Origin: an uncultured Eubacteriales bacterium
Lineage (GTDB): Bacteria; Bacillota; Clostridia; Christensenellales; CAG-917
Assembly: GCA_900548005.1 (NCBI GenBank)
Contig: URIZ01000001.1
Location: forward strand, 214,309-278,308
DNA length: 64,000 nucleotides
Direction: 5' to 3'
A program made the translations under genes and the position numbers. Of the stretch, positions 1 to 64,000 are shown one piece after another; position 1 is the stretch's first letter, and every line of letters begins with the position of its first letter. The notes beneath the pieces were generated by a model. That model had not been told where the DNA came from. It searched no databases and saw only the letters and a list, made by a program, of their open reading frames with translations.

Positions 1-749
1 TCACCGTCAACTACAATCGCGACATCGAAGTTTTCCCTGTCGTGAGCAGCATACTTGCCAAAATCACGGGCAAAGAGTGCATATACAAATCACCCACGGA
101 TATGGGCGTCAATATGGCGGGATATTGCATCGTGGACGATGAGGTTTGCAGAGAAGCGTCAAAGAAAGAAATCTTGCGCAGATACTACAAGGCTCTTTGC
201 GATTTGAAACGCGGCGATTGCAAGAAAGACACCGTGGAACGACTCGAATTTTTGATGTCGAGGCTTGGTATAACCCAAGCAACGCGCCCCGTTGTCGAAA
301 AAGCAAGAGAAAAGAGCGGTCAAAACGACGATTGCGGAGCGGTTGCTCTCGAACTTCAAGACGGCAGAATCGTCACGGGCAAGAACACTCAGCGTATGAG
401 CGCGTCCGCCGCTTGCGTCTTTAATGCGGTGAAGATGCTTGCAGGCATCAAGGACTCGCAAAAGCTCATATCGCCTTACGTCATCGGTCCTATCATCGAT
501 ATGAAAACCAAGATTCTCAAAGAGCACGACAAGACACTCACGCTCGAAGAAGCGTTGCTTGCGCTCTCCATTTGTGCGGCTTCCGACGCTACGGCGGCAA
601 CCGCAATGGAGCAACTCACGCAACTTGACGGATGCGACGCACACTCCACGCACATCTTGCACAAAGCGGACGAAAACCCCTTCCGCAAACTTGGTGTGAG
701 ATTGTCCAGCGATCCGGAATTTTTGGGCGACACCTTGTTCAACGAGTGA
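1..749 (+). CDS. DUF1846/UPF0371-family protein, C-terminal portion (5' end outside the window)
   Basis: The frame is open from base 3 to the left edge, and the M at 42 in the track is an internal GTG. The stop is at 747-749. The family assignment is from memory of UPF0371 sequences (KSPTDMGVNMAGY region), not from a search. Confidence 0.55.
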   Translation, partial: TVNYNRDIEVFPVVSSILAKITGKECIYKSPTDMGVNMAGYCIVDDEVCREASKKEILRRYYKALCDLKRGDCKKDTVERLEFLMSRLGITQATRPVVEKAREKSGQNDDCGAVALELQDGRIVTGKNTQRMSASAACVFNAVKMLAGIKDSQKLISPYVIGPIIDMKTKILKEHDKTLTLEEALLALSICAASDATAATAMEQLTQLDGCDAHSTHILHKADENPFRKLGVRLSSDPEFLGDTLFNE

Positions 750-802
750 AATTAATAATTAATAATCAATAATTGCGGGTGGGACAACCACACACGAATT
801 GC
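750..802. repeat. repeat family 2 copy (AT-rich run plus GCGGGTGGGAC..CCACACACGAATTGC hairpin)
   Basis: It begins 1 nt after the stop of the DUF1846 gene and has the same organisation as 24147-24209. Confidence 0.75.
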
Positions 803-846
803 AATAACAAACAACTATAACCAAAAATCTATGAAGGAGTGAAAAT

Positions 847-2634
847 ATGCTACTTTATGACAATAGAGATCAAATCCCCGCAGAGTATAAGTGGAGACTT
901 GAAGACATCATCAAAGACAATCAGGCTTGGGAAGAATTGTTCTTCAAAGTGGACGAGAGAATAGGGCATTTTGCCAAATACGCAGACCACCTTGCGGATG
1001 AAGATATGCTCTTTGACTGCTTGGAGCTTGAAACAAGACTTACGCATGACGTGATGAGCCTATATCAATACGCAAAAATGCGCCTTGACCAAGACACTCG
1101 TGACAACACCTATCAAGGCATGGTCAACAGAGTGGAGATGCTCATCGTCAAGTTTTCGTCTGCAACCAGCTTTATGACTCCCGAAATCAGCGAGTTTTCA
1201 AAGGAAAGACTCGAACAACTCAAAGCGAGCAAACGTTTCAAAAACTATGACGTGTTCTTTGGCGAAATCATTCGCAGCAAGGACATAATTCTCAGCAAGA
1301 AGGAAGAAAAAATTCTCGGTGAAGTGGGCATATTTGCCGACACAAACCAAGAAGTTTTCAGCATGTTTGACAATGCGGACGTCAAGTTCAAGAAGGTGGA
1401 CGACGGCAAAGGCAATCTTGTGGAGATGAGCCACGGCGTGTACGGGCTTATGTTGCAAAACCCCGATCAGAACGTCAGAAAAGCGGCGTTTGAGAGCATG
1501 TTCACCGCATACAAAGACTATATCAACACCATTGCCGCAAACTATGCCGGCAACGTGAAAAAGGATTGGTTCTTTGCCAAAGTGCGTGGATTCAAGAGTG
1601 CGCTGGACTATTCGATGTATCGTGAAAACGTGCCGCCGACCTGCTACAAAAAGTTGCTCGAAGCGGTGGGAGAAGGCACGCCGAATCTTCACAGATACAT
1701 GGCTCTTCGCAAGCGTGTTTTGGGGCTCGACAAGCTCAATTCCTACGATATGCACATCTCGATCGTCAAGGATCAAGAGCTTGCGCTCGAATACGAACAG
1801 GCAGTTGATCTTGTCAAAGAAGCACTTAAAGTCATGGGTAAGGAATATAGCGACATTCTCGCCACGTCTTTCACGGACGGTTGGATCGACGTTTTTGAAA
1901 ACAAGGGCAAGAGAAGCGGCGCGTATTCTTGGGGCGTGTACGGCGTGCACCCGTTTGTGCTGTTGAACTATCAAAAGACCGTGCATGACGTGTTTACAAT
2001 CGCACACGAGCTCGGACACGCAATGCACTCTTATTTCAGCAACTCCGCTCAACCGCAACAAAAGGCGAGCTATGAGATTTTCGTTGCAGAGATTGCGTCC
2101 ACCGTCAACGAAGTGCTCCTTCTCAAACACCTTCTCAAGACGGCGACGGGCGAGTTTAGAAAATACTTGCTTTCCTACTATCTCGACATGTTCCGCACCA
2201 CGCTGTTCAGACAATCCATGTTCAGTGAGTTTGAAGTGATTGCGCACACCATGGTTGAAAACGGCGAGCCTATCACGGCGGATTCGCTGTCCAATGCATA
2301 TTACGAACTCGACAAGAAATACTATGGCGATGCGGTGGAGCACAGCGACCTTATCCGCTATGAATGGGCGCGTATTCCGCACTTCTACACAAGTTATTAC
2401 GTCTACAAGTACGCAACCGGCATCACCACGGCGGTGTCCATTGCCAACAACATCTTGACAAAGGGCGAAAAGTATTTTGAAAAATACAAGCAATTCTTGT
2501 CGGCAGGCGGAAGTTTTCCGCCGCTTGACATCATTCGTCTTGCAGACGTCGATCTTGAAAGCGACGTGCCTTACAAGACCGCTATGAAAGAATTTGCGGA
2601 CACTCTTGACGAGCTTGAAAAATCGTTTGAGTGA
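847..2634 (+). CDS. pepF: oligoendopeptidase F (M3B zinc metallopeptidase)
   Basis: 595-aa ORF with the zinc motif HELGHAMH. AAGGAG lies upstream of the ATG, and length and overall sequence are typical of PepF. Confidence 0.9.
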   Translation: MLLYDNRDQIPAEYKWRLEDIIKDNQAWEELFFKVDERIGHFAKYADHLADEDMLFDCLELETRLTHDVMSLYQYAKMRLDQDTRDNTYQGMVNRVEMLIVKFSSATSFMTPEISEFSKERLEQLKASKRFKNYDVFFGEIIRSKDIILSKKEEKILGEVGIFADTNQEVFSMFDNADVKFKKVDDGKGNLVEMSHGVYGLMLQNPDQNVRKAAFESMFTAYKDYINTIAANYAGNVKKDWFFAKVRGFKSALDYSMYRENVPPTCYKKLLEAVGEGTPNLHRYMALRKRVLGLDKLNSYDMHISIVKDQELALEYEQAVDLVKEALKVMGKEYSDILATSFTDGWIDVFENKGKRSGAYSWGVYGVHPFVLLNYQKTVHDVFTIAHELGHAMHSYFSNSAQPQQKASYEIFVAEIASTVNEVLLLKHLLKTATGEFRKYLLSYYLDMFRTTLFRQSMFSEFEVIAHTMVENGEPITADSLSNAYYELDKKYYGDAVEHSDLIRYEWARIPHFYTSYYVYKYATGITTAVSIANNILTKGEKYFEKYKQFLSAGGSFPPLDIIRLADVDLESDVPYKTAMKEFADTLDELEKSFE

Positions 2635-2671
2635 GCATACACGATAGGCCTTGAGCCAAACAACTTAACAC

Positions 2672-3307
2672 ATGAAACTTAATCGTCGAAACCACACAAA
2701 ATTTGCGCTTGTCGCGCTGACACTCATCGCCTTGTGCGTCCTGCTTTGCGCCTGCTCCGACAGCGGTGAAGACAACGCCACAGTCGTCAGAAACGTATAT
2801 CTGACGGGCAAGATCGTTTTCACCGACATTGCAGAGGACACGGCATACGTGCATGTCTCCTTTTCCGGCAAGGGCGACAGCGTCGGAACTGCGACTTGGG
2901 CAAGCGGCGAGCAGAATCTCGATTTGTGGTATAGCCTGTCCACAACCACCGTCACTTTCGATCCGTCACGGATATTTAGTGCGGTCAAGCAAGCCGTACC
3001 ACAAGAAGACCTCAAAAACGAAGACCATATTTACAATCGCTTGAAAGTGGTCTTGTTGTATGATACTATATATAAATCTATAAAAAGCGACGGTCAGATC
3101 TCCAAAAGCGGCAGCACCTACACCCACGTTTTCAACCTTGACGAGAGCAAGAGCGAGCAATCTTTCACGCTCAGCATGCGCTCGCCGCGTTCGGAAAACT
3201 GGTATACGGCGTTGATAGCGGGCGGCATAGTGCTGTTTGTTGTCGTGACGGGGATTTGTCTAGCTTGCAAGGGTAGATTATGCCAAAAGAAGAAACTAAA
3301 AGAGTGA
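2672..3307 (+). CDS. hypothetical lipoprotein / membrane protein
   Basis: N-terminal signal with a lipobox-like LLCAC-S and a C-terminal TM helix (WYTALIAGGIVLFVVVTGICLAC). I recognised no family. It overlaps the upstream dnaB start candidate. Confidence 0.5.
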   Translation: MKLNRRNHTKFALVALTLIALCVLLCACSDSGEDNATVVRNVYLTGKIVFTDIAEDTAYVHVSFSGKGDSVGTATWASGEQNLDLWYSLSTTTVTFDPSRIFSAVKQAVPQEDLKNEDHIYNRLKVVLLYDTIYKSIKSDGQISKSGSTYTHVFNLDESKSEQSFTLSMRSPRSENWYTALIAGGIVLFVVVTGICLACKGRLCQKKKLKE

Positions 3308-4932
3308 CAAGGGGTATGCCCAACAACGTTGATGCCGAAGCCAACGTTTTAGGCTCTATTCTCATCGACAGCAAATCGGCGGATCTCATCGTTCCGCTTT
3401 TGAGTGCCGAGGACTTTTATCTTGCGCAAAATCGCATGATTTTTGCGGCGATGAAACAGCTTCAAAGCGAAAGCAAGCCCATAGACGTTGTGTCTGTCAG
3501 CGACGCTTTGGAAGTGAAAGGACTGCTTGACCAGATCGGCTCGGTTGCGTATTTGAGTGACCTTGCAGAAGGAGTCGTGTCCGCCGCAAACGGCGAATAT
3601 TACGCTCAAATCGTCAAGCGTGACGCGCTCACGAGAAAGGTTATATCCGCAGGCAACGACATCGCCAAATACGGCTATGAGTGCGAAGACGGCAAGGACG
3701 CTTTGGCAAACGCCGAAAAACTTGTCTATTCCATCACCGAGCAATCAAGCGAATCCGCGCTCAAAAAGGTGGACGACGCAATTGCCGAGGCTATCAAGAA
3801 CATCCAAGACGTGCAATCGGGCAACGTGCCAAAGAACACCGTCTATACGGATTTTCCCACTTTCGATGCGAAAACTCACGGCTTGAAACCGGGCGAAATG
3901 GTGCTTATTGCAGCTCGTCCGTCTGTGGGTAAAACTGCGTTTGCACTAAATATAGCGGCAAACGTTGCGCTCAATCACGGCAAAAAAGTGGCTATCTTCT
4001 CGCTGGAAATGCCTTCGGCATTGCTCGCAAAACGTATGCTCGGCTACATCTCCAAGGTGTCTTTCAACAAGATGGACACTCGCGGAGCATTGAGCGGTGA
4101 AGACTACAAGAAGATTATGAACGGCTACAAAGCCTTGCTTGCAAGCGGCATATACATCGACGACTATTCCATGAACGGTCCGAGCGAAGTGCTTTCAAAA
4201 TGCCGCCGTCTAAAACGCGAACAAGGGCTTGACCTTGTTATCATCGACTATTTGCAACTTATGACTTCCAAAGTCAACGGCAAAGCCGCCGAGAGCAGAC
4301 AAGTGGAAGTGAGTGATATGTCAAGAAAGATGAAAATCTATGCAAAGGAACTCGATTGCCCGATTATTCTTCTTTCGCAAATGTCGCGTGGCGTCGAGCA
4401 ACGTCCCGATCACACGCCCTTGCTTTCGGACTTGCGTGAATCGGGCTCTATCGAGCAAGACGCGGACGTTGTCGTGTTCTTGAACAATCCGCACAAATAC
4501 AACCAAGCTTTGCCCGAAAACGAAGTCATTCTTGACGTGAAAAAGAACAGAAACGGTCCTATCGGCGAAATCAAGCTCGACTGGGACGGCTCTACGACCA
4601 CGTTCAAAGAAATGGTGGATCAAAACGCAAACACCACCGAATACGCCTATCAAGAGAACAAGACGGACGACGAAGACAAGGTGGCGGACATCAAGTCCAT
4701 ATCTCAAGTGGCCGAAGAGTTGCACGAAGTTGCGGCAAACAAAGACGATATGCCTTTTGACACGCCGTCAAGCGACGAGCCTATGCCGTTTGAAGACGCG
4801 CCCGCTCCCGATGACAGCGACATCCCCGCGCCGAGCGATGAAGATATGCCGTTTGACGAAGACGCTGATGACGAATACATCGACGATGATGACGAATACG
4901 TTGACAGCGACGACGAAGATATGCCGTTTTGA
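3280..4932 (+). CDS. dnaB: replicative DNA helicase DnaB with a long acidic C-terminal tail
   Basis: N-terminal DnaB domain (AEANVLGSILID), Walker A ARPSVGKTAFALNIA and Walker B LVIIDYLQLM. The alternative start at 3316 (MPNNVD) cannot be excluded. Residues from about 447 to 550 are a non-canonical acidic tail. Confidence 0.9.
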   Translation: MPKEETKRVTRGMPNNVDAEANVLGSILIDSKSADLIVPLLSAEDFYLAQNRMIFAAMKQLQSESKPIDVVSVSDALEVKGLLDQIGSVAYLSDLAEGVVSAANGEYYAQIVKRDALTRKVISAGNDIAKYGYECEDGKDALANAEKLVYSITEQSSESALKKVDDAIAEAIKNIQDVQSGNVPKNTVYTDFPTFDAKTHGLKPGEMVLIAARPSVGKTAFALNIAANVALNHGKKVAIFSLEMPSALLAKRMLGYISKVSFNKMDTRGALSGEDYKKIMNGYKALLASGIYIDDYSMNGPSEVLSKCRRLKREQGLDLVIIDYLQLMTSKVNGKAAESRQVEVSDMSRKMKIYAKELDCPIILLSQMSRGVEQRPDHTPLLSDLRESGSIEQDADVVVFLNNPHKYNQALPENEVILDVKKNRNGPIGEIKLDWDGSTTTFKEMVDQNANTTEYAYQENKTDDEDKVADIKSISQVAEELHEVAANKDDMPFDTPSSDEPMPFEDAPAPDDSDIPAPSDEDMPFDEDADDEYIDDDDEYVDSDDEDMPF

Positions 4933-4952
4933 CACGCAAAAAAAATATAAAG

Positions 4953-4980
4953 ACAGCATCCGAAGCGGTGCTGTTTTTTA
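4953..4980 (+). terminator. rho-independent terminator after dnaB
   Basis: Stem ACAGCA..CCG-AAG-CGG..TGCTGT followed by a T-run. Confidence 0.7.
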
Positions 4981-5044
4981 TTGTCTAAAAACATAGTTTT
5001 TTGAAAAAACATACCGAAAAAAGATTTGAAGTTTGTCTGCGACA

Positions 5045-5137
5045 AGTGAAGTTGTCGGGGACAGTGAAGTTTGCTATGCGAGTGAAGTTTGCTTACGCAA
5101 GTGAAGTTTGCTTACGCAAGTGACGTTCGCTACTTAG
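5045..5137. repeat. five tandem copies of an 18-19 bp unit (AGTGAAGTTTGCTTACGCA)
   Basis: Unit starts read at 5045, 5063, 5081, 5100 and 5119. The period is not a multiple of 3, and the region is intergenic between dnaB and yqfC. Confidence 0.85.
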
Positions 5138-5314
5138 AATACCGCTTTTGAACAACAGTATCCATCAAAACCGCTCATAAACGCCTGACGAAACCTTTGA
5201 AAAACATTGCCGAAAATGTTGATAGAACACACGATTATTTTGAAAATGCCATTGCAAAAAAACAATAATGATTGCTCGGGGCATAAAGACGATTTTGTCG
5301 CAATAAAATTTTGT

Positions 5315-5566
5315 ATGTTTAAGGATGAAATCAAGGACAAATTGAAGATAAACAACGTGGTCTTGCCGTACGTTGTGACTTTGACAAGCGGAAAAACAGT
5401 GATAAGCGGAGTGAAAAAAGTGCTTGTGGCAAAGGACGACGAGATTGCAATCAGCGTGTCTTCTTGCGTTGTCAGAGTGCTCGGAAAGGGACTTGAAATT
5501 GCGCAAATCGGCGGTGGAGAAGCATATATCAAGGGTGAAACGGCAGGAGTGAGTTTTGAAAAATAG
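5315..5566 (+). CDS. yqfC: YabP/YqfC-family sporulation protein
   Basis: The pattern V.L.SGKTVISGVKKVL...EI.I....V.V.GKGLEI..I..GE..IKGE matches remembered YabP/YqfC sequences, and the gene lies immediately upstream of yqfD-phoH as in B. subtilis. The start is uncertain (5207, 5246 or 5315), and none has a good RBS. Confidence 0.6.
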   Translation: MFKDEIKDKLKINNVVLPYVVTLTSGKTVISGVKKVLVAKDDEIAISVSSCVVRVLGKGLEIAQIGGGEAYIKGETAGVSFEK

Positions 5567-6902
5567 AATGTCGAAAACAAAAAGCGTCAAAAGTGAAAAC
5601 AGCGTGTTAGATACAAGAAAAAAGCGTGCAAATCGCAGATTGAAAAAGGAAGGAGTCGCACTTGTTGACCAAAGGGGCAAAAAGCCGAAAAACAAGGGGA
5701 AATCAAAGGGGCAAAAGGACGCTTTTGTCAACGGAAACAAGCAAAAAGACACGGTTAGAGTTCACAAAAAGCCAAATATGCTTGCCACTCTCAGAGCGAG
5801 AGTGGGCGCGTCCACGATCATTGTGCGTGGAGAAAACTCGCAAAGGGCAATCGGAGCGGTGATGAAGATATGCCGAGTGGACGGCGTAAAGACAAGTCAA
5901 GACGGCTGCACGTTTGTTGTCAAATCAAAACATTTGAGCAAGATTATTGCATTATTAGATAACTTATGTTATGATTATAAAATAATTGATAATAGAGGTA
6001 TTGCGCCCTATGCGCTGAGCGTTGCGATGCGTCCCGGCTTGCTTGTGGGGCTGATGATAGCTCTATCGGCAATCATCGTTTTGTCGCAATTTGTCACGCG
6101 CGTGAGCGTGTCGGGCGCAGGCGCGAATTTGCCTGCAGCTCTAAAAAACGAGATTTGCGCCATACTAAACCAAAGCGGAGTCAAGGTGGGCGCAAAGACT
6201 TGCGACGTGGACGAAAAAGCCTTGCAAGACAAGATCCTTGCGCTTGACGGCGTTGCGTTTGCAAGCGTCAAAAAGAAAGGCTCGGCGGTGAGCGTTGTGG
6301 TGAAACAAGCTCTGCCTCAGGACTTTTCGTTTGTGACCGACGGCGAACTGGTGAAAGCCGCAAAACGCGCCGTTGTGACCAGAATCGTTGTGACGGGCGG
6401 CACGGCGGTGAAGAAATACGGCGACGTGGTTTCACCCGGGGACGTGCTTATTGACGGGTACGTCGAATACGGCGATGACAAGATCCCCGTCAAAGCGAGC
6501 GGCTATGCCTTTGGCAAAGTGTATCACACACTTTCGGTGTTCTTTGCAAACGAGAGCGTGAGATGCGTGCGAAAAGACACGAAAACGCTCGTGCGCTACG
6601 CCATGTTCGGCAAAACGCCCAAGCTGCCCCAATCGCCCTTTGAAAAATACGAGCTGAAAACAAGCGTGCAAGAGTTCGGATTTTTGTTGCCGATACGCAT
6701 ATACCGCTTTGAGTATACGGCGATAGAAGAGATAAAAGAGCGCAACGACAAGAGCGTGGACGAGATGAAGAAAATCGCATTTTCTCGTCTTTGCGGCGAG
6801 CTTAAACAGAGCGTAAAGGTGCTTGACGTCTACTATGACGTGCAAAAGGGTGACAACGGAGTTTCCGTCACGGTGACTTTGGAAGCGGAAGAAAGGATAT
6901 GA
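5556..6902 (+). CDS. yqfD: sporulation protein YqfD with a Lys/Arg-rich N-terminal extension
   Basis: 448-aa ORF with a TTG start 6 nt after AGGAG. It has a single central TM segment (LLVGLMIALSAIIVLSQF) and sits between yqfC and phoH. The first ~75 aa are highly basic and are not part of YqfD as I remember it. Confidence 0.7.
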   Translation: MKNRMSKTKSVKSENSVLDTRKKRANRRLKKEGVALVDQRGKKPKNKGKSKGQKDAFVNGNKQKDTVRVHKKPNMLATLRARVGASTIIVRGENSQRAIGAVMKICRVDGVKTSQDGCTFVVKSKHLSKIIALLDNLCYDYKIIDNRGIAPYALSVAMRPGLLVGLMIALSAIIVLSQFVTRVSVSGAGANLPAALKNEICAILNQSGVKVGAKTCDVDEKALQDKILALDGVAFASVKKKGSAVSVVVKQALPQDFSFVTDGELVKAAKRAVVTRIVVTGGTAVKKYGDVVSPGDVLIDGYVEYGDDKIPVKASGYAFGKVYHTLSVFFANESVRCVRKDTKTLVRYAMFGKTPKLPQSPFEKYELKTSVQEFGFLLPIRIYRFEYTAIEEIKERNDKSVDEMKKIAFSRLCGELKQSVKVLDVYYDVQKGDNGVSVTVTLEAEERI

Positions 6903-7870
6903 AAACGCAAAAAGAAAAGCAGTTTGAAAAATACGAAACCATGATGAGCGTGTTCGGCGAGCTTGACGAGAACATCGAAAAGCTGACGGACGCTTTTGAC
7001 GTGGACGTTTTTGCGCTTGGCACGAGCGTGAAAGTCAGCGGCGAAGAAAAGGACGTTGACGGCGCGATTCGAGCGATAGACGCGCTTGAAAAGTTGTGCA
7101 AGACTCAGCCGCTCAATGCTCAGACGGTGAATATGGTCATCGGCTATGCAAAAGCCGGGCGCGACTTTGACGTTGCGGATCTCATGGGCACGGTTGCGAT
7201 CACGGCGCGCGGCAAAATCATCCGTCCAAAGACGCTCGGACAGAAGAAATACGTTGACTCAATCAAGAAAAACAGCATTGTGTTCGGCGTCGGACCTGCG
7301 GGCACGGGCAAGACGTATCTTGCGGTTGCGCTTGCGGTGTACGCGCTCAAAAATCACGAGATTGACAAGATTATACTCACTCGCCCCGCCGTTGAAGCAG
7401 GCGAAAAACTCGGCTTTTTGCCCGGGGATTTGACGGAAAAAGTCGATCCCTATCTCAGACCGCTGTTTGACGCTCTTCAAGAGATGATGGGACAGGACGC
7501 ATACTCAAAGCATATCGAGCGCGGCAGCATAGAGATTGCGCCGCTTGCGTATATGAGGGGCAGGACGCTCTCAAACAGTTTCATCATTCTTGACGAGGCG
7601 CAAAACACCACCAAAGAGCAGATGAAGATGTTTCTCACTCGCATGGGTGAAAACTCGCGCATAGTGGTGACGGGCGACATAACGCAAATCGACTTGCCCA
7701 AGAGTGTGAAAAGCGGGCTTATCGACGCACTTGACGTGCTAAAAGACGTTGAGGGCATAGACATTGTCAGGTTGACGGCAAAAGACGTGGTCAGACACGA
7801 GCTTGTCACAAGAATAATTCAAGCATACGAAAAAGCAGAATCGCACACCAAAGCCGACGAGCAGGAGTGA
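6899..7870 (+). CDS. phoH: PhoH-family ATPase
   Basis: Walker A GPAGTGKTYLAVA and Walker B IILDEAQN. It overlaps the yqfD stop (ATGA). Confidence 0.9.
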   Translation: MKTQKEKQFEKYETMMSVFGELDENIEKLTDAFDVDVFALGTSVKVSGEEKDVDGAIRAIDALEKLCKTQPLNAQTVNMVIGYAKAGRDFDVADLMGTVAITARGKIIRPKTLGQKKYVDSIKKNSIVFGVGPAGTGKTYLAVALAVYALKNHEIDKIILTRPAVEAGEKLGFLPGDLTEKVDPYLRPLFDALQEMMGQDAYSKHIERGSIEIAPLAYMRGRTLSNSFIILDEAQNTTKEQMKMFLTRMGENSRIVVTGDITQIDLPKSVKSGLIDALDVLKDVEGIDIVRLTAKDVVRHELVTRIIQAYEKAESHTKADEQE

Positions 7871-7889
7871 CGATTTTTGGAGAAAACCT

Positions 7890-9377
7890 ATGATAGACGA
7901 CATTAAAGACATATCAAGAGTCGAGAAAGAAAAGGCGATCGCAAGGCACAAAAGAGCGACGTATTTTTGGCAATGTATCGCGACGGCGATTGTGTTTGCC
8001 GTTGCAATGACGCTGTTTTCGCTCTTTATGATCGGCAATTTCAAGGCGGCGTTCACCGTGAAGAATGCGCTTGCCACGACGGGAAGAATGATTATCGCAG
8101 TCGGGATGATGATTTTTCTCATGGCGGGCGTATACAGGTTTACGGGCGCAAAAGGCACAAGCACGAGAGATTTTCACCTGACGGCAATCATGGTGCTTGT
8201 CACTTTTTTCATCTCGATAACCGCCGCCGTGAAGTTCAACGAATACGCAATGCCCATTGCGCTTGCAACGCTTGTTTTGATAGAGCTTATCGACAGACGC
8301 ACGTCCACTTTGGCAACCGCCGTGCTGTCAATACTCATCGTGGCGGCGTTTATGATCGACACCGTCAGATTTGACCTTGCGGTGATCATGGCAAGCGTGA
8401 TTTGCAACGCACTTTGCGCAGTGCTTGTGGATTTTTATGAGAAAAAGCACCTTACAAGGCTCAAATTCTTGCTCGTGTCCATGGCAACGCCCCTTCTTAT
8501 GCAACCGCTCGTTCTGTTGTTCACGCTCTTGTCCAAGGACGTGGGCATCAACCTTTTGTGGCACGTGGTGTGGTCGTACGGCGCAAACGTTGCGGCATCG
8601 CTCATTTTTATGCCGCTTGTGGCAATATTCGAAGGCATGTTCAACATCGCGGACGATTTCAGGCTCAACGAGCTTTGCAATCTGTCCAACCCCTTGCTCA
8701 AACGCCTTGCGAGCGAAGCGCCGGGCACTTTCAACCACTCGCTTGTCGTGGGCAACCTTGCAGAAGCGTGCGCAACCGCAATAGGCGAAAATCCCAATAT
8801 GGCAAGATGCGCCGCCTACTATCACGATATAGGCAAGCTCAAAGCCCCCATCTATTTCAGCGAAAACCAATCTTCCTACAATCCGCACGACGAGCTTATC
8901 CCCGAAGTGAGCGTGAGCATGATCACGTCGCACACGCTCTTTGGCGAGATACTCGCAAAGCAAAACAGGCTGCCAAAAGAGATTGTGGCAATTTGCCGCG
9001 AGCACCACGGCACGTCGCCTGTGGGATATTTCTATCGCAAGGCTCTCACCTTGAAAGAAGAAGGGGATCTTGCCGTTGACAAATACACCTACGCCGGTCC
9101 AAAACCGCAGACCAAGATCGCCGCAATAATCATGATTGCCGACACCATCGAGGCGGCAATGCGCGCGTATATGCCCGACACCAAGGAAGAGTTCGAGGCA
9201 AGAATCAACAAGCTCGTGGACGAGAAAATCGAGCTGCGCCAATTTGACGAATGTCCGATCACTATGGGCGATATCGCAACAATCAAACGCACGATCATCG
9301 AAGTGCTGCCGTCCATTCATCATAGCCGCGTGAGCTACGACAAGAAGAAGAAAGAAAACACTTTCGCAAAAAACTGA
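7890..9377 (+). CDS. pgpH: 7TM-HD membrane phosphohydrolase (PgpH/YqfF-like, cyclic-di-AMP phosphodiesterase family)
   Basis: Multiple TM helices in the N-terminal half, HD motif AAYYHDIGK, and synteny phoH-yqfF-ybeY. It appears to lack the long extracellular N-terminal domain of B. subtilis YqfF. Confidence 0.8.
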   Translation: MIDDIKDISRVEKEKAIARHKRATYFWQCIATAIVFAVAMTLFSLFMIGNFKAAFTVKNALATTGRMIIAVGMMIFLMAGVYRFTGAKGTSTRDFHLTAIMVLVTFFISITAAVKFNEYAMPIALATLVLIELIDRRTSTLATAVLSILIVAAFMIDTVRFDLAVIMASVICNALCAVLVDFYEKKHLTRLKFLLVSMATPLLMQPLVLLFTLLSKDVGINLLWHVVWSYGANVAASLIFMPLVAIFEGMFNIADDFRLNELCNLSNPLLKRLASEAPGTFNHSLVVGNLAEACATAIGENPNMARCAAYYHDIGKLKAPIYFSENQSSYNPHDELIPEVSVSMITSHTLFGEILAKQNRLPKEIVAICREHHGTSPVGYFYRKALTLKEEGDLAVDKYTYAGPKPQTKIAAIIMIADTIEAAMRAYMPDTKEEFEARINKLVDEKIELRQFDECPITMGDIATIKRTIIEVLPSIHHSRVSYDKKKKENTFAKN

Positions 9378-9378
9378 T

Positions 9379-9849
9379 ATGATACGTATTTCGGGTGCAA
9401 ACCTACAAGAAAAAATGCTCGTCAAGAAGGTGGAGAAAGCCACCTTCAAGCATTTGGGGCAAAAGGATTTTTTTCTTATCGACATCACGGTTGTCGATGA
9501 AAAAACAATCAAAGATCTCAACGCAAGCGCAAGGGGAGTGGACAAAGTGACGGACGTGTTGAGTTTTCCGTGCTTTGAAAAGCTCGATTTGCCCGTTGAA
9601 CAATCAAAGTTTTGCGAATGTGACTATGACGGCTCGAAGGTGCTGCTCGGCTCTATCATGATTTGCCGCAAGCGCGCCGAAGATCAGGCAAAAGAGTACG
9701 GTCACTCCTATGCAAGAGAGCTCGGCTTTTTGGCTTGCCACGGCTTTTTGCACATCTTGGGGTTCGACCACATCGATCCCGATGATGAAAAAGTGATGAT
9801 TGCTCACCAAAAAGCAATCATGGACAAGGTCGGATTGAAACGAAATTAA
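9379..9849 (+). CDS. ybeY: rRNA maturation endoribonuclease YbeY
   Basis: Zinc motif HGFLHILGFDH; 156 aa. Confidence 0.92.
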   Translation: MIRISGANLQEKMLVKKVEKATFKHLGQKDFFLIDITVVDEKTIKDLNASARGVDKVTDVLSFPCFEKLDLPVEQSKFCECDYDGSKVLLGSIMICRKRAEDQAKEYGHSYARELGFLACHGFLHILGFDHIDPDDEKVMIAHQKAIMDKVGLKRN

Positions 9850-9986
9850 GCAATAATTAATGTGGGCAATCTACAATGAATTGACGATTGACAAAATCAA
9901 GCGATGACCAATCGACAAAAATCGATAATCAACGGAAAAACAATAGAGAAACAACAGACAAAAATATCTTTACAAAGGAAAAGTAT

Positions 9987-10892
9987 ATGAATTTCAAAAG
10001 CGGTTTTATCTGCATAGCGGGGCTTGCCAACGCGGGCAAATCGACGCTCACCAACGCACTTGTCGGCGAGAAGGTGTCCATTGTGTCTTGGCGTCCCCAA
10101 ACCACCAGAAACAAACTTCTCGGCATCATCAACGGCGACGACTATCAGATGGTGCTTATCGACACGCCCGGCATCCACAAGGCGCGCAATCACCTTGGCG
10201 AATACATGATGCAGGCGGTGGAAAACTCGCTCAAAGACGTTGACGGCGTTGTGTACGTCATTGACGCGGCAAAGGGCATGCAAAAGGAAGACTACGAGTT
10301 TCTTGAAAAGAACGCAAAGAAAGCTCCCGTCGTGGTTGCGCTCAACAAAGAAGATTGCGTGACGAGAGAGACCATGCTTTTCAGCCTTCAAAAGCTCAAC
10401 GGAATAGAGGGCATACGAGCAATCGTGCCTATTTCCGCAAAGAAAGGCGACAATCTCGAGCCGCTTATGAAGGAACTTGTCGAGCTTCTCCCCGAAGGCG
10501 CAAAGATGTATCCCGACGATATGTACACCGAGAGCAGCATGCGTTTTATGGCGACCGAGATCATACGCGAAAAAGCGTTGTATCTTCTCGACAAAGAAGT
10601 GCCCTACGGCATCGGCGTGTATATCAACAAGTTTCAAGAAAGAGAAGATCAACCCATCGTTGACATCGACGCGGACATCATTTGCGAAAAGCAATCGCAC
10701 AAGGCAATCGTCATAGGCAAGGGCGGCGAGATGCTCAAACAAATCGCAACCAAAGCAAGAAAAGACCTTGAACAAATGATTGGCGAACAAGTCTTTCTCA
10801 CTCTGTATGTGAGAGTCAAAGACGAATGGCGCGACGACGACCGCATCATGCGCGAGCTCGGATATGACCTAAAAGCCTTGAAAAAGGACTGA
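9987..10892 (+). CDS. era: GTPase Era
   Basis: G1 GLANAGKSTL, G3 DTPG, G4 NKED and a C-terminal KH region. I chose the internal ATG at 9987 (AAAGGAA RBS) over the track start at 9888, which would add a non-conserved 33-aa leader. Confidence 0.9.
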   Translation: MNFKSGFICIAGLANAGKSTLTNALVGEKVSIVSWRPQTTRNKLLGIINGDDYQMVLIDTPGIHKARNHLGEYMMQAVENSLKDVDGVVYVIDAAKGMQKEDYEFLEKNAKKAPVVVALNKEDCVTRETMLFSLQKLNGIEGIRAIVPISAKKGDNLEPLMKELVELLPEGAKMYPDDMYTESSMRFMATEIIREKALYLLDKEVPYGIGVYINKFQEREDQPIVDIDADIICEKQSHKAIVIGKGGEMLKQIATKARKDLEQMIGEQVFLTLYVRVKDEWRDDDRIMRELGYDLKALKKD

Positions 10893-11038
10893 CGGCATAA
10901 TAGCAAAACGCAGAGATATGCAAACATTTGCCGCTTTTTGAGCAAACGCTCGGCGCGCGGCAAATTCGAGTAAACACAAGGCAAAAGAAAAACGGCGAAT
11001 AGGCGAATAGAAAAGTCGATTTTGCGCAATCTACAATT

Positions 11039-11176
11039 GTGGACGGAAAAGAATTGTGGAAAATGTTTGCAAAAACCGGCGATATCGAGTGGTATAGTTT
11101 GTATCGCTCGATGATTGAAGACGAGCCTAAAAAAGCCGAAGAAAGGACAAATGCAAACAGCCGACCTGAAAGTTAA
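11039..11176 (+). CDS. yqzL: YqzL-family small protein (below the ORF-track size cutoff)
   Basis: My own translation gives (V)DGKELWKMFAKTGDIEWYSLYRSMIEDEPKKAEERTNANSRPES-stop. The W..F..TG.I..Y.LY core and the position between era and recO match B. subtilis yqzL. The start could be GTG 11039, TTG 11054 or ATG 11063. Confidence 0.55.
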   Translation: MDGKELWKMFAKTGDIEWYSLYRSMIEDEPKKAEERTNANSRPES

Positions 11177-11855
11177 AGCTATCGTAACGAGAGCGGTACC
11201 TTACAACGAGAGTGACATGATCGTCACTCTTGTCGGCGTTGAAACGGGCAAAATCACCGCAACGGCAAAAGGATGTTTGAAACCGAAAGCCAAATTGCGC
11301 TATGCGGCAGAACCCATGAACTTCGGCGACTACGTGCTGACGGGCAGAAACGGAAGATACGTCATCACCGAGTGTTCGCAAATAGAGTCCTTTTCGGCAA
11401 TCACGCTGGACATAGAACGCTATTATGCCGCGTCACTGACGCTCGAAGTGCTTCAAAAACTGTCCATAGACTCTCAGCCCGACTTGTTTATCCACGCGCT
11501 CGAAACGCTCAACAACCTTGCCTACACCGACAAAGAGCCGGACGTGATAGTCACCGATTTTTTGCTGTCCGCGCTCAAAGACAACGGCAACGAGCTTGAC
11601 TTTGCGCATTGCAACGTGTGCAAGTGCGATCTTGACGGTGCGGCGTATTTCAAAGACGCGGACGGTGTGGTGTGTGGACATTGCAAGGGCTTTGACGGCA
11701 TACCCATAGACGCGACTCAAAGGCAATATCTCAGCGGCGAAAATAGAAACATACCTCATTTTCTGAGAGTGAAAGCCAATCTTTTGCTCTCGGATTTTGT
11801 GTACATAATGCTGGGGGTGCGCATAGGCACTCACTACTTTACGGAGCAAATATGA
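11151..11855 (+). CDS. recO: DNA repair protein RecO
   Basis: N-terminal OB region (KAIVTRAVPYNESDMIVTL) and a Cys4 zinc motif CNVCKC...CGHC. The ATG at 11151 is preceded by GAAAGGA. Confidence 0.88.
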   Translation: MQTADLKVKAIVTRAVPYNESDMIVTLVGVETGKITATAKGCLKPKAKLRYAAEPMNFGDYVLTGRNGRYVITECSQIESFSAITLDIERYYAASLTLEVLQKLSIDSQPDLFIHALETLNNLAYTDKEPDVIVTDFLLSALKDNGNELDFAHCNVCKCDLDGAAYFKDADGVVCGHCKGFDGIPIDATQRQYLSGENRNIPHFLRVKANLLLSDFVYIMLGVRIGTHYFTEQI

Positions 11856-13750
11856 ACAAAAAGATTTTTGCAAGAATCATCTCTGTCACGCTTGTTATCG
11901 GCGTGATACTGGCAACGTGTTTGACGCTCTTTGCGTGCGACAGAAACAAGACGATCACCGTTGAAGACGTCTTCAAAAGCTCAAACAGCAAGAGCGAGTT
12001 TTCAAGTTACAAACTTGAGATTTCTCTGCCTGCGGGGTGGAGCGTATACACTTCGAGCGGCACGGGCTCTCAAAGCGCGTCCCACAACAGCGACGTGGGA
12101 TACATAGAGAGCATCAACGCATTCGTGGTGCAAAAGAACGGAGTTTTGTCCATTGTCAAGATGAATGACGAAAAGATATATTTTGACGGCGGCATCAAAG
12201 GTATGATTTTCCCCGAGTGGATCGGCGTGTCGGCTGTCAGAGTCAAAGACGGACTTATCCTTTGCAAGTTTGCAAGCGGTGAAGCGGGCGTTCTCACCGT
12301 CAACGGCGAGACCGTGATTTCAAGAACGAAAATCGGATCGAGCGATCCCAATTCTTCAAAAAGCCTTGCAAACGTCAACATCGACAATGCGGTGAAGGTG
12401 CTTGACGGCGGACTTGTGGCGGTTTCGGCGCAATACGACACAAAAGGCAAGACGGGATATACGTCAATTTATCGTCCCACGACAAGCGGCGCGTTGAACG
12501 AGCGCGGAGCACTTGTTTGCAGAGTGAAAAACAGCGACAACAAACTCTCCTACGTCAAAGGTTTCGATTCAAAATACGTGACGGTTGTCGGCAACAAGGC
12601 TGGCGATGAAATTTTTGCGATTCCGCAAACGGCAAACGCTGTCGTGCCCAATCTCGACTCCACGACCAACGGCACGGTGTCAACCAACAACAATAAGAAC
12701 TATTCAAGCGAAATCACCTACATCGGCGGCGGCAGATTCTTCATTCACGAAGACTGGACGGTTGAAAACACCGAAGAATATTCCTATTATGACGGATTCA
12801 ACTACTATGTGTTCAGACGCCGCATTTATACGCCCGACAACGACGTAACAAGAGAATACACCGCAAACGCAGACAAAGTTTTCTTGTATCTTGAAAACAA
12901 GTATTACAGCGGCGACAAGGGCGGCATCAACACCGCGTCCTATCTCAAAGAAGGCTACACCTATGCAAGCTACGGCTTGACCATAATCGGCAAAGTGGGC
13001 TTCTATGATCAATTTATTCTTGATGAAAATCTCAACGTCGTCATGTCGCTCACGGGCAACTACGGTATCACGATCAAGGATCAAAAGAAGGAAAAAGTCG
13101 GCTATTTCGACCTTATCATGCAATGCGTTGACGGCTACTATTACGTGCCGCTCCACCCGAGCGAAGTCAACGTCTATGACAAGGCGGGCAATCTTGTGGG
13201 ACACAACGATCGCAGCGCAGTGTTGCAACAAGAGTTGTCCAACAACATGATCGTTGCCGCAATCACCGATCCAAAAGACTCCAAGCAAACGTTGTACGGC
13301 GCATTCAATCTTTACGGACAAGAAGTCGTGCCGTTTGAGTATCTCTCGCTTTCCGCATTCCGCGGCTCGTACACGATAGGACAAAAACTCGACGCTAACA
13401 AGGTGAAGAAATACTACATTGTCGGCGCGGACGGCAAGACTGTCGATCGTATGAGCGACGGCTCAGAACCGCTCAAAGACATGGCGTACGTCGAGAAGAG
13501 CAACGAGGGTATCTACAAAATAGGTTGCTATATGTATTTCGTCAAACAAAAGGACGAAAACGGCAAGGACGTGACAAGATACGGCATCAAGAACTTCAAC
13601 CCCAACGTGCAAAAGAACATCGTTATGCCTGCAACCATGGCAAGCGGCTGCACGCTCTATGCGCCAAGCTCATCGCCGAGCAACGTGTTTGTCTTTGACA
13701 AAATCACAACGGGCGCAGACGTGTCCTACAACGTGTACAGACTCATCTAA
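11852..13750 (+). CDS. hypothetical lipoprotein, possibly WG-repeat containing
   Basis: Signal peptide with lipobox LFAC-D. Segments such as YGAFNLYGQEVVPFEYLSLSAF resemble WG/KWG beta-repeats. The start overlaps the recO stop (ATGA). Confidence 0.5.
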   Translation: MNKKIFARIISVTLVIGVILATCLTLFACDRNKTITVEDVFKSSNSKSEFSSYKLEISLPAGWSVYTSSGTGSQSASHNSDVGYIESINAFVVQKNGVLSIVKMNDEKIYFDGGIKGMIFPEWIGVSAVRVKDGLILCKFASGEAGVLTVNGETVISRTKIGSSDPNSSKSLANVNIDNAVKVLDGGLVAVSAQYDTKGKTGYTSIYRPTTSGALNERGALVCRVKNSDNKLSYVKGFDSKYVTVVGNKAGDEIFAIPQTANAVVPNLDSTTNGTVSTNNNKNYSSEITYIGGGRFFIHEDWTVENTEEYSYYDGFNYYVFRRRIYTPDNDVTREYTANADKVFLYLENKYYSGDKGGINTASYLKEGYTYASYGLTIIGKVGFYDQFILDENLNVVMSLTGNYGITIKDQKKEKVGYFDLIMQCVDGYYYVPLHPSEVNVYDKAGNLVGHNDRSAVLQQELSNNMIVAAITDPKDSKQTLYGAFNLYGQEVVPFEYLSLSAFRGSYTIGQKLDANKVKKYYIVGADGKTVDRMSDGSEPLKDMAYVEKSNEGIYKIGCYMYFVKQKDENGKDVTRYGIKNFNPNVQKNIVMPATMASGCTLYAPSSSPSNVFVFDKITTGADVSYNVYRLI

Positions 13751-13821
13751 CAGCAACATAGCGGACTTTCCGCAAAAACGATAAACGGCTTGCAATCGCA
13801 ACCGAAAATACGAAGGCTTAT

Positions 13822-14802
13822 ATGACAAGAATCGTAAAAGCAAAAGACGGCATTGACGAAGGCGCGCGTATTCTCAAAGACGGCGGATTGGTGGTTTTTC
13901 CCACCGAAACCGTGTACGGACTCGGCGCAAACGCCTACGATGAAAACGCCGTGGCAAACATATTCAAGGCAAAGGGCAGACCGCAAGACAATCCGCTCAT
14001 CGTGCATATTTCTTCGCTCGATCAGGTCAAGGACATTGCGGTGGACGTGCCCGATGAGTTCTACAAACTCGCCGAGCGTTTTATGCCCGGTCCGCTCACC
14101 GTAATACTCAAAAAGAGCGACAAAATCCCATACGTCGTCACAGCAGGCGGCGATACGGTGGGGGTGCGTATGCCCGACAACGCGTACACAAGACAGCTCA
14201 TCGCCAAGAGTTTTCCGCTTGCCGCTCCGTCCGCAAACCGCTCAAAGCACATATCTCCCACAACGGCGCAACACGTCTATGAAGACTTGAACGGCGAAGT
14301 GGATCTCATTCTCGACGACGGCGCATGCCAAGTGGGCATAGAATCCACCGTGCTTGACTTGACTGTGGACGTTCCCACCATTTTGAGACCGGGCGCGGTG
14401 ACTGCCGATATGCTCCTTGACGTTGTGGGGCAGGTCAGCCAAAACGGTAAAATCATCAAAGTGGCAAAAGCCCCCGGCATGAAATACACTCACTATGCGC
14501 CCAAGGTGGACACTGTGACAGCTGTCAACATCGACCATGCCGTCAACGAGTACGACAAGCAAGCATCTCTCGGCAAAAACCCCGTGATAGTTGCGCGCGA
14601 CATATATCGCGACACGCTCAAGGATCGCAATCTCATATCGCTGGGAGTCACCGTTGAAGACTACACTCGCAACATCTATTCCGCCTTGCACACGGCAGAG
14701 AAAGAGTACGATTACATAATCGTGGAAGAGTTGCACGGCAGCGGGCTCGAAGCGTCCGTGATGAACAGAGTCACAAAAGCCGCAGGCGGCAAAGAAGTAT
14801 GA
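13822..14802 (+). CDS. tsaC: L-threonylcarbamoyladenylate synthase (Sua5/YwlC type, YrdC plus Sua5 domains)
   Basis: YrdC-domain motif VVFPTETVYGLGANA and ~326 aa with a C-terminal Sua5 domain. It is followed by a ywlE-like gene, as in B. subtilis. Confidence 0.88.
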   Translation: MTRIVKAKDGIDEGARILKDGGLVVFPTETVYGLGANAYDENAVANIFKAKGRPQDNPLIVHISSLDQVKDIAVDVPDEFYKLAERFMPGPLTVILKKSDKIPYVVTAGGDTVGVRMPDNAYTRQLIAKSFPLAAPSANRSKHISPTTAQHVYEDLNGEVDLILDDGACQVGIESTVLDLTVDVPTILRPGAVTADMLLDVVGQVSQNGKIIKVAKAPGMKYTHYAPKVDTVTAVNIDHAVNEYDKQASLGKNPVIVARDIYRDTLKDRNLISLGVTVEDYTRNIYSALHTAEKEYDYIIVEELHGSGLEASVMNRVTKAAGGKEV

Positions 14803-15257
14803 AAGTTTTGTTTGTTTGCACAGCAAATACGTGCCGTTCGCCAATGCTCGAATACATGTTCAAGCAGTACGCGTACGCGCGCGACAAAAAAGATATAGAA
14901 GTTGCAAGCGCGGGGCTTGTGTTGCATGACGATATTATCAATCCGCTTTGCGCTCGGGTGCTTGATGCGCACGGCGTGCCATACGATGCAAGACGTGAAG
15001 CCAAGTTTTGCGACAAAAAGACTTTTTCGTCCGCAACCTTTGTTTTTACGATGAACGATGAGCAAAAAAGAGTGCTTGCAAAGTTTTACGGAGCGGAGAA
15101 GAAGATCCTTTCACTCTCGTCTTATCTCGGATATGACGTGCCTGATCCGTACGGACTTTCCCTTGACGCTTACGAGCAAATCTACAAAACGTTTTCCGCC
15201 GTGCTTTGTGAAATCTTTGCCAAATGCGAGAAAAAACAAAGTAAAAATCGTGGTTGA
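14799..15257 (+). CDS. ywlE: low-molecular-weight protein arginine/tyrosine phosphatase (YwlE-like)
   Basis: Active-site CX5R(S/T) motif CTANTCRSP at the N-terminus; 152 aa. Confidence 0.85.
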   Translation: MKVLFVCTANTCRSPMLEYMFKQYAYARDKKDIEVASAGLVLHDDIINPLCARVLDAHGVPYDARREAKFCDKKTFSSATFVFTMNDEQKRVLAKFYGAEKKILSLSSYLGYDVPDPYGLSLDAYEQIYKTFSAVLCEIFAKCEKKQSKNRG

Positions 15258-15365
15258 AAAACTTGCAAACAAGCAAGCATAAGCCTTGAAAACTCAATGC
15301 AATTCGGTGAGCGCAAGGCTAAAAGCCATTGTTTAGCAGTGGGTGTAAAAGACAAAATATCTTGC

Positions 15366-15411
15366 AAAAAAAACGAACAATCCGCAAAAAATATTTGCGG
15401 ATTGTTTTTTT
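15366..15411. terminator. bidirectional rho-independent terminator
   Basis: Stem ACAATCCGCAAA / TTTGCGGATTGT flanked by an A-run and a T-run, between convergent genes. Confidence 0.75.
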
Positions 15412-15476
15412 GTGATTATGTCAAGAAATGATGTTTATCTGCGATATTAAGGGGATAAACGCTCCATTGTGCGCAT

Positions 15477-15974
15477 TTACGCTTGCACGTCAAAGTAGTT
15501 TGACAGCAAGTCTTTGAACACTTTGATATGTATCTCTTCGTCTATGATTATGCGAGCGAGAAGAGTCTTGACGCTCTCGTCCGTCAGATTGAGAATCGTG
15601 CGCTCGTAGTTGACGATTGCATTCTTTTCGCCGCGGATGTTTTCAAGCAAATACTTTCTTGGATCGAGAGTGTAGTTTGCAAAACTTCCGTTCCACCAAG
15701 TGCGCGCGCCCATGACGGGATAGCCGCCAAGCGCATATATCGCTTTGCCAAGCATCTCGTGGTGGTGCATCTCGACAATCGCCACTTCCTTCATGGCTTT
15801 TGCGATCTCGGGGTATCTCTCGGTGACGTAGCTTTGAAAAACGTAGGTCATTACGTGGCTAAGTTCGCTTGCCGAGCCTGCGTAGGATGGCATCAGCATC
15901 TTGCTTTCTGCGACGTTTTTGTCAACGTCGATGCTCGGATAGGGCAGTTCGCTTGCATATTTTTGGTTTTCCAT
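15477..15974 (-). CDS. ferritin-like / manganese-catalase-family (CotJC-like) protein
   Basis: 165 aa with paired E..H-type di-metal motifs (EVAIVEMHHHEML and IIDEEIHIKVF), typical of the ferritin-like superfamily. Confidence 0.55.
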   Translation of the reverse strand: MENQKYASELPYPSIDVDKNVAESKMLMPSYAGSASELSHVMTYVFQSYVTERYPEIAKAMKEVAIVEMHHHEMLGKAIYALGGYPVMGARTWWNGSFANYTLDPRKYLLENIRGEKNAIVNYERTILNLTDESVKTLLARIIIDEEIHIKVFKDLLSNYFDVQA

Positions 15975-16093
15975 GCTCGCATTTTATGTTTCTTGCGTGA
16001 AAAACGTTACATTTTCAAATTATATTTGTAAAACTGCTTGCAAATTGCATTGGCTTATGCTAAAATCTCATAGTAACTTTTAGGAGGTAAAGT

Positions 16094-16402
16094 ATGCTTG
16101 ATTCATTGAATTCTATTCTTCTTGCCGCAGAACAAGGCATTAAGTATGAAACTGCAATGAATGTTTTAATGGCATTCGTTATATTGATGGTGATTGCGGC
16201 AGTCGCAATTATCGTCGTCATCATGATGCAAAAAGGCACCAACGACAACGTGGGCGTCATCACAGGCGCAAGCGATACTTTCTACGGAAAGAACAAAGCA
16301 ACCAACAGAGAAAGCATTCTCAAAAAAGTCACGTTCGGTTTGTTCGCATTCATTATGGTGTGCGCAATCATCTGTTTCGTGATGTGGAGATTTGTTGGCT
16401 GA
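16094..16402 (+). CDS. secG: preprotein translocase subunit SecG
   Basis: Strong AGGAGG RBS, two TM helices separated by MQKGTNDNVGVITGASDTFYGKNK (SecG-like G-rich loop), and a position upstream of smpB. Confidence 0.75.
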   Translation: MLDSLNSILLAAEQGIKYETAMNVLMAFVILMVIAAVAIIVVIMMQKGTNDNVGVITGASDTFYGKNKATNRESILKKVTFGLFAFIMVCAIICFVMWRFVG

Positions 16403-16423
16403 TTGACAAGATCGTATCAGATT

Positions 16424-16453
16424 GACCTGTGATGTTTCACAGGTCTTTTTTTT
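16424..16453 (+). terminator. rho-independent terminator after secG
   Basis: Stem GACCTGTGA / TCACAGGTC followed by T8. Confidence 0.8.
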
Positions 16454-16527
16454 GCCCGCAGAATTGCGCATGTTTATCTCGCGCGTATCTCTTGAATATT
16501 TGCGCGCAATAATATATAATATCGTAT

Positions 16528-16983
16528 ATGGAAAAACTTATTGCTCAAAACAAAAAAGCCTTCCACGACTACTTTGTGGAAGACACCTATGAAGCGGGTA
16601 TTGTGCTTGTCGGTTGCGAAGTGAAGTCCATTCGCCTTGGCGCGATCAACCTTCGCGACAGTTTCGTCATTATCAAAAACGGCGAAGTTTTTATGATAGG
16701 CGCGCATATTTCGCCTTACAAAATGGGCAGTTACAACAACGTCGATCCTCGCCGCAATCGCAAGCTTTTGCTCAACCGCAGCGAGATCAACAAGTTGCGC
16801 GGAAAGGTGGAGCAGAAAGGCTACACACTCATTCCGCTCAAAGTCTATTTCAAAGACGCGCTCGTCAAGGTGCAAATCGGGCTTTGCAAGGGCAAGGAGC
16901 TGCACGACAAGCGTCAAGCCATCAAAGAGAAGGAAAACGACCGCAATCTTCGCCGCGTGATGAAAGAGTACAACACGCGCTGA
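16528..16983 (+). CDS. smpB: SsrA-binding protein SmpB
   Basis: 151 aa. The N-terminus IAQNKKAFHDYF and the basic C-terminal tail are typical of SmpB. Confidence 0.92.
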   Translation: MEKLIAQNKKAFHDYFVEDTYEAGIVLVGCEVKSIRLGAINLRDSFVIIKNGEVFMIGAHISPYKMGSYNNVDPRRNRKLLLNRSEINKLRGKVEQKGYTLIPLKVYFKDALVKVQIGLCKGKELHDKRQAIKEKENDRNLRRVMKEYNTR

Positions 16984-17049
16984 GTTTTGCATGCCTTTTA
17001 CAATCTGAATCCAAAATTTTTTATATAGCGCACTGCGCACGGAGACACT

Positions 17050-18342
17050 ATGGACAAACGAATCGAAACCATTTGCGTTCAAGGCGGCTACACCCCCAAA
17101 AACGGTGAGCCAAGACAAATTCCTATCGTTCAAAGCACCACTTTCAAATACGACACGTCCGAAGATATGGCGAAACTTTTCGACCTTGAAGCGAGCGGAT
17201 ATTTCTACACTCGTCTTCAAAATCCCACCAACGATTACGTCGCAAAGAAACTCGCAGAGCTGGAAGGCGGCACTGCCGGTATGCTCACCTCAAGCGGACA
17301 GGCGGCAAACTTCTATGCCGTTTTCAACATCGCCAACGCAGGCGATCACGTCATCTCTACAAGCGCGATTTACGGCGGTACGTACAATCTTTTCAACGTC
17401 ACCATGAGAAAAATGGGCGTTGATTTCACCTTCATCTCTCCCGACAGCACCGAAGAAGAGATCGAGGCGGCGTTCAAGCCCAACACCAAGGCGGTTTTCG
17501 GCGAGACGATTGCCAATCCCGCGCTCAAAATGTTTGACATCGAGCTGTTTGCAAAAGTGGCGCACAAGCACGGTGTTCCGCTTATCATCGACAACACCTT
17601 TGCAACGCCCATCAACTGCCGTCCTATCGAGTGGGGAGCGGACATCGTGACTCATTCCACCACAAAATACCTTGACGGACACGGCGCAACCGTGGGCGGA
17701 GCAATCATTGACGGCGGCAAATTCGATTGGATGGCGCACGCCGACAAATTTCCCGGTCTTTGCACCCCGGACGATAGCTATCACGGCATAACCTATGCCA
17801 CCAAGTTTGGCAAAGAAGGCGCGTTTATCACCAAATGCACGGCGCAACTTATGCGCGATTTCGGCTCTATCCAAAGCCCGCAACATGCGTTCATTCTCAA
17901 TCTCGGTCTTGAAAGCCTGCACGTCAGAGTGGCTCGCCATTGCGAAAACGGACTTGCCGTCGCAAAATATTTGCAATCCGATCCCCGCATCGCGTGGGTG
18001 AAATATCCTTCTCTTGAAGGCGATGCCGACTACGCTCTTGCGCAAAAATATTGCCCCAGCGGCACTTGCGGAGTTGTCAGTTTCGGCGTCAAAGGCGGCA
18101 GAGAAAAGGCGGAAGCGTTTATGAAAGGGCTCAAAATCGTTGCGATCGAAACGCACGTTGCCGACGCTCGCAGCTGCTGCTTGCATCCTGCAAGTTCCAC
18201 TCACCGCCAACTCACCGATGATGAGCTTTATGCCGCCGGCGTTTCTCCCGACCTTGTCAGACTCTCTTGCGGTCTTGAAAACGCAAACGACCTTATCGAC
18301 GACATCAAGCAAGCGCTCAACCACGCAAACGTCCAAGCGTAA
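17050..18342 (+). CDS. metY: O-acetylhomoserine aminocarboxypropyltransferase (sulfhydrylase), PLP-dependent
   Basis: 430 aa, Cys/Met-metabolism PLP family, with the PLP-lysine region HSTTKYLDGHG. Confidence 0.88.
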   Translation: MDKRIETICVQGGYTPKNGEPRQIPIVQSTTFKYDTSEDMAKLFDLEASGYFYTRLQNPTNDYVAKKLAELEGGTAGMLTSSGQAANFYAVFNIANAGDHVISTSAIYGGTYNLFNVTMRKMGVDFTFISPDSTEEEIEAAFKPNTKAVFGETIANPALKMFDIELFAKVAHKHGVPLIIDNTFATPINCRPIEWGADIVTHSTTKYLDGHGATVGGAIIDGGKFDWMAHADKFPGLCTPDDSYHGITYATKFGKEGAFITKCTAQLMRDFGSIQSPQHAFILNLGLESLHVRVARHCENGLAVAKYLQSDPRIAWVKYPSLEGDADYALAQKYCPSGTCGVVSFGVKGGREKAEAFMKGLKIVAIETHVADARSCCLHPASSTHRQLTDDELYAAGVSPDLVRLSCGLENANDLIDDIKQALNHANVQA

Positions 18343-18365
18343 ACTCTCACCAAGGAGCAATCATT

Positions 18366-19268
18366 ATGCCAATTGTTATTCCGCGCGGCTTGCCTGCGTT
18401 TGAAAACTTGCAAAGCGAAAAGATTTTCGTCATGGACAAAAAGCGCGCAGTGGGGCAGGACATCCGCCCCATCGAGATCGCAATTCTCAACTTGATGCCC
18501 ACAAAGGAAACCACCGAGACGCAACTTATACGTCTTTTGTCCAATTCGCCCCTTCAAATCAACGTCACGCTCATCAAGACGGACACCTATGTGCCGACGC
18601 ACGTCACGGACGACCACATGAACCGTTTCTACAAGTCGCTTGACGAGATCAAGAAGATGAAGTTTGACGGAATGATCGTCACCGGCGCACCTGTGGAAAC
18701 GTTGCCGTTTGAAGAAGTGAAGTATTGGCACGAGCTTGAACAAATCATCGATTTTGCCGACAAAAACGTCACCAGCACCATATACATCTGCTGGGGCGCG
18801 CAAGCGGCTTTATACCACAAGTTCGGCATCGGCAAGCACATGCTTGACAAAAAGCTGTTCGGCATCTTTCCCACACACGCAGTCGTGAAAAACGATATGC
18901 TTTTGAAGGGCATGGACGACACGTTCTATATCCCAAGCTCTCGCCACACGTCCGTTGACGAGATTGCTCTGCGTGAAAATCCCGACATCAAAATCCTTGC
19001 CGAAGGCGAAGAATCGGGCGTTGCCATCGCAAAAACGCTCGACAACAAGTCGTTTTTCTTCACCGGGCACAGCGAATACGATCGCTACACGCTCCGCAAC
19101 GAGTATCTCCGTGACCTTGAAAAAGGTCTCCCCATCGATCGTCCCAAAAACTATTTCGCCACCGATGACATCGACAAAGTGGACATGAAGTGGCGTTCCA
19201 CAGCCAATTTGCTGTTTTACAATTGGTTGAATTATTATGTATATCAAGTCACCCCCTACAACCTGTAA
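18366..19268 (+). CDS. metA: homoserine O-acyltransferase MetA
   Basis: 300 aa with the N-terminus MPIVIPRGLPAFE..L..E.IFVM and IEIAILNLMP, typical of MetA. Confidence 0.9.
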   Translation: MPIVIPRGLPAFENLQSEKIFVMDKKRAVGQDIRPIEIAILNLMPTKETTETQLIRLLSNSPLQINVTLIKTDTYVPTHVTDDHMNRFYKSLDEIKKMKFDGMIVTGAPVETLPFEEVKYWHELEQIIDFADKNVTSTIYICWGAQAALYHKFGIGKHMLDKKLFGIFPTHAVVKNDMLLKGMDDTFYIPSSRHTSVDEIALRENPDIKILAEGEESGVAIAKTLDNKSFFFTGHSEYDRYTLRNEYLRDLEKGLPIDRPKNYFATDDIDKVDMKWRSTANLLFYNWLNYYVYQVTPYNL

Positions 19269-19385
19269 GGGCACTATTTGGTGAATAACTTTGTCAGGCA
19301 CGGCTTGCTCCAAAATCACGTACTAAATGTACGTTGGGTTTTGTTTCAAGCCGTGCCTTTCGCGTTCTTCATCCAAATATTGCCC
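19269..19385. repeat. ~117-bp imperfect long palindrome, repeat family 1 (full copy)
   Basis: It starts 1 nt after the metA stop. The arms GGGCACTATTTGGTGAATAAC... and ...GTTCTTCATCCAAATATTGCCC are inverted complements around CACGTACTAAATGTACGT. It is related to copies at 24864 and 25183. Confidence 0.85.
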
Positions 19386-19403
19386 TTACAGGGTAGTTAG
19401 TTT

Positions 19404-19540
19404 GCACTATTCGGCGAATAACTTTGTCAGATGCGACTTGCTCCAAAATCACGTACTAAATGTACGTTTGGGCGGGACACCCGCACCCGATTTGATGCCG
19501 TTATTGCTGCAACGGCGGCGAGCGACTATTTAATAGCAAT
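19404..19540. repeat. family-1 left half-copy fused to GC-rich hairpin segments
   Basis: GCACTATTCGGCGAATAACTTTGTCAG...CACGTACTAAATGTACGTTTGG repeats the left arm. It then diverges into GGCGGGACACCCGCACCCGA and the hairpin GCCGTT..AACGGC. Confidence 0.7.
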
Positions 19541-19574
19541 ATAGTTGCACTGAAGTGCCTAAAATTGGGCAGGG

Positions 19575-19603
19575 TTGACATGTGAAACATTTTGTTGTAT
19601 AAC
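19575..19603 (+). promoter_or_regulatory. sigma-A-type promoter candidate for the small-gene cassette
   Basis: TTGACA (19575-19580), 17-nt spacer, then TATAAC (19598-19603). Confidence 0.45.
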
Positions 19604-19688
19604 ATAGATACCAAAAAACATAGGGGGGATTGGTTATTGATTTTTAGGCTCAATTGTTAAATTTGGAAAATCGACAAAGGATATTTTT

Positions 19689-19752
19689 TGACAAAATATT
19701 TATAGGAATAATCGAATTTTGTCATGAATTTGTGAACGTGGACAATTTTGTC
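19689..19752. promoter_or_regulatory. operator-like inverted repeats (TGACAAAAT / ATTTTGTCA and the palindrome GACAATTTTGTC)
   Basis: A perfect 9-bp inverted repeat lies at 19689-19697 and 19716-19724, and a 12-bp palindrome at 19741-19752. All sit just upstream of the wHTH gene at 19787. Confidence 0.45.
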
Positions 19753-19786
19753 TATACCATATTGCTATAATTAAAGTGAAGGGATT

Positions 19787-20014
19787 ATGAGAAAGGATTA
19801 CGCAACAAAAACGATAATAGTGCACATTTTGCTTGCATTGCAAAAATACACGACAAAAGAAAGACCTGTTTCATACACGGAGTTGTCGCGATATTTGCAA
19901 GGCATCGGCAAATCATGCGACAGAAAAACTGTGGCGAGAAACGTGGATTACCTCATTGCTGACGGTTTTCCGATTGGCAAAACAAATGACGGAAAGTGTT
20001 TCTACAATAGATAA
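19787..20014 (+). CDS. small winged-helix DNA-binding protein (HTH_11/DeoR-N-like)
   Basis: 75 aa. The pattern IIVHILLALQ....RPVSYTELSRYL.....CDRKTVARNVDYLIADGFPI resembles the BirA/WYL-regulator N-terminal wHTH. GAAGGGA RBS. Confidence 0.6.
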   Translation: MRKDYATKTIIVHILLALQKYTTKERPVSYTELSRYLQGIGKSCDRKTVARNVDYLIADGFPIGKTNDGKCFYNR

Positions 20015-20042
20015 TCGAAATGTATACAAAAGGGGGAAAACT

Positions 20043-20333
20043 ATGTGTAGATTCAAACAGTTTATTTACAAGACGGGATCGATAAAAGGGTATGTCGAGA
20101 CATGCGAAAACGATTTTTCGCCGTCAAAAAAGCACTACTATGTCAAAGTGAATAGGGAAGGTAAAATCTTTTATTTGACTGGACTGCATGGGGGAAGTGA
20201 CGGAGAGTTGAGATTTGTTGACGATATAGAATTTGCTTTGGGATTTACAGAAATGGTTGCAATAAGAATCGCCAACATGTTAAGACAAAAAAACATTGCG
20301 GCATTTCCGTTTTCTTTGACAAAAGAAGCATAA
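20043..20333 (+). CDS. hypothetical protein (96 aa)
   Basis: The ATG at 20043 is preceded by AAGGGGGAAAA. The track ORF 19833..20333 extends upstream but overlaps the wHTH gene out of frame. I recognised no family. Confidence 0.5.
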   Translation: MCRFKQFIYKTGSIKGYVETCENDFSPSKKHYYVKVNREGKIFYLTGLHGGSDGELRFVDDIEFALGFTEMVAIRIANMLRQKNIAAFPFSLTKEA

Positions 20334-20410
20334 ATGGGGTGAGCATCGCGATAGATTTTTCGGCGATGTATACTAAAAAATACAATTGAAAAACAAAAAA
20401 TGGAGGATAA

Positions 20411-20728
20411 ATGATGCAAAAAATTAAAGCGGCAACGTACGTTTTGGCAATGTTATTTTTGGGTTTGTTGATTGGCGGCGCAATTGCGGGGAACAAAGCG
20501 GCATGGATATGCGGATTGGTTTTTCTCATTCTCGATGTGATTTGCGGAATAGCTATTCAGTATTTTTGCGACAAACAGCCCAAAAGAACCACGTGGGATT
20601 CGCTTACTGCCGAAGAAAAAAGCTTGTTTCAGCAAGAGCCAAATGCAAAACTGATTCGGGAACTTGAAAGAAGGGGGATAGACATTCAAAAGGTAATCGC
20701 CGATTATGAAAACAACTATACAAAATAA
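20411..20728 (+). CDS. hypothetical small membrane protein (2 TM plus a charged C-terminal helix)
   Basis: GGAGG RBS. TM segments are AATYVLAMLFLGLLIGGAIAG and WICGLVFLILDVICGIAIQYF. I recognised no family. Confidence 0.55.
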   Translation: MMQKIKAATYVLAMLFLGLLIGGAIAGNKAAWICGLVFLILDVICGIAIQYFCDKQPKRTTWDSLTAEEKSLFQQEPNAKLIRELERRGIDIQKVIADYENNYTK

Positions 20729-20767
20729 TAATTGAACAACCGCAAGGTTGATTTGGGGAGGCTAACT

Positions 20768-21232
20768 ATGAGTATTAAGAAAAACACTTTTGAAAGTGGA
20801 AAAGACGATTTGGCAAACGTCGAATTGATCAAAGAGTTCAACAACGTTTACAACGATGTTTTGCAAGGCAACGGACACGCCATGAAGATAAACAGTTTTT
20901 TTGACAACCAAGCCGGAAATCTGTTGCTAGATGCATGCAAACACATGATTTACGCGCCGATATTAGGCTCGATTGCAAATCCGGTAGCCGCATGCACGGA
21001 CACTTTTGGCAAATATCCTGTCGTGTTGTATTTGTATCAAGGTCGAAGATTTTCCATGTGCGACAATGTGTACGTCATTCTAATTCTGTGCAATGATAGG
21101 CTTAGAATGTTCACTGTCGAAACGCAAGGAAGCGAGTTTATGTTGTGCGAATATCGTGACGGAGCGCACCGCAATTACGGTTTTGTGGATTTGCAGATAT
21201 TGCCGCAAACATTGCTTGAAATTGTAGGATAA
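20768..21232 (+). CDS. hypothetical protein (154 aa)
   Basis: The ATG at 20768 is preceded by GGGGAGG, whereas the track start at 20732 is a TTG without an RBS. I recognised no family. Confidence 0.5.
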   Translation: MSIKKNTFESGKDDLANVELIKEFNNVYNDVLQGNGHAMKINSFFDNQAGNLLLDACKHMIYAPILGSIANPVAACTDTFGKYPVVLYLYQGRRFSMCDNVYVILILCNDRLRMFTVETQGSEFMLCEYRDGAHRNYGFVDLQILPQTLLEIVG

Positions 21233-21265
21233 AAAGTAAGTGTCTATTGGGGAGCAATAGGGAAA

Positions 21266-21313
21266 CCGACAAATAAAACGGTTGCGAAAATCAGCAGCCG
21301 TTTTATTTGTCGG
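21266..21313. terminator. long hairpin / terminator closing the small-gene cassette
   Basis: 20-bp stem CCGACAAATAAAACGGTTGC / GCAGCCGTTTTATTTGTCGG with one G-U pair. The inner GC part is followed by the U-rich TTTTATTTGT. Confidence 0.65.
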
Positions 21314-21413
21314 ATTATGGAAAAGCGACAAAATCATTGTGATGAAAAAGAATAATATTTGCTTGTTTTTAAGTGGTTATAATCAATCGCAAGGCGGGTG
21401 CATATAATCTAGC

Positions 21414-22139
21414 ATGCGAAAAATGGCGAAAGAAAATATCATCGTCGTATGCACGATCGTGCTGTGTTTTATGCTGACGCTTGCGTTGTGCATGACCTTT
21501 TCGGGAGAAGGGATTCTCGGAGTTTTCAATGTGGGCGCGGGGGAGCGGCAGGCGGTGTATGCGGTGGCGTGCGGCGGATACAGTGACATGACTTTGGCAA
21601 GGGCGAGCGCGGACATGATAAAGTCAAGGGGCGGCGCGGGCTATGTGCTAAAAGGCGACGAGATCGAGATTATATACGCTTTGTACCCAAGCCAAGACGA
21701 TGCGAAAAGGGTGGTGTCGTCCATGGGCGAAAGGGGTGTGTACGTCAAAAAAATCGAGATTGACAAAGGATCTTTCAAGTGGTGTAAAGGTGATTTGAAA
21801 GAGAGCGTTTTTGCCGCCTTGAAATACTTTGACATTGCGTTTGAGAGTATGTACAAAGTGGCAAACGATCTCAATGCCGACATTATAAGCGTTGAAGACG
21901 CAAAGACGCAAATCAATGTTTTACGCGCACAAATCGAAGATATAAAGTGCGTTTTCTATCAAAACACAGCGGATTGCGACAAGGCGCAAATAGGCGAAAT
22001 CAAGGTTGCGCTTGCAACGACTTTGGCTCTTATCGACAACGTGGATTTTGCAAAAAGCAGGGCGTTTGTCACATCGTCGATTCGCTATCAGCTTGTTCAG
22101 CTGACCTATTGCAGAAAGGCTCTTATGAGCAACGTATGA
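21414..22139 (+). CDS. hypothetical membrane-anchored protein with a SPOR-like segment
   Basis: N-terminal TM helix. The segment YAVACGGYSDMTLARASADMIKSRGGAGYVLKGDEIEIIYALYPSQDDAKRV resembles a SPOR repeat. Confidence 0.4.
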   Translation: MRKMAKENIIVVCTIVLCFMLTLALCMTFSGEGILGVFNVGAGERQAVYAVACGGYSDMTLARASADMIKSRGGAGYVLKGDEIEIIYALYPSQDDAKRVVSSMGERGVYVKKIEIDKGSFKWCKGDLKESVFAALKYFDIAFESMYKVANDLNADIISVEDAKTQINVLRAQIEDIKCVFYQNTADCDKAQIGEIKVALATTLALIDNVDFAKSRAFVTSSIRYQLVQLTYCRKALMSNV

Positions 22140-22297
22140 CGGCTTGATTGTTGTATCGCCAAAACAAAAACACGCTCGTGGCGGAATTTGAATATCGTTG
22201 CGGCGTTTTTTTGTTATTTTACGGCAAAAACGCAATCGAAAAACAAATTTGTCATAGCGTCTTGCCATATCCGCGCATTTAGTTTATAATACAGTTT

Positions 22298-23794
22298 ATG
22301 GCATATACTTCTTTATATCGCAAATATCGTCCCGACACCTTTGACAAAGTCATCGGACAGGACCATATCGTGCGCACTCTCAAAAATCAAATCGCAACCG
22401 ACAGCGTCGGGCATGCGTACATTTTCACGGGAACGCGCGGCACGGGCAAGACGTCCGTCGCAAAGATTTTTGCGCGGGCGGTCAATTGTCTTTCGCCGCT
22501 TCCCGACGGTTCGCCGTGCGGAAAATGCGCTCATTGTGTGGAGCTTGCCTCGCCGTCAAATTTTGACGTTCTCGAGATAGACGCTGCGTCCAACAACTCT
22601 GTGGATCAGATCAGGGAACTGACGGACAAGATCAACTTTCCGCCCACGATCGGCAGATACAAGGTCTACATCGTCGACGAAGTGCACATGCTTTCCAAAG
22701 CTGCGTTCAACGCTCTTTTGAAGACGCTCGAAGAGCCGCCTTCGCATGCGATTTTCATCCTTGCCACAACCGAGATACACCAGATTCCCGCCACGATTTT
22801 GTCGCGTTGTTTGCGTTTCGATTTCAGGCTCGTGCCAAGCCAAGTCATAGCAAAGCGTATCCGTGACATATTTGACGACATCTCCGTCAAGTACGAGAGC
22901 GAAGCGGTGGATTTGATTGCGCAAGCAGGCAAAGGCAGCGTCAGAGACGCTTTGTCCGTTGCCGATATGTGCGTGAGCTATTGCGCAGGCAACGTCACTT
23001 ATGACGGGGTGCTCGAAGTGCTCGGCGCGGCAGATCCCAAAAAATTGCAGCATCTTGCCACGGCGATTGCGGACGGCAACGTGGATATAGCTCTTCAAGA
23101 CGTCGCCAATTTCTGCGATTTGGGCAAGAGCGTTCCCATTCTCGCGCAAGACCTTGCCACGCTTTTCAGAAACGTGTTGTATATCAAGAATTGTTCTTCC
23201 GCAAAGACGTTGCTTGCTTTGCCCGATAGTATATACGTTTCTCTCAAAGATATGGCTGACAAATACTCCACCGAAAAGTGCATGGGTATCATGAAGATAA
23301 TGTCCAAGCTCGAAGGGGAGTTCAGATACAGCGCGCAACACCGCATATTGTTTGAATCGGCTGTGGTGCTTGCATCGAGCGGCGGCGATTCGGACGCCAA
23401 GGTGGAAGAGCTACAAGCGCGCGTTGCAAAACTTGAAAAAATCATAGCGGGGCTCAGAAAATCGGGTTTTGAGTCCGCACCTGTCAAAACGGATGCGAGA
23501 CAGGTGTGGCTCAGGGTAGCATCCGAACTTAGACAGAGTGGCTTTCAACTTATTGCACTATCCACGCAAGACGCCGAGCTTGAAATGAATGATGACACCT
23601 TCTTTGTCAAGGTGGCGGACACCGCAACGCTCGGGTTTTTGGAAGACAAGAACAACAGGGACGCAATCAACAAGGCTTTTTATGCCGTGGATTCGTCACA
23701 TAGGCTGGTTATCGAAGCAGTGCATCGTCTCGACGAAGACAAGGCTTTGCCCTTTGTCAAAGAGATGTTTGGCAATATGCTGGAAATAAAATAA
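22298..23794 (+). CDS. dnaX: DNA polymerase III subunit gamma/tau
   Basis: Walker A GTRGTGKTS, zinc module CGKCAHC, and DEVHMLS followed by LKTLEEPP. Confidence 0.93.
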   Translation: MAYTSLYRKYRPDTFDKVIGQDHIVRTLKNQIATDSVGHAYIFTGTRGTGKTSVAKIFARAVNCLSPLPDGSPCGKCAHCVELASPSNFDVLEIDAASNNSVDQIRELTDKINFPPTIGRYKVYIVDEVHMLSKAAFNALLKTLEEPPSHAIFILATTEIHQIPATILSRCLRFDFRLVPSQVIAKRIRDIFDDISVKYESEAVDLIAQAGKGSVRDALSVADMCVSYCAGNVTYDGVLEVLGAADPKKLQHLATAIADGNVDIALQDVANFCDLGKSVPILAQDLATLFRNVLYIKNCSSAKTLLALPDSIYVSLKDMADKYSTEKCMGIMKIMSKLEGEFRYSAQHRILFESAVVLASSGGDSDAKVEELQARVAKLEKIIAGLRKSGFESAPVKTDARQVWLRVASELRQSGFQLIALSTQDAELEMNDDTFFVKVADTATLGFLEDKNNRDAINKAFYAVDSSHRLVIEAVHRLDEDKALPFVKEMFGNMLEIK

Positions 23795-23825
23795 TACAAA
23801 ATTCACAATATAGGAGACACAAATT

Positions 23826-24149
23826 ATGACATACGGCGGTTTCGGCGGCGGAAATATGCAACAACTCATGAAACAAGCGCAAGCAATGCAACGCAAATTG
23901 CAAGAGGCGCAACAAGAACTCGCAGACAGCGAAGTCACGGGCAGCGCGGCAGGCGGTATGGTTGAAGTGACGCTCACCGGCGACAAAACACCCGTATCGG
24001 TGTCCATCAAACCCGAAGCAGTCGATCCCGATGACGTGGAAATGCTCGAAGATATGGTGCTTGCCGCTCTCAACGACGCGATGAAACAAGCCGACGATCT
24101 TTCCAAAGAACTTCTCGGTCCGATGGGCAACGCAGGCGGTTTGTTTTAA
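23826..24149 (+). CDS. ybaB: YbaB/EbfC nucleoid-associated protein
   Basis: 107 aa with MQQLMKQAQAMQ.KLQEAQ, and conserved dnaX-ybaB-recR synteny. Confidence 0.9.
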   Translation: MTYGGFGGGNMQQLMKQAQAMQRKLQEAQQELADSEVTGSAAGGMVEVTLTGDKTPVSVSIKPEAVDPDDVEMLEDMVLAALNDAMKQADDLSKELLGPMGNAGGLF

Positions 24150-24209
24150 TTAATAATGAATAATGAATAATAAATAATTGCGGGTGGGGGATACCCCACA
24201 CCCCAATTG
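24147..24209. repeat. repeat family 2: AATAAT-rich run plus GC hairpin (AATTGCGGGTGGGGG..CCCCACACCCCAATTG)
   Basis: It begins at the ybaB stop codon. Related copies are at 750-802, 25475-25543 (inverted) and 58158-58205. Confidence 0.8.
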
Positions 24210-24278
24210 TTGTGCCGATTAAAATTGCGTATATTCGTCAATTTTGGCGCAAACATCCGCTTTTTTCAATACTGATTT

Positions 24279-24863
24279 ATGAAATATATAGAACCTCTTG
24301 CAAAACTTATTGCGCAATTGTCAAAACTGCCGTCTGTCGGAGAAAAAACGGCGGCTCGTTATGCATACGCAATTCTCAATTCGCCCGCCGAAGAAGTGGA
24401 CGAACTTGTTGATGCCATCAAAGAAGTCAAGCAAAACGTGCATTTTTGCAAAGTCTGCGGCAACTACACCGAGAATGAAGTGTGCGACATTTGCGCCACA
24501 AGAAAGCCCACCACTATATGCGTTGTCAAAGAGCCGAAAGACATCGTTGCGCTTGAAAAAGTCAAGGACTTCAAAGGCGTGTATCACGTTCTCGGCGGCG
24601 TGATTTCTCCAATGGAGCATATCGGGCCAAACGACATTCGCATCAAAGAACTTCTTGCTCGTCTTGACGGTGTCGAAGAAGTCATTCTCGCCACCAACCC
24701 CGACGTTGAAGGCGAAGCCACCGCCATGTACATTGCTCGTCTTATCAAGCCTATGGGCATCAAAGTCACTCGCATCGCGCGCGGACTTCCCGAGGGTAGT
24801 GTGATCGAGTATGCGGATGAGAGTACTTTGTCGCGCGCGCTGTCTTCCCGCATCGAGCTTTGA
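24279..24863 (+). CDS. recR: recombination protein RecR
   Basis: HhH N-terminus, C4 zinc finger [16 protein letters not shown] and a Toprim region. Confidence 0.93.
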
Positions 24864-24981
24864 CGGCATTATTCGGCAAATAACTGCGTCAGGCGCGGCT
24901 TGCCCCAAAATCACGTACGCTTATGTACGTTTGGTTTTGTTTCAAGCCGTGCCTTTCTTGTTCTTTATCCGAATACTGCCG
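24864..24981. repeat. repeat family 1, full copy
   Basis: It begins 1 nt after the recR stop. CGGCATTATTCGGCAAATAAC...GTTCTTTATCCGAATACTGCCG forms a long imperfect hairpin around CACGTACGCTTATGTACGT. Confidence 0.85.
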
Positions 24982-25008
24982 TCAAAGAGATAAGTTTTAG
25001 TCGTTTTT

Positions 25009-25167
25009 TAGCGAACAACTTCGGACGCGATTGACGCAAAGCGTAACAATCGCTATTCCGTCACTGCGTTCCTTACAGAGCCACGCCCCGTCAACTCATG
25101 TACTATGTGTACATTAGGGTTGCCGTTAGCGCGGCTCTTCCTTGTTCTTCATCTAAATATTGCGCTT
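25009..25167. repeat. diverged family-1-like copy
   Basis: It has a central palindrome CATGTACTATGTGTACAT. Its right arm GCGCGGCTCTTCCTTGTTCTTCATCTAAATATTGCGC matches the right arm of the 19269 copy. Confidence 0.5.
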
Positions 25168-25182
25168 ATAATAGTTTAGAAT

Positions 25183-25300
25183 ATCGGCAAATAACTGCGT
25201 CAGGCGCGGCTTGCCCCAAAATCACGTACGCTTATGTACGTTTGGTTTTGTTTCAAGCCGTGCCTTTCTTGTTCTTTATCCGAATACTGCCGTCAAAGAG
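25183..25300. repeat. repeat family 1, copy identical over ~116 nt to 24872-24989
   Basis: Direct read-off: ATCGGCAAATAACTGCGTCAGGCGCGGCTTGCCCCAAAATCACGTACGCTTATGTACG...CCGAATACTGCCGTCAAAGAG. Confidence 0.9.
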
Positions 25301-25337
25301 AAGTGTCGGTTTTCAAATTCTTCCATGTTGTTATGTT

Positions 25338-25454
25338 GTCATTGCGAGCCGACTTGTTCGGCGTGGCAATCTCGCGGTAGTGGAATGATGTAAAATGACG
25401 TGTATATAGTGCCGTTTCGTTTCCACGAGATTCTTCGCTTGCGCTCAGAATGAC
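25338..25454. repeat. repeat family 3 (GTCATTSNGAGC...AATCTCGYGG modules), two inverted modules
   Basis: GTCATTGCGAGCCGACTTGTTCGGCGTGGCAATCTCGCGG faces an inverted GTCATTCTGAGCGCAAGCGAAGAATCTCGTGGAAACGAAACGGCAC. Related modules are at 44771 and 58210. Confidence 0.75.
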
Positions 25455-25474
25455 ACGGATAATTTTGCATATTA

Positions 25475-25543
25475 CCGATTATTCCAATTCGGGTGTGGGT
25501 GTCCCACCCATAATTATTAATTATTAATTATTCATTATTAATT
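25475..25543. repeat. repeat family 2 copy, inverted orientation
   Basis: CAATTCGGGTGTGGGTGTCCCACCCATAATTATTAATTATTAATTATTCATTATTAATT is the reverse complement of the organisation seen at 24147. Confidence 0.8.
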
Positions 25544-25678
25544 TCAGTAAGCAAGCAATGCCGTTGCTGCAATGACGGCTTTTGCTCTATTGACATAATG
25601 TGTAATGTTATTTATAATAAAGGCGAAAGGCGGCGCAATATGGCGGCTTTTCAATATTTCAAAAAGGGAGAAATTCTT

Positions 25679-26416
25679 ATGAAAATCACTTGTCCAAGAT
25701 GCGGAGCGGAGTTCGACGTTGACAAAACGGGCGGAAACGTGTGTCCGTATTGCGGATATGAAGTTCCGCTTGCATCGTCCACGCAAGACGATGAGTTTTT
25801 TGGCGATATAAACGGTGAAACATATCAGCCTGTTCAACCGACATACGAGCCTGTGCTGACCACCTATCATGCGGCGTTTGAAAGTGACGCAAAGGCAAAC
25901 AAGGCGGCTAGAAGCGTGTTTTCCATTGCCGTGTTCTTGCTTGTAATAGGCGCGTTGCGTTTTGTAGTGGGTTTGACGAGCGTTGCGTCCATAGGTCAAC
26001 TTGTCGAAAACTTGCCATCGTATGTCGGCACGATATACTATGCTCCGATCAAGGCATATATAGGCGCGGCGTATAGCGAAATCGCGCTGCACGTTGCAAT
26101 ATTTGCGTGCGCAATCGCCCTTGTCGTGTTTGTGTCAAAGACCAAAAACACAAAGTTTCCCACTCCAAACGACGCAGTGTTTGCAACCTACAAAAAGTCC
26201 TTCATCGCATACTGCGCAATGGTGGGTGTTCTTGCCGTATACTCGATTGTGGAGATAGTCGCGCTTGTTGTGACGATAAGGCTTGAAAAGGTGCTTGACG
26301 AAGTCATTTTGTCACCGTTTATGAAAGTTGCGGTCATCGTGTGGGTTGTCGTGCTTTTGGCTGCCGGCATCGTTGGACTGGTCAACACTCTCAAGCTCTC
26401 CAAAAAGGCAGATTGA
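25679..26416 (+). CDS. hypothetical membrane protein with an N-terminal zinc ribbon
   Basis: CPRCG...CPYCG zinc ribbon followed by about 5 TM helices. The ATG at 25679 follows AAGGGAG; alternative starts are at 25640 and 25598. Confidence 0.55.
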   Translation: MKITCPRCGAEFDVDKTGGNVCPYCGYEVPLASSTQDDEFFGDINGETYQPVQPTYEPVLTTYHAAFESDAKANKAARSVFSIAVFLLVIGALRFVVGLTSVASIGQLVENLPSYVGTIYYAPIKAYIGAAYSEIALHVAIFACAIALVVFVSKTKNTKFPTPNDAVFATYKKSFIAYCAMVGVLAVYSIVEIVALVVTIRLEKVLDEVILSPFMKVAVIVWVVVLLAAGIVGLVNTLKLSKKAD

Positions 26417-26467
26417 GCGAGTTAGATGCCGCAAAAATCACAATTAGATTTGTTGAAAAACATGTAT

Positions 26468-26496
26468 GAAAAAACGCCGTTTTCACGGCGTTTTTT
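26468..26496. terminator. bidirectional rho-independent terminator
   Basis: AAAAAACGCCG-TTTTCA-CGGCGTTTTTT between convergent genes. Confidence 0.8.
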
Positions 26497-26590
26497 GATT
26501 TGTGTAAACATCCGAATTTTCTCAAATTTTGCTCGAATTGATTGCTTGATTTTCTCTTGCGATCTAGCGTTTCAAGCGACTTATTGCGTA

Positions 26591-28141
26591 TTAACCAAGC
26601 ACGCTTGCGATAAATCTGTCAAATGCGTCTTGACCTTGCTCATCGTTCTTGAACACTGCGGTGGTGTCGAGAATTTGCTCGCAAGCGTTGTTGATATAGT
26701 CCGTAATCGCGCCTGCGGCTTTGCCTTCCGACATGTTGGTGCCGTTGTCAACGACAAGTTGGGTGATCATGCCAAGATGCTTGTGAAGGGGATGATCGTC
26801 TTTTGCGATTGCCTCGAAGTCGAGCGTGGTTTTGCCCGTGAGCAAGTCGCGTATCATCTCGCACTCTCTTGCAAGTCTGCCGGGAAGAATAAACAAGCCC
26901 ATAACTTCGATTATGCCTATCGACTCTTGTTTGATGTTGTGCAGCTCGACTGCGGGGTGGAAGATGCCGAACGGGTGTTGTTCGTCAGTGCGGTTGTTGC
27001 GAAGAATGAGATTGAACTGATACTCGCCGTCGGAGTTGATCGACGCAATGGGCGTGATTGCGTTGTGCTGCACTTTTTCGCCGTCCTTTTGCGTTGAGCA
27101 AAGGATGTTGACGCTCTCGTCGGAGTATACGTCCCAAGCGCGGCGGAATCTGTTGGCGACTTCGATTGCGTGTTCGCGATTTTGGCTTTCTATGCGCACA
27201 ACGGAGTTGTACCAGTCCACAACCGACACGTTGACGTCTGAGAAATCGTCCACTCTAAAATATCTGCGAGAAGGTCTGAAAAACACGGGCAGGATCTTTT
27301 TGCCGCCTTGATAGTGGTCGTGAGCGAGAATCGAGCCGCCCACAATCGGCAAAGACGCGTTCGAGCCGATGAAATAGTGGGGGAACAAGTCCACAAAATC
27401 TATCATACGTCTTAGCGTTGCGTCACTCACGCACATGGGGCGATGCTCCTTGCACACGGCTATTGCGTGTTGCTCGAAGTAGCTGTACGGTGAAAACTGC
27501 ATAAACCAATCTTCGCCGTCAAGTTCAAACGGGATTGTGCGGATTGTTTGTCTTGCCGCCATAGCCAAGTTGCCTGCAAATCCGACGTTTTCGGCGCAAA
27601 GGGGGCATTTTGGATAACCGGTCTTTGCCTCTTTTGCAAGGCGCACTTGTTCGGGCGTTTTTTCGGGTTTTGAAAGGTTGATTGTGACCGTGATGTCTCC
27701 GCGCGGCGATTCGTGCTTCCAAATGATGTTTTTGTCAAAGTCTTTTTGGCGCAGATACAAGCTGTCTATGCCGAGGCGGTGCAAATAGTCGCACGCCTTG
27801 TCCACGCCTTCGAAACTCGCAATGTCGTCAAACGTTTCGATGACTTTGCTCGGGGTGGGCATGCAATAGCCGATGAGTCGCGTTTCGAAATTGAGCCTTT
27901 CGTTCTCGTCGATGAGCTTTTTTCTTGCCGCATAGGCGGAAAGATTTTCCACAACGTCGTATATATCGCCGACTTGGATATCGCTATATTGTCCGGGTTC
28001 TTGAATTTTCAGCGCGTCGAGAAGTTGGTTTTGGGCATAAAAATAGTCCGCTTCGTCAAGAAAAAGACGTTCGGTTGCGTATTTGAGCAATTTTGCCACG
28101 TTTTGTTTTGCCAGTTCGTCATAAGAAATTCTCGGTGACAT
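26591..28141 (-). CDS. galT: UDP-glucose--hexose-1-phosphate uridylyltransferase (long, Firmicutes-type GalT)
   Basis: About 516 aa from the ATG at 28141 (GGAG RBS). The region GYPKCPLCAENVGF...QFSPYSYFEQHAIAVCKEHRPM matches type-2 GalT as I remember it. Confidence 0.85.
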   Translation of the reverse strand: MSPRISYDELAKQNVAKLLKYATERLFLDEADYFYAQNQLLDALKIQEPGQYSDIQVGDIYDVVENLSAYAARKKLIDENERLNFETRLIGYCMPTPSKVIETFDDIASFEGVDKACDYLHRLGIDSLYLRQKDFDKNIIWKHESPRGDITVTINLSKPEKTPEQVRLAKEAKTGYPKCPLCAENVGFAGNLAMAARQTIRTIPFELDGEDWFMQFSPYSYFEQHAIAVCKEHRPMCVSDATLRRMIDFVDLFPHYFIGSNASLPIVGGSILAHDHYQGGKKILPVFFRPSRRYFRVDDFSDVNVSVVDWYNSVVRIESQNREHAIEVANRFRRAWDVYSDESVNILCSTQKDGEKVQHNAITPIASINSDGEYQFNLILRNNRTDEQHPFGIFHPAVELHNIKQESIGIIEVMGLFILPGRLARECEMIRDLLTGKTTLDFEAIAKDDHPLHKHLGMITQLVVDNGTNMSEGKAAGAITDYINNACEQILDTTAVFKNDEQGQDAFDRFIASVLG

Positions 28142-28310
28142 ACAAGGTCTCCAAATGGATAAAATTTTTCGTAAAACATTGTAGCACGGCAATTTTTTTT
28201 ATGCAAGGTTTTGCCCGTTATTTGCCCGAATGAAGTTGTAAATGTCTTGCAAATCTCTTGTGCGTGTGATACAATATAGCATAAATTATGCTATGTAGGA
28301 GCAAAAACCA

Positions 28311-29561
28311 ATGATGGCAAGAGATTTTTTGACCAACGCGAAATTTGAAAAAGCCTGCAAAGACGTTTTCCACGCAACAAAAGAAGAAGAAATCCTTCGC
28401 TTTGAAGAGCTTTTGGCGATGCACAAATCCACGTTCAACACTCAAGACGTGGAGTTTTTCTCGTCCCCGGGGCGCATCGAGATTGTGGGCAACCACACCG
28501 ATCACAACGGCGGAAAAGTGTTGTGCGCCGCAATCAATTATGACACTTTGGCAAGCGTATCCACCCGTACGGACGGCGTGATCGAAGTCAAATCGCAAGG
28601 ATACCCTATGCTAAAAGTGGACGTGGATCATCCCGACTTTTCGGTGAGCGAGATAGGCACGTCCGTTGCGCTCATCAAAGGCGTTGTGGACTATTTCAAG
28701 CGTTCGGGCAAAAAAGCGGGCGGTTTTTCCGCTTGCATGACATCCAACGTTCCGAAGGGCTCGGGCGTGTCTTCGTCAAGTTCGTTTGAGCTTGCGATTG
28801 CAGAGATTCTCAACGTCTTGTACAACGGCTCCGTTCTCGATCCCGTATTCAAAGCAAAAGCGTCGCAATATGCTGAAAACACGTTTTTCGGCAAACCGTG
28901 CGGTCTTATGGACCAAAGCGCGATTGCTCTCGGCGGCGTTGACTTCATCGATTTTGCAAGTTTTGAAGAGCCTGCAATCGAAAAGGCGCATTGGCATTTT
29001 GACGATCTTGACATCTACGTCATCGCAACGGGTGGCGACCACAGCGATTTGACGGACGATTATGCGGCAATTCCGCAAGAGATGAAGGAAGTGGCAAGCC
29101 TGTTCGGCGCAAAACTCCTTCACGAGATCCCCAAAGATAAGTGGGAAAGGGACAAAAACAACATCGTCGGCAAGGTTAGCGAAAGGGCATATTTGCGTGC
29201 GGAACACTTCTTTGAGGAGAACGCACGCGTGGAAAATGCGCTTGCGGCGGTGAAGAACGGCAACGAAGACGAGTTTTTGAAGATTGTCAACGAGTCGGGG
29301 TTTAGCTCGAGATACAAGCTGCAAAACACCTATTCTCCCGCAAGCAGAAATCACAATCTCGAAAACGCGCTTGACAGAGTGGTCAAGATAGAAGGCGTGG
29401 TTGCATCGAGAGTGCACGGCGGCGGATTTGCAGGCACGATTCTCGTCTTTGCCAAGAAGAGCGAAACGGGCGTTGACAACGCACTTGAAATTATGTTCGG
29501 AAAAGACAACGTGTTCAAACTCGCAATTCGCGACAGCGGCGCGGCAAAACTCGATTTATAA
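28311..29561 (+). CDS. galK: galactokinase (GHMP kinase)
   Basis: Galactokinase signature GRIEIVGNHTDHNGG and GHMP motif PKGSGVSSSSS. It is divergent from galT. Confidence 0.8.
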   Translation: MMARDFLTNAKFEKACKDVFHATKEEEILRFEELLAMHKSTFNTQDVEFFSSPGRIEIVGNHTDHNGGKVLCAAINYDTLASVSTRTDGVIEVKSQGYPMLKVDVDHPDFSVSEIGTSVALIKGVVDYFKRSGKKAGGFSACMTSNVPKGSGVSSSSSFELAIAEILNVLYNGSVLDPVFKAKASQYAENTFFGKPCGLMDQSAIALGGVDFIDFASFEEPAIEKAHWHFDDLDIYVIATGGDHSDLTDDYAAIPQEMKEVASLFGAKLLHEIPKDKWERDKNNIVGKVSERAYLRAEHFFEENARVENALAAVKNGNEDEFLKIVNESGFSSRYKLQNTYSPASRNHNLENALDRVVKIEGVVASRVHGGGFAGTILVFAKKSETGVDNALEIMFGKDNVFKLAIRDSGAAKLDL

Positions 29562-29573
29562 GGCGGAAACGTT

Positions 29574-30743
29574 ATGTTTGATTTTATTCTCGCAACGAAA
29601 GATAATCCGAGAGAAGCATTCCGCATCGGCAGTTTGAGCGTGGAATGGTATGGCTTGATCATCGTCATAGGCATGATAGTCGGTCTTGCCTACGCGTGCT
29701 GGCAATCAAAGAAGGTGGGGCTCACTCCCGACGACATCATAGAGTTGTTTTTGTGGCTCATACCGCTTGCCATAGTGTTTGCGCGTCTTTTGTACGTGTT
29801 GCCGAGATTTGACGAGTATTTCGGAAACAACGGTCTTCAAGGCTGGGAAAAATTTGTCAACATCATCGCAATTTGGAAGGGCGGCATCACCATCATCGGC
29901 GGATTGCTCGGCGGTCTTATCGGGGCGGTGTTTTTCTCGCTCAGGCATAAAAAACAAACCAATTTTCTCAACGTCGTCGATTTGGTCGTAGTCCCCGTAT
30001 TTCTCGGACAAATCATCGGAAGATGGGGCAATTTCGTCAATCAGGAAGCGTTCGGCTTGCCAATAACAAACAAGGCGTTGCAATTCTTCCCGTTTGGCGT
30101 GTACATCACAGATCCTAGCGGCGTGAGCGGAAACTTCAAGTCAATCGTTGACAAACATATCGCGGCAGGCGGCGGCGGAAACTGGTTTTGCGCGACATTC
30201 TTCTATGAAGGAGTGTGGAACGCAATCGGCGTTGCAATTGCAGTCGCGCTTTGGAGAAAGGACTATCAAAAGAAATATCCGGGCATTCTTATGATATTCT
30301 ACCTTTTCTGGTACTGCCTCGGCAGATTTTGGCTTGAATTTTTGCGTATGGACGCTGTGCCCGTCACAAAGACGGCTTGCATCATCGTGTCCGTCATCGC
30401 GCTTGTCATTGGCATAGTGTACGTGATTGCTCGCAACAGCAAACTTGCATACTCGAGCTTGCGCGCGCTTGCAAGTTCGGGTGAAAAAGGCGCGTATGTG
30501 AGCGAGTACGAGATCGCAAACTACGAGCGTATCGGCAAAATCTTTGCGAGCGCAAACACGCAATCGGACAAGGCAGGGGACAAAATCGCGGCGTTCTTTG
30601 CAATGCTCACACTCAAGATTTGCTACGTCAGAAAGGACGAAAAAGACTATCTGCCCCTTGACAGAGCGGACGTTGTCGTGGCAAAGAAAGGATACAAAAA
30701 ACGTCTCAAAAACATACAAAAAACCGCAACTTATCAGCTTTGA
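29574..30743 (+). CDS. lgt: prolipoprotein diacylglyceryl transferase with a C-terminal extension
   Basis: Signature GRWGNFVNQEAFG and multiple TM helices. At 389 aa it is about 100 aa longer than typical Lgt, with a basic, soluble-looking tail. Confidence 0.88.
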   Translation: MFDFILATKDNPREAFRIGSLSVEWYGLIIVIGMIVGLAYACWQSKKVGLTPDDIIELFLWLIPLAIVFARLLYVLPRFDEYFGNNGLQGWEKFVNIIAIWKGGITIIGGLLGGLIGAVFFSLRHKKQTNFLNVVDLVVVPVFLGQIIGRWGNFVNQEAFGLPITNKALQFFPFGVYITDPSGVSGNFKSIVDKHIAAGGGGNWFCATFFYEGVWNAIGVAIAVALWRKDYQKKYPGILMIFYLFWYCLGRFWLEFLRMDAVPVTKTACIIVSVIALVIGIVYVIARNSKLAYSSLRALASSGEKGAYVSEYEIANYERIGKIFASANTQSDKAGDKIAAFFAMLTLKICYVRKDEKDYLPLDRADVVVAKKGYKKRLKNIQKTATYQL

Positions 30744-30820
30744 GCGGCTTTTGAAAACAGCGTATAAAGCATACAAAACAATATAGAATACCTTATTGCG
30801 ACTTGCTCGCAGGAGAAATC

Positions 30821-32278
30821 ATGGAACAAAATTATGTTACCGAACGTGTAAAAACCAACAATCTCACGCTTTTGACCGACCTTTATCAGCTTACGATGAT
30901 GAACGGTTATCACCTTTGCGGTCTTGACAAAACAAGGGCCGTTTTCGACGTGTTCTATCGCGGTGCAGGCGGATATTCCTATGCCATTGCCGCAGGACTC
31001 GAACAAGCAATCGACTACGTGCGCAATCTCCATTTTGATGACAGCGATATAGAATATCTCCGCTCGCTCGGCATTTTCGGAGAAGAATTCCTTGCCGCAC
31101 TCAAGAATTTCAGCTTTTCGGGGGATATGAAAGCCGTGCCCGAAGGCACTATGGTTTTCCCCTACGAGCCCATACTCACGGTGTCCGCTCCGCTTTGGGA
31201 AGCGCAACTTGTGGAAACCGCAATTCTCACGTTCATCAATCACCAAACGCTCATCGCAACCAAGGCTGCAAGACTCAAAGAATGTACAAAGAATAAAATA
31301 AGCGAGTTCGGTCTCAGACGCGCACAAGGCGCGGACGCAGGCATCTACGGCGCAAGAGCCGCTTGTATAGGCGGTTGCCGCACAACGTCCAACGTCGTGG
31401 CAGGCAAGCTGTTCGGCATCCCCGTCACCGGCACGCACTCGCACAGCTGGGTTATGTCGTTTGACAGCGAGCTCGAAGCGTTTGAAAAATACGCCGATAT
31501 TTATCCCGACAACTGCTTGCTGCTTGTTGACACCTATGACACACTCAAGAGCGGTGTGCCAAACGCAATCAAAGTGTTTGACGAGCTAAAAGCCAAAGGC
31601 CACAAGCCAATCGGCATCCGTCTTGACAGCGGCGACCTTGCCTATCTCAGCCGCAAAGCGCGCGTTATGCTCGATGAGGCAGGGCACAAGGATTGCCTTA
31701 TCTTTGCCACCAACGACCTTGACGAAGACATCTTGCTTGCGCTCAACACTCAGGACGCAAAAATAGACGTGTACGGCATCGGCACAAAACTTATCACCAG
31801 CTACAACAACGCGTCTTTGGGCGGCGTGTACAAGCTCTGCGCGCTCGAAGAAGACGGCAAACTCGTGCCAAAGATCAAGATCTCGAACAGCCACGAAAAG
31901 ACCACCAATCCCGGCGTGAAAAAGATCGTGCGTATCTTCAAGGACGGCATGGCGCAAGCAGACCTTATTTGCCTTGAAGACGAAGTCATCGACACTTCGA
32001 AGCCGCTCACGATTTTCCACCCCGAGCAAACTTGGAAGAAAACCACTTTCACCGACTACACCGTCAAAGAGCTTATGGTGCCTGTTTTCAAGGACGGAAA
32101 ACTTGTCTACGATATGCCGTCACTCAAACAAATTTGCGACAACGAAGACGAGAACATCAAAGAGTTTTTCCCGGAATATCGCAGAGTCATCAACACTCAA
32201 GAATACAAGGTGGACTTGTCCCAAAAGCTGTGGGATCTCAAAACCGAGCTGCTCAACAAGGCTCACGCCAACGACTGA
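30821..32278 (+). CDS. pncB: nicotinate phosphoribosyltransferase
   Basis: LLTDLYQLTMMNGY N-terminus, about 485 aa. The ATG at 30821 follows AGGAG. Confidence 0.9.
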   Translation: MEQNYVTERVKTNNLTLLTDLYQLTMMNGYHLCGLDKTRAVFDVFYRGAGGYSYAIAAGLEQAIDYVRNLHFDDSDIEYLRSLGIFGEEFLAALKNFSFSGDMKAVPEGTMVFPYEPILTVSAPLWEAQLVETAILTFINHQTLIATKAARLKECTKNKISEFGLRRAQGADAGIYGARAACIGGCRTTSNVVAGKLFGIPVTGTHSHSWVMSFDSELEAFEKYADIYPDNCLLLVDTYDTLKSGVPNAIKVFDELKAKGHKPIGIRLDSGDLAYLSRKARVMLDEAGHKDCLIFATNDLDEDILLALNTQDAKIDVYGIGTKLITSYNNASLGGVYKLCALEEDGKLVPKIKISNSHEKTTNPGVKKIVRIFKDGMAQADLICLEDEVIDTSKPLTIFHPEQTWKKTTFTDYTVKELMVPVFKDGKLVYDMPSLKQICDNEDENIKEFFPEYRRVINTQEYKVDLSQKLWDLKTELLNKAHAND

Positions 32279-32318
32279 CAGAGGCAAAAATCAAACATAT
32301 TTTTCAGAAAAAACACAC

Positions 32319-32350
32319 AATCGCATCCGCAAAAACGGGTGCGATTTTTT
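32319..32350 (+). terminator. rho-independent terminator after pncB
   Basis: AATCGCATCCG-CAAAAA-CGGGTGCGATT followed by a T-run. Confidence 0.75.
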
Positions 32351-32669
32351 GTGCCGAAACAGCCCTTTTGCCGCCTTATTTCTTGTGAAAAAACAACATG
32401 TCGTAACCTGCTTTATTTATGAAAAACCATTGTTTATAAGTTTTGTTTTTTCAGTAAAACAATATCGAATTTAGCCACATTTTTTTGCAAAAAAAATCAT
32501 TGTTTTGTATTTTCTTGTTTTTCACACAAAAGATAGTTTACACGCACGATTTATGGCATAAAGTTGCGATTTGGTATAAAATAAGACTTTTTTCGACAAA
32601 GTTGTGCGTTGATTTTATCTGCAATTTTCTGCTATTGTTTTCATAGAAAAAACGTGCGGAGAGTAGGCT

Positions 32670-33359
32670 ATGAAAAAGAAGAAAATCACAAGATTTCCCA
32701 TATCGAGAAAAGGGTATGACGTGGACGCTGTGGAGAGTTATATCGCCCTTGAAGACGGCAAGGCGGAAGAAACCGAACTTGCGCTTAGAGACAGGATAAA
32801 ACAGCTGTCCGACGAGCTTGAAAATCTCAGGGCGGAAAACGCCGAGTTGAAAGGCAGAGAAGAGCAGATCAAGCTGTGTCTTGTCTCCGCCACCGAAAAC
32901 GCAAACAAACTCACCGACGACGTCAAGGCAAGATACCGCGCCGAGCTTGAAAGACTTCGCTTGTTTCGAGCCAAGTGGACAAGCGCATACGAGCAGATGA
33001 AAGAAAGATACCACTTTGACAAAGATGCGCTCAATGTGGAGAGCGTTGCCGTTGCCGTTGAGATAGAGCTCAAAAAGTTTCTCATGCAGGATTTTTCGCT
33101 CAACAAGTGCGTGAGCGACGACGATATGGAGATGCATTTCAGAAAGGAAGTGGAAAGGCTCAGCGCAAGGCAAACCTCAATTGCAAAAATCACCGATGAC
33201 GGAGACAACGAGGAGTCTTCGCTCAAAGACATGATTAAGAAGGCGAAGGAACAAAAATCGCACGCGGACAAGAATTCGGCGGCTTTTTGCCTAGATGATG
33301 CGCTCAATCCGCCCCAAAGCCTTGATCAGACCTGTCAAGCCTTGTTTCTTGCCAAGTAA
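32670..33359 (+). CDS. DivIVA-domain protein
   Basis: N-terminal F.ISRKGYDVDAVESYI motif followed by long coiled-coil-like sequence. Confidence 0.8.
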   Translation: MKKKKITRFPISRKGYDVDAVESYIALEDGKAEETELALRDRIKQLSDELENLRAENAELKGREEQIKLCLVSATENANKLTDDVKARYRAELERLRLFRAKWTSAYEQMKERYHFDKDALNVESVAVAVEIELKKFLMQDFSLNKCVSDDDMEMHFRKEVERLSARQTSIAKITDDGDNEESSLKDMIKKAKEQKSHADKNSAAFCLDDALNPPQSLDQTCQALFLAK

Positions 33360-33693
33360 AACCGCGCCTTAAAATGTATAAAAAAATACTTTTCGTGTCG
33401 TATTATTAAAATTTTTCAAAAAAATATACGGCAAAATGTATGAAAACTTTTTTCTTGAAAACTCCGCTGTTTAGTGGGGTTTTGTGACATTGTGTGTGGT
33501 ATTTTACACAAGAAAAATCCACTTTTTGAAAAACCATTAAAGAAATTTTAATATTGGGCATTGTTTTTTTTTGCGGAATATGATAGCATAATCTAAGAGT
33601 TACGGCGCACGCTCGTGCATACACTATAATAGTTATAGTAAAATTGCAAAAATCGCCGCCTTGAGAGAAGATATTGTCAAAAAGGGGGTCGTA

Positions 33694-34737
33694 ATGATCT
33701 ACGACGTACAAAAGGCTAGTGTTACGAAGAGATTCGCAGCGTTTCTTCTTGACATCATTCTCATTGCTTGTTTGGCAGTGGGATTTATGGCTCTTGTTGC
33801 AGTTATTTGCAAATACGACACCCATTACAAAAATATGCAATCCATGGCGACTCAGGTTCAAGAAGAAGTCGTCGAAAGTTACAAGCAACAGACCGGTTTT
33901 GACTTGAATATGTCAAAGGAAGAATACGACGCTCTCACTGAAGAGCAGAAGACGCAAGTCAACGAGCTTCGCACAAAAGCCGGCAAAGAAATCACTGAAA
34001 AACTCAATGCAAACAGTGATTTTATGAAAGAGTACAAGTACATAAACGGCTTGACTCCGCTTATGGTTTCAATCGGGATTTTCCTTTCCGTATTGATTTT
34101 TGAATTTATTATCCCCGTAGCATTGAAAAACGGGCAAACTATCGGTAAAAAGGTCTTTGGGCTCGCCGTGATGCACACAAACGGCGTGCGTGTGAGACCT
34201 TTTTCTATGTTCGTTCGCTCCATACTCGGCATGTACGTTTTTGAAATGATGGTGCCGATATACTTGATTTTGATGGCGTTTTTCTATCACGTTTTGAGCG
34301 GATATATCGCAATCGGCGTTATTGTCGCAATCGTGATTTTGCAAATCGCCGTTTTTGCGTACACGTTCAAGAGCACCGCGTCCGTTTTGCACGACTTGAT
34401 TGCAAGGACGGTGTGCGTTGACTTCTCAAGCCAAATGATATTTGACAGCGAAGAAGAGCTTATGGAATTCAAAAAAGCGCAACAGGATGAACTTGCCGAG
34501 AGAGACGCATACCGAGAAGGGAAGAAATTTGACTTCTACAACAGCTCGCTCAATCGCAGAAACGGACGAAAAATCGTTGACGAAAACGGCAAAGAGATCG
34601 TCTATGACGATGAAAAGAAGGAAGAAAGCGCACCTTCAAACGAAACGTCGCAAGGCGAGAGTGTTTCCACTGTCGAAGAAAACGGCAAGGCAAATGCGAA
34701 TGCAAAAAAGCACATAAAGCATAAGAAAAACAAATGA
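33694..34737 (+). CDS. RDD-family membrane protein with a Lys/Glu-rich C-terminal tail
   Basis: The TKRFAAFLLDIILI N-terminus is typical of the RDD family, with several TM helices. The ATG at 33694 follows AAGGGGG. Confidence 0.65.
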   Translation: MIYDVQKASVTKRFAAFLLDIILIACLAVGFMALVAVICKYDTHYKNMQSMATQVQEEVVESYKQQTGFDLNMSKEEYDALTEEQKTQVNELRTKAGKEITEKLNANSDFMKEYKYINGLTPLMVSIGIFLSVLIFEFIIPVALKNGQTIGKKVFGLAVMHTNGVRVRPFSMFVRSILGMYVFEMMVPIYLILMAFFYHVLSGYIAIGVIVAIVILQIAVFAYTFKSTASVLHDLIARTVCVDFSSQMIFDSEEELMEFKKAQQDELAERDAYREGKKFDFYNSSLNRRNGRKIVDENGKEIVYDDEKKEESAPSNETSQGESVSTVEENGKANANAKKHIKHKKNK

Positions 34738-34818
34738 CAACAACGTAAATCGTTGAGCGCGCACGCGACAAAGGTTTATGGATTATAACAAAATATCTTA
34801 TAAAGGAAATATGGGATT

Positions 34819-36579
34819 ATGAAAGTTGTATTAGAAAATTTGACGAAAATTTTCCAAAGTCGACACGAGAAAGGTAAAGAAGTCGTTGCTGTCAACAACT
34901 TCACGTTTGCTATTCCCGACGGAAAATTGGTCGGACTTCTCGGTCCGTCCGGTTGCGGCAAGAGCACCACGCTCTATATGATTTGCGGTTTGCAAAAGCC
35001 GACAGGCGGCAAGATTTATTTCGGTGACGACGACGTGACCGCTCTCGCGCCCGAAAACCGCGGCGTCGGACTCGTATTCCAAAACTATGCGCTTTATCCG
35101 CACATGACGGTCAAGCAAAACATTTTGTTCCCCCTTCAAAACTTGAAAGGCGCAGACAAACTTACCAAAGAAGAAATGCTTGAAAGAGCCTACGATGCGG
35201 CAAAACTCGTGCAAATCGACGAGCTTATGGATCGCAAACCGAGCGAACTTTCGGGTGGTCAACAACAACGTGTCGCAATTGCGCGTGCGCTTGTCAAGAT
35301 GCCCCGCGTTCTCCTTTTGGACGAGCCGCTTTCAAACCTTGACGCGCGTTTGAGACTTCAAACACGTGAAGAAATCAGACGTATCCAAAGAGAGACCAAC
35401 ATCACAACGGTGTTTGTCACCCACGACCAAGAAGAAGCGATGAGCATCTCGGACATGATCGTGGTTATGAAACTCGGCGTCGTGCAACAAATCGGCAAGC
35501 CGCAAGACGTGTATGACAGCCCTGCAAACTTGTTTGTCGCAAAATTCCTCGGAACTCCGCCGATCAACGTGTTCAAGGGCGAAGTGAAGGGTGGCAAAGT
35601 TTATATCGGCAAAGACGCAGTGCTTGACGCTCCTACGGTTGAAGATCAGGACGTGTACGTCGGCATCCGTCCGGAAGGTTTCATTCTTAACGAAAAAGGC
35701 GTGCTCGGATGCAAGCTCAGAAGCGTTGAAGTTATGGGACGCGACGTGAGCATAGTTTCCGAAAACGAAAATGCGGTCAGCCCGATCATCCGTTCAATCA
35801 TCGACGCTACAAGCGTTGTCGACACAAACAAGGACGAAGTGCGTTTCGACATCAAACCCAACAAGATTTTCATCTTCTCTCGTGGAAGAATCGATTGGAA
35901 TGTTCAAGATACGGCAACGGTGAAGTATCAATGGAACAAGATTCGCCGCGCATTGTCCGTTGACGAAGACGGACACGACTTTGACTTTGGCGTGCTTTCC
36001 ACAAGAGAAGAGGCAATCAAAGTTGCCACTGCTCAAGAAAGAAAGGAAAAACAACCCAAGTTTGTCAAGAATTTTGTCAAGAGCGCGCAAAAGAAATTTG
36101 AAAAACTTATCGATTTGTGCACACCCAAGGCAAAACCCGTCGAGCTCAATCTCGATACTCCCTACGTTTGCGTGGTGGATCATCAAGACGGCGCACCCGT
36201 ATATTTTGCGGGCGTTGAAGGCGGCAAACTTGTCACGACTCTCGACATAGCAGAGGCAATGGACGTGTTTGCAGAGCAATTTGACGACGGATTCGGCGTC
36301 TACTATCTTGTCGGAGACGAAAAAGTCTATCCGTCTTTCGTTGTTCACAACTCCGAAAACGACGAGAAGAGAATTTTCCTTTGCCAAGAAGACGAAGAAA
36401 AGTGCTTTGCATATATGAATGAAGTCGTTGCGGATGCAAAAATGACCGCAGACGTAGCAGACGTTGAAGAAATCGTCGAAGAAGTTGTTGAAGACGTCGT
36501 CGAAAACGGCGGAGAAGTTATTGTCGAAGAAAAAGTCGAAGTCAAAAAAGACGAAAACACCGACAGCGAGGTAAAATAA
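34819..36579 (+). CDS. ABC transporter ATP-binding protein (MalK/UgpC/MsmX type) with a ~230-aa C-terminal extension
   Basis: Walker A GPSGCGKST, signature LSGGQQQRV and Walker B LLLDEPLS, followed by a TOBE-like region to about residue 355. An unassigned domain ending in an acidic tail follows. Total length is 586 aa, against about 370 for typical family members. Confidence 0.88.
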   Translation: MKVVLENLTKIFQSRHEKGKEVVAVNNFTFAIPDGKLVGLLGPSGCGKSTTLYMICGLQKPTGGKIYFGDDDVTALAPENRGVGLVFQNYALYPHMTVKQNILFPLQNLKGADKLTKEEMLERAYDAAKLVQIDELMDRKPSELSGGQQQRVAIARALVKMPRVLLLDEPLSNLDARLRLQTREEIRRIQRETNITTVFVTHDQEEAMSISDMIVVMKLGVVQQIGKPQDVYDSPANLFVAKFLGTPPINVFKGEVKGGKVYIGKDAVLDAPTVEDQDVYVGIRPEGFILNEKGVLGCKLRSVEVMGRDVSIVSENENAVSPIIRSIIDATSVVDTNKDEVRFDIKPNKIFIFSRGRIDWNVQDTATVKYQWNKIRRALSVDEDGHDFDFGVLSTREEAIKVATAQERKEKQPKFVKNFVKSAQKKFEKLIDLCTPKAKPVELNLDTPYVCVVDHQDGAPVYFAGVEGGKLVTTLDIAEAMDVFAEQFDDGFGVYYLVGDEKVYPSFVVHNSENDEKRIFLCQEDEEKCFAYMNEVVADAKMTADVADVEEIVEEVVEDVVENGGEVIVEEKVEVKKDENTDSEVK

Positions 36580-36580
36580 T

Positions 36581-37534
36581 ATGGTAGACTCCAAACATCA
36601 ATGGAAAGCGTGGCTTTATCTGTCGCCGGCGTTGATATTGCTTGCCGTATTTACGGTGTGGCCTATCATCAACACCTTGATTATGGCGTTTTCGGACGGC
36701 TACGGCATGTTGTCTGCTATTGCGGGCGTAAAATTTGAGTTCGGTGTTCAGAACTTCAAAGACGTCGTCGCATGGAACGGTTTCACAAGCGCACTTAAAA
36801 ACACCATATTGCTTTGCGTGTTGACAGTGCCCATTTCCACGATACTTGCTCTTTTGATTGCGGTTACGCTCAACTCAATCAAACCGCTCAGAAGATTGCT
36901 TCAAACCATCTATTTCCTGCCGTACGTGACCAACTCGATCGCAATAGGCATGGTTTTTGCGGCAATGTTCAACATCACGGGCAGCTTTATCGGCACGGAA
37001 GGCGAAATCGTATACACCGCGGGCATCATGAACAACATTATAGAGGCATTTGGCGGTACTCGTATCAACTGGATCAACGCAGGTTCGTCTTATTGGGCGA
37101 ACATGACGGTCATGGTTGTGTACATAGTGTGGAACGCGCTCCCGTTCAAGATACTTGTTTTGCTGGGCGGTTTGCAAAGCATAAACAATCAGTATTACGA
37201 TGCGGCGAAGGTTGACGGCACGTCAAAGGGCAGGGTGTTGAGAAAAATCACCGTTCCGCTCCTTTCACCGATGATAGCATACGTTGTCATCACGGGCTTT
37301 ATCGGCGGATTTAAGGAATATTCCAGCGTCGTCGGTATTTTCGGCGAAAAAATGGGACCTGTCGGCGATGCGGGCAGATTGAACACCATGGTCGGTTATA
37401 TATACGACAACGTTGCTGGACAGATGCCGAACAACCAGGGCAAGGCGGCAGCCGCGGCTCTGATATTGTTTGCAATCATCCTTGCCGTTACACTTATCAA
37501 CTTGCAAGTCAGCAAGAAGAAAGTGCACTATTGA
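36581..37534 (+). CDS. ABC transporter permease (CUT1, MalF/UgpA-like)
   Basis: Six TM helices and the EAA loop AAKVDGTSKGRVLRKITVPLLSP. Confidence 0.85.
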   Translation: MVDSKHQWKAWLYLSPALILLAVFTVWPIINTLIMAFSDGYGMLSAIAGVKFEFGVQNFKDVVAWNGFTSALKNTILLCVLTVPISTILALLIAVTLNSIKPLRRLLQTIYFLPYVTNSIAIGMVFAAMFNITGSFIGTEGEIVYTAGIMNNIIEAFGGTRINWINAGSSYWANMTVMVVYIVWNALPFKILVLLGGLQSINNQYYDAAKVDGTSKGRVLRKITVPLLSPMIAYVVITGFIGGFKEYSSVVGIFGEKMGPVGDAGRLNTMVGYIYDNVAGQMPNNQGKAAAAALILFAIILAVTLINLQVSKKKVHY

Positions 37535-37546
37535 TGGAGGTGTATC

Positions 37547-38431
37547 ATGGCTGAAAGAGTTATGCAAGAACAAAGCGTAAAAAACACCTACATTAGGCAA
37601 ACGACATTCAAAGTGATCGGATACATCGTCAAGTATGCATTCCTTATTCTTGTGGCGGTGGCAGTTCTGTTCCCATTCTACTGGATGATCATCTCCTCGC
37701 TCAAATCGCTTGAAGAATATCGTCAAAGCGTGCCGACGTTTTGGCCGCAACACGTGCTGTGGAGCAACTATGCAGAAGCGTTCACGCAAGCAAATTTGTG
37801 GAGATTGTTCGGAAACACAGTGTTTGTCGGCATCGTGTCCACGATACTGTCGCTTGTGATAACGATACTCGCGGCATTTGCGTTTGCAAGGCTTGAATTC
37901 AAGGGCAAAAACATTCTTTTTGCGGGCTTGCTTGCAACGATGATGATTCCGGGCGAGTTGTTTACGATCACCAACTATATCACCGTTTCAAAGATGGAGT
38001 TGACCAACACCTACACGGTTTTGATCATACCCTTCCTTGTTAGCGTGTTCTACATCTATCTGTTGAGACAATCGTTTTTGCAGATACCCAACGAGTTGTA
38101 CTATGCGGCGAAAGTGGACGGAACGAGCGACTTCAAATACTTGCTCAAAGTCATGATTCCGCTTGCGCTTCCCACCATCATCACGATCACGATTTTGAAG
38201 ATGATGGGCGCGTGGAACTCGTATATGTGGCCGCGCCTTGTTGCAAACGACGATGCGCACGCGCTTGTCACTTACGGCTTGAGAAACGCATTCCAAGACG
38301 TGTCGGGCGATGTGAACTATCCCGTGCAGATGGCGGCTGTTGCCGTGGTCTCGCTGCCGTTGTTCCTGGTGTTTGTTTTCTTCAGAAAATACATCATGAA
38401 AGGCGTGTCGAGAAGCGGTATCAAGGGCTAA
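37547..38431 (+). CDS. ABC transporter permease (CUT1, MalG/UgpE-like)
   Basis: Six TM helices and the EAA loop AAKVDGTSDFKYLLKVMIPLALP. Confidence 0.85.
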   Translation: MAERVMQEQSVKNTYIRQTTFKVIGYIVKYAFLILVAVAVLFPFYWMIISSLKSLEEYRQSVPTFWPQHVLWSNYAEAFTQANLWRLFGNTVFVGIVSTILSLVITILAAFAFARLEFKGKNILFAGLLATMMIPGELFTITNYITVSKMELTNTYTVLIIPFLVSVFYIYLLRQSFLQIPNELYYAAKVDGTSDFKYLLKVMIPLALPTIITITILKMMGAWNSYMWPRLVANDDAHALVTYGLRNAFQDVSGDVNYPVQMAAVAVVSLPLFLVFVFFRKYIMKGVSRSGIKG

Positions 38432-38542
38432 GAACAATTGCGGAAGCGCGCAAAAACGCGCTTCCCGAAAACAAGAAATCAAGCCGTGTGGCACTGCCAT
38501 ACTTTGATTATAACAATAATTTATTTATAAAGGAGAATCGTT

Positions 38543-39934
38543 ATGAAGAAAAAAGGTATAGCCATTATACTTTTGGTCGTAATCGTGATTGCATCGCTCA
38601 GCGTGTTTGCTGCGTGTGATAAGAAAGACGACGGAAAACTTCACATCACTTTTTATCACACTATGGGTTCAAACCTTTCGGACGTGCTCAACGAGTATAT
38701 CGCAAAGTTTGAAGCATTGTATCCCGAATACAAGGTAGACGCAAAGCAAGTCGGATCTTATGATGACGTCAGAAACCAAGTTTCTTCCGAAATCATGACC
38801 GGAAAACAACCAAACCTTGCATATTGCTATCCCGACCACGTCGCGCTTTACAACATTGCAGGTGCAGTGCAAACTCTCGACGATTATATCAACAGCACCG
38901 AGACCGTGACAAGAGCTGACGGCACAACCGAAACGCTTGGATTGACGGCGGCACAAAAGGAAGACTTCATCGAAGGTTACTACAACGAAGGTAAGCAATT
39001 CGGCGACGGATTGATGTATTCCATGCCTTTCTCCAAATCCACCGAAGTGCTTTACTACAACAAGACGTTCTTTGAGAAGAACAACTTGAAAGTGCCCACC
39101 ACTTGGGATGAAATGGAAGCAGTTTGCGCAGCAGTGAAAAAAATCAACAGCAAGATCATTCCGCTCGGTTATGACTCCGAATCCAACTGGTTCATCACCA
39201 TGTGCGAACAACTCGGCTCTCTGTACACTGCGGCGAATTCCGAAACAAAAGAAGGTCACTTCCTTTTCAACAATGACACAAACAAAGATTTCATGCTCAG
39301 ATTCGTGAAATGGTATAAAAACGGTTATGTGACCACGCAAGAACTCAACGGCGGTTACACCTCCGACTTGTTCAAGAAACAAGAAGCTGTGATGTGCATC
39401 GGTTCTTCCGCAGGCGCAAAACACCAAATTCCTGAAAAAGTCAACGACAAATATCCGTTTGAAGCAGGCATCACCAGCATCCCGCAAATCAATCCGTCAA
39501 ACCCGAAGGTTATCTCTCAAGGTCCGTCTGTGTGCATCTTCAGAAAGAAAAACACCGAAGAAGTGAAGGCATCCTGGCTCTTCCTCAAGTATTTGACCAC
39601 CAATGCAAGCTTCCAAGCTGACTTCTCCATCGCATCGGGCTACGTTCCGGTCATCAAGTCCGCAGCAGAAGATCCAGTGTACCAAGAACAAATGGCAGCA
39701 GCCAACGGCCACGAAGGACTTCCGCAACTTTCCGCAAAGGTCTGCATCGAGCAAGAACACGCATACTATGCATCTCCTGCATTCTACGGTTCTTCCAAAG
39801 CTCGTGACGAAGTTGGTTCTCTCATCCAAAAGTGCTTCACCGACTGCTCAAAGCTCACTGACGAAGCTCAAATCAAAGCAGCTATCAACGCCGCATTTGG
39901 TATTGCAATCTCCAACTGCGTACAAAGCCTGTAA
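38543..39934 (+). CDS. extracellular solute-binding lipoprotein (family 1, ligand unknown)
   Basis: Lipobox VFAAC-D and 463 aa. Overall resemblance to CUT1/UgpB-type binding proteins, and a position in the ABC operon. Confidence 0.8.
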   Translation: MKKKGIAIILLVVIVIASLSVFAACDKKDDGKLHITFYHTMGSNLSDVLNEYIAKFEALYPEYKVDAKQVGSYDDVRNQVSSEIMTGKQPNLAYCYPDHVALYNIAGAVQTLDDYINSTETVTRADGTTETLGLTAAQKEDFIEGYYNEGKQFGDGLMYSMPFSKSTEVLYYNKTFFEKNNLKVPTTWDEMEAVCAAVKKINSKIIPLGYDSESNWFITMCEQLGSLYTAANSETKEGHFLFNNDTNKDFMLRFVKWYKNGYVTTQELNGGYTSDLFKKQEAVMCIGSSAGAKHQIPEKVNDKYPFEAGITSIPQINPSNPKVISQGPSVCIFRKKNTEEVKASWLFLKYLTTNASFQADFSIASGYVPVIKSAAEDPVYQEQMAAANGHEGLPQLSAKVCIEQEHAYYASPAFYGSSKARDEVGSLIQKCFTDCSKLTDEAQIKAAINAAFGIAISNCVQSL

Positions 39935-40066
39935 ACAAAACGCAAACAAGGCGTATGAATTTTCATGCGCCTTGCACGCGTTGTAACGCTTTTTAGTCGC
40001 AAAAACGGCATCGACGTGATGTCGGCCATTGTCGCAAGGCACGCCTTGCGCGAAAATCTTATCGAA

Positions 40067-41383
40067 ATGAAAAGAAACGTACTTATAGTCTCAATAGTGT
40101 TTGTGTTGTGCGTTTTGTTGACGTGTTTTGTTGCATGCGGCGACAAAGACGGCGGCAAGATGGTGGACTATGTCTCTCAACTCAAACTGGACATGAACAG
40201 CACGTCGCTCAAGAAAGTCGTGACTATCAAAAACTATGTTGACGGCGATACGACTCACTTTTGGGCGGACGTAGATTCCACCGGTGTCGTGAAGGCAAGA
40301 TATCTTGCAATCAACACCCCCGAGTCGACGGGCAGAATCGAAGAATACGGCAAACAAGCGTCCAAGTTCACGAAAGATAAATTGAAAAACGCAACTTCCA
40401 TTCTCATCGAGTCTGACAACGACAAGTGGAACACCGACGCAAACGGCAGATATCTCGTTTGGGTGTGGTACAAGACGAGCGACGACGCAGAGTGGCGCAA
40501 TCTCAACATCGAGATTTTGCAAAACGGTCTTGCGATTGCATCCAACACGGCAGAGAACAGATACGGCACAATCGCTATGGCTGCGCTCAATCAAGCGCAA
40601 AATAATAAGCTGAAGGTTTTCTCCGGAGAGAAAGACCCCGAGATGTACTACGGCGAAGCACAAGAGATCACTCTCAAAGAGTTGAGATGCAACATCGAGT
40701 CGTACAGCAACGTCAAAGTCGCCTTTGAAGGCAACATAGTGCTTGACAGCGGCGGCTCCGTGTACATTGAAGAATACGATGAAGAGACGGGCATCTACTT
40801 TGGCATCTCCGTATACTACGGCACGGCAAATCTCAGCGCAACGGGCATGAAGATACTCACCAAGGGCAATCGCGTGCGCATTGTCGGATCTGTGCAATAC
40901 TATGAAACGGGTGATTTGTGGCAAATCTCCGGCTTGCAATACAAGCCCAGAGATCCCAAGAATCCCGACAACATCCAAAAGATCGAAGACGAGGGCGGAC
41001 ACGAGCCTGCATATCCGCTTGTGGATGCGGCAACCTTCCTTGGCAAGATCACCATTCAAGGCGATGATGAGGCAATCGAGATGGATTATGCCAACGCAAC
41101 GCTCAACACGTCCATTGCGATGAACGAGTTGACGGTGAAGAGCATCTACACCACGACTGCCGAGAGCAGCTCGTCTGTGGGCGCAATGACTTTCACTTGT
41201 CAGACCAAAGACGGCAAGACCGTTTATGTGCGCACAACCGTTCTCAAGGACGAAGACGGCAACACGATCACCAAAGACGCATATCTTGGCAAAACCATCA
41301 ACGTTAAGGGCTTTGTCGACAAGTTTGACGGTGATTATCAAATCAAGGTGTTCTCACCCAAAAACATTACCATCGTTGCATAA
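40067..41383 (+). CDS. thermonuclease (staphylococcal nuclease, SNase)-like lipoprotein with C-terminal OB-like modules
   Basis: Lipobox FVAC-G. The SNase-like region is VDGDTTHFW....VKARYLAINTPEST....YGKQASKFTK. Two downstream beta-rich modules end in GNRVRIVGSVQYY and INVKGFVDKFDGDYQIKV (OB-like). I chose the ATG at 40067 over the track start at 39965. Confidence 0.75.
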   Translation: MKRNVLIVSIVFVLCVLLTCFVACGDKDGGKMVDYVSQLKLDMNSTSLKKVVTIKNYVDGDTTHFWADVDSTGVVKARYLAINTPESTGRIEEYGKQASKFTKDKLKNATSILIESDNDKWNTDANGRYLVWVWYKTSDDAEWRNLNIEILQNGLAIASNTAENRYGTIAMAALNQAQNNKLKVFSGEKDPEMYYGEAQEITLKELRCNIESYSNVKVAFEGNIVLDSGGSVYIEEYDEETGIYFGISVYYGTANLSATGMKILTKGNRVRIVGSVQYYETGDLWQISGLQYKPRDPKNPDNIQKIEDEGGHEPAYPLVDAATFLGKITIQGDDEAIEMDYANATLNTSIAMNELTVKSIYTTTAESSSSVGAMTFTCQTKDGKTVYVRTTVLKDEDGNTITKDAYLGKTINVKGFVDKFDGDYQIKVFSPKNITIVA

Positions 41384-41429
41384 CGATGTCGATGTATAAA
41401 AACAAAAATCTTTATTAAGGAGAATAGCA

Positions 41430-44400
41430 ATGAAAAAACTATTAGCAGTTGCACTTGTATTGGTGCTGTGTTTATCAGTGGTTCTCGTAGCTTGCGACAA
41501 GAAGGGTGGCGGTGGAACGACAGATTCCAACAACCCTGTTGCAAAACTCGATGCGGCAGCTGACGCAGTCTACAAGTTGAACAAGGATAGTATCCCTTCA
41601 GAGACGACAAGCAGCTTTGATTTGTCAAAGGCGGTCCCGCTTGAAGGAATCTACTCATTCCCGATTGAATGGACTGTCAACACCGACAAGATCCAAATTG
41701 TCGACAAAGGAAACGGAACTCAAGTCACTGTCAAAATCCCTGAAAGATCACCTGAAGAGATTGTCTACACGTTGACTGCAACCGTCAAAGCAGACGATGG
41801 CTCTACAAAGTCTGTCACGTTTGAGCGCAAAGTCCCGCAATTTGTCGTGGCAACTTATGACGAATACATCGCGGCTTGCGAAGCAAAAGATGCAAACAAG
41901 ACTTACAATATCGTTGGATATGTTGTTGGCGTAAATGCAGACAAAGACTCATCTTCTGTCGGTAGTTTGTGGATCATGGACAAAGACGGACATGGATATT
42001 ATGCATATGCTCCGGTTGTTACCGATGCAGTGAAAGCTTCCAGAGAAACTATCAATGCAGAATTCCCGTTCGGCACTGAAGTTATTGTCAACGGCACTCT
42101 CACGCTTTATAACGGCGCATATGAATTCAACAAAGGCTGCACTGTCAAGAAGACCGGCCGTACAGCAGCACAAGATAACGTAACGCTTGATTATGTTGAT
42201 CGCACCGAAGCATTCGGCAGTATCGGACAAAATTATACCGATCCGTCTCTTGTTCCGTTCCAAGCAACCATGGCAAGCCTTACCGGCATCACGATGGGCA
42301 GAATCGATGGACTCAATCTCTACTTCACGATCGGCGAAAACGACAGAGAATTCATTTGCTACAACAATGTCTATCTCATGGATGATAAAACCATGGAAGC
42401 ATTCAAGGAAAAATGGATCCCCGGCGGAAAGGCAAACCTTAAAGGTATTGTAAACGTTTACAGTAGTAAATATCAAATTTATCCGAACAGCCTTGACTGC
42501 CTTGAAATCGTACAACAAACAGATGCAGAAAAAGTGGAAGGTGTCAAGAATGCATTGTCTCTCGAAGAAAAGTATTCTTCAAACTTCACGCTCCCGACCA
42601 GCACTTTGGTTAACGTAACTTGGACGGTTTCCGGCACCGGCGCAGTCATCGGTGAAAACAACCTTGTTACTATCACCCAAACGAACGAAGATCAACAAGT
42701 TGTGTTTACGGCAACCATCACCAGCGGTGATGTGACTGACACGAAAGTCTTCAACGTCACGATTTCAAGACTTGCAATTACGTTTATCAAGAAAGCTCTT
42801 GATGCTGCAGACGCACTTGCAGATAAGGCAACAACCCCGGATTCTTATATGCTTATCGGTACCGTAAAGGAAATCACCAGTTCATATAGCGAAGAATACA
42901 AGAACGTATCGTTCATACTCTCAGACGGTGTGTGGGACGTTCTCATCTATCGTTACAATCTTGACGATGCAGCAACAATCAAAGTCGGTGATTTCGTTTC
43001 TATCGCAGCTCCGATGAAGAAATTCGGAACGACGCTCGAAGCAGTTGCAACCTTTGTCAAAATGAATGTCACCGACATCGCAACTGCATACAAAGCTGCC
43101 AATGATGGCACAGGCGTTGACGGCACGATCGTTTATGGACAAATCGTGAAGATCGGCAGCGCATATAGCGATCAATTCAAGAACATCACCGTTACTATTT
43201 CCGATGGTACGACAGAAATGGATTGCTATCGCTTGGCAGGCGGCTCTGATCTTGCAGTTGGCGATTACATTCTCGTCACCGGTAAACCCGACAAATACAA
43301 AACCACTGTTCAATTTGCTCAAGGTGCAACTTACACTAAGTCTGCAATCTATGTCGCGCCGATTTGCGTGCACGTTGATGAGAATGCGGACGGAAAATGC
43401 GATCTTTGCGAAAAACAATTGAAGTTTGAAACTGCGGAAGAAACCGTCAATGCTGCATATGCACTTGCAGTTGGCGAATCTCTTCTCACTCAAACATTGA
43501 CTGGTACTATCAAATCGATTGATACAGCATACAGTGCCGATTTCAAAAATATCACTGTCACAATTCAAGTTGGCGAATTGGCAGACAAGACCATTTCTTG
43601 TTTCCGTTTGGCAGGTGGTGCAAACCTTGCAGTCGGAGATGTCATCACTGTCACAGGTACGCTTTTGAACAAAGATGGTAAAGTCCAATTTGATGCAAAA
43701 TCAACTTACGTTTTGTCGGATGCAAATATCATTGCAAAAGACAAGGCAGCTTTGTCCCTTGAAGAAAGCTATCACGCAAACTTCAACCTTTTGCTTGAAG
43801 GTGCAAACGGCTCTACGATCGTTTGGACGACAAAAGAAGCAACTGAAGTTGTTTCTATCGATCCGTCCACCGGTGTTGTGACGATCAATCCTGTTGATCC
43901 GAGCACCACAATCGTTCTTGTCGCAACCATCACCAAAGGTACAGAAAGCGATACAAGAGAATTCACAGTTAACATTTTGAAAGAAGCTCCGCAATACACC
44001 GTCAATTACAGTGCAGGTGAAAACGGAACTATAGCATCTGTCAAAGCAGGCGAAAAAGATGTCAAAACCGGCGACAAGGTCGTTGCTGACACCAAGCTCA
44101 CTGTCACCGTTGCTCCTGCAGATGGATTCAGACTTGCATCCGTCACCATCGGTGAAGGCGCAGCAGACACTTCCGTTGCAGGCAAGACTTCCTTTGAACT
44201 CACAATCACGGCAGACACCACTTTCGCAGTCGCATTTGCAGAAATCCCTGCGAATACAACTGTAACTGCAAAGTATACCGGAAGCACAACAACAAATATG
44301 GCGGCAGGTAAAAATAACGCATCAAAGATTGCTCTTGATGAAAGCGTGTTTAATGTTACTTCTGCAAAAACTGGGGGATCGATCGAAGTTGGTCTCAATA

Positions 44401-44651
44401 AAGATGGTACTATTAGACTTTACAAAGATGGTACTACTCCTTTGACAATTACCATTGCAGAAGGACATGAGATTGTTTCTATCAAGGTTACTTATGGCAA
44501 AGACAAAGGTGCTTTGGTTGTAACAAATGGTACTGATACAATCGCTGAGGAAAGTGGCGTTTATACAATTAATGGAAGGACGGTTGTGTTAAGCAATTCA
44601 AGTACTGATGCTCAATGCCATATTAAGTCGATTGAAATCATCTATAAATAA
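41430..44651 (+). CDS. large modular surface lipoprotein (repeated OB-like, Ig-like and InlB-B-repeat-like modules)
   Basis: Lipobox LVAC-D followed by a Gly-rich linker. Three related modules share Y-S-x-x-(Y/F)-K-N-(V/I)-(S/T)..(I/V)..DG...C-(Y/F)-RLAGG..LAVGD..VTG. Three short Ig-like modules share (I/V)-W-T-V/T...T-A-T-I-T. A YTVNYSAGENGTIASV module lies near the C-terminus. Confidence 0.7.
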   Translation: MKKLLAVALVLVLCLSVVLVACDKKGGGGTTDSNNPVAKLDAAADAVYKLNKDSIPSETTSSFDLSKAVPLEGIYSFPIEWTVNTDKIQIVDKGNGTQVTVKIPERSPEEIVYTLTATVKADDGSTKSVTFERKVPQFVVATYDEYIAACEAKDANKTYNIVGYVVGVNADKDSSSVGSLWIMDKDGHGYYAYAPVVTDAVKASRETINAEFPFGTEVIVNGTLTLYNGAYEFNKGCTVKKTGRTAAQDNVTLDYVDRTEAFGSIGQNYTDPSLVPFQATMASLTGITMGRIDGLNLYFTIGENDREFICYNNVYLMDDKTMEAFKEKWIPGGKANLKGIVNVYSSKYQIYPNSLDCLEIVQQTDAEKVEGVKNALSLEEKYSSNFTLPTSTLVNVTWTVSGTGAVIGENNLVTITQTNEDQQVVFTATITSGDVTDTKVFNVTISRLAITFIKKALDAADALADKATTPDSYMLIGTVKEITSSYSEEYKNVSFILSDGVWDVLIYRYNLDDAATIKVGDFVSIAAPMKKFGTTLEAVATFVKMNVTDIATAYKAANDGTGVDGTIVYGQIVKIGSAYSDQFKNITVTISDGTTEMDCYRLAGGSDLAVGDYILVTGKPDKYKTTVQFAQGATYTKSAIYVAPICVHVDENADGKCDLCEKQLKFETAEETVNAAYALAVGESLLTQTLTGTIKSIDTAYSADFKNITVTIQVGELADKTISCFRLAGGANLAVGDVITVTGTLLNKDGKVQFDAKSTYVLSDANIIAKDKAALSLEESYHANFNLLLEGANGSTIVWTTKEATEVVSIDPSTGVVTINPVDPSTTIVLVATITKGTESDTREFTVNILKEAPQYTVNYSAGENGTIASVKAGEKDVKTGDKVVADTKLTVTVAPADGFRLASVTIGEGAADTSVAGKTSFELTITADTTFAVAFAEIPANTTVTAKYTGSTTTNMAAGKNNASKIALDESVFNVTSAKTGGSIEVGLNKDGTIRLYKDGTTPLTITIAEGHEIVSIKVTYGKDKGALVVTNGTDTIAEESGVYTINGRTVVLSNSSTDAQCHIKSIEIIYK

Positions 44652-44697
44652 TCAATGTTGTTATTTTGAAACAACAAATTATCTAATTTAGGTAATA

Positions 44698-44730
44698 CAA
44701 AGCCCCGCAGAAATGCGGGGCTTTGGTTTT
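44698..44730 (+). terminator. rho-independent terminator ending the nuclease/ABC locus
   Basis: CAAAGCCCCGCA-GAAA-TGCGGGGCTTTG followed by GTTTT. Confidence 0.85.
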
Positions 44731-44770
44731 GTAAAAGTGTATTTTCAATTTGAATTTGCGTTTTTTCCAT

Positions 44771-44815
44771 GTCATTCAGAGCGCAAGCGAAGAATCTCGC
44801 GGAAGCGAAAAGGAA
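44771..44815. repeat. repeat family 3 module
   Basis: GTCATTCAGAGCGCAAGCGAAGAATCTCGCGGAAGCGAAAAGG closely matches the inverted module at 25409-25454. Confidence 0.75.
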
Positions 44816-44935
44816 AAGCAAATATGCGCCTGACGGCTGGATGTTTCGACAAGCTCAACATGACAGTATAAAATCAAGCAAAAAAAAGACACCATGCGCA
44901 ATGCGTGGTGTCTGTAAAATTGCGATGATTTTTGC

Positions 44936-45928
44936 TCACAGCCATTTCGTATTGGTTGATTTGAAGTCGCGCACCATTTGGTCGGCGTCAAGAAGCATTT
45001 GTTTCATCTCTTTCTTGCTGTGGACGGTTGCGCCGCAAGCGCGGTCGTGTCCGCCACCGTTGTATTTTTCGGCAAGGGCGTTGATGGTCATAAATCTCGA
45101 GCGCAGGCGCACGCGGATGCTGCCGTCCGTGTTCTCGATAAAGGCGAGCCAAGCTATGCTGCCTTTGATGCCGTCAAGATAGCTCACAACGTTGCTTGCT
45201 TGCTCGTTGGTGAGTGAAAACTTCTTTTGCATCTTCTTGTCCACGTAGATATACGCAACTCCGTTTTGCGTGACGCGCATCTTTTTGTAGACGTAGGATT
45301 CAAATTTGAGCACTTCAAACTCGTCGAGATTGAGATTGGCATACACCCATTCGGTGTCGATGCCTTGATCGAGCATAAGCCCTGCAAGGCGCATGGTTTC
45401 GCCGTTGACGCTGCTGTATTTGAATCTGCCCGTGTCCGTCACCATGCCGGTGAAGATGTAGGTTGCAGCCAGCGAGTCTATCACAAGCTCGCTCTTGAAC
45501 GTGTTGTAGAAGTCGGCAATCATTTCGCAAAGGGATGAGCGTTCTTCTTCCACCCATTTGATGTTGCCGTACTCGGTGCGGTCGCTCTCTATGTGGTGGT
45601 CGATCTTGACGATCTCTTTGCCGAGCGAAAACTTCTTGTTGGAGATACGGTCGGTGGTGGCGGTGTCGCACACGATGACGAGTGCGTCCTTGTATTCTTC
45701 GTCGCTTATGGGCTTGTCTTCGCCGCCCAAAAATGCGAGATAGTCCGAACTGTCTTCGTTGATGAGAAGCACTTTCTTTTGGGGATAGGTGAGCGCAAGG
45801 ATGCGTTGCAAGCCCTTTGTCGAGCCGATTGCGTCTCCGTCGGGGCGGAAGTGGCGCGTCAACACGATTGTGTCGTATGCCTTTATCTTGTCAAGGATTG
45901 CTTGTTTTGTTGCAAAATTGTCCGTCAT
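44936..45928 (-). CDS. nrnA: DHH/DHHA1 phosphoesterase (NrnA-like oligoribonuclease / pAp phosphatase), paralog 1
   Basis: Motifs DGDAIGS, VCDTAT, DHH (KIDHHIES) and GGGHDRACGA; 330 aa. Confidence 0.75.
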   Translation of the reverse strand: MTDNFATKQAILDKIKAYDTIVLTRHFRPDGDAIGSTKGLQRILALTYPQKKVLLINEDSSDYLAFLGGEDKPISDEEYKDALVIVCDTATTDRISNKKFSLGKEIVKIDHHIESDRTEYGNIKWVEEERSSLCEMIADFYNTFKSELVIDSLAATYIFTGMVTDTGRFKYSSVNGETMRLAGLMLDQGIDTEWVYANLNLDEFEVLKFESYVYKKMRVTQNGVAYIYVDKKMQKKFSLTNEQASNVVSYLDGIKGSIAWLAFIENTDGSIRVRLRSRFMTINALAEKYNGGGHDRACGATVHSKKEMKQMLLDADQMVRDFKSTNTKWL

Positions 45929-46872
45929 ATTGTTTCTCCTTCTTGGGTGAGCTTGTCAAGCTCGTCAAGCACGATTTGCGCCTCTTGTCTGTCTTTGAGC
46001 GTTGCGCCGCTGGCTTTGAGATGTCCGCCACCGCCGTGCGCCACTGCGATTTGGTTGATGTTGCGATTTTTGGAGCGTATCTCGCACAGCACGCCTTGTT
46101 CGCACTCGGTGAAGTTCACCCACGTGTTCACGCCCTTGATCTCGCCCATGCAATTCACCATACCGCGCGACACTGCTTGCGCTTCCATGCCCGTCTCGGC
46201 AACGCGCGCAAGGTCGGAATAGATATACGCAACGTTGTGCTCGGTGAAGCGGATTGCGGTGACAAACTCCGCGCGCAATTTCACGTTTTTGAATTCGTCC
46301 TGATACAGCTCGTTGTATATGCTCGTTGCGCTGAACCCTTTGGACAACAGAAAGCTCGCCAAATCGAACGTGCGCGGCGTTGTGCTGTCATAGCGGAATC
46401 TTCCGCTGTCCGTCACAAGCCCCGTGAAAAGCGCTTTGGCGGCGTCAACGGGCACGTCAAGTCCCCATTCGCGCGCAAGATAGGTCACAAGACCGCAACA
46501 ACTCTCAAAACTCGTGTCGTCTATGTCGATTTCCGCGATGTCTTCAACAAATATGTGGTGGTCTATGCGGATGCGAAGATCGGCAAGTTTGTAGCGATCG
46601 TCACTGATGAGCGAATTTGCCGACGTGTCCAGCACGATTGCCAATGCGCCGTGATACACTTCGTCGCTTATCTCGTCCATTTTGCTGCCGTCCATAAAGG
46701 AAAATCGCCTTGCGTCATCTCCCACGGCGTACACTTGCTTGTCGGGGAAGTTGTGCTCGATGATTTTCTTCAAGCCGATCTGACTGCCCATTGCGTCGCC
46801 GTCCGGGCTTGTGTGGCGGTGTATGACGATAACGTCGTATTGCTTGATTGCGTCAAGTGCCTTGCTTATCAT
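45925..46872 (-). CDS. DHH/DHHA1 phosphoesterase (NrnA-like), paralog 2
   Basis: Motifs DGDAMGS, VLDTS, DHH (RIDHHIF) and GGGGHLKASGA; 315 aa. It has a 4-nt overlap with the downstream paralog. Confidence 0.75.
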   Translation of the reverse strand: MISKALDAIKQYDVIVIHRHTSPDGDAMGSQIGLKKIIEHNFPDKQVYAVGDDARRFSFMDGSKMDEISDEVYHGALAIVLDTSANSLISDDRYKLADLRIRIDHHIFVEDIAEIDIDDTSFESCCGLVTYLAREWGLDVPVDAAKALFTGLVTDSGRFRYDSTTPRTFDLASFLLSKGFSATSIYNELYQDEFKNVKLRAEFVTAIRFTEHNVAYIYSDLARVAETGMEAQAVSRGMVNCMGEIKGVNTWVNFTECEQGVLCEIRSKNRNINQIAVAHGGGGHLKASGATLKDRQEAQIVLDELDKLTQEGETI

Positions 46873-47008
46873 GTTTCACCTATAAGTTTTCTCAATTTAT
46901 TTAGTAGTAAATGATACCACACAATGCGCATTTAGTCAACAACGCGTTTTTGTGCGGTGAAAAGCCGTGATTTTGACGATGATTTGCCAAGCCTTGCGCA
47001 ACGTCCGC

Positions 47009-47040
47009 AAAATAAAAACGCGCCCGTATAGGACGCGTTT
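47009..47040 (-). terminator. rho-independent terminator after the M20 peptidase gene
   Basis: On the minus strand: AAACGCGTCC-TATAC-GGGCGCGTTT followed by TTATTTT. Confidence 0.7.
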
Positions 47041-47052
47041 GGGTGGGTTAGA

Positions 47053-48369
47053 TCACTTGAAATCGCGGATAAACGTTTTGAAGAATCCGACGCATTCTTC
47101 CACCGATTTGATGTCCACGTTCTCGTTTGAAGCGTGCATGCCGCCAAGTTGATCGAACGAGAGCGTGCAGGGCGTGCAACGTATTGCGTGCGTTGCGATT
47201 TGTTGCAAAACTCTGCAATCCGTTCCGCCGAACATAAGGTAGGGCACAACCGCCACGTCGGGATATACCTTGTTGAGTGCCTTTTTGAAAGACTGATAAC
47301 CTTCGCCGTTCAAATCTATCATCGGTGACGCGTTGCGTTGCAAATCAACTTGCATTTCAAGGTCGAATTTCTTTGCGATTTTTTCAAGAATTTTGAAACA
47401 TTTCTCGCAAGTGTCCGTCGGGGCGATACGCAAGTTTGCGTTCACCCACGCTTCTTGCGGAATTACGTTGGGCGCGGCAGAGCCTTGCGACATCGTGAAC
47501 ACCATGCTTGTTGCAAACATACTGTTGCCGTAGGACGCGTTGATTTTCGGCGCAAGCTTGGACACCCACCAGCCGTTGAGCCCTATCGTCTTGCAGAAGA
47601 GTTTGAGTGGCGGTGTGAGAGCATCTCCCATGCCGTAGATCATCGCTTTTGCCGCTTTCGACATCTTGGGCTTGAACACCGTGTGTTTTTCGCAATAATT
47701 TACAAACGCCGCAAGCCTTGCAATCGGCGTGTTTTTGGGAGGTTGAGAGGAGTGTCCGCCTTTGCCGCGCGCAATAAACTTGACGTCTGCATAGCCTTTT
47801 TCGAGTATGCCGACCGCTGCAACGTCTTTCGTCATGAATTTTGTCGTTTTTCTTATGATTGCGCCGCCTTCGTCAACGACGAGAAACGGAGTTATGCCGT
47901 GCGCTTTGAACCAGTCGCGCGCAACTTCCGCACCGGGACCGCCCGTTTCTTCGCAGTCGCTGTAACTGAGATATACGTCTTGCTCGGGCACGAAACCTTC
48001 CGCAATGAGTTCGTCAACCGCCTGTATGGTGGAAAACAGCGTATTCTTGCAGTCCATTGCGCCGCGACCGTAAACTTTGCCGTCTTCGATCGTCGCAGAG
48101 TAGGGCGGATATTTCCAATCGCCGCCCACTGCCGGCACAACGTCTTGGTGCGCCATAAGCACGAGCGGACGCGTATTCGATTTTCCGCTCCATTTGTACA
48201 AAAGCAAATCGCCGCCGATGTCGATCTTATCGCACTTTTCCGTCACGTTTGGGAACTCCTTGTCAAGCACCTTGTGGAAAGCGTCAAAATACTCGTGTCC
48301 GCTGTTGGTGACGGTGGGGCATTGAATGAGCTTTACAAAACTGTCTACGTATCCGTTTTCGTTTTTCAT
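47053..48369 (-). CDS. M20-family metallopeptidase / carboxypeptidase
   Basis: AHQDVVP metal-binding region and SDCEETGG, about 438 aa. I chose the ATG at 48369 (AGGAG RBS) over the track start at 48426. Confidence 0.8.
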   Translation of the reverse strand: MKNENGYVDSFVKLIQCPTVTNSGHEYFDAFHKVLDKEFPNVTEKCDKIDIGGDLLLYKWSGKSNTRPLVLMAHQDVVPAVGGDWKYPPYSATIEDGKVYGRGAMDCKNTLFSTIQAVDELIAEGFVPEQDVYLSYSDCEETGGPGAEVARDWFKAHGITPFLVVDEGGAIIRKTTKFMTKDVAAVGILEKGYADVKFIARGKGGHSSQPPKNTPIARLAAFVNYCEKHTVFKPKMSKAAKAMIYGMGDALTPPLKLFCKTIGLNGWWVSKLAPKINASYGNSMFATSMVFTMSQGSAAPNVIPQEAWVNANLRIAPTDTCEKCFKILEKIAKKFDLEMQVDLQRNASPMIDLNGEGYQSFKKALNKVYPDVAVVPYLMFGGTDCRVLQQIATHAIRCTPCTLSFDQLGGMHASNENVDIKSVEECVGFFKTFIRDFK

Positions 48370-48535
48370 AACACACTCCTGATGATTTATTAAAACAATT
48401 GTACAATGCAATCGCCAATACTTCAAGCAAAATTTTCACGCGCCGAGTGAGAATTTCGCCGATTTGCCAACGAAATTTTGAAAATTTCAAAAATCAGTTG
48501 CAACAATCGATGATTTATGATATATTCATTCTTGC

Positions 48536-48623
48536 GCCGGCGTGGTGAAACTGGCAGACGCGCTGGACTCAAAATCCTGTGGACTAATCATCCGTGTCGG
48601 TTCGAGTCCGACCGCCGGCACCA
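48536..48623 (+). tRNA. tRNA-Leu (anticodon CAA), type II with a long variable arm, CCA encoded
   Basis: Hand fold: acceptor GCCGGCG/CGCCGGC, anticodon loop CUCAAAA, T-arm GTCGG-TTCGAGT-CCGAC, discriminator A, then CCA. Confidence 0.9.
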
Positions 48624-48627
48624 AACG

Positions 48628-48668
48628 AAAAAACAACCTTGCGAAACAACCGTAAGGTTGTTTTTTTA
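48628..48668 (+). terminator. rho-independent terminator after tRNA-Leu
   Basis: AACAACCTT-GCGAAACAACCGT-AAGGTTGTT followed by T-run. Confidence 0.75.
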
Positions 48669-48682
48669 TATATGCCGCGCGA

Positions 48683-49343
48683 CTGCTTGCAGTCAAGCGC
48701 GAGCATATATAAAAAAGCAAAACGCGTAGCGTTGTCGCAAGGTTGCTTTTGAGTGCCGCAGGTGGCATGAAATACCGCCGAGCACCAACGGAGTGCCGCA
48801 GGTGGCATGAAATACCGCCGGCGGTCGTTCTCGGTGTGCTTTGCACATGCGCATAAAATATGCGCCCCGACACCGTGTCGCTGACGCTCCGCTTTTGTGA
48901 GTGAACTCACTCGCTTCGCTATTACGCACGCAAGCGTGCTACGAGTCCGACAAAAATGTAATTCTGCTTGCAGTCAAGCGCGAGCATATATAAAAAAACA
49001 AAACGCATAGCGTTGTCGCAAGGTTGCTTTTGAGTGCCGCAGGTGGCATGAAATACCGCCGAGCACCAACGGAGTGCCGCAGGTGGCATGAAATACCGCC
49101 GGCGGTCGTTCTCGGTGTGCTTTGCACATGCGCATAAAATATGCGCCCCGACACCGTGTCGCTGACGCTCCGCTTTTGTGAGTGAACTCACTCGCTTCGC
49201 TATTACGCACGCAAGCGTGCTACGAGTCCGACAAAAATGTAATTCTGCTTGCAGTCAAGCGCAGGCATATATAAAAAAACAAAACGCGTAGCGTTGTCGC
49301 AAGCTTGCTTTTGAGTGCCGCAGGTGGCATGAAATACCGCCGA
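48683..49343. repeat. tandem repeat, 281-bp unit, about 2.4 near-identical copies
   Basis: The unit start CTGCTTGCAGTCAAGCG is read at 48683, 48964 and 49245. Only a few substitutions separate the copies. Each unit carries two copies of a 29-mer GAGTGCCGCAGGTGGCATGAAATACCGCC 40 nt apart, plus several short perfect palindromes. Confidence 0.92.
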
Positions 49344-49411
49344 ACAGAGATATTATATGCTTTCTACCTTTGGCAAAATTGTATATGCGATTGCTTGATT
49401 ATAGTGTGAAA

Positions 49412-50110
49412 TTACTCTGCTTTTATCATTCTATATCCAACGCCTACATGAGTTTGAATATATTGCGGTGAATCGGTGGTCGATTCGATTTTTTTGCGTA
49501 AGGTAGCCATAAAGACACGCAGAGAAGCGATATTGCTTTCCCATGCCGCGCCCCATATTTTTTGCGTAATAAAAGTGTGGGTAAGTACTTTTCCGACGTT
49601 TCTCGACAGCAAACAAAGCAATTTATACTCGATTGGGGTAAGATGGAGTTCTTCATTGCTTAAATATGCGCACCCTGCCGCGTAATCTATTTTTAGATTT
49701 CCGTTCACAAAAATCGATTCGGACTTGTTCGCCGATTGCATTGTAGCCAATCTTCTTTCGGTAACTCTTATTCTTGCCAACAATTCTTCGACAGAAAACG
49801 GTTTTGTCAGATAATCGTCAGCGCCGGCGTCAAGTGCTTCGATTTTTTCTTTATCTTCGGTTCTTGCGCTTATTACGATGATCGGCAATTCCGACCATGT
49901 GCGAATTTTTTTGATAACATCAACACCGTCGATATCAGGCAAGCCTAAATCGAGCAAAACGATGTTCGGATTGTTGGAAGACGCTTGCATAAGGGCACTT
50001 TCGCCGGTTGAAGCGGTCATATAGTTGTAACCGTGGGTTTTCAAGGTCGTTCCGATGAGGTTGCGAACCGGTGCATCGTCTTCCACAACTAAAATCAGCA
50101 AGTTATTCAT
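49412..50110 (-). CDS. kdpE: OmpR-family response regulator (KdpE-like)
   Basis: Receiver domain (LLDLGLPDIDG), a winged-helix output ending in GVGYRM, and an overlap with the kdpD-like gene. Confidence 0.8.
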   Translation of the reverse strand: MNNLLILVVEDDAPVRNLIGTTLKTHGYNYMTASTGESALMQASSNNPNIVLLDLGLPDIDGVDVIKKIRTWSELPIIVISARTEDKEKIEALDAGADDYLTKPFSVEELLARIRVTERRLATMQSANKSESIFVNGNLKIDYAAGCAYLSNEELHLTPIEYKLLCLLSRNVGKVLTHTFITQKIWGAAWESNIASLRVFMATLRKKIESTTDSPQYIQTHVGVGYRMIKAE

Positions 50111-52073
50111 GAATATCCACCTCTCCTACGGGTAGTGTAAACGTAAATATCGCACCGTGCGGAACATTGTCGGTTACGGTTATTTCTCCGCCGTGTGCGT
50201 TTATAATCGATTTGCATAACGAAAGCCCTATTCCGATACTTCGACGACTATCGGCGATTTTGTTTGTGCCGGTGTAAAACATATCGAAAACACGCAGTTT
50301 TTGATCGTCTGCAATTCCGTTTCCGTTGTCCGCCACACTTAAACAAACCATATTGTCGGCTCTTTTTGATGTTATTGTGATCTGCGAATCGGAAGGGGTG
50401 TATTTGATTGCGTTGTCCAACAGATTGATCAACACCTGCACAATAAGTCGAGCGTCCATTTGAGCAAGAAGCAAGTCATCGGGCTGGATGACGGTGATAG
50501 TTTGTTTTTCGCTTTTTACACGAACATGTTTCAGCGCCTCATCGATTACATCGCCGACAAGTTCGGTGGTTAAATTTATATTCATTCTGCCTTCTTCAAG
50601 GCGAGTTACGGAAAGCAAATTCTCAACCAGATTGATAAGCCAAAGAGAATCATCATAAATATCTTCGTAGATTTGCTTTTTTGTGATATCGTCAATATCG
50701 TTGCCGTTTGAAATCAGATTGCTTGCATTCCCGGAAATGGAAGTAAGCGGAGTTCGCAAGTCGTGCGATATGGAACGTAGCAGGTTTGCACGCAATTGTT
50801 CGTTTTTTGCCAAAACCGCGGCGCGTTCGCGTTCTTTTGCGTTTACAATTCCGTCAACAGCGAGCGCACATTCTCCTATAACGGAATTTACAATGCTTTC
50901 ATCAAAGGCATCAATCGGATTGTTCCCGACAAAAACGCCTATTGCACCATAGTTTTTGCCGTTTTTACATATTGGGAAAAAAGTATAGTCGTTTTCAGAG
51001 TAAATGCTTGTTCCTTTTCCTGCTTTTACGTTGTTTTTGGTGACTTGCAGAAGTATTTGTGCGCAGTCTTGCGGCACAATGACCGTATCATTTTCAGTTG
51101 GAAGCGAGCAACGACATTGAGATTTGTCATCGAAAACAATCACCGTTCGGTTTAACAGTTTTTTCAATTGATTTGCTGTAACGCGAAATATCTCACTTTC
51201 GTCGGGTGCTTGTTGAATCAACTGATTGGCATCAAACAAAATTTTTGTTCTGTATGCCGTTTGAGTTGCCTGACGTTCACGCGATTTAAGTTTTTCCGCC
51301 GTGCCGCCTATAACAAGGGATGCAACGAGCATAATCACAAAAGTCACGGGATATCCGTTGCCGTACGCTAACAGCGAAAACCTTGGTTCTGTAAACAAAA
51401 AATTAAAGAGCAATACACTCACGACAGAGGAGAGCACCCAACAAATCTTGCTTTCGGTCAATATGGCGGTGATGAGAATTCCGAGCATATAAACGGTTAT
51501 AATGTTTGCATCGGTAAAGCCAAATTTTGAGAATATATAACCGAGAAGCGTTGCAATCGAAAGCACTATTGTCGAAACGATTACCCCTTTGACAATTTTG
51601 AAAAATGCCGGCTTTTCAAAGACTTTTGCCTTTCCTTTGGGCAAAACGGCATCGCTGTCGGGAATAATATGTATATCGACGTTTGGGGCGAGAGATATTA
51701 GTTTTTCCGTCAAAGTGGGCTGCAAAGCTAAACGTTTTTTGTTTACAACGCTTCTTCCGATCACTATTTTTGTAACGCCTGAAAGACGTGCATATTCCGC
51801 AATTTGAAAAGGAATATCGTCACCGCATACCGTAGTGACGGATGCTCCGCATTCTTCTGCAAAATGTATATTGGAAAGCAATCGCTCTTTGTCTTTTGAC
51901 TGCAATGATGCAGTGGATGGCGTTTTTATGTACAATGCGGAAAACATTGCGCCGAACGCTTTTGCCATGGATGATGCCGTTTGTATTATTTTCGTATTCG
52001 AAGGCGATGAGGATATACAAACCAAAATATGTTCGGCATTTTTGTCTGTATTTTTATTGTGATTGTCTGACAA
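50103..52073 (-). CDS. kdpD: KdpD-like sensor histidine kinase lacking the N-terminal Kdp sensor domain (USP-TM-GAF-like-HisKA-HATPase)
   Basis: USP-like N-terminus (HILVCISSSPSNTKII...KIVIGRS), 3-4 TM helices (DUF4118-like), H-box SISHDLRTPLT and an ATPase domain. It has a TTG start after AAGGAGG. At 656 aa it is well short of the ~890 aa of classical KdpD. Confidence 0.8.
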   Translation of the reverse strand: MSDNHNKNTDKNAEHILVCISSSPSNTKIIQTASSMAKAFGAMFSALYIKTPSTASLQSKDKERLLSNIHFAEECGASVTTVCGDDIPFQIAEYARLSGVTKIVIGRSVVNKKRLALQPTLTEKLISLAPNVDIHIIPDSDAVLPKGKAKVFEKPAFFKIVKGVIVSTIVLSIATLLGYIFSKFGFTDANIITVYMLGILITAILTESKICWVLSSVVSVLLFNFLFTEPRFSLLAYGNGYPVTFVIMLVASLVIGGTAEKLKSRERQATQTAYRTKILFDANQLIQQAPDESEIFRVTANQLKKLLNRTVIVFDDKSQCRCSLPTENDTVIVPQDCAQILLQVTKNNVKAGKGTSIYSENDYTFFPICKNGKNYGAIGVFVGNNPIDAFDESIVNSVIGECALAVDGIVNAKERERAAVLAKNEQLRANLLRSISHDLRTPLTSISGNASNLISNGNDIDDITKKQIYEDIYDDSLWLINLVENLLSVTRLEEGRMNINLTTELVGDVIDEALKHVRVKSEKQTITVIQPDDLLLAQMDARLIVQVLINLLDNAIKYTPSDSQITITSKRADNMVCLSVADNGNGIADDQKLRVFDMFYTGTNKIADSRRSIGIGLSLCKSIINAHGGEITVTDNVPHGAIFTFTLPVGEVDIHE

Positions 52074-52165
52074 ATTCTATCGACCTCCTTTTTTTATATA
52101 ATAACATCGGTTGCTAAATCCTACAACTACATTCTTTTGAACCGACAATAAATCTTATAGTTTTT

Positions 52166-52318
52166 TCATTTTTTACATTTGGTTCTTATGCGAACAGTTA
52201 ATTTCGCATTGTTTTTTCGGACACTGGTCCTATATAGGTATTTATCGAGTTGTACCATCACGACAAAACCGATAGCGATTGCAAGAAGTGCCAATAGCAC
52301 AAACATAATATCCGACAT
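52166..52318 (-). CDS. possible small single-TM protein (50 aa)
   Basis: MSDIMFVLLALLAIAIGFVVMVQLDKYLYRTSV... starts at the ATG at 52318, which abuts the ktrA stop. There is no homology evidence and it could be spurious. Confidence 0.3.
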   Translation of the reverse strand: MSDIMFVLLALLAIAIGFVVMVQLDKYLYRTSVRKNNAKLTVRIRTKCKK

Positions 52319-52319
52319 C

Positions 52320-52973
52320 TTATATTTCAAAACACTTTTTGATAAATTTATACTCGCCAAGAACAAGCAAAGACATATTTTGCGAAAGCATTGTTTCCGG
52401 TGTTATGACAGCGTTTATTTTTCCGTTTGTTTTTATTGCAATTATATTTATGTTGTATTTTTTTCTTATATCGATTTCACTTATAGTCTTGCCTATCCAA
52501 TTTCGCGGCACGGAGACTTCAAAAATAGAACATGAGTCGGACAGCTCTATATAATCGAGAATGTGGTCTGAGCTATAACGTATCGCTGTCCAAATGGCAA
52601 GTTGTTTTTCGGGATAAATGATTTCGTCTGCGCCGTTTCGCAGAAGAAATTTTGCCTGAACGTCTTGTTCTGCACGCGACACAACCTTTTGTGCCCCCAT
52701 TTCCTTTAACAAGCACGTTGTTTCAAGAGAGCTTTGAAAGTTGCTGCCGATAGTTACGATGCATACGTCATAGTTTTTTACGCCCAGCGATTTCAGCAAC
52801 GATTCGTTTGTGCTATCGCCGATTAACCCGTTGGTTACATAGGGCATAGCATCGTTTATCCTTTCTTCGTTTTCGTCGATCGCCATGATTTCGTGTCCTA
52901 ATTCGTGCAATTTCATTGCAATATATTTTCCGAACCGTCCGAGACCTATCAATAAAATGGATTTCGTTTTCAT
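52320..52973 (-). CDS. ktrA: potassium uptake protein, NAD-binding RCK subunit (KtrA/TrkA)
   Basis: Rossmann motif LIGLGRFG, RCK_N plus RCK_C, 217 aa. Confidence 0.88.
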   Translation of the reverse strand: MKTKSILLIGLGRFGKYIAMKLHELGHEIMAIDENEERINDAMPYVTNGLIGDSTNESLLKSLGVKNYDVCIVTIGSNFQSSLETTCLLKEMGAQKVVSRAEQDVQAKFLLRNGADEIIYPEKQLAIWTAIRYSSDHILDYIELSDSCSIFEVSVPRNWIGKTISEIDIRKKYNINIIAIKTNGKINAVITPETMLSQNMSLLVLGEYKFIKKCFEI

Positions 52974-52985
52974 ATAATAACCTCC

Positions 52986-54314
52986 TTAACCGACTGCGAT
53001 TGTATCCGTCGGCAATTTTGCCACTTGTTTTTTATTTGTGCCGAAAGCGGCATATATCAATGTCAATCCGCCTACGCGCCCGAAAAACATCGAGATGATC
53101 AAAATCAATTTGGATGCGATTCCGAGCGTCGGGGTAATTCCGAGCGTAAGTCCCACCGTGCCGACGGCGGATGCGGTTTCGAATAGACAGGACTTAATCG
53201 GCAAGTTTTCGATTGCGCTTATAGCCATTCCTCCAAATAAGAAGAGGACAATATACATGAGAAATATTGCCGAAGCCGTCTTAACAGTTCCATCATCGAC
53301 GCTTCGTTTCATAAGTTCCGCATTATCTTTTTTTCTGAATACGGAAAAAGCGGAAGAGAATAAAACCGCTATCGTCGTCGTTTTCATGCCGCCTGCGGTA
53401 GAACCGGGAGAACCGCCTATCAGCATCAGAATAATCATAATGTATAGTCCCGTATCGCTGATTGCCGTAAGATCTACCGTATTAAACCCTGCCGTTCTCG
53501 GCGTTACCGATTGAAACAAAGACGCAAGTATTCGCTTACCGACAGGCATATCGCTGAATTCAAAAAAGAAGAAGTATATTGCGGGCAAAACAATAAGCAC
53601 GGCGGTGACAATCAATACCACTTTGCTTTGCGTGCGATATTCTTTTATTCGCCACTTGTGTTTGCAAACGTCTTCCCATACCAAAAAACCGATACCGCCG
53701 ATAATAATCAGCAACATAATCGTAATATTGATGACGGGTTGTGTGGAATAGTGAGTGATAGACGTAAATTCTCCGCTTTTCGTCCCCATAATATCGAATC
53801 CTGCGTTGCAGAACGCCGACACAGAATGGAAAATCGACAGCCAAATACCTTCTGCGCCGTAATCTATACAAAATACGGGCATCATAACAAGAGCGCCGAT
53901 AAGTTCAATCAAAAAAATTCCCTTGATTATAAATCCGGTCAGGCGAACTATACCGCTCACATTTGGCGCGGAAATTGCGTTTTTCATCGTTTCGCGGCTG
54001 AATAAACCGATTTTTTTGCCCGAAATAACGGCGAAAGACACAGCTATTGTAACAACGCCCATACCGCCGATTTGAATCAGCAACAATATGACAATTTGCC
54101 CGAATATCGTCCAATGAGTTGCCGTATCGAACACGATAAGTCCCGTTACGCAAACGGCGGACGTTGATGTAAACAGGGCATCGATAAAAGATGTCCACTC
54201 ATGATTTTTTGAAGAAATCGGCAAAGACAATAAAAATGCGCCAAGCAAAACAACGCCGGCAAATCCTAATAGTATTATTTGAAAAGACGATAGTTTCTTT
54301 TTGGGTATTTTCAT
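52986..54314 (-). CDS. ktrB: potassium transporter membrane subunit (KtrB/TrkH family)
   Basis: 442 aa with about 8-10 TM helices and repeated pore-loop-like segments (TGL, GGMG, NAGF, GGSPGSTAGGMK). Confidence 0.88.
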   Translation of the reverse strand: MKIPKKKLSSFQIILLGFAGVVLLGAFLLSLPISSKNHEWTSFIDALFTSTSAVCVTGLIVFDTATHWTIFGQIVILLLIQIGGMGVVTIAVSFAVISGKKIGLFSRETMKNAISAPNVSGIVRLTGFIIKGIFLIELIGALVMMPVFCIDYGAEGIWLSIFHSVSAFCNAGFDIMGTKSGEFTSITHYSTQPVINITIMLLIIIGGIGFLVWEDVCKHKWRIKEYRTQSKVVLIVTAVLIVLPAIYFFFFEFSDMPVGKRILASLFQSVTPRTAGFNTVDLTAISDTGLYIMIILMLIGGSPGSTAGGMKTTTIAVLFSSAFSVFRKKDNAELMKRSVDDGTVKTASAIFLMYIVLFLFGGMAISAIENLPIKSCLFETASAVGTVGLTLGITPTLGIASKLILIISMFFGRVGGLTLIYAAFGTNKKQVAKLPTDTIAVG

Positions 54315-54529
54315 GCAAAACCTCGATCTGATTTGTCGACGTTATGCTATCACGTTTGCTATAAAGATGGCGTTAGGGTTCTTTCTTGATGTATTAAAAT
54401 TGTATAAAGATAAAGGTGTGTTTGAGTCTGAATTGCGGAATTTGAAAAACAGTACAATCGACTATAAAAGCAATTGACGAATACTTGGCGTGACGCTTTG
54501 TATTCGCCAATTGGATGTTAGTGTTCAAA

Positions 54530-56341
54530 TTAGTGTTCAAATTGGGAGTTGTATAGGTTGGCGTAGAATCCGCCTTGGGCGAGTAGGGCGTCGTGTGTGC
54601 CTTTTTCGATGACGTTGCCCTTGTTCATGACAAGTATCAGGTCGGCATTCTTGATTGTGGACAGGCGGTGAGCAACGATGAATGACGTTTTGTTTTTCAT
54701 CAGCACTTCAAAGGCTTGTTGGATTTTCAGCTCCGTGCGAGTGTCGATCGAAGACGTTGCCTCGTCCAAAATGAGCATGGGCGGATGCGTGAGCATAACG
54801 CGCGCTATGCAGAGAAGTTGTTTTTGACCTTGGGATATATTGCCGCCGTCATCGCCGAGCACGGTGTCATAGCCGTTTTCAAGGCGGGTGATGAAGGAGT
54901 GAATATGCGCGGCTTTTGCGGCTTGGATGACTTCTTCATCGGTTGCGTCGGGTTTGCCGTATGCGATGTTTTCACGCACCGTGCCTTTTTTGAGCCAAGT
55001 GTCTTGCAACACCATTCCGTAGCTTGCGCGGAGCGATTTTCTCGTGACTTTGGTTATGTCCTTGCCTTCCACTTCGATTTTGCCGCTGTCGGCGTCGTAG
55101 AACCGCATGAGCAGATTGATGAGCGTTGTTTTGCCGCAGCCTGTCGGGCCGACTATCGCGATGCGCTGACCGCTCTTGACTTTGAGCGAGAAACCTTGTA
55201 TGAGCGGATTGGTCTTGACGTAGGAGAAATACACGTCGTCAATGGAGATGTTGCCGTCAACGTCCGTGAGATCTTCAAAGCCTTCGTCCGATGATTGATC
55301 GGGAGATTCGAGCAGATCGAACACTCTTGTTGCGGCGGCAGTTGCGGTTTGCAGTTCGGTAACAACGCCGGTGATCTCGTTGAAAGGCTTGGTGTATTGC
55401 GTGGCGTATGAAAGCACGCACGAGAGTGCGCCCACGGTGAGAGTGCCCACTCCTGCCACGGCGTTGCCTTTTATCACAAGGAACGCCCCGAGCACGCACA
55501 CCACAACGTACACCACGTTGTTGACAAAACGTGTGCAAGGGTTGGTCATGGCAGAGAAGAAAGCGGCGTTCTGTCCCCATTTTTTCAAGTCTTGGTTGAT
55601 GCCGGCAAAGCGATCTTCGGCGCGTTTTTCGTATCCGAAAAGTTTGACGACGCGCTGACTTGACAGCATTTCGGTGACAAGTCCCGACAGTTCGCCGCGC
55701 TTTTTTGCTTGCATGGCAAACATATTGTGGCAACCTTTTGCGATGAAGTATGCCACAAACAGCGACAGGGGAGTGAGAATCACCACCACAAGCGCGATAA
55801 GCCAGTTGTACCACACCATAAACGCGAGCGTGCCGACAATGGTGACTATTCCGCTGAACAGTTGCGAAAAACCTTGGATAAGTCCGTCCGAGATTTGATC
55901 TATGTCGTTGCCCACTCTCGACATAAGGTCGCCGTGGGAGTTGGAGTCGATATAGGAAAGCGGCACGGTGTTGAGCTTTGCATAAGCGTTTCTGCGAAGG
56001 TCGCGAATGACTCTGAAAGACGCAAAATTTATGCACAGAGAGCCGAGATATTGGGATATAAACACCATTGCGATAAGAGCCGCGAGTATGCCTGCATTCT
56101 TGGCAATGACGCCGAAATCCACGTTGTTTTGACCAATGATGTAGTCCACCGTGTTGCCTATCACAACGGGAGCAAAGAGCGTGCATACGATTTGTATCAC
56201 GGACAGCAACAGTGCAAGCACGATGACGGGGACGTATGGTTTTGCATAGCGCAAAAGTTTTTTGATTGCGACAAAATCCGTCTTTTTGTTCTTTCTTTGT
56301 TTCTTGTCGTTTACGAGTTTGGTTTGGGTGACTTTGCTCAT
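54530..56341 (-). CDS. ABC exporter, fused permease/ATPase (heterodimer partner B)
   Basis: Six-TM domain, Walker A GPTGCGKTT and signature ISQGQKQLL. The ATG at 56341 overlaps the upstream stop (ATGA), and the track start at 56467 lies inside the upstream gene. Confidence 0.85.
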   Translation of the reverse strand: MSKVTQTKLVNDKKQRKNKKTDFVAIKKLLRYAKPYVPVIVLALLLSVIQIVCTLFAPVVIGNTVDYIIGQNNVDFGVIAKNAGILAALIAMVFISQYLGSLCINFASFRVIRDLRRNAYAKLNTVPLSYIDSNSHGDLMSRVGNDIDQISDGLIQGFSQLFSGIVTIVGTLAFMVWYNWLIALVVVILTPLSLFVAYFIAKGCHNMFAMQAKKRGELSGLVTEMLSSQRVVKLFGYEKRAEDRFAGINQDLKKWGQNAAFFSAMTNPCTRFVNNVVYVVVCVLGAFLVIKGNAVAGVGTLTVGALSCVLSYATQYTKPFNEITGVVTELQTATAAATRVFDLLESPDQSSDEGFEDLTDVDGNISIDDVYFSYVKTNPLIQGFSLKVKSGQRIAIVGPTGCGKTTLINLLMRFYDADSGKIEVEGKDITKVTRKSLRASYGMVLQDTWLKKGTVRENIAYGKPDATDEEVIQAAKAAHIHSFITRLENGYDTVLGDDGGNISQGQKQLLCIARVMLTHPPMLILDEATSSIDTRTELKIQQAFEVLMKNKTSFIVAHRLSTIKNADLILVMNKGNVIEKGTHDALLAQGGFYANLYNSQFEH

Positions 56342-58077
56342 TTTGTTTCGTCCCCCTTCACTTGAGATAGGCATATTTCGCGGTATACGTCGCAAGATTT
56401 GATAAGTTCGTCGTGCGTGCCTTGTCCGACGATTTTTCCGTCGTCGAGCACGATGATAAGATCGCAATATTTTATGCTCGTGGCTCGTTGAGATACGGTG
56501 ACGGTGGTCAGACCGTCTTCAAGGCGCATGCTTGCAAGAGCCTTTCTCAGTTTTGCATCGGTTGCAAAGTCGAGTGCGCTCGAAGAGTCGTCAAGCACGA
56601 GAATATCGGGGCATGCGACAAGCGCGCGAGCGATGGTGAGCCTTTGACGTTGACCGCCCGAAAGGTTCTTTCCGCCTTGGCTTATCTTGGTGTCAAGCCC
56701 GTCTTTCATAGAATATACGAATTCCGCCGATTGCGAGATTTTCAGCGCGCGGTCTATCTCCTCGTCCGTTGCGTTTTCCTTGCCCCATTTGAGATTGTCG
56801 CGCACCGTCCCTTCAAACAGCACGGCTTTTTGCGGAGCGACTCCGAAGAGAGAGTAGAGTTGCGAGTTTGTGTAGTTTTTTACGTTTTCGCCAAACACTT
56901 TCACTTCGCCGCTTGTTGCGTCATACAGCCTTGTCATAAGGCTCACGAGCGTGGTTTTGCCACTGCCCGTGCCGCCGAGTATGCCCACGCTTGCGCCTTT
57001 TTCGACGATTATGTTCACGTTTGAAAGAGCAGGTTCGGGAGATCCTTGATAGGTGAAAGTGACGTTGTCAAGCTCGATTGCAGGTGCTTGCGGATCGGCG
57101 ATTGCTCCGCTACCTTCTTGCATGGAAGACGTGACGGCAAACACTTCGTTGATTCTGGACGCCGATGCGGACGCTTTTGTGAAGGTCACAAGCAAGTTGG
57201 CAAACACAACGAGCGCGTTGAGTATCTGCGTCATATAGTTGACAAGCGCAATTATTTCGCCTTGCGTGAGATTGCCGTAATACACGTTCTTTCCGCCAAA
57301 GTACAAAAGCACGATGATTGCGATGTTAAGCACTGAGTAGGTGAGGGGGTTGAGAAGAGCGGACAAACGTCCCACTTTTATTGACGAGGCGGCAAGAGAA
57401 TCGCTTGCTTTGTCAAAGATTTGTTTTTCTCTGTCCTGGGCGTCAAATGCGCGTATAACCCTTGCGCCTGCGAGATTTTCTTTGGTGAGTCTTGTCACGT
57501 CGTCGAGTTTTGCTTGCACGCCCTTGTATTTGGGCATTGTCAGCAACATAATAAGCGCAAGCGCGGCGGCTATTACGAGAGCCGCACCGACAAATATTAG
57601 CGAGAGTTTCAAGTCTATGATCATTGCCATGACGATTGCGCCCACGGCAATAAAGGGCGCGCGCAAAACAAGACGTATGAACATCGCAACGCCTTGTTGG
57701 CATTGGTTGACGTCCGCCGTAAGCCTTGTTATGAGCGAAGTGGTGGAAAACTTGTCAAGTTCGGAATAGGAAAACGTGTTGATGTGCGCATACAAATCCT
57801 TGCGAAGATTCGTGCCGAATCCCACAGACGCGCGCGATGCGAAAAACTGCGCCGTCAATGAGAACGCAAGCCCGAACACTCCGAGTGCGAGAATTATCAA
57901 TCCGCCGTAAATAAGCCCCTTGAAATCGCCCGCCTTGCCCATGGGGATGGCATTGTCGATGATCCAAGCAACAACTATGGGCGCGAACAGCTCAAACACC
58001 GCCTCGATGAGCTTGAAGAAAGGGCCGCAAACGGTTTTGCCCCAATAACCTTGTAGATAACGTAAAAGTTTGGTCAT
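56338..58077 (-). CDS. ABC exporter, fused permease/ATPase (heterodimer partner A)
   Basis: Six-TM domain, Walker A GGTGSGKTT and signature LSGGQRQRL. Confidence 0.85.
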   Translation of the reverse strand: MTKLLRYLQGYWGKTVCGPFFKLIEAVFELFAPIVVAWIIDNAIPMGKAGDFKGLIYGGLIILALGVFGLAFSLTAQFFASRASVGFGTNLRKDLYAHINTFSYSELDKFSTTSLITRLTADVNQCQQGVAMFIRLVLRAPFIAVGAIVMAMIIDLKLSLIFVGAALVIAAALALIMLLTMPKYKGVQAKLDDVTRLTKENLAGARVIRAFDAQDREKQIFDKASDSLAASSIKVGRLSALLNPLTYSVLNIAIIVLLYFGGKNVYYGNLTQGEIIALVNYMTQILNALVVFANLLVTFTKASASASRINEVFAVTSSMQEGSGAIADPQAPAIELDNVTFTYQGSPEPALSNVNIIVEKGASVGILGGTGSGKTTLVSLMTRLYDATSGEVKVFGENVKNYTNSQLYSLFGVAPQKAVLFEGTVRDNLKWGKENATDEEIDRALKISQSAEFVYSMKDGLDTKISQGGKNLSGGQRQRLTIARALVACPDILVLDDSSSALDFATDAKLRKALASMRLEDGLTTVTVSQRATSIKYCDLIIVLDDGKIVGQGTHDELIKSCDVYREICLSQVKGDETK

Positions 58078-58157
58078 ATTATCCTGTTTATTTGCCGATA
58101 TAGTTGCCTAAATTTTAGCACAACACACCGCAAAAGGCAAAGATAATGAACAAATAT

Positions 58158-58278
58158 CAATTAATAATTAACAATTAATAATGAATAATTGTGGCACGGG
58201 CGCAGAAAAGTTTGTCGTTTCGTTTCCACGAGATCCTTCGACAAGCTCAGGATGACAAAGTTTTTGAGATGCGCCCGT
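58158..58278. repeat. composite element: family-2 AT-rich run, an outer stem ACGGGCGCA/TGCGCCCGT, and a family-3 module inside
   Basis: CAATTAATAATTAACAATTAATAATGAATAATTG precedes a stem at 58196-58204 / 58270-58278. The stem encloses GTTTGTCGTTTCGTTTCCACGAGATCCTTCGACAAGCTCAGGATGAC. Confidence 0.7.
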
Positions 58279-58473
58279 AACGAACACCCTATTCGTAGAG
58301 CACTTATAAACGGACTGTGCGACTTCGAAGACGGAATTTGAGCCGCAAGGCGGCGACCGTATCGAGCGTCGGACTTGACGTAAAGTACGAGAATGTGTGG
58401 CGTTCTGTTGCGTAGCTGCCACACAGGCGAAGTGGCATAATAAGAGAAATGGCGTAAGTTATGTCTCGACCGA

Positions 58474-58540
58474 GTGTTTTCCCCCGCTACGCGGTTGCCG
58501 TGGGTTCCCTTGCAAGGGGGAACGGCAATAGGGAAAACAC
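58474..58540. repeat. 67-nt extended hairpin
   Basis: GTGTTTTCCC pairs perfectly with GGGAAAACAC and TTGCCG with CGGCAA. The inner stem is GTTCCCTT/AAGGGGGAAC. Confidence 0.7.
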
Positions 58541-58804
58541 CTGAGGAAAGGGGAAAGTTGCATTTAGGGTTTAACACGTACAACCTTGTAGAGCCGTGCA
58601 CTTATAAAAAACCTATACACGCACTGTGCTTGTGCAAGGGACACTTATATTTGCATTTGCATATACATTTTCCTATGTTCTAAACACGCAAAAACAAAGA
58701 AATCGTACATTAGCACAATAATTATCGTTTTCGGCATTGACTTTTTTGTTTAATAATATTATAATTTTGTCAAGAGAATAAAATGTATATGGAGAAAGCC
58801 ACAA

Positions 58805-59338
58805 ATGAGTATTTGGCACGACGTTGACCCGTCAAGAATCACGCCCACGGACTTTTTGGCGTGTATCGAAATTTCAAAAGGAAGCAAAAATAAATACGAA
58901 CTCGACAAAGCAACGGGTTCTTTGATATTGGACAGAGTTTTGTACACGTCCACTCACTATCCTGCAAACTACGGATTTATTCCGCGCACGTACAGCGAAG
59001 ACAACGACCCGTTGGACGTTCTTGTTCTTTGCTCTGAGCCGATCGTTCCGCTCGCACTTGTCAGATGTTATCCCGTCGGCGTCATCATGATGCAAGACAG
59101 CGGCGAGATGGACTACAAGATCATCGCAATTCCGTTCAAAGATCCGACTTGGAACAGCTACAAGGAGATTGAAGAACTTCCTGCTCACATCATGGAAGAG
59201 ATGTCGCACTTCTTCAAAGTGTACAAGCAGCTCGAAGGCAAGCAAACCACCGTCTTCCAAGTGAAGAACAGAGAGTTTGCAGAGCTTATCATCAAAGACA
59301 ACCTTGAAGCCTACAAGAAGAAATTCAACGTAAAGTAA
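58805..59338 (+). CDS. ppa: inorganic diphosphatase (family I)
   Basis: 177 aa with the motifs KYELDK, YPANYGFIP and DNDPLDVLV. Confidence 0.92.
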   Translation: MSIWHDVDPSRITPTDFLACIEISKGSKNKYELDKATGSLILDRVLYTSTHYPANYGFIPRTYSEDNDPLDVLVLCSEPIVPLALVRCYPVGVIMMQDSGEMDYKIIAIPFKDPTWNSYKEIEELPAHIMEEMSHFFKVYKQLEGKQTTVFQVKNREFAELIIKDNLEAYKKKFNVK

Positions 59339-59439
59339 GTTTCAAGACAACAACAGAATAACAAGTTTTGTTCGGGTTGACATTGTCAACCCGAATTGCG
59401 TTTATAGGGCATCAGCCCAAAAACGAAACAGGAGATAAA

Positions 59440-60873
59440 ATGAAATACGATTGCATTGTCATCGGTGGCGGCATAATCGGCGCGGCGGTGCTTGACAGGC
59501 TTGCAAGATACGACCTTGACGTCCTTCTGCTTGAAAAGGAAGACGACGTTGCGTCCTTCTCGACAAGAGCCAACAGCGGCATCGTCCACGCAGGTTACGA
59601 CTGCGAACCGAACACTCAAAAGGCGTTGTTCAACGTTGAAGGCAACAAACTCGTGTGGCAAGACGCAAAAGAGCTTGACGTTCCGCATCATCAATGCGGT
59701 TCTATCGTGGTTGCCACAAAAGACCAAGTGCAAGGTCTTGAAATTCTCAAAGAGAAAGCCGAGGCAAACGGCGTGTACGTTGAGATTTGGGACAAGCAAA
59801 AGACTCGCGAGCTCGAACCCAACGTTGCAGACGAGATTGCATTCAGCCTTTATGCCCCAAGCGCAGGCATCGTGTCGCCGTATCAGCTTTGCATAGCTTA
59901 TGCCGACAGAGCGGTGAGAAACGGCGCAACCGTCAAGTTGGAGCAAGAAGTTGTCGGGATTGAGAGAAAGGACGGCGTGTATATCGTCCACACCCAAGAC
60001 AGCGACTATGAGTGTGACTATATCGTCAACTGCGCAGGTGCGTACGGAGCAAAAGTCAACGATATGGCAGGCGCGGAGCATTTTGACACGACATATCGCA
60101 GGGGAGATTATTTTGTGCTTGACAACACGGAGAGAAAGAATATACACACCGTTATATTCCAACTTCCAACGGCGGCGGGCAAAGGCGTGCTTGTCGCGCC
60201 GACAGCGGACGGCAACGTCATATACGGACCGACAGCAATCGACACCACCGATCCCGACGATACTGCAAGCTCGCTTGACTCTCTCGACGTTTTGAGAAAG
60301 AGCGTTGCGCTTTCCTACAAGACTCCCGCATACAACAAGTGCATAAGAGTGTATTCGGGGCTTCGCACGATCATCGGACACGACTTCATCGTGGGCAAGT
60401 CAAAGCAAGCGGACAACTTCTATACGGCAATCGGCATTTGCTCTCCGGGGCTTACGTCCGCCCCTGCCATTGCGGAGTATCTCGTGAAAGAAATCACAAA
60501 AGAGATGGGCGCGACAAAGAAAGCCGAATATATCACCGTTGTCGAAAAACTGCCAAGACTTACGGAGATAAGCGCAAACGAAATCAATGCGCTCGTCAAG
60601 CAAGACGAGGCGTGGGGAAGAATCGTGTGCCGTTGCGAAAAGGTGACCGAGGCGGAGATTGTAAGAGCCATTCATTCCCCCGTGCCGGCAACCACCGTGG
60701 ACGCTGTAAAACGTCGCACGCGCGCAGGTATGGGCAGATGTCAAGGCGGATTCTGCGGTCCGAGAGTTATGGAGATCATTTCTCGTGAACTGAATATACC
60801 GCTTGACAAAGTCAGAAAGGGCGGCGGAGAAGACTCCAACATCGCCTGCTACAAGATCAAGGGGGTGCAATGA
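59440..60873 (+). CDS. FAD-dependent glycerol-3-phosphate dehydrogenase/oxidase-like protein with a BFD-like [2Fe-2S] domain
   Basis: Rossmann motif VIGGGIIGAA and a C-terminal Cys pattern CRCEKVTEAEI...CQGGFC. The ATG at 59440 follows GGAG. It is the first gene of the known three-gene cluster that ends with DUF1667. Confidence 0.8.
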   Translation: MKYDCIVIGGGIIGAAVLDRLARYDLDVLLLEKEDDVASFSTRANSGIVHAGYDCEPNTQKALFNVEGNKLVWQDAKELDVPHHQCGSIVVATKDQVQGLEILKEKAEANGVYVEIWDKQKTRELEPNVADEIAFSLYAPSAGIVSPYQLCIAYADRAVRNGATVKLEQEVVGIERKDGVYIVHTQDSDYECDYIVNCAGAYGAKVNDMAGAEHFDTTYRRGDYFVLDNTERKNIHTVIFQLPTAAGKGVLVAPTADGNVIYGPTAIDTTDPDDTASSLDSLDVLRKSVALSYKTPAYNKCIRVYSGLRTIIGHDFIVGKSKQADNFYTAIGICSPGLTSAPAIAEYLVKEITKEMGATKKAEYITVVEKLPRLTEISANEINALVKQDEAWGRIVCRCEKVTEAEIVRAIHSPVPATTVDAVKRRTRAGMGRCQGGFCGPRVMEIISRELNIPLDKVRKGGGEDSNIACYKIKGVQ

Positions 60874-62114
60874 TGAACACACTTTCTTATGACGTTGTGA
60901 TCATAGGCGGCGGCCCTGCAGGTATGGCGGCGGCTCTCGCGGCAAGAAAGCAAGGCGCAAAGACGCTCATTCTCGAGCGTGACGTGCGCTTGGGCGGTAT
61001 ACTCAATCAATGTATACACCAAGGTTTCGGCTTGCACTATTTCGGCGAAGAGATGACCGGGCCCGAATATGCCTATCGTTTCATAAAAATGGTGGAGAGC
61101 GAAGATATCGACGTTATGCTTGAAAGCATGGTTTTGTCACTTTCTGAAGACAAGACCGTCAACGTGCTTTCGCCAAGCCAAGGCTATTGCGAGATAAAGG
61201 CAGGCGCGATTGTGCTTGCAATGGGTTGCAGAGAACGCACTGCCGGAGCAATCGCTCTTCCGGGCACTCGTCCCGCCGGCGTATACACCGCAGGTATGGC
61301 GCAAAAGATTTGCAACCTTGACGGCTATCTCGTGGGCAAAGACGTCGTGATTTTGGGCAGCGGCGACATCGGTCTTATCATGGCTCGCCGTATGACCACA
61401 GAAGGCGCAAACGTAAAACTCGTTCTCGAACTTATGCCGTTTTCAAGCGGACTTAAACGCAACATCGTGCAATGCCTCGATGACTACAACATTCCCATCA
61501 AATATAGCCACACAATCACGAGAGTGGTGGGCAAGCCGCGTATGACGGGGCTTTACTATGCGCCTGTCGGAGCGGATAGAAAGCCCGATTTGTCCAAGGA
61601 AGAATACATCTCTTGCGACACGCTTTTGCTCTCTGTCGGTCTGATTCCGGAAAACGACTTGCTCACAGGCACGAGCGTTGAGATGAGCAAAGTCACCAAC
61701 GGTGCGGTGGTTGACGAACATCGTATGACAAGCGTGGACGGAATATTCTCATGCGGCAACGTTCTTCACGTGCATGACCTTGTGGACAACGTGTCGCACG
61801 AAGCGGAAATCGCAGGCGAGAGCGCGGCAAAATATGCGCTCGGTCAATCTCAAAAGAGCAGTGAAACCGTCAACGTCATCGCAACGGACGGCGTGAGATA
61901 CGCTCTGCCGCAACGCATAAGCAAGGGAGATGGAAAAGTGCAAATCTTCTTCCGCGTGGGTGACGTGTACAAGAATTGCAAGCTGGTTGTCACAAGCGGC
62001 GACAACACTCTCGTGTCCAAGAAATGTATGGTGCTTGCCCCCGGCGAAATGGGCAACGTCGTCATTGACAAATCCGCAATTGTCGGTGACGTCACTGTGA
62101 GGCTTGAAAAATGA
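60870..62114 (+). CDS. NAD(P)/FAD-dependent pyridine nucleotide-disulfide oxidoreductase
   Basis: VIIGGGPAGMAAA and a second dinucleotide motif VILGSGDIGL. Its start overlaps the upstream stop. Confidence 0.8.
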   Translation: MMNTLSYDVVIIGGGPAGMAAALAARKQGAKTLILERDVRLGGILNQCIHQGFGLHYFGEEMTGPEYAYRFIKMVESEDIDVMLESMVLSLSEDKTVNVLSPSQGYCEIKAGAIVLAMGCRERTAGAIALPGTRPAGVYTAGMAQKICNLDGYLVGKDVVILGSGDIGLIMARRMTTEGANVKLVLELMPFSSGLKRNIVQCLDDYNIPIKYSHTITRVVGKPRMTGLYYAPVGADRKPDLSKEEYISCDTLLLSVGLIPENDLLTGTSVEMSKVTNGAVVDEHRMTSVDGIFSCGNVLHVHDLVDNVSHEAEIAGESAAKYALGQSQKSSETVNVIATDGVRYALPQRISKGDGKVQIFFRVGDVYKNCKLVVTSGDNTLVSKKCMVLAPGEMGNVVIDKSAIVGDVTVRLEK

Positions 62115-62449
62115 ATACGATATGCATTATGTGCCCTATGGGCTGTTCGTTGACAATAGAAGAGATTGACGGTCAAGTGGTTGTGAAAGGCAACACTTGC
62201 AAGCGTGGCGAGATATACGGAAAGGAAGAGTACACTCATCCCAAGCGCAGCGTCACCACTCTTGTGCAACTTGAGGGCGGTGGAGTCGCGTCTGTGAAAA
62301 CCACCACGACCGTTCCGAAAGAGAGAATATTTGACGTGGTGCATTTCATCGGCACGCTTGTCGCGCCAAAGGATTGCAAGATAGGCGACGTCATCGCAAA
62401 AGACGTTTTGGGGCTTGGCGCAGACGTTGTCATCACGGGAAGAAAATGA
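62111..62449 (+). CDS. DUF1667-domain protein
   Basis: 112 aa with an N-terminal CIMCPMGC...GNTCKRG Cys cluster, the usual third gene of this cluster. Confidence 0.75.
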   Translation: MNTICIMCPMGCSLTIEEIDGQVVVKGNTCKRGEIYGKEEYTHPKRSVTTLVQLEGGGVASVKTTTTVPKERIFDVVHFIGTLVAPKDCKIGDVIAKDVLGLGADVVITGRK

Positions 62450-62456
62450 TTGTATT

Positions 62457-62497
62457 CGGGTTTTATCCGTCAAAATTGTCGGATAAAACCCGTTTTT
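62457..62497 (+). terminator. rho-independent terminator
   Basis: 13-bp perfect stem CGGGTTTTATCCG / CGGATAAAACCCG followed by TTTTT. Confidence 0.85.
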
Positions 62498-62637
62498 GCA
62501 TATTGTCGGCAAAAAGCCGCAAAATCACGACTTGCCGACAGTAGAAAACATAAAACGAAAACAGCAACAAAACAAAACGACAAAAACAAGCAAAAAACAA
62601 AGGACAAATTGCTTGCGCTTTGCGCTTGCATGAAAGT

Positions 62638-64000
62638 ATGCAGATAAAAGGGAGACGTATTTTCAATTGTAGACCGATGGTGTTTTTCGCACTATCGCTC
62701 GTCTTGGGAATACTCGTTGCCGAGAGTATGTACGGCGCGGGCGTTCTATTTTATCTCATTCCGCTTTTCATATTTTTGATTGCCATATCCCTTGTTTTCG
62801 CTTTCAAAAAGTCGAGAAAATTTGCGTATATTCCTATCGCCGTGCTTGTCGGTTTTGTCTGCATGACGTCATCAAACGTTGCGTTTAATGCAAACACGAT
62901 TGCAAGCTATCAGGGCGAGTTCACTTGTACTGTTGCAAGCGACATCGTGGTCACCAATTACGTGTGCAAGTTCTACGTCAAGGATATCAACATTGATGGC
63001 AAAAGCTACAAATACAGTGGTTTTGTCACTTGCTCTATTGACGAGATAGACTTCAACGCAGGCGACACAATCAGCATATACGGCATTTTGAAATCGGTCG
63101 GACACGAGCGTTTCGACACCTTCTTTGCAAGCAGTCTTTCAAAGGGCGTGGGGTATAAAATCAGCGCAAACAGCGTGACTTTCGTGTGCGACGGCAAGCT
63201 CGGTTTTGTGGACGGTTTGCGCCACAAAATCAAGAAAATCCTTTATGAATACACTGACGATTACACCGCGTCCATAACTCAAGCTCTCGTTCTCGGCGAC
63301 AAATTCGGCATCGACACCGATTTGTATTCGGACATAAAAGCGGCAGGGCTTGCGCACGTGTTGGCGGTCAGCGGCTTGCACGTTTCCACGCTCGCCACGG
63401 CGATATATTTCTTGCTCAAAAAGCTCAAAGTCAATCCCAAAATCAGTTTCGGCATAGTGGTTGCGCTCACTTTTGTGTATTCCATGTTATGTTCGTTCAC
63501 GGCGTCTTCCTTGCGCGCGGTGGTGATGAGCGGCGTGTTTACGTTTGCATCGTCATTCGGTCAAAAGAAAGACGACTTGTCGGCAACCGCGTTCGCCGCA
63601 ACTCTCATATTGCTTTTCCGTCCGTACGCAATCATGGAAGTGGGCTTTTTGCTATCTTTCGGCGCGGTGATAGGCATATTCGCTTTTGCTCGCCCGATAG
63701 AAAAGGTCGGCATGAAAGCGGTGGACAAGATCTCGCCCAAGCGGCATATCGGCAAGCGTTTCGTATCCGTCTTTGCGGTGTCCGTGTCGGCAAACTTGCT
63801 CACGTATCCGCTTGTTGCCTATTTCTTCGGCAGAGTGCCGACTCTCTTTCTGCTCTCCAACTTTTTTGTTCTCCCGTACATCATGGCGGTGTACGTTGCA
63901 ATGCTCGTCTTGTGCTTGCTCGCGCTTGTGACAACGTGGGGCGGATTTGTGTGGATAATCAAATTTTTGCTTGTTCCGTTCAGATTGTACGTCGGGGCGG
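62638..64000 (+). CDS. comEC: ComEC/Rec2-family DNA internalisation channel protein, N-terminal part (runs off the window)
   Basis: This ORF is not in the track because it has no stop in the window. My translation gives ...RPMVFFALSLVLGILVAE... and the signature GLAHVLAVSGLHVS, with many TM helices. The start is either ATG 62638 or ATG 62677. Confidence 0.8.
   Translation, partial: MQIKGRRIFNCRPMVFFALSLVLGILVAESMYGAGVLFYLIPLFIFLIAISLVFAFKKSRKFAYIPIAVLVGFVCMTSSNVAFNANTIASYQGEFTCTVASDIVVTNYVCKFYVKDINIDGKSYKYSGFVTCSIDEIDFNAGDTISIYGILKSVGHERFDTFFASSLSKGVGYKISANSVTFVCDGKLGFVDGLRHKIKKILYEYTDDYTASITQALVLGDKFGIDTDLYSDIKAAGLAHVLAVSGLHVSTLATAIYFLLKKLKVNPKISFGIVVALTFVYSMLCSFTASSLRAVVMSGVFTFASSFGQKKDDLSATAFAATLILLFRPYAIMEVGFLLSFGAVIGIFAFARPIEKVGMKAVDKISPKRHIGKRFVSVFAVSVSANLLTYPLVAYFFGRVPTLFLLSNFFVLPYIMAVYVAMLVLCLLALVTTWGGFVWIIKFLLVPFRLYVGA

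Follow-up and report, generated by a model that had tools for sequence, protein, structure and literature searches.

Does an operon that joins an ABC importer to a surface nuclease carry nucleic acid from outside the cell into the cytoplasm in a single pathway? The question is raised by a locus in the window (the whole stretch of 64,000 nucleotides analysed here), in which such an operon converges on two genes for NrnA-like phosphoesterases. The features of the locus are:

33526..33555, + strand: weak sigma-70-like promoter candidate, TTGAAA-17-TAATAT, 5′ of the RDD gene
33694..34737, + strand: putative RDD-family membrane protein (PF06271, 2.3e-10)
34819..36579, + strand: ABC ATPase of MalK/UgpC type, 586 aa (ABC_tran, 1.4e-36)
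36581..37534, + strand: CUT1-type permease A, UgpA/MalF-like (BPD_transp_1, 1.6e-18)
37547..38431, + strand: CUT1-type permease B, UgpE/MalG-like (BPD_transp_1, 1.9e-16)
38543..39934, + strand: solute-binding lipoprotein (SBP), probably of the phosphate-ester (UgpB/GPC/dinucleotide) branch of CUT1 (SBP_bac_8, 3.9e-41)
40067..41383, + strand: SNase lipoprotein with two C-terminal OB-like beta-barrels (PF00565, 1.2e-12)
41430..44651, + strand: multi-OB surface lipoprotein, 1073 aa, proposed nucleic-acid capture protein (aBig_2 and PF01336)
44698..44725, + strand: intrinsic terminator of the importer/nuclease operon, 12-bp stem (8 GC pairs), T-rich tail
44880..44912, - strand: intrinsic terminator of the convergent nrn operon, hairpin 44912-44888 followed by T8
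44936..45928, - strand: NrnA-like DHH/DHHA1 phosphoesterase, paralogue 1 (DHH 3.3e-15, DHHA1 2.8e-12)
45925..46872, - strand: NrnA-like DHH/DHHA1 phosphoesterase, paralogue 2 (DHH and DHHA1; 5J21, 2.1e-52)
46939-46911, - strand: promoter-like site, 10/12 matches, extended TG

The operon comprises seven genes in the order RDD, ABC ATPase, two permeases, binding lipoprotein, SNase lipoprotein and multi-OB lipoprotein. An ORF check of the sequence recovered every reading frame of the original prediction at the same coordinates. That prediction had begun the co-oriented unit at the ATPase; its six genes are real and the gaps between them are short, as it had said (1, 12, 111, 132 and 46 nt), but it missed the RDD gene (33694-34737), which is the first member of the conserved unit. 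This gene lies 81 nt upstream of the ATPase gene, a GGGGG Shine-Dalgarno sequence precedes its ATG at 33694, and a consensus scan of the + strand of the 81-nt gap found no promoter-like site. The candidate promoter in front of the RDD gene was called solely by similarity to the consensus (9/12). The single terminator noted earlier does close the operon, with a hairpin at 44698-44725 of predicted energy -24.1 kcal/mol. The convergent nrn operon has a terminator hairpin of its own on the minus strand (-13.5 kcal/mol), which was seen in the sequence and folded and is missing from the consensus-scan list. We looked for a regulatory signal linking the operon to nucleotide or phosphate status and found none. 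Direct reading of the sequence places a lipobox cysteine in all three secreted proteins (FAAC, FVAC and LVAC).

The importer itself resembles the Ugp class. The ATPase has an ABC_tran domain and a MalK-type C-terminal domain, shares 42% identity with E. coli UgpC and has UgpC as its best NCBIfam match, at 340 bits against a cut-off of 432 that is not reached. Its lineage-specific C-terminal extension of 230 aa (35884-36579) ends in an acidic tail; the ATPase is ~ 367 aa long in most relatives, and the 586-aa form is fixed within a 307-member cluster. Permease A shares 23% identity with E. coli UgpA; among related loci its identity is 64-87%. The best NCBIfam match of permease B is UgpE (7.7e-30).

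For the SNase-like lipoprotein, both the fold and the active-site residues expected of a nuclease were found. The reading frame is open from 39965, and homologues together with the signal peptide favour the start at 40067. The nuclease domain spans aa ~ 45-190 and the two barrels aa ~ 217-288 and ~ 349-428. An AF2 model (pLDDT 87.6) matched S. aureus nuclease in Foldseek with target-normalised TM-scores of 0.80-0.88. Equivalents of D19/D21, R35, T41, E43 and R87 are invariant in the family, so the catalytic Arg/Glu/Arg are retained. The Ca2+ ligand D40 of SNase is Asn throughout the family, and activity and metal use may therefore differ.

The OB-like modules that had been noted in the giant lipoprotein are true OB folds of PF01336 type, a type that binds nucleic acid, as judged from models, Foldseek and a profile search; the OB modules of the nuclease are of this type as well. 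PF01336 scores 38.2 bits over the whole protein (cut-off 27), and the AF2 model (pLDDT 82.7) contains five OB-like modules (aa 143-245, 259-361, 452-540, 550-636 and 669-762), three of which are PF01336-type repeats, together with three aBig_2 domains (aa 36-135, 365-445 and 764-849), an Ig-like domain and, at the C-terminus, a variable domain. Foldseek matched the tandem OB modules to Teb1 and to the HIN domains of IFI16/p202 with probability 1.0. A profile of the OB3-5 repeats matched 2397 cluster representatives, and all 63 that were sampled were PF01336. We infer that these modules bind nucleic acid. The protein is hypervariable between strains.

Gene-neighbourhood conservation, which the original prediction had named as a check, was surveyed in species-representative genomes, using the best 80 of at least 584 matching stretches. 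Among these, the order ATPase-permease-permease-SBP beside the SNase gene was kept in 60 of 61 related genomes; the loci are the closest relatives, mostly from one Clostridia order, so that part of this conservation is shared ancestry. In the same best 80 of at least 584, an RDD gene lay upstream of the ATPase in all 58 loci with enough flank. The flanks are otherwise variable, any other neighbour being common to at most 10 of 81 loci. Despite the kept gene order, SNase identity across related loci is merely 51-61%.

What the importer carries can be approached through the SBP, a member of Pfam families SBP_bac_1/8. Its closest PDB relative, by a remote match of about 84 bits, is 7C0F/7C0X (1.8e-21 with the single sequence, 5e-23 with the family profile). 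According to PMC12718374, which cites Chandravanshi et al. 2021, 7C0F is a U3G dinucleotide-binding protein of Thermus thermophilus. UgpB proteins rank next (2e-15), and sugar binders fall below all phosphate-ester binders, at about 1e-13 and with local matches only. The N-terminal part also weakly matches the P68 lipoprotein model (2.4e-10). With the phosphate-site residues defined as in PMC12718374, the Tyr/Ser/Ser/Tyr tetrad and an Arg are kept in at least 95% of 77 SBP family sequences (that of the window and 76 from related loci), and an equivalent of UgpB Trp169, one Trp of the glycerol clamp, is absent from the family. Sequence comparison thus supports assigning the SBP to the CUT1 phosphate-ester branch, where it appears nearest to the dinucleotide binder, and not to the oligosaccharide binders. 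Of the two kinds of cargo originally entertained, a phosphate-bearing compound is favoured by this assignment and a sugar loses ground with the lower rank of the sugar binders. The same phosphate tetrad serves G3P and glycerophosphodiesters, which counts against reading the site as one for nucleotide import.

The two tandem convergent genes each encode both a DHH and a DHHA1 domain, as predicted. Paralogue 1, with visible DHH and GGGH motifs, scores 241.5 bits against NCBIfam NrnA (cut-off 350, not reached), and its best PDB match is B. subtilis NrnA (5J21, 6.4e-64). The paralogues are 34% identical and their genes share a 4-nt overlap. In 30 of 49 loci an NrnA pair is found no more than 9 kb downstream of the importer/nuclease genes. 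The proposed NrnA link is strengthened by a SurE 5′/3′-nucleotidase gene that follows the pair directly, in the same operon, in 38 related loci. SurE is not present in this window and the other 19 of 49 loci have no NrnA pair within 9 kb; linkage of the cytoplasmic step to the importer is therefore not obligatory.

Taken together, we consider it probable that the operon captures and digests nucleic acid and imports fragments of nucleotide or dinucleotide size that are finished in the cytoplasm. The original prediction of surface tethering, digestion and import is supported, with the fold, linkage and SBP checks in its favour. DNA or RNA would be tethered to the membrane surface by the multi-OB lipoprotein together with the nuclease's own two OB barrels, and the SNase domain would cleave it to 3′-phosphorylated mono- and dinucleotides or short oligonucleotides, which are the established products of the SNase family. 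The SBP, with the phosphate residues of the UgpB/GPC/dinucleotide clade, would catch a phosphate-bearing fragment (a 3′-NMP, a dinucleotide or something longer) and pass it to the type I ABC importer. Inside the cytoplasm the two NrnA-type enzymes may hydrolyse short fragments and 3′-phosphates, as the co-operonic SurE may in many relatives, for nucleotide salvage and the supply of phosphate or carbon. Import of a phosphate-bearing fragment would be unusual, because bacteria normally take up nucleosides and not nucleotides.

An unlikely alternative is a phosphate-scavenging regulon, in which a Ugp-like importer of sn-glycerol-3-phosphate or glycerophosphodiesters and the nuclease genes are co-located because both respond to phosphate limitation. 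The surface nuclease would then only supply other systems with phosphate or nucleotides, and the parts would not act in series. This is consistent with the best NCBIfam matches (UgpC, UgpA, UgpE and UgpB), with the tetrad shared with UgpB and with a GDPD gene near the locus of one relative (L004). However, all Ugp matches are far under the equivalog cut-offs (for example, 71 bits vs 411 for the SBP), Trp169 is not kept and 7C0F scores above every UgpB. Neither the operon nor the window region contains UgpQ/GDPD, and the recurrent neighbours in the 81 loci are nucleotide-processing enzymes, with no GDPD among their clusters.

It is improbable that nucleosides or bases are imported after extracellular dephosphorylation by an enzyme encoded elsewhere, with NrnA and SurE as housekeeping neighbours. 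Nucleoside import is the textbook route and the NrnA pair is not always present nearby, yet the operon encodes no extracellular nucleotidase or phosphatase and the SBP conserves a phosphate-coordinating site. Known nucleoside ABC importers use BMP-family binding proteins, whereas the SBP here is of SBP_bac_1/8 type.

Also improbable is an ordinary oligosaccharide importer that happens to lie beside surface nuclease and nucleic-acid-binding proteins whose role is adhesion, the remodelling of matrix or eDNA, or evasion of host DNA traps. SBP_bac_1/8 and BPD_transp_1 are families characteristic of sugar importers, the PDB matches of the SBP include binders of chitin and malto-oligosaccharides, and the strain hypervariability of the giant protein resembles that of an adhesin or antigen. 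Against this stand the rank of those sugar binders, the near-constant linkage of transporter and nuclease, and recurrent neighbours that include no glycoside hydrolase or sugar kinase in 81 loci. An anti-phage or anti-plasmid defence module built on the surface nuclease is highly improbable, as the nuclease's match to the PADLOC candidate model 'SNc+LTD' (6.9e-16) reflects the shared SNase domain only, the other components match no defence family beyond generic ABC ATPase similarity, and the components are extracellular lipoproteins and an importer in a chromosomal housekeeping context.

Among known systems, the sn-glycerol-3-phosphate/glycerophosphodiester importer UgpBAEC of E. coli and M. 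tuberculosis is a transporter of the same class, and in NCBIfam all four components here match it best; the tetrad and Arg are kept, but the operon here lacks UgpQ and has nuclease and OB proteins. B. subtilis YhcR carries OB folds, SNase and a 5′-nucleotidase on one wall-anchored protein. It likewise places PF01336-type OB folds and SNase at the cell surface, whereas here the OB modules are distributed over two proteins, the nuclease and the giant lipoprotein, the anchor is a lipid rather than a sortase linkage, the nucleotidase domain is missing and the genes are joined to an ABC importer. The Thermus protein 7C0F is a remote likeness, with ligand contacts compared at the phosphate site only; there the Tyr/Ser/Ser/Tyr residues are shared, and both proteins lack the full UgpB Trp clamp. 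The SBP here exceeds 7C0F by ~ 55 aa and contains a conserved insertion (aa ~ 105-150).

The free-living, wall-less Izemoplasma strain zrk13 and Hujiaoplasma strain zrk29 grow on DNA and RNA or degrade them; their DNA-degradation loci include a thermonuclease in zrk13 and an extracellular ribonuclease and NrnA in zrk29 (PMC8397711, PMC10470597). As judged by description, extracellular nucleases are clustered there with ABC transporters as they are here, in loci that are larger and more heterogeneous (EddB, phosphohydrolases and phosphate transporters).

The mycoplasma precedent named in the original prediction is documented, as a 'putative nucleotide transporter' operon: a P80/MslA lipoprotein, an SNase lipoprotein, an ATPase and two permeases are co-transcribed and were proposed to digest host nucleic acid and import precursors, and MslA binds both ss and ds DNA (PMC3585158, PMC4045577, PMC9740415). 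The SNase lipoproteins of these operons are Mhp379, MAG_5040, MPN133, MG186 and MBOVPG45_0310, and the binding lipoproteins are P80/P81/MslA (same sources). Likened by description, the two systems have the same parts list and proposed logic, and both have a long ATPase (2103 bp in M. bovis; same sources). The gene order differs, being SBP-SNase-ATPase-permeases in mycoplasmas and ATPase-permeases-SBP-SNase-OB here, and the mycoplasma binding lipoprotein is of the P80 'Lipoprotein X/10' family, in contrast to the canonical SBP_bac_1/8 protein of this locus. The mycoplasma description includes no RDD protein, OB extension of the nuclease, giant multi-OB lipoprotein or neighbouring NrnA pair, all of which are present here. 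If our reading is correct, this cluster of an uncultured gut Clostridia bacterium would be a system for nucleotide-fragment uptake that matches the long-hypothesised P80/MslA-SNase-ABC operon of mycoplasmas.

The original prediction described six co-oriented genes facing two convergent DHH/DHHA1 genes. ORF lists and translations placed all eight genes where they had been called, the two convergent genes overlapping by 4 nt, and the family assigned to each gene was upheld by Pfam and NCBIfam. The locus is laid out as follows:

33694-34737 (+), RDD-family membrane protein gene with a good Shine-Dalgarno sequence, 81 nt upstream of the ATPase gene
34819-36579 (+), ABC ATPase with a MalK-type C-terminal domain (Pfam, NCBIfam)
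36581-37534 (+), first permease, BPD_transp_1
37547-38431 (+), second permease, BPD_transp_1
38543-39934 (+), solute-binding lipoprotein (SBP), SBP_bac_1/8
40067-41383 (+), nuclease lipoprotein, SNase (PF00565, 1.2e-12)
41430-44651 (+), giant lipoprotein of 1073 aa, aBig_2 and PF01336 OB domains
44912-44888 (-), hairpin terminator of the nrn operon
44936-45928 (-), convergent gene with DHH and DHHA1 domains, paralogue 1
45925-46872 (-), convergent gene with DHH and DHHA1 domains, paralogue 2

Gaps of 1, 12, 111, 132 and 46 nt separate the genes from the ATPase to the giant protein, and the expected operon terminator was located at 44698-44725; its stem has 12 bp, 8 of them GC, and its predicted energy is -24.1 kcal/mol. 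The RDD-family gene, which belongs to the importer/nuclease unit, and the terminator of the nrn operon, identified by reading and folding the sequence, are additions to the predicted anatomy. An N-terminal lipoprotein signal with a lipobox cysteine could be read off the sequences of the SBP, the nuclease and the giant protein. The flanking genes are ordinary chromosomal ones (lgt, nicotinate phosphoribosyltransferase, M20 peptidase, a KdpD-like two-component pair and TrkAH). We did not detect a riboswitch or other regulatory RNA in an Rfam scan of the whole window, which yielded one tRNA only, and k-mer counts of the RDD upstream regions from 62 relatives revealed no common motif besides strings rich in A/T and the beginning of the coding region.

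The 111-nt gap that follows the second permease gene and precedes the SBP gene contains a weak terminator-like hairpin of 7 pairs (38486-38502, +), which may either tune the relative expression of the genes on its two sides or have arisen by chance. On the strand opposite the nuclease gene, a 416-aa ORF is open (40091-41341, -). ORFs of this kind recur in related loci on the strand opposite conserved genes; they look like by-products of codon composition rather than genes. The tRNA gene (48536-48620, +) and a KdpD-like histidine kinase and response regulator that adjoin the TrkA/TrkH potassium uptake genes (49412-54314, -) are unrelated to the operon.

The nuclease family contains more than 6500 proteins at E<1e-5, and its relatives account for at least 584 matching stretches in species-representative genomes. 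Among the matches listed, most records were titled as uncultured gut Clostridia (Oscillospiraceae, Faecousia, Christensenellales and others), and some metagenome-assembled genomes were labelled Bacilli, Mollicutes or Sphaerochaetaceae. Within this species, the permease sequence occurs on 627 contigs. We surveyed the best 80 of the at least 584 matching stretches together with four from exact look-ups. The proposed association of transporter and nuclease held among these relatives: all four ABC genes lie directly upstream of the nuclease, with their order kept, in 60 of the 61 loci with sufficient flank, the RDD gene is present in 58/58 loci, and a detectable homologue of the giant protein follows the nuclease in 57 of 74; because the surveyed loci are the query's closest relatives, these figures cover one broad lineage. 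Identity to the window was highest for the cytoplasmic and membrane parts and lowest for the exposed ones, running from 72-82% for the ATPase (shared core, complete copies) and 63-87% for the permeases to 54-69% for the SBP, 51-61% for the nuclease and a patchy 23-50% for the giant protein.

Clustering all ORFs from 81 loci yielded two recurrent neighbours beyond these seven genes, an NrnA pair (37 loci) and the 5'/3'-nucleotidase SurE (38 loci; 240 aa, PF01975, 8e-46); any further neighbour occurs in at most 10. Minor recurrent neighbours are likewise phosphoesterases (e.g. 3752-4621, 2854-4032 and 15353-16813 in the related loci L001, L040 and L041, respectively). In 8 loci, a protein that combines a PHP domain and a TrpH/YciV-like DLHxHSxxSDG motif is encoded upstream of the RDD gene; 9 loci have an HD-domain (dGTPase-like) protein, and three (L001-L003) have a phosphoribosyltransferase downstream.

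The call of an SNase-like lipoprotein was borne out by domain and fold. The PF00565 match covers residues 78-182 (E 1.2e-12) and, at 48.7 bits, clears the cut-off of 21, and the AF2 model (pLDDT 87.6) superimposes on S. aureus nuclease entries with target-normalised TM-scores of 0.80-0.88 in Foldseek. In the S. aureus enzyme, Arg35, Glu43 and Arg87 are catalytic and Asp21, Asp40 and Thr41 are Ca2+ ligands. In an alignment of 27 family members, read together with an alignment to S. aureus nuclease, the equivalents of R35, E43, R87, D19/D21 and T41 were invariant, and the Asp40 position was an invariant Asn. The C-terminal part of the model contains two extra five-stranded barrels with the OB order of strands and helix (aa 217-288 and 349-428). 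From sequence and model we infer that the nuclease would be active and tethered to its substrate; given the Asp40-to-Asn change, its activity and metal preference may differ from those of the S. aureus enzyme.

The giant protein was modelled by AF2 with a pLDDT of 82.7 and divides into the following parts (amino acid positions):

36-135, 365-445 and 764-849, aBig_2 domains
143-245, 259-361, 452-540, 550-636 and 669-762, OB-like barrels
640-665, Cys-rich linker, low-confidence
855-938, Ig-like domain, followed by a C-terminal beta domain

Pfam, AF2, Foldseek and a repeat profile concur that the OB-like modules recognized in the original prediction have an OB fold of the PF01336 type. The whole protein matched PF01336 with 38.2 bits (cut-off 27). 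Because modules scanned separately stayed below threshold (e.g. 21.9 bits), a repeat-profile search was needed to assign them to this family. The three C-terminal OB modules are mutual repeats, and a search of 1.84 billion proteins with their profile retrieved 2397 cluster representatives, single proteins holding as many as 13 copies. All 63 sampled matches are PF01336 (best 8.7e-32) and none of the 63 carries a nuclease domain, so these proteins form a non-catalytic multi-OB surface family. Tandem OB pairs matched Teb1 and the HIN domains of IFI16/p202, which are DNA binders, with a Foldseek probability of 1.0. Judged by their family, the OB modules would bind nucleic acid. Other Foldseek matches of the whole 1073-aa model were mostly long multi-domain beta proteins, for which TM-scores are meaningless, and were set aside.

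The linker between the fourth and fifth OB modules contains the Cys-rich motif CVHVDENADGKCDLCEK (window 43347-43424, aa ~640-665). A homologue gave a faint CPxCG zinc-finger match, and the motif may be a metal- or disulfide-stabilised hinge. The giant protein (41430-44651) is also mosaic among close strains. One relative (P0124) is 98% identical over aa 22-949 and has an unrelated C-terminal domain; another (P0197) matches over the first 450 aa (78%) and in the aBig_2/Ig part, and carries other domains (Big_2, PF22359) where the window protein has its three OB repeats. Such a pattern looks like the shuffling of modules in a protein exposed at the surface.

The importer is a complete CUT1 set (TC 3.A.1.1): one operon encodes its SBP_bac_1/8 protein, both BPD_transp_1 permeases and an ATPase of the MalK/UgpC type, which has a C-terminal regulatory domain. 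The best NCBIfam models for all four components are Ugp models, with scores far under the equivalog cut-offs (for the SBP, 71.2 bits against NF008211, the UgpB equivalog, whose cut-off is 411), and identities to E. coli UgpC, UgpA, UgpE and UgpB are 42, 23, 23 and 24%. In PDB searches, the SBP matched the 7C0F-7C1B series (including 7C0X) best, whether entered as a single sequence (1.8e-21) or as a family profile (5e-23); UgpB structures came second (2e-15 to 8e-14). According to PMC12718374, 7C0F is a Thermus thermophilus protein that binds the dinucleotide uridylyl-3'-5'-phosphoguanosine (U3G), in a pocket of 1291 A3 as compared with 315 for G3P binders (Table S5). The same paper describes two Tyr and two Ser that coordinate phosphate in UgpB, a glycerophosphocholine binder and the dinucleotide binder, and not in glucose binders (PMC12718374).

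We aligned 76 SBPs from related loci and the window SBP with E. coli UgpB. In at least 95% of the 77 family sequences, the Tyr/Ser/Ser/Tyr positions are unchanged, as is a conserved Arg, and the SBP motifs GxY, SKST, GSSAG and SGYVPV align to the phosphate-coordinating positions of UgpB. Of the two Trp residues that clamp glycerol in UgpB (E. coli Trp169/Trp172), the SBP has the Trp172 equivalent only; a conserved DSE within 'GYDSE.NW' occupies the Trp169 position. With the phosphate tetrad and Arg kept and Trp169 lost, the SBP very probably binds a phosphate ester, and probably one other than G3P.

The main rival to nucleotide import is a Ugp-like organophosphate importer co-located with the nuclease for phosphate scavenging. 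The Ugp models and the phosphate tetrad fit such a transporter, and the sub-cut-off scores, the missing Trp and the closer match to the dinucleotide binder speak for another ligand; we consider it unlikely. Import of nucleosides after additional extracellular processing would agree with the general view that bacteria dephosphorylate nucleotides extracellularly and then import nucleosides; set beside the retained phosphate-coordinating residues, it appears very unlikely. An unrelated sugar importer is slightly less probable again: the operon does encode a full CUT1 set, and sugar binders ranked below the UgpB proteins in the PDB search, with local matches only, while the transporter genes keep their place beside the nuclease in relatives. 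A defence system is essentially excluded, the defence models being negative except for generic domain matches.

The ATPase carries a 230-aa C-terminal extension (aa 356-586, 35884-36579) that ends in an acidic Glu/Val-rich tail. Most family members are ~367 aa long and without the extension, of which the related locus L005 has part; in this species the 586-aa form is fixed (a 307-member cluster, all 586 aa). The extension had no Pfam match, and a homology search with it returned one irrelevant fragment, although the searched collection contains the 586-aa protein. In two related loci (L032 1-2739, L078 6-2501), the genes of another CUT1 transporter directly precede the RDD gene; it is a paralogue, with permeases 46-52% and an SBP ~30% identical to those of the window.

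Both convergent genes have intact DHH and GGGH motifs, and their best PDB match is B. subtilis NrnA (6.4e-64 and 2.1e-52). Their scores of 241.5 and 243.7 bits against NF053633 fall short of the equivalog cut-off of 350, and they are best called NrnA-like paralogues. The pair lies within 9 kb downstream in 30 of 49 loci and is convergent in 29 of these 30. In 38 related loci, surE stands directly behind NrnA paralogue 1 on the same strand, giving an nrn2-nrn1-surE operon (e.g. L061 17414-18139, -; L025 12654-13361, -); it is absent from all 64 kb of the window. When one related locus (L070, CALGEU010000376.1) was set against window 36523-46881, identity was 87.5% in DNA and 92% in protein for the NrnA pair, as compared with only ~70-72% in DNA and 57-76% in protein for the adjacent importer and nuclease genes. 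This pattern suggests that the importer operon there was replaced by recombination or transfer, or evolved much faster.

The SNase family yields 3'-phosphorylated mono- and dinucleotides, NrnA-type enzymes act on 2-5-mers and pAp, and SurE acts on 3'- and 5'-NMPs. In the pathway that we favour, the OB arrays would capture nucleic acid, the SNase would cleave it, the SBP would bind a phosphate-bearing fragment, the ABC transporter would import this fragment, and NrnA-type enzymes and SurE would hydrolyse it. Sequence, predicted structure and gene context together make this serial order probable. That the transported species are di- or short oligonucleotides is a more tentative proposal, which we hold with somewhat less than even confidence. 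Just as tentatively, the locus may be read as a Gram-positive 'nucleic-acid utilisation locus' arranged like a polysaccharide utilisation locus, whose parts would jointly be a modular multi-OB capture protein, an OB-tethered nuclease, an SBP specific for di- or short oligonucleotides with a 3'-phosphate, an ABC importer dedicated to such charged fragments and two specialised NrnA proteins (plus SurE in relatives) that complete their breakdown in the cell.

For mycoplasmas, proposals that nucleotides or dinucleotides are taken up intact date back to 2007. To our knowledge, neither the transported molecule nor the ligand of the binding protein has been defined so far in the mycoplasma system. 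The present operon is a cleaner system for testing such uptake: its SBP is canonical, with a soluble domain, and the nearest structural relative of this SBP binds a dinucleotide; its nuclease has the Arg/Glu/Arg catalytic residues intact; its proposed multi-OB capture protein is separate and open to module-by-module dissection; and its cytoplasmic partners (two NrnA; SurE in relatives) allow a prediction of what the imported product is chemically. If the reading as a nucleic-acid utilisation locus is true, this would be the first defined bacterial di-/oligonucleotide importer, widespread in uncultured gut Clostridia (matches in several hundred species-representative genomes) and with a mechanism common to the long-hypothesised mycoplasma system. 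Given the matching stretches and the permease-bearing contigs, nucleic acid in the gut may be turned over to a major extent through this operon, which may also bear on the cultivation of fastidious Oscillospirales.

Our literature searches found no published account of such an operon in Clostridia. The mycoplasma precedent put forward in the original prediction is documented: genes for an SNase lipoprotein occur together with those for an ATPase and two permeases in M. agalactiae, M. bovis, M. hyopneumoniae, M. pneumoniae and M. hominis, and in M. agalactiae and M. bovis the P80/P81/MslA lipoprotein lies alongside (PMC3585158, PMC4045577, PMC9740415). The set has been named a putative nucleotide transporter operon, its genes are co-transcribed in M. 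agalactiae, and MslA is reported to bind single- and double-stranded DNA (PMC3585158, PMC4045577, PMC9740415). Compared by published descriptions, the P80/MslA-SNase-ABC operon and ours have the same parts list (binding lipoprotein, SNase lipoprotein, ATPase and two permeases) and the same logic (PMC3585158, PMC4045577), and the context-equivalent ATPase gene of M. bovis is likewise long (2103 bp). Conceptually, the loci for DNA degradation in Izemoplasma and Hujiaoplasma resemble it too. Gene order differs between the mycoplasma operon and ours, however, and the mycoplasmas use a P80-family binding lipoprotein, with Lipoprotein X/Lipoprotein 10 domains (PMC9769879), whereas the window operon has a canonical SBP, in which Pfam gives SBP_bac_1/8 only and no P80-type domain; its N-terminus weakly matches a P68 lipoprotein model (2.4e-10). 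Beyond the mycoplasma set, the window operon has the RDD protein, the OB barrels of the nuclease, a separate multi-OB protein and the neighbouring NrnA(/SurE) operon.
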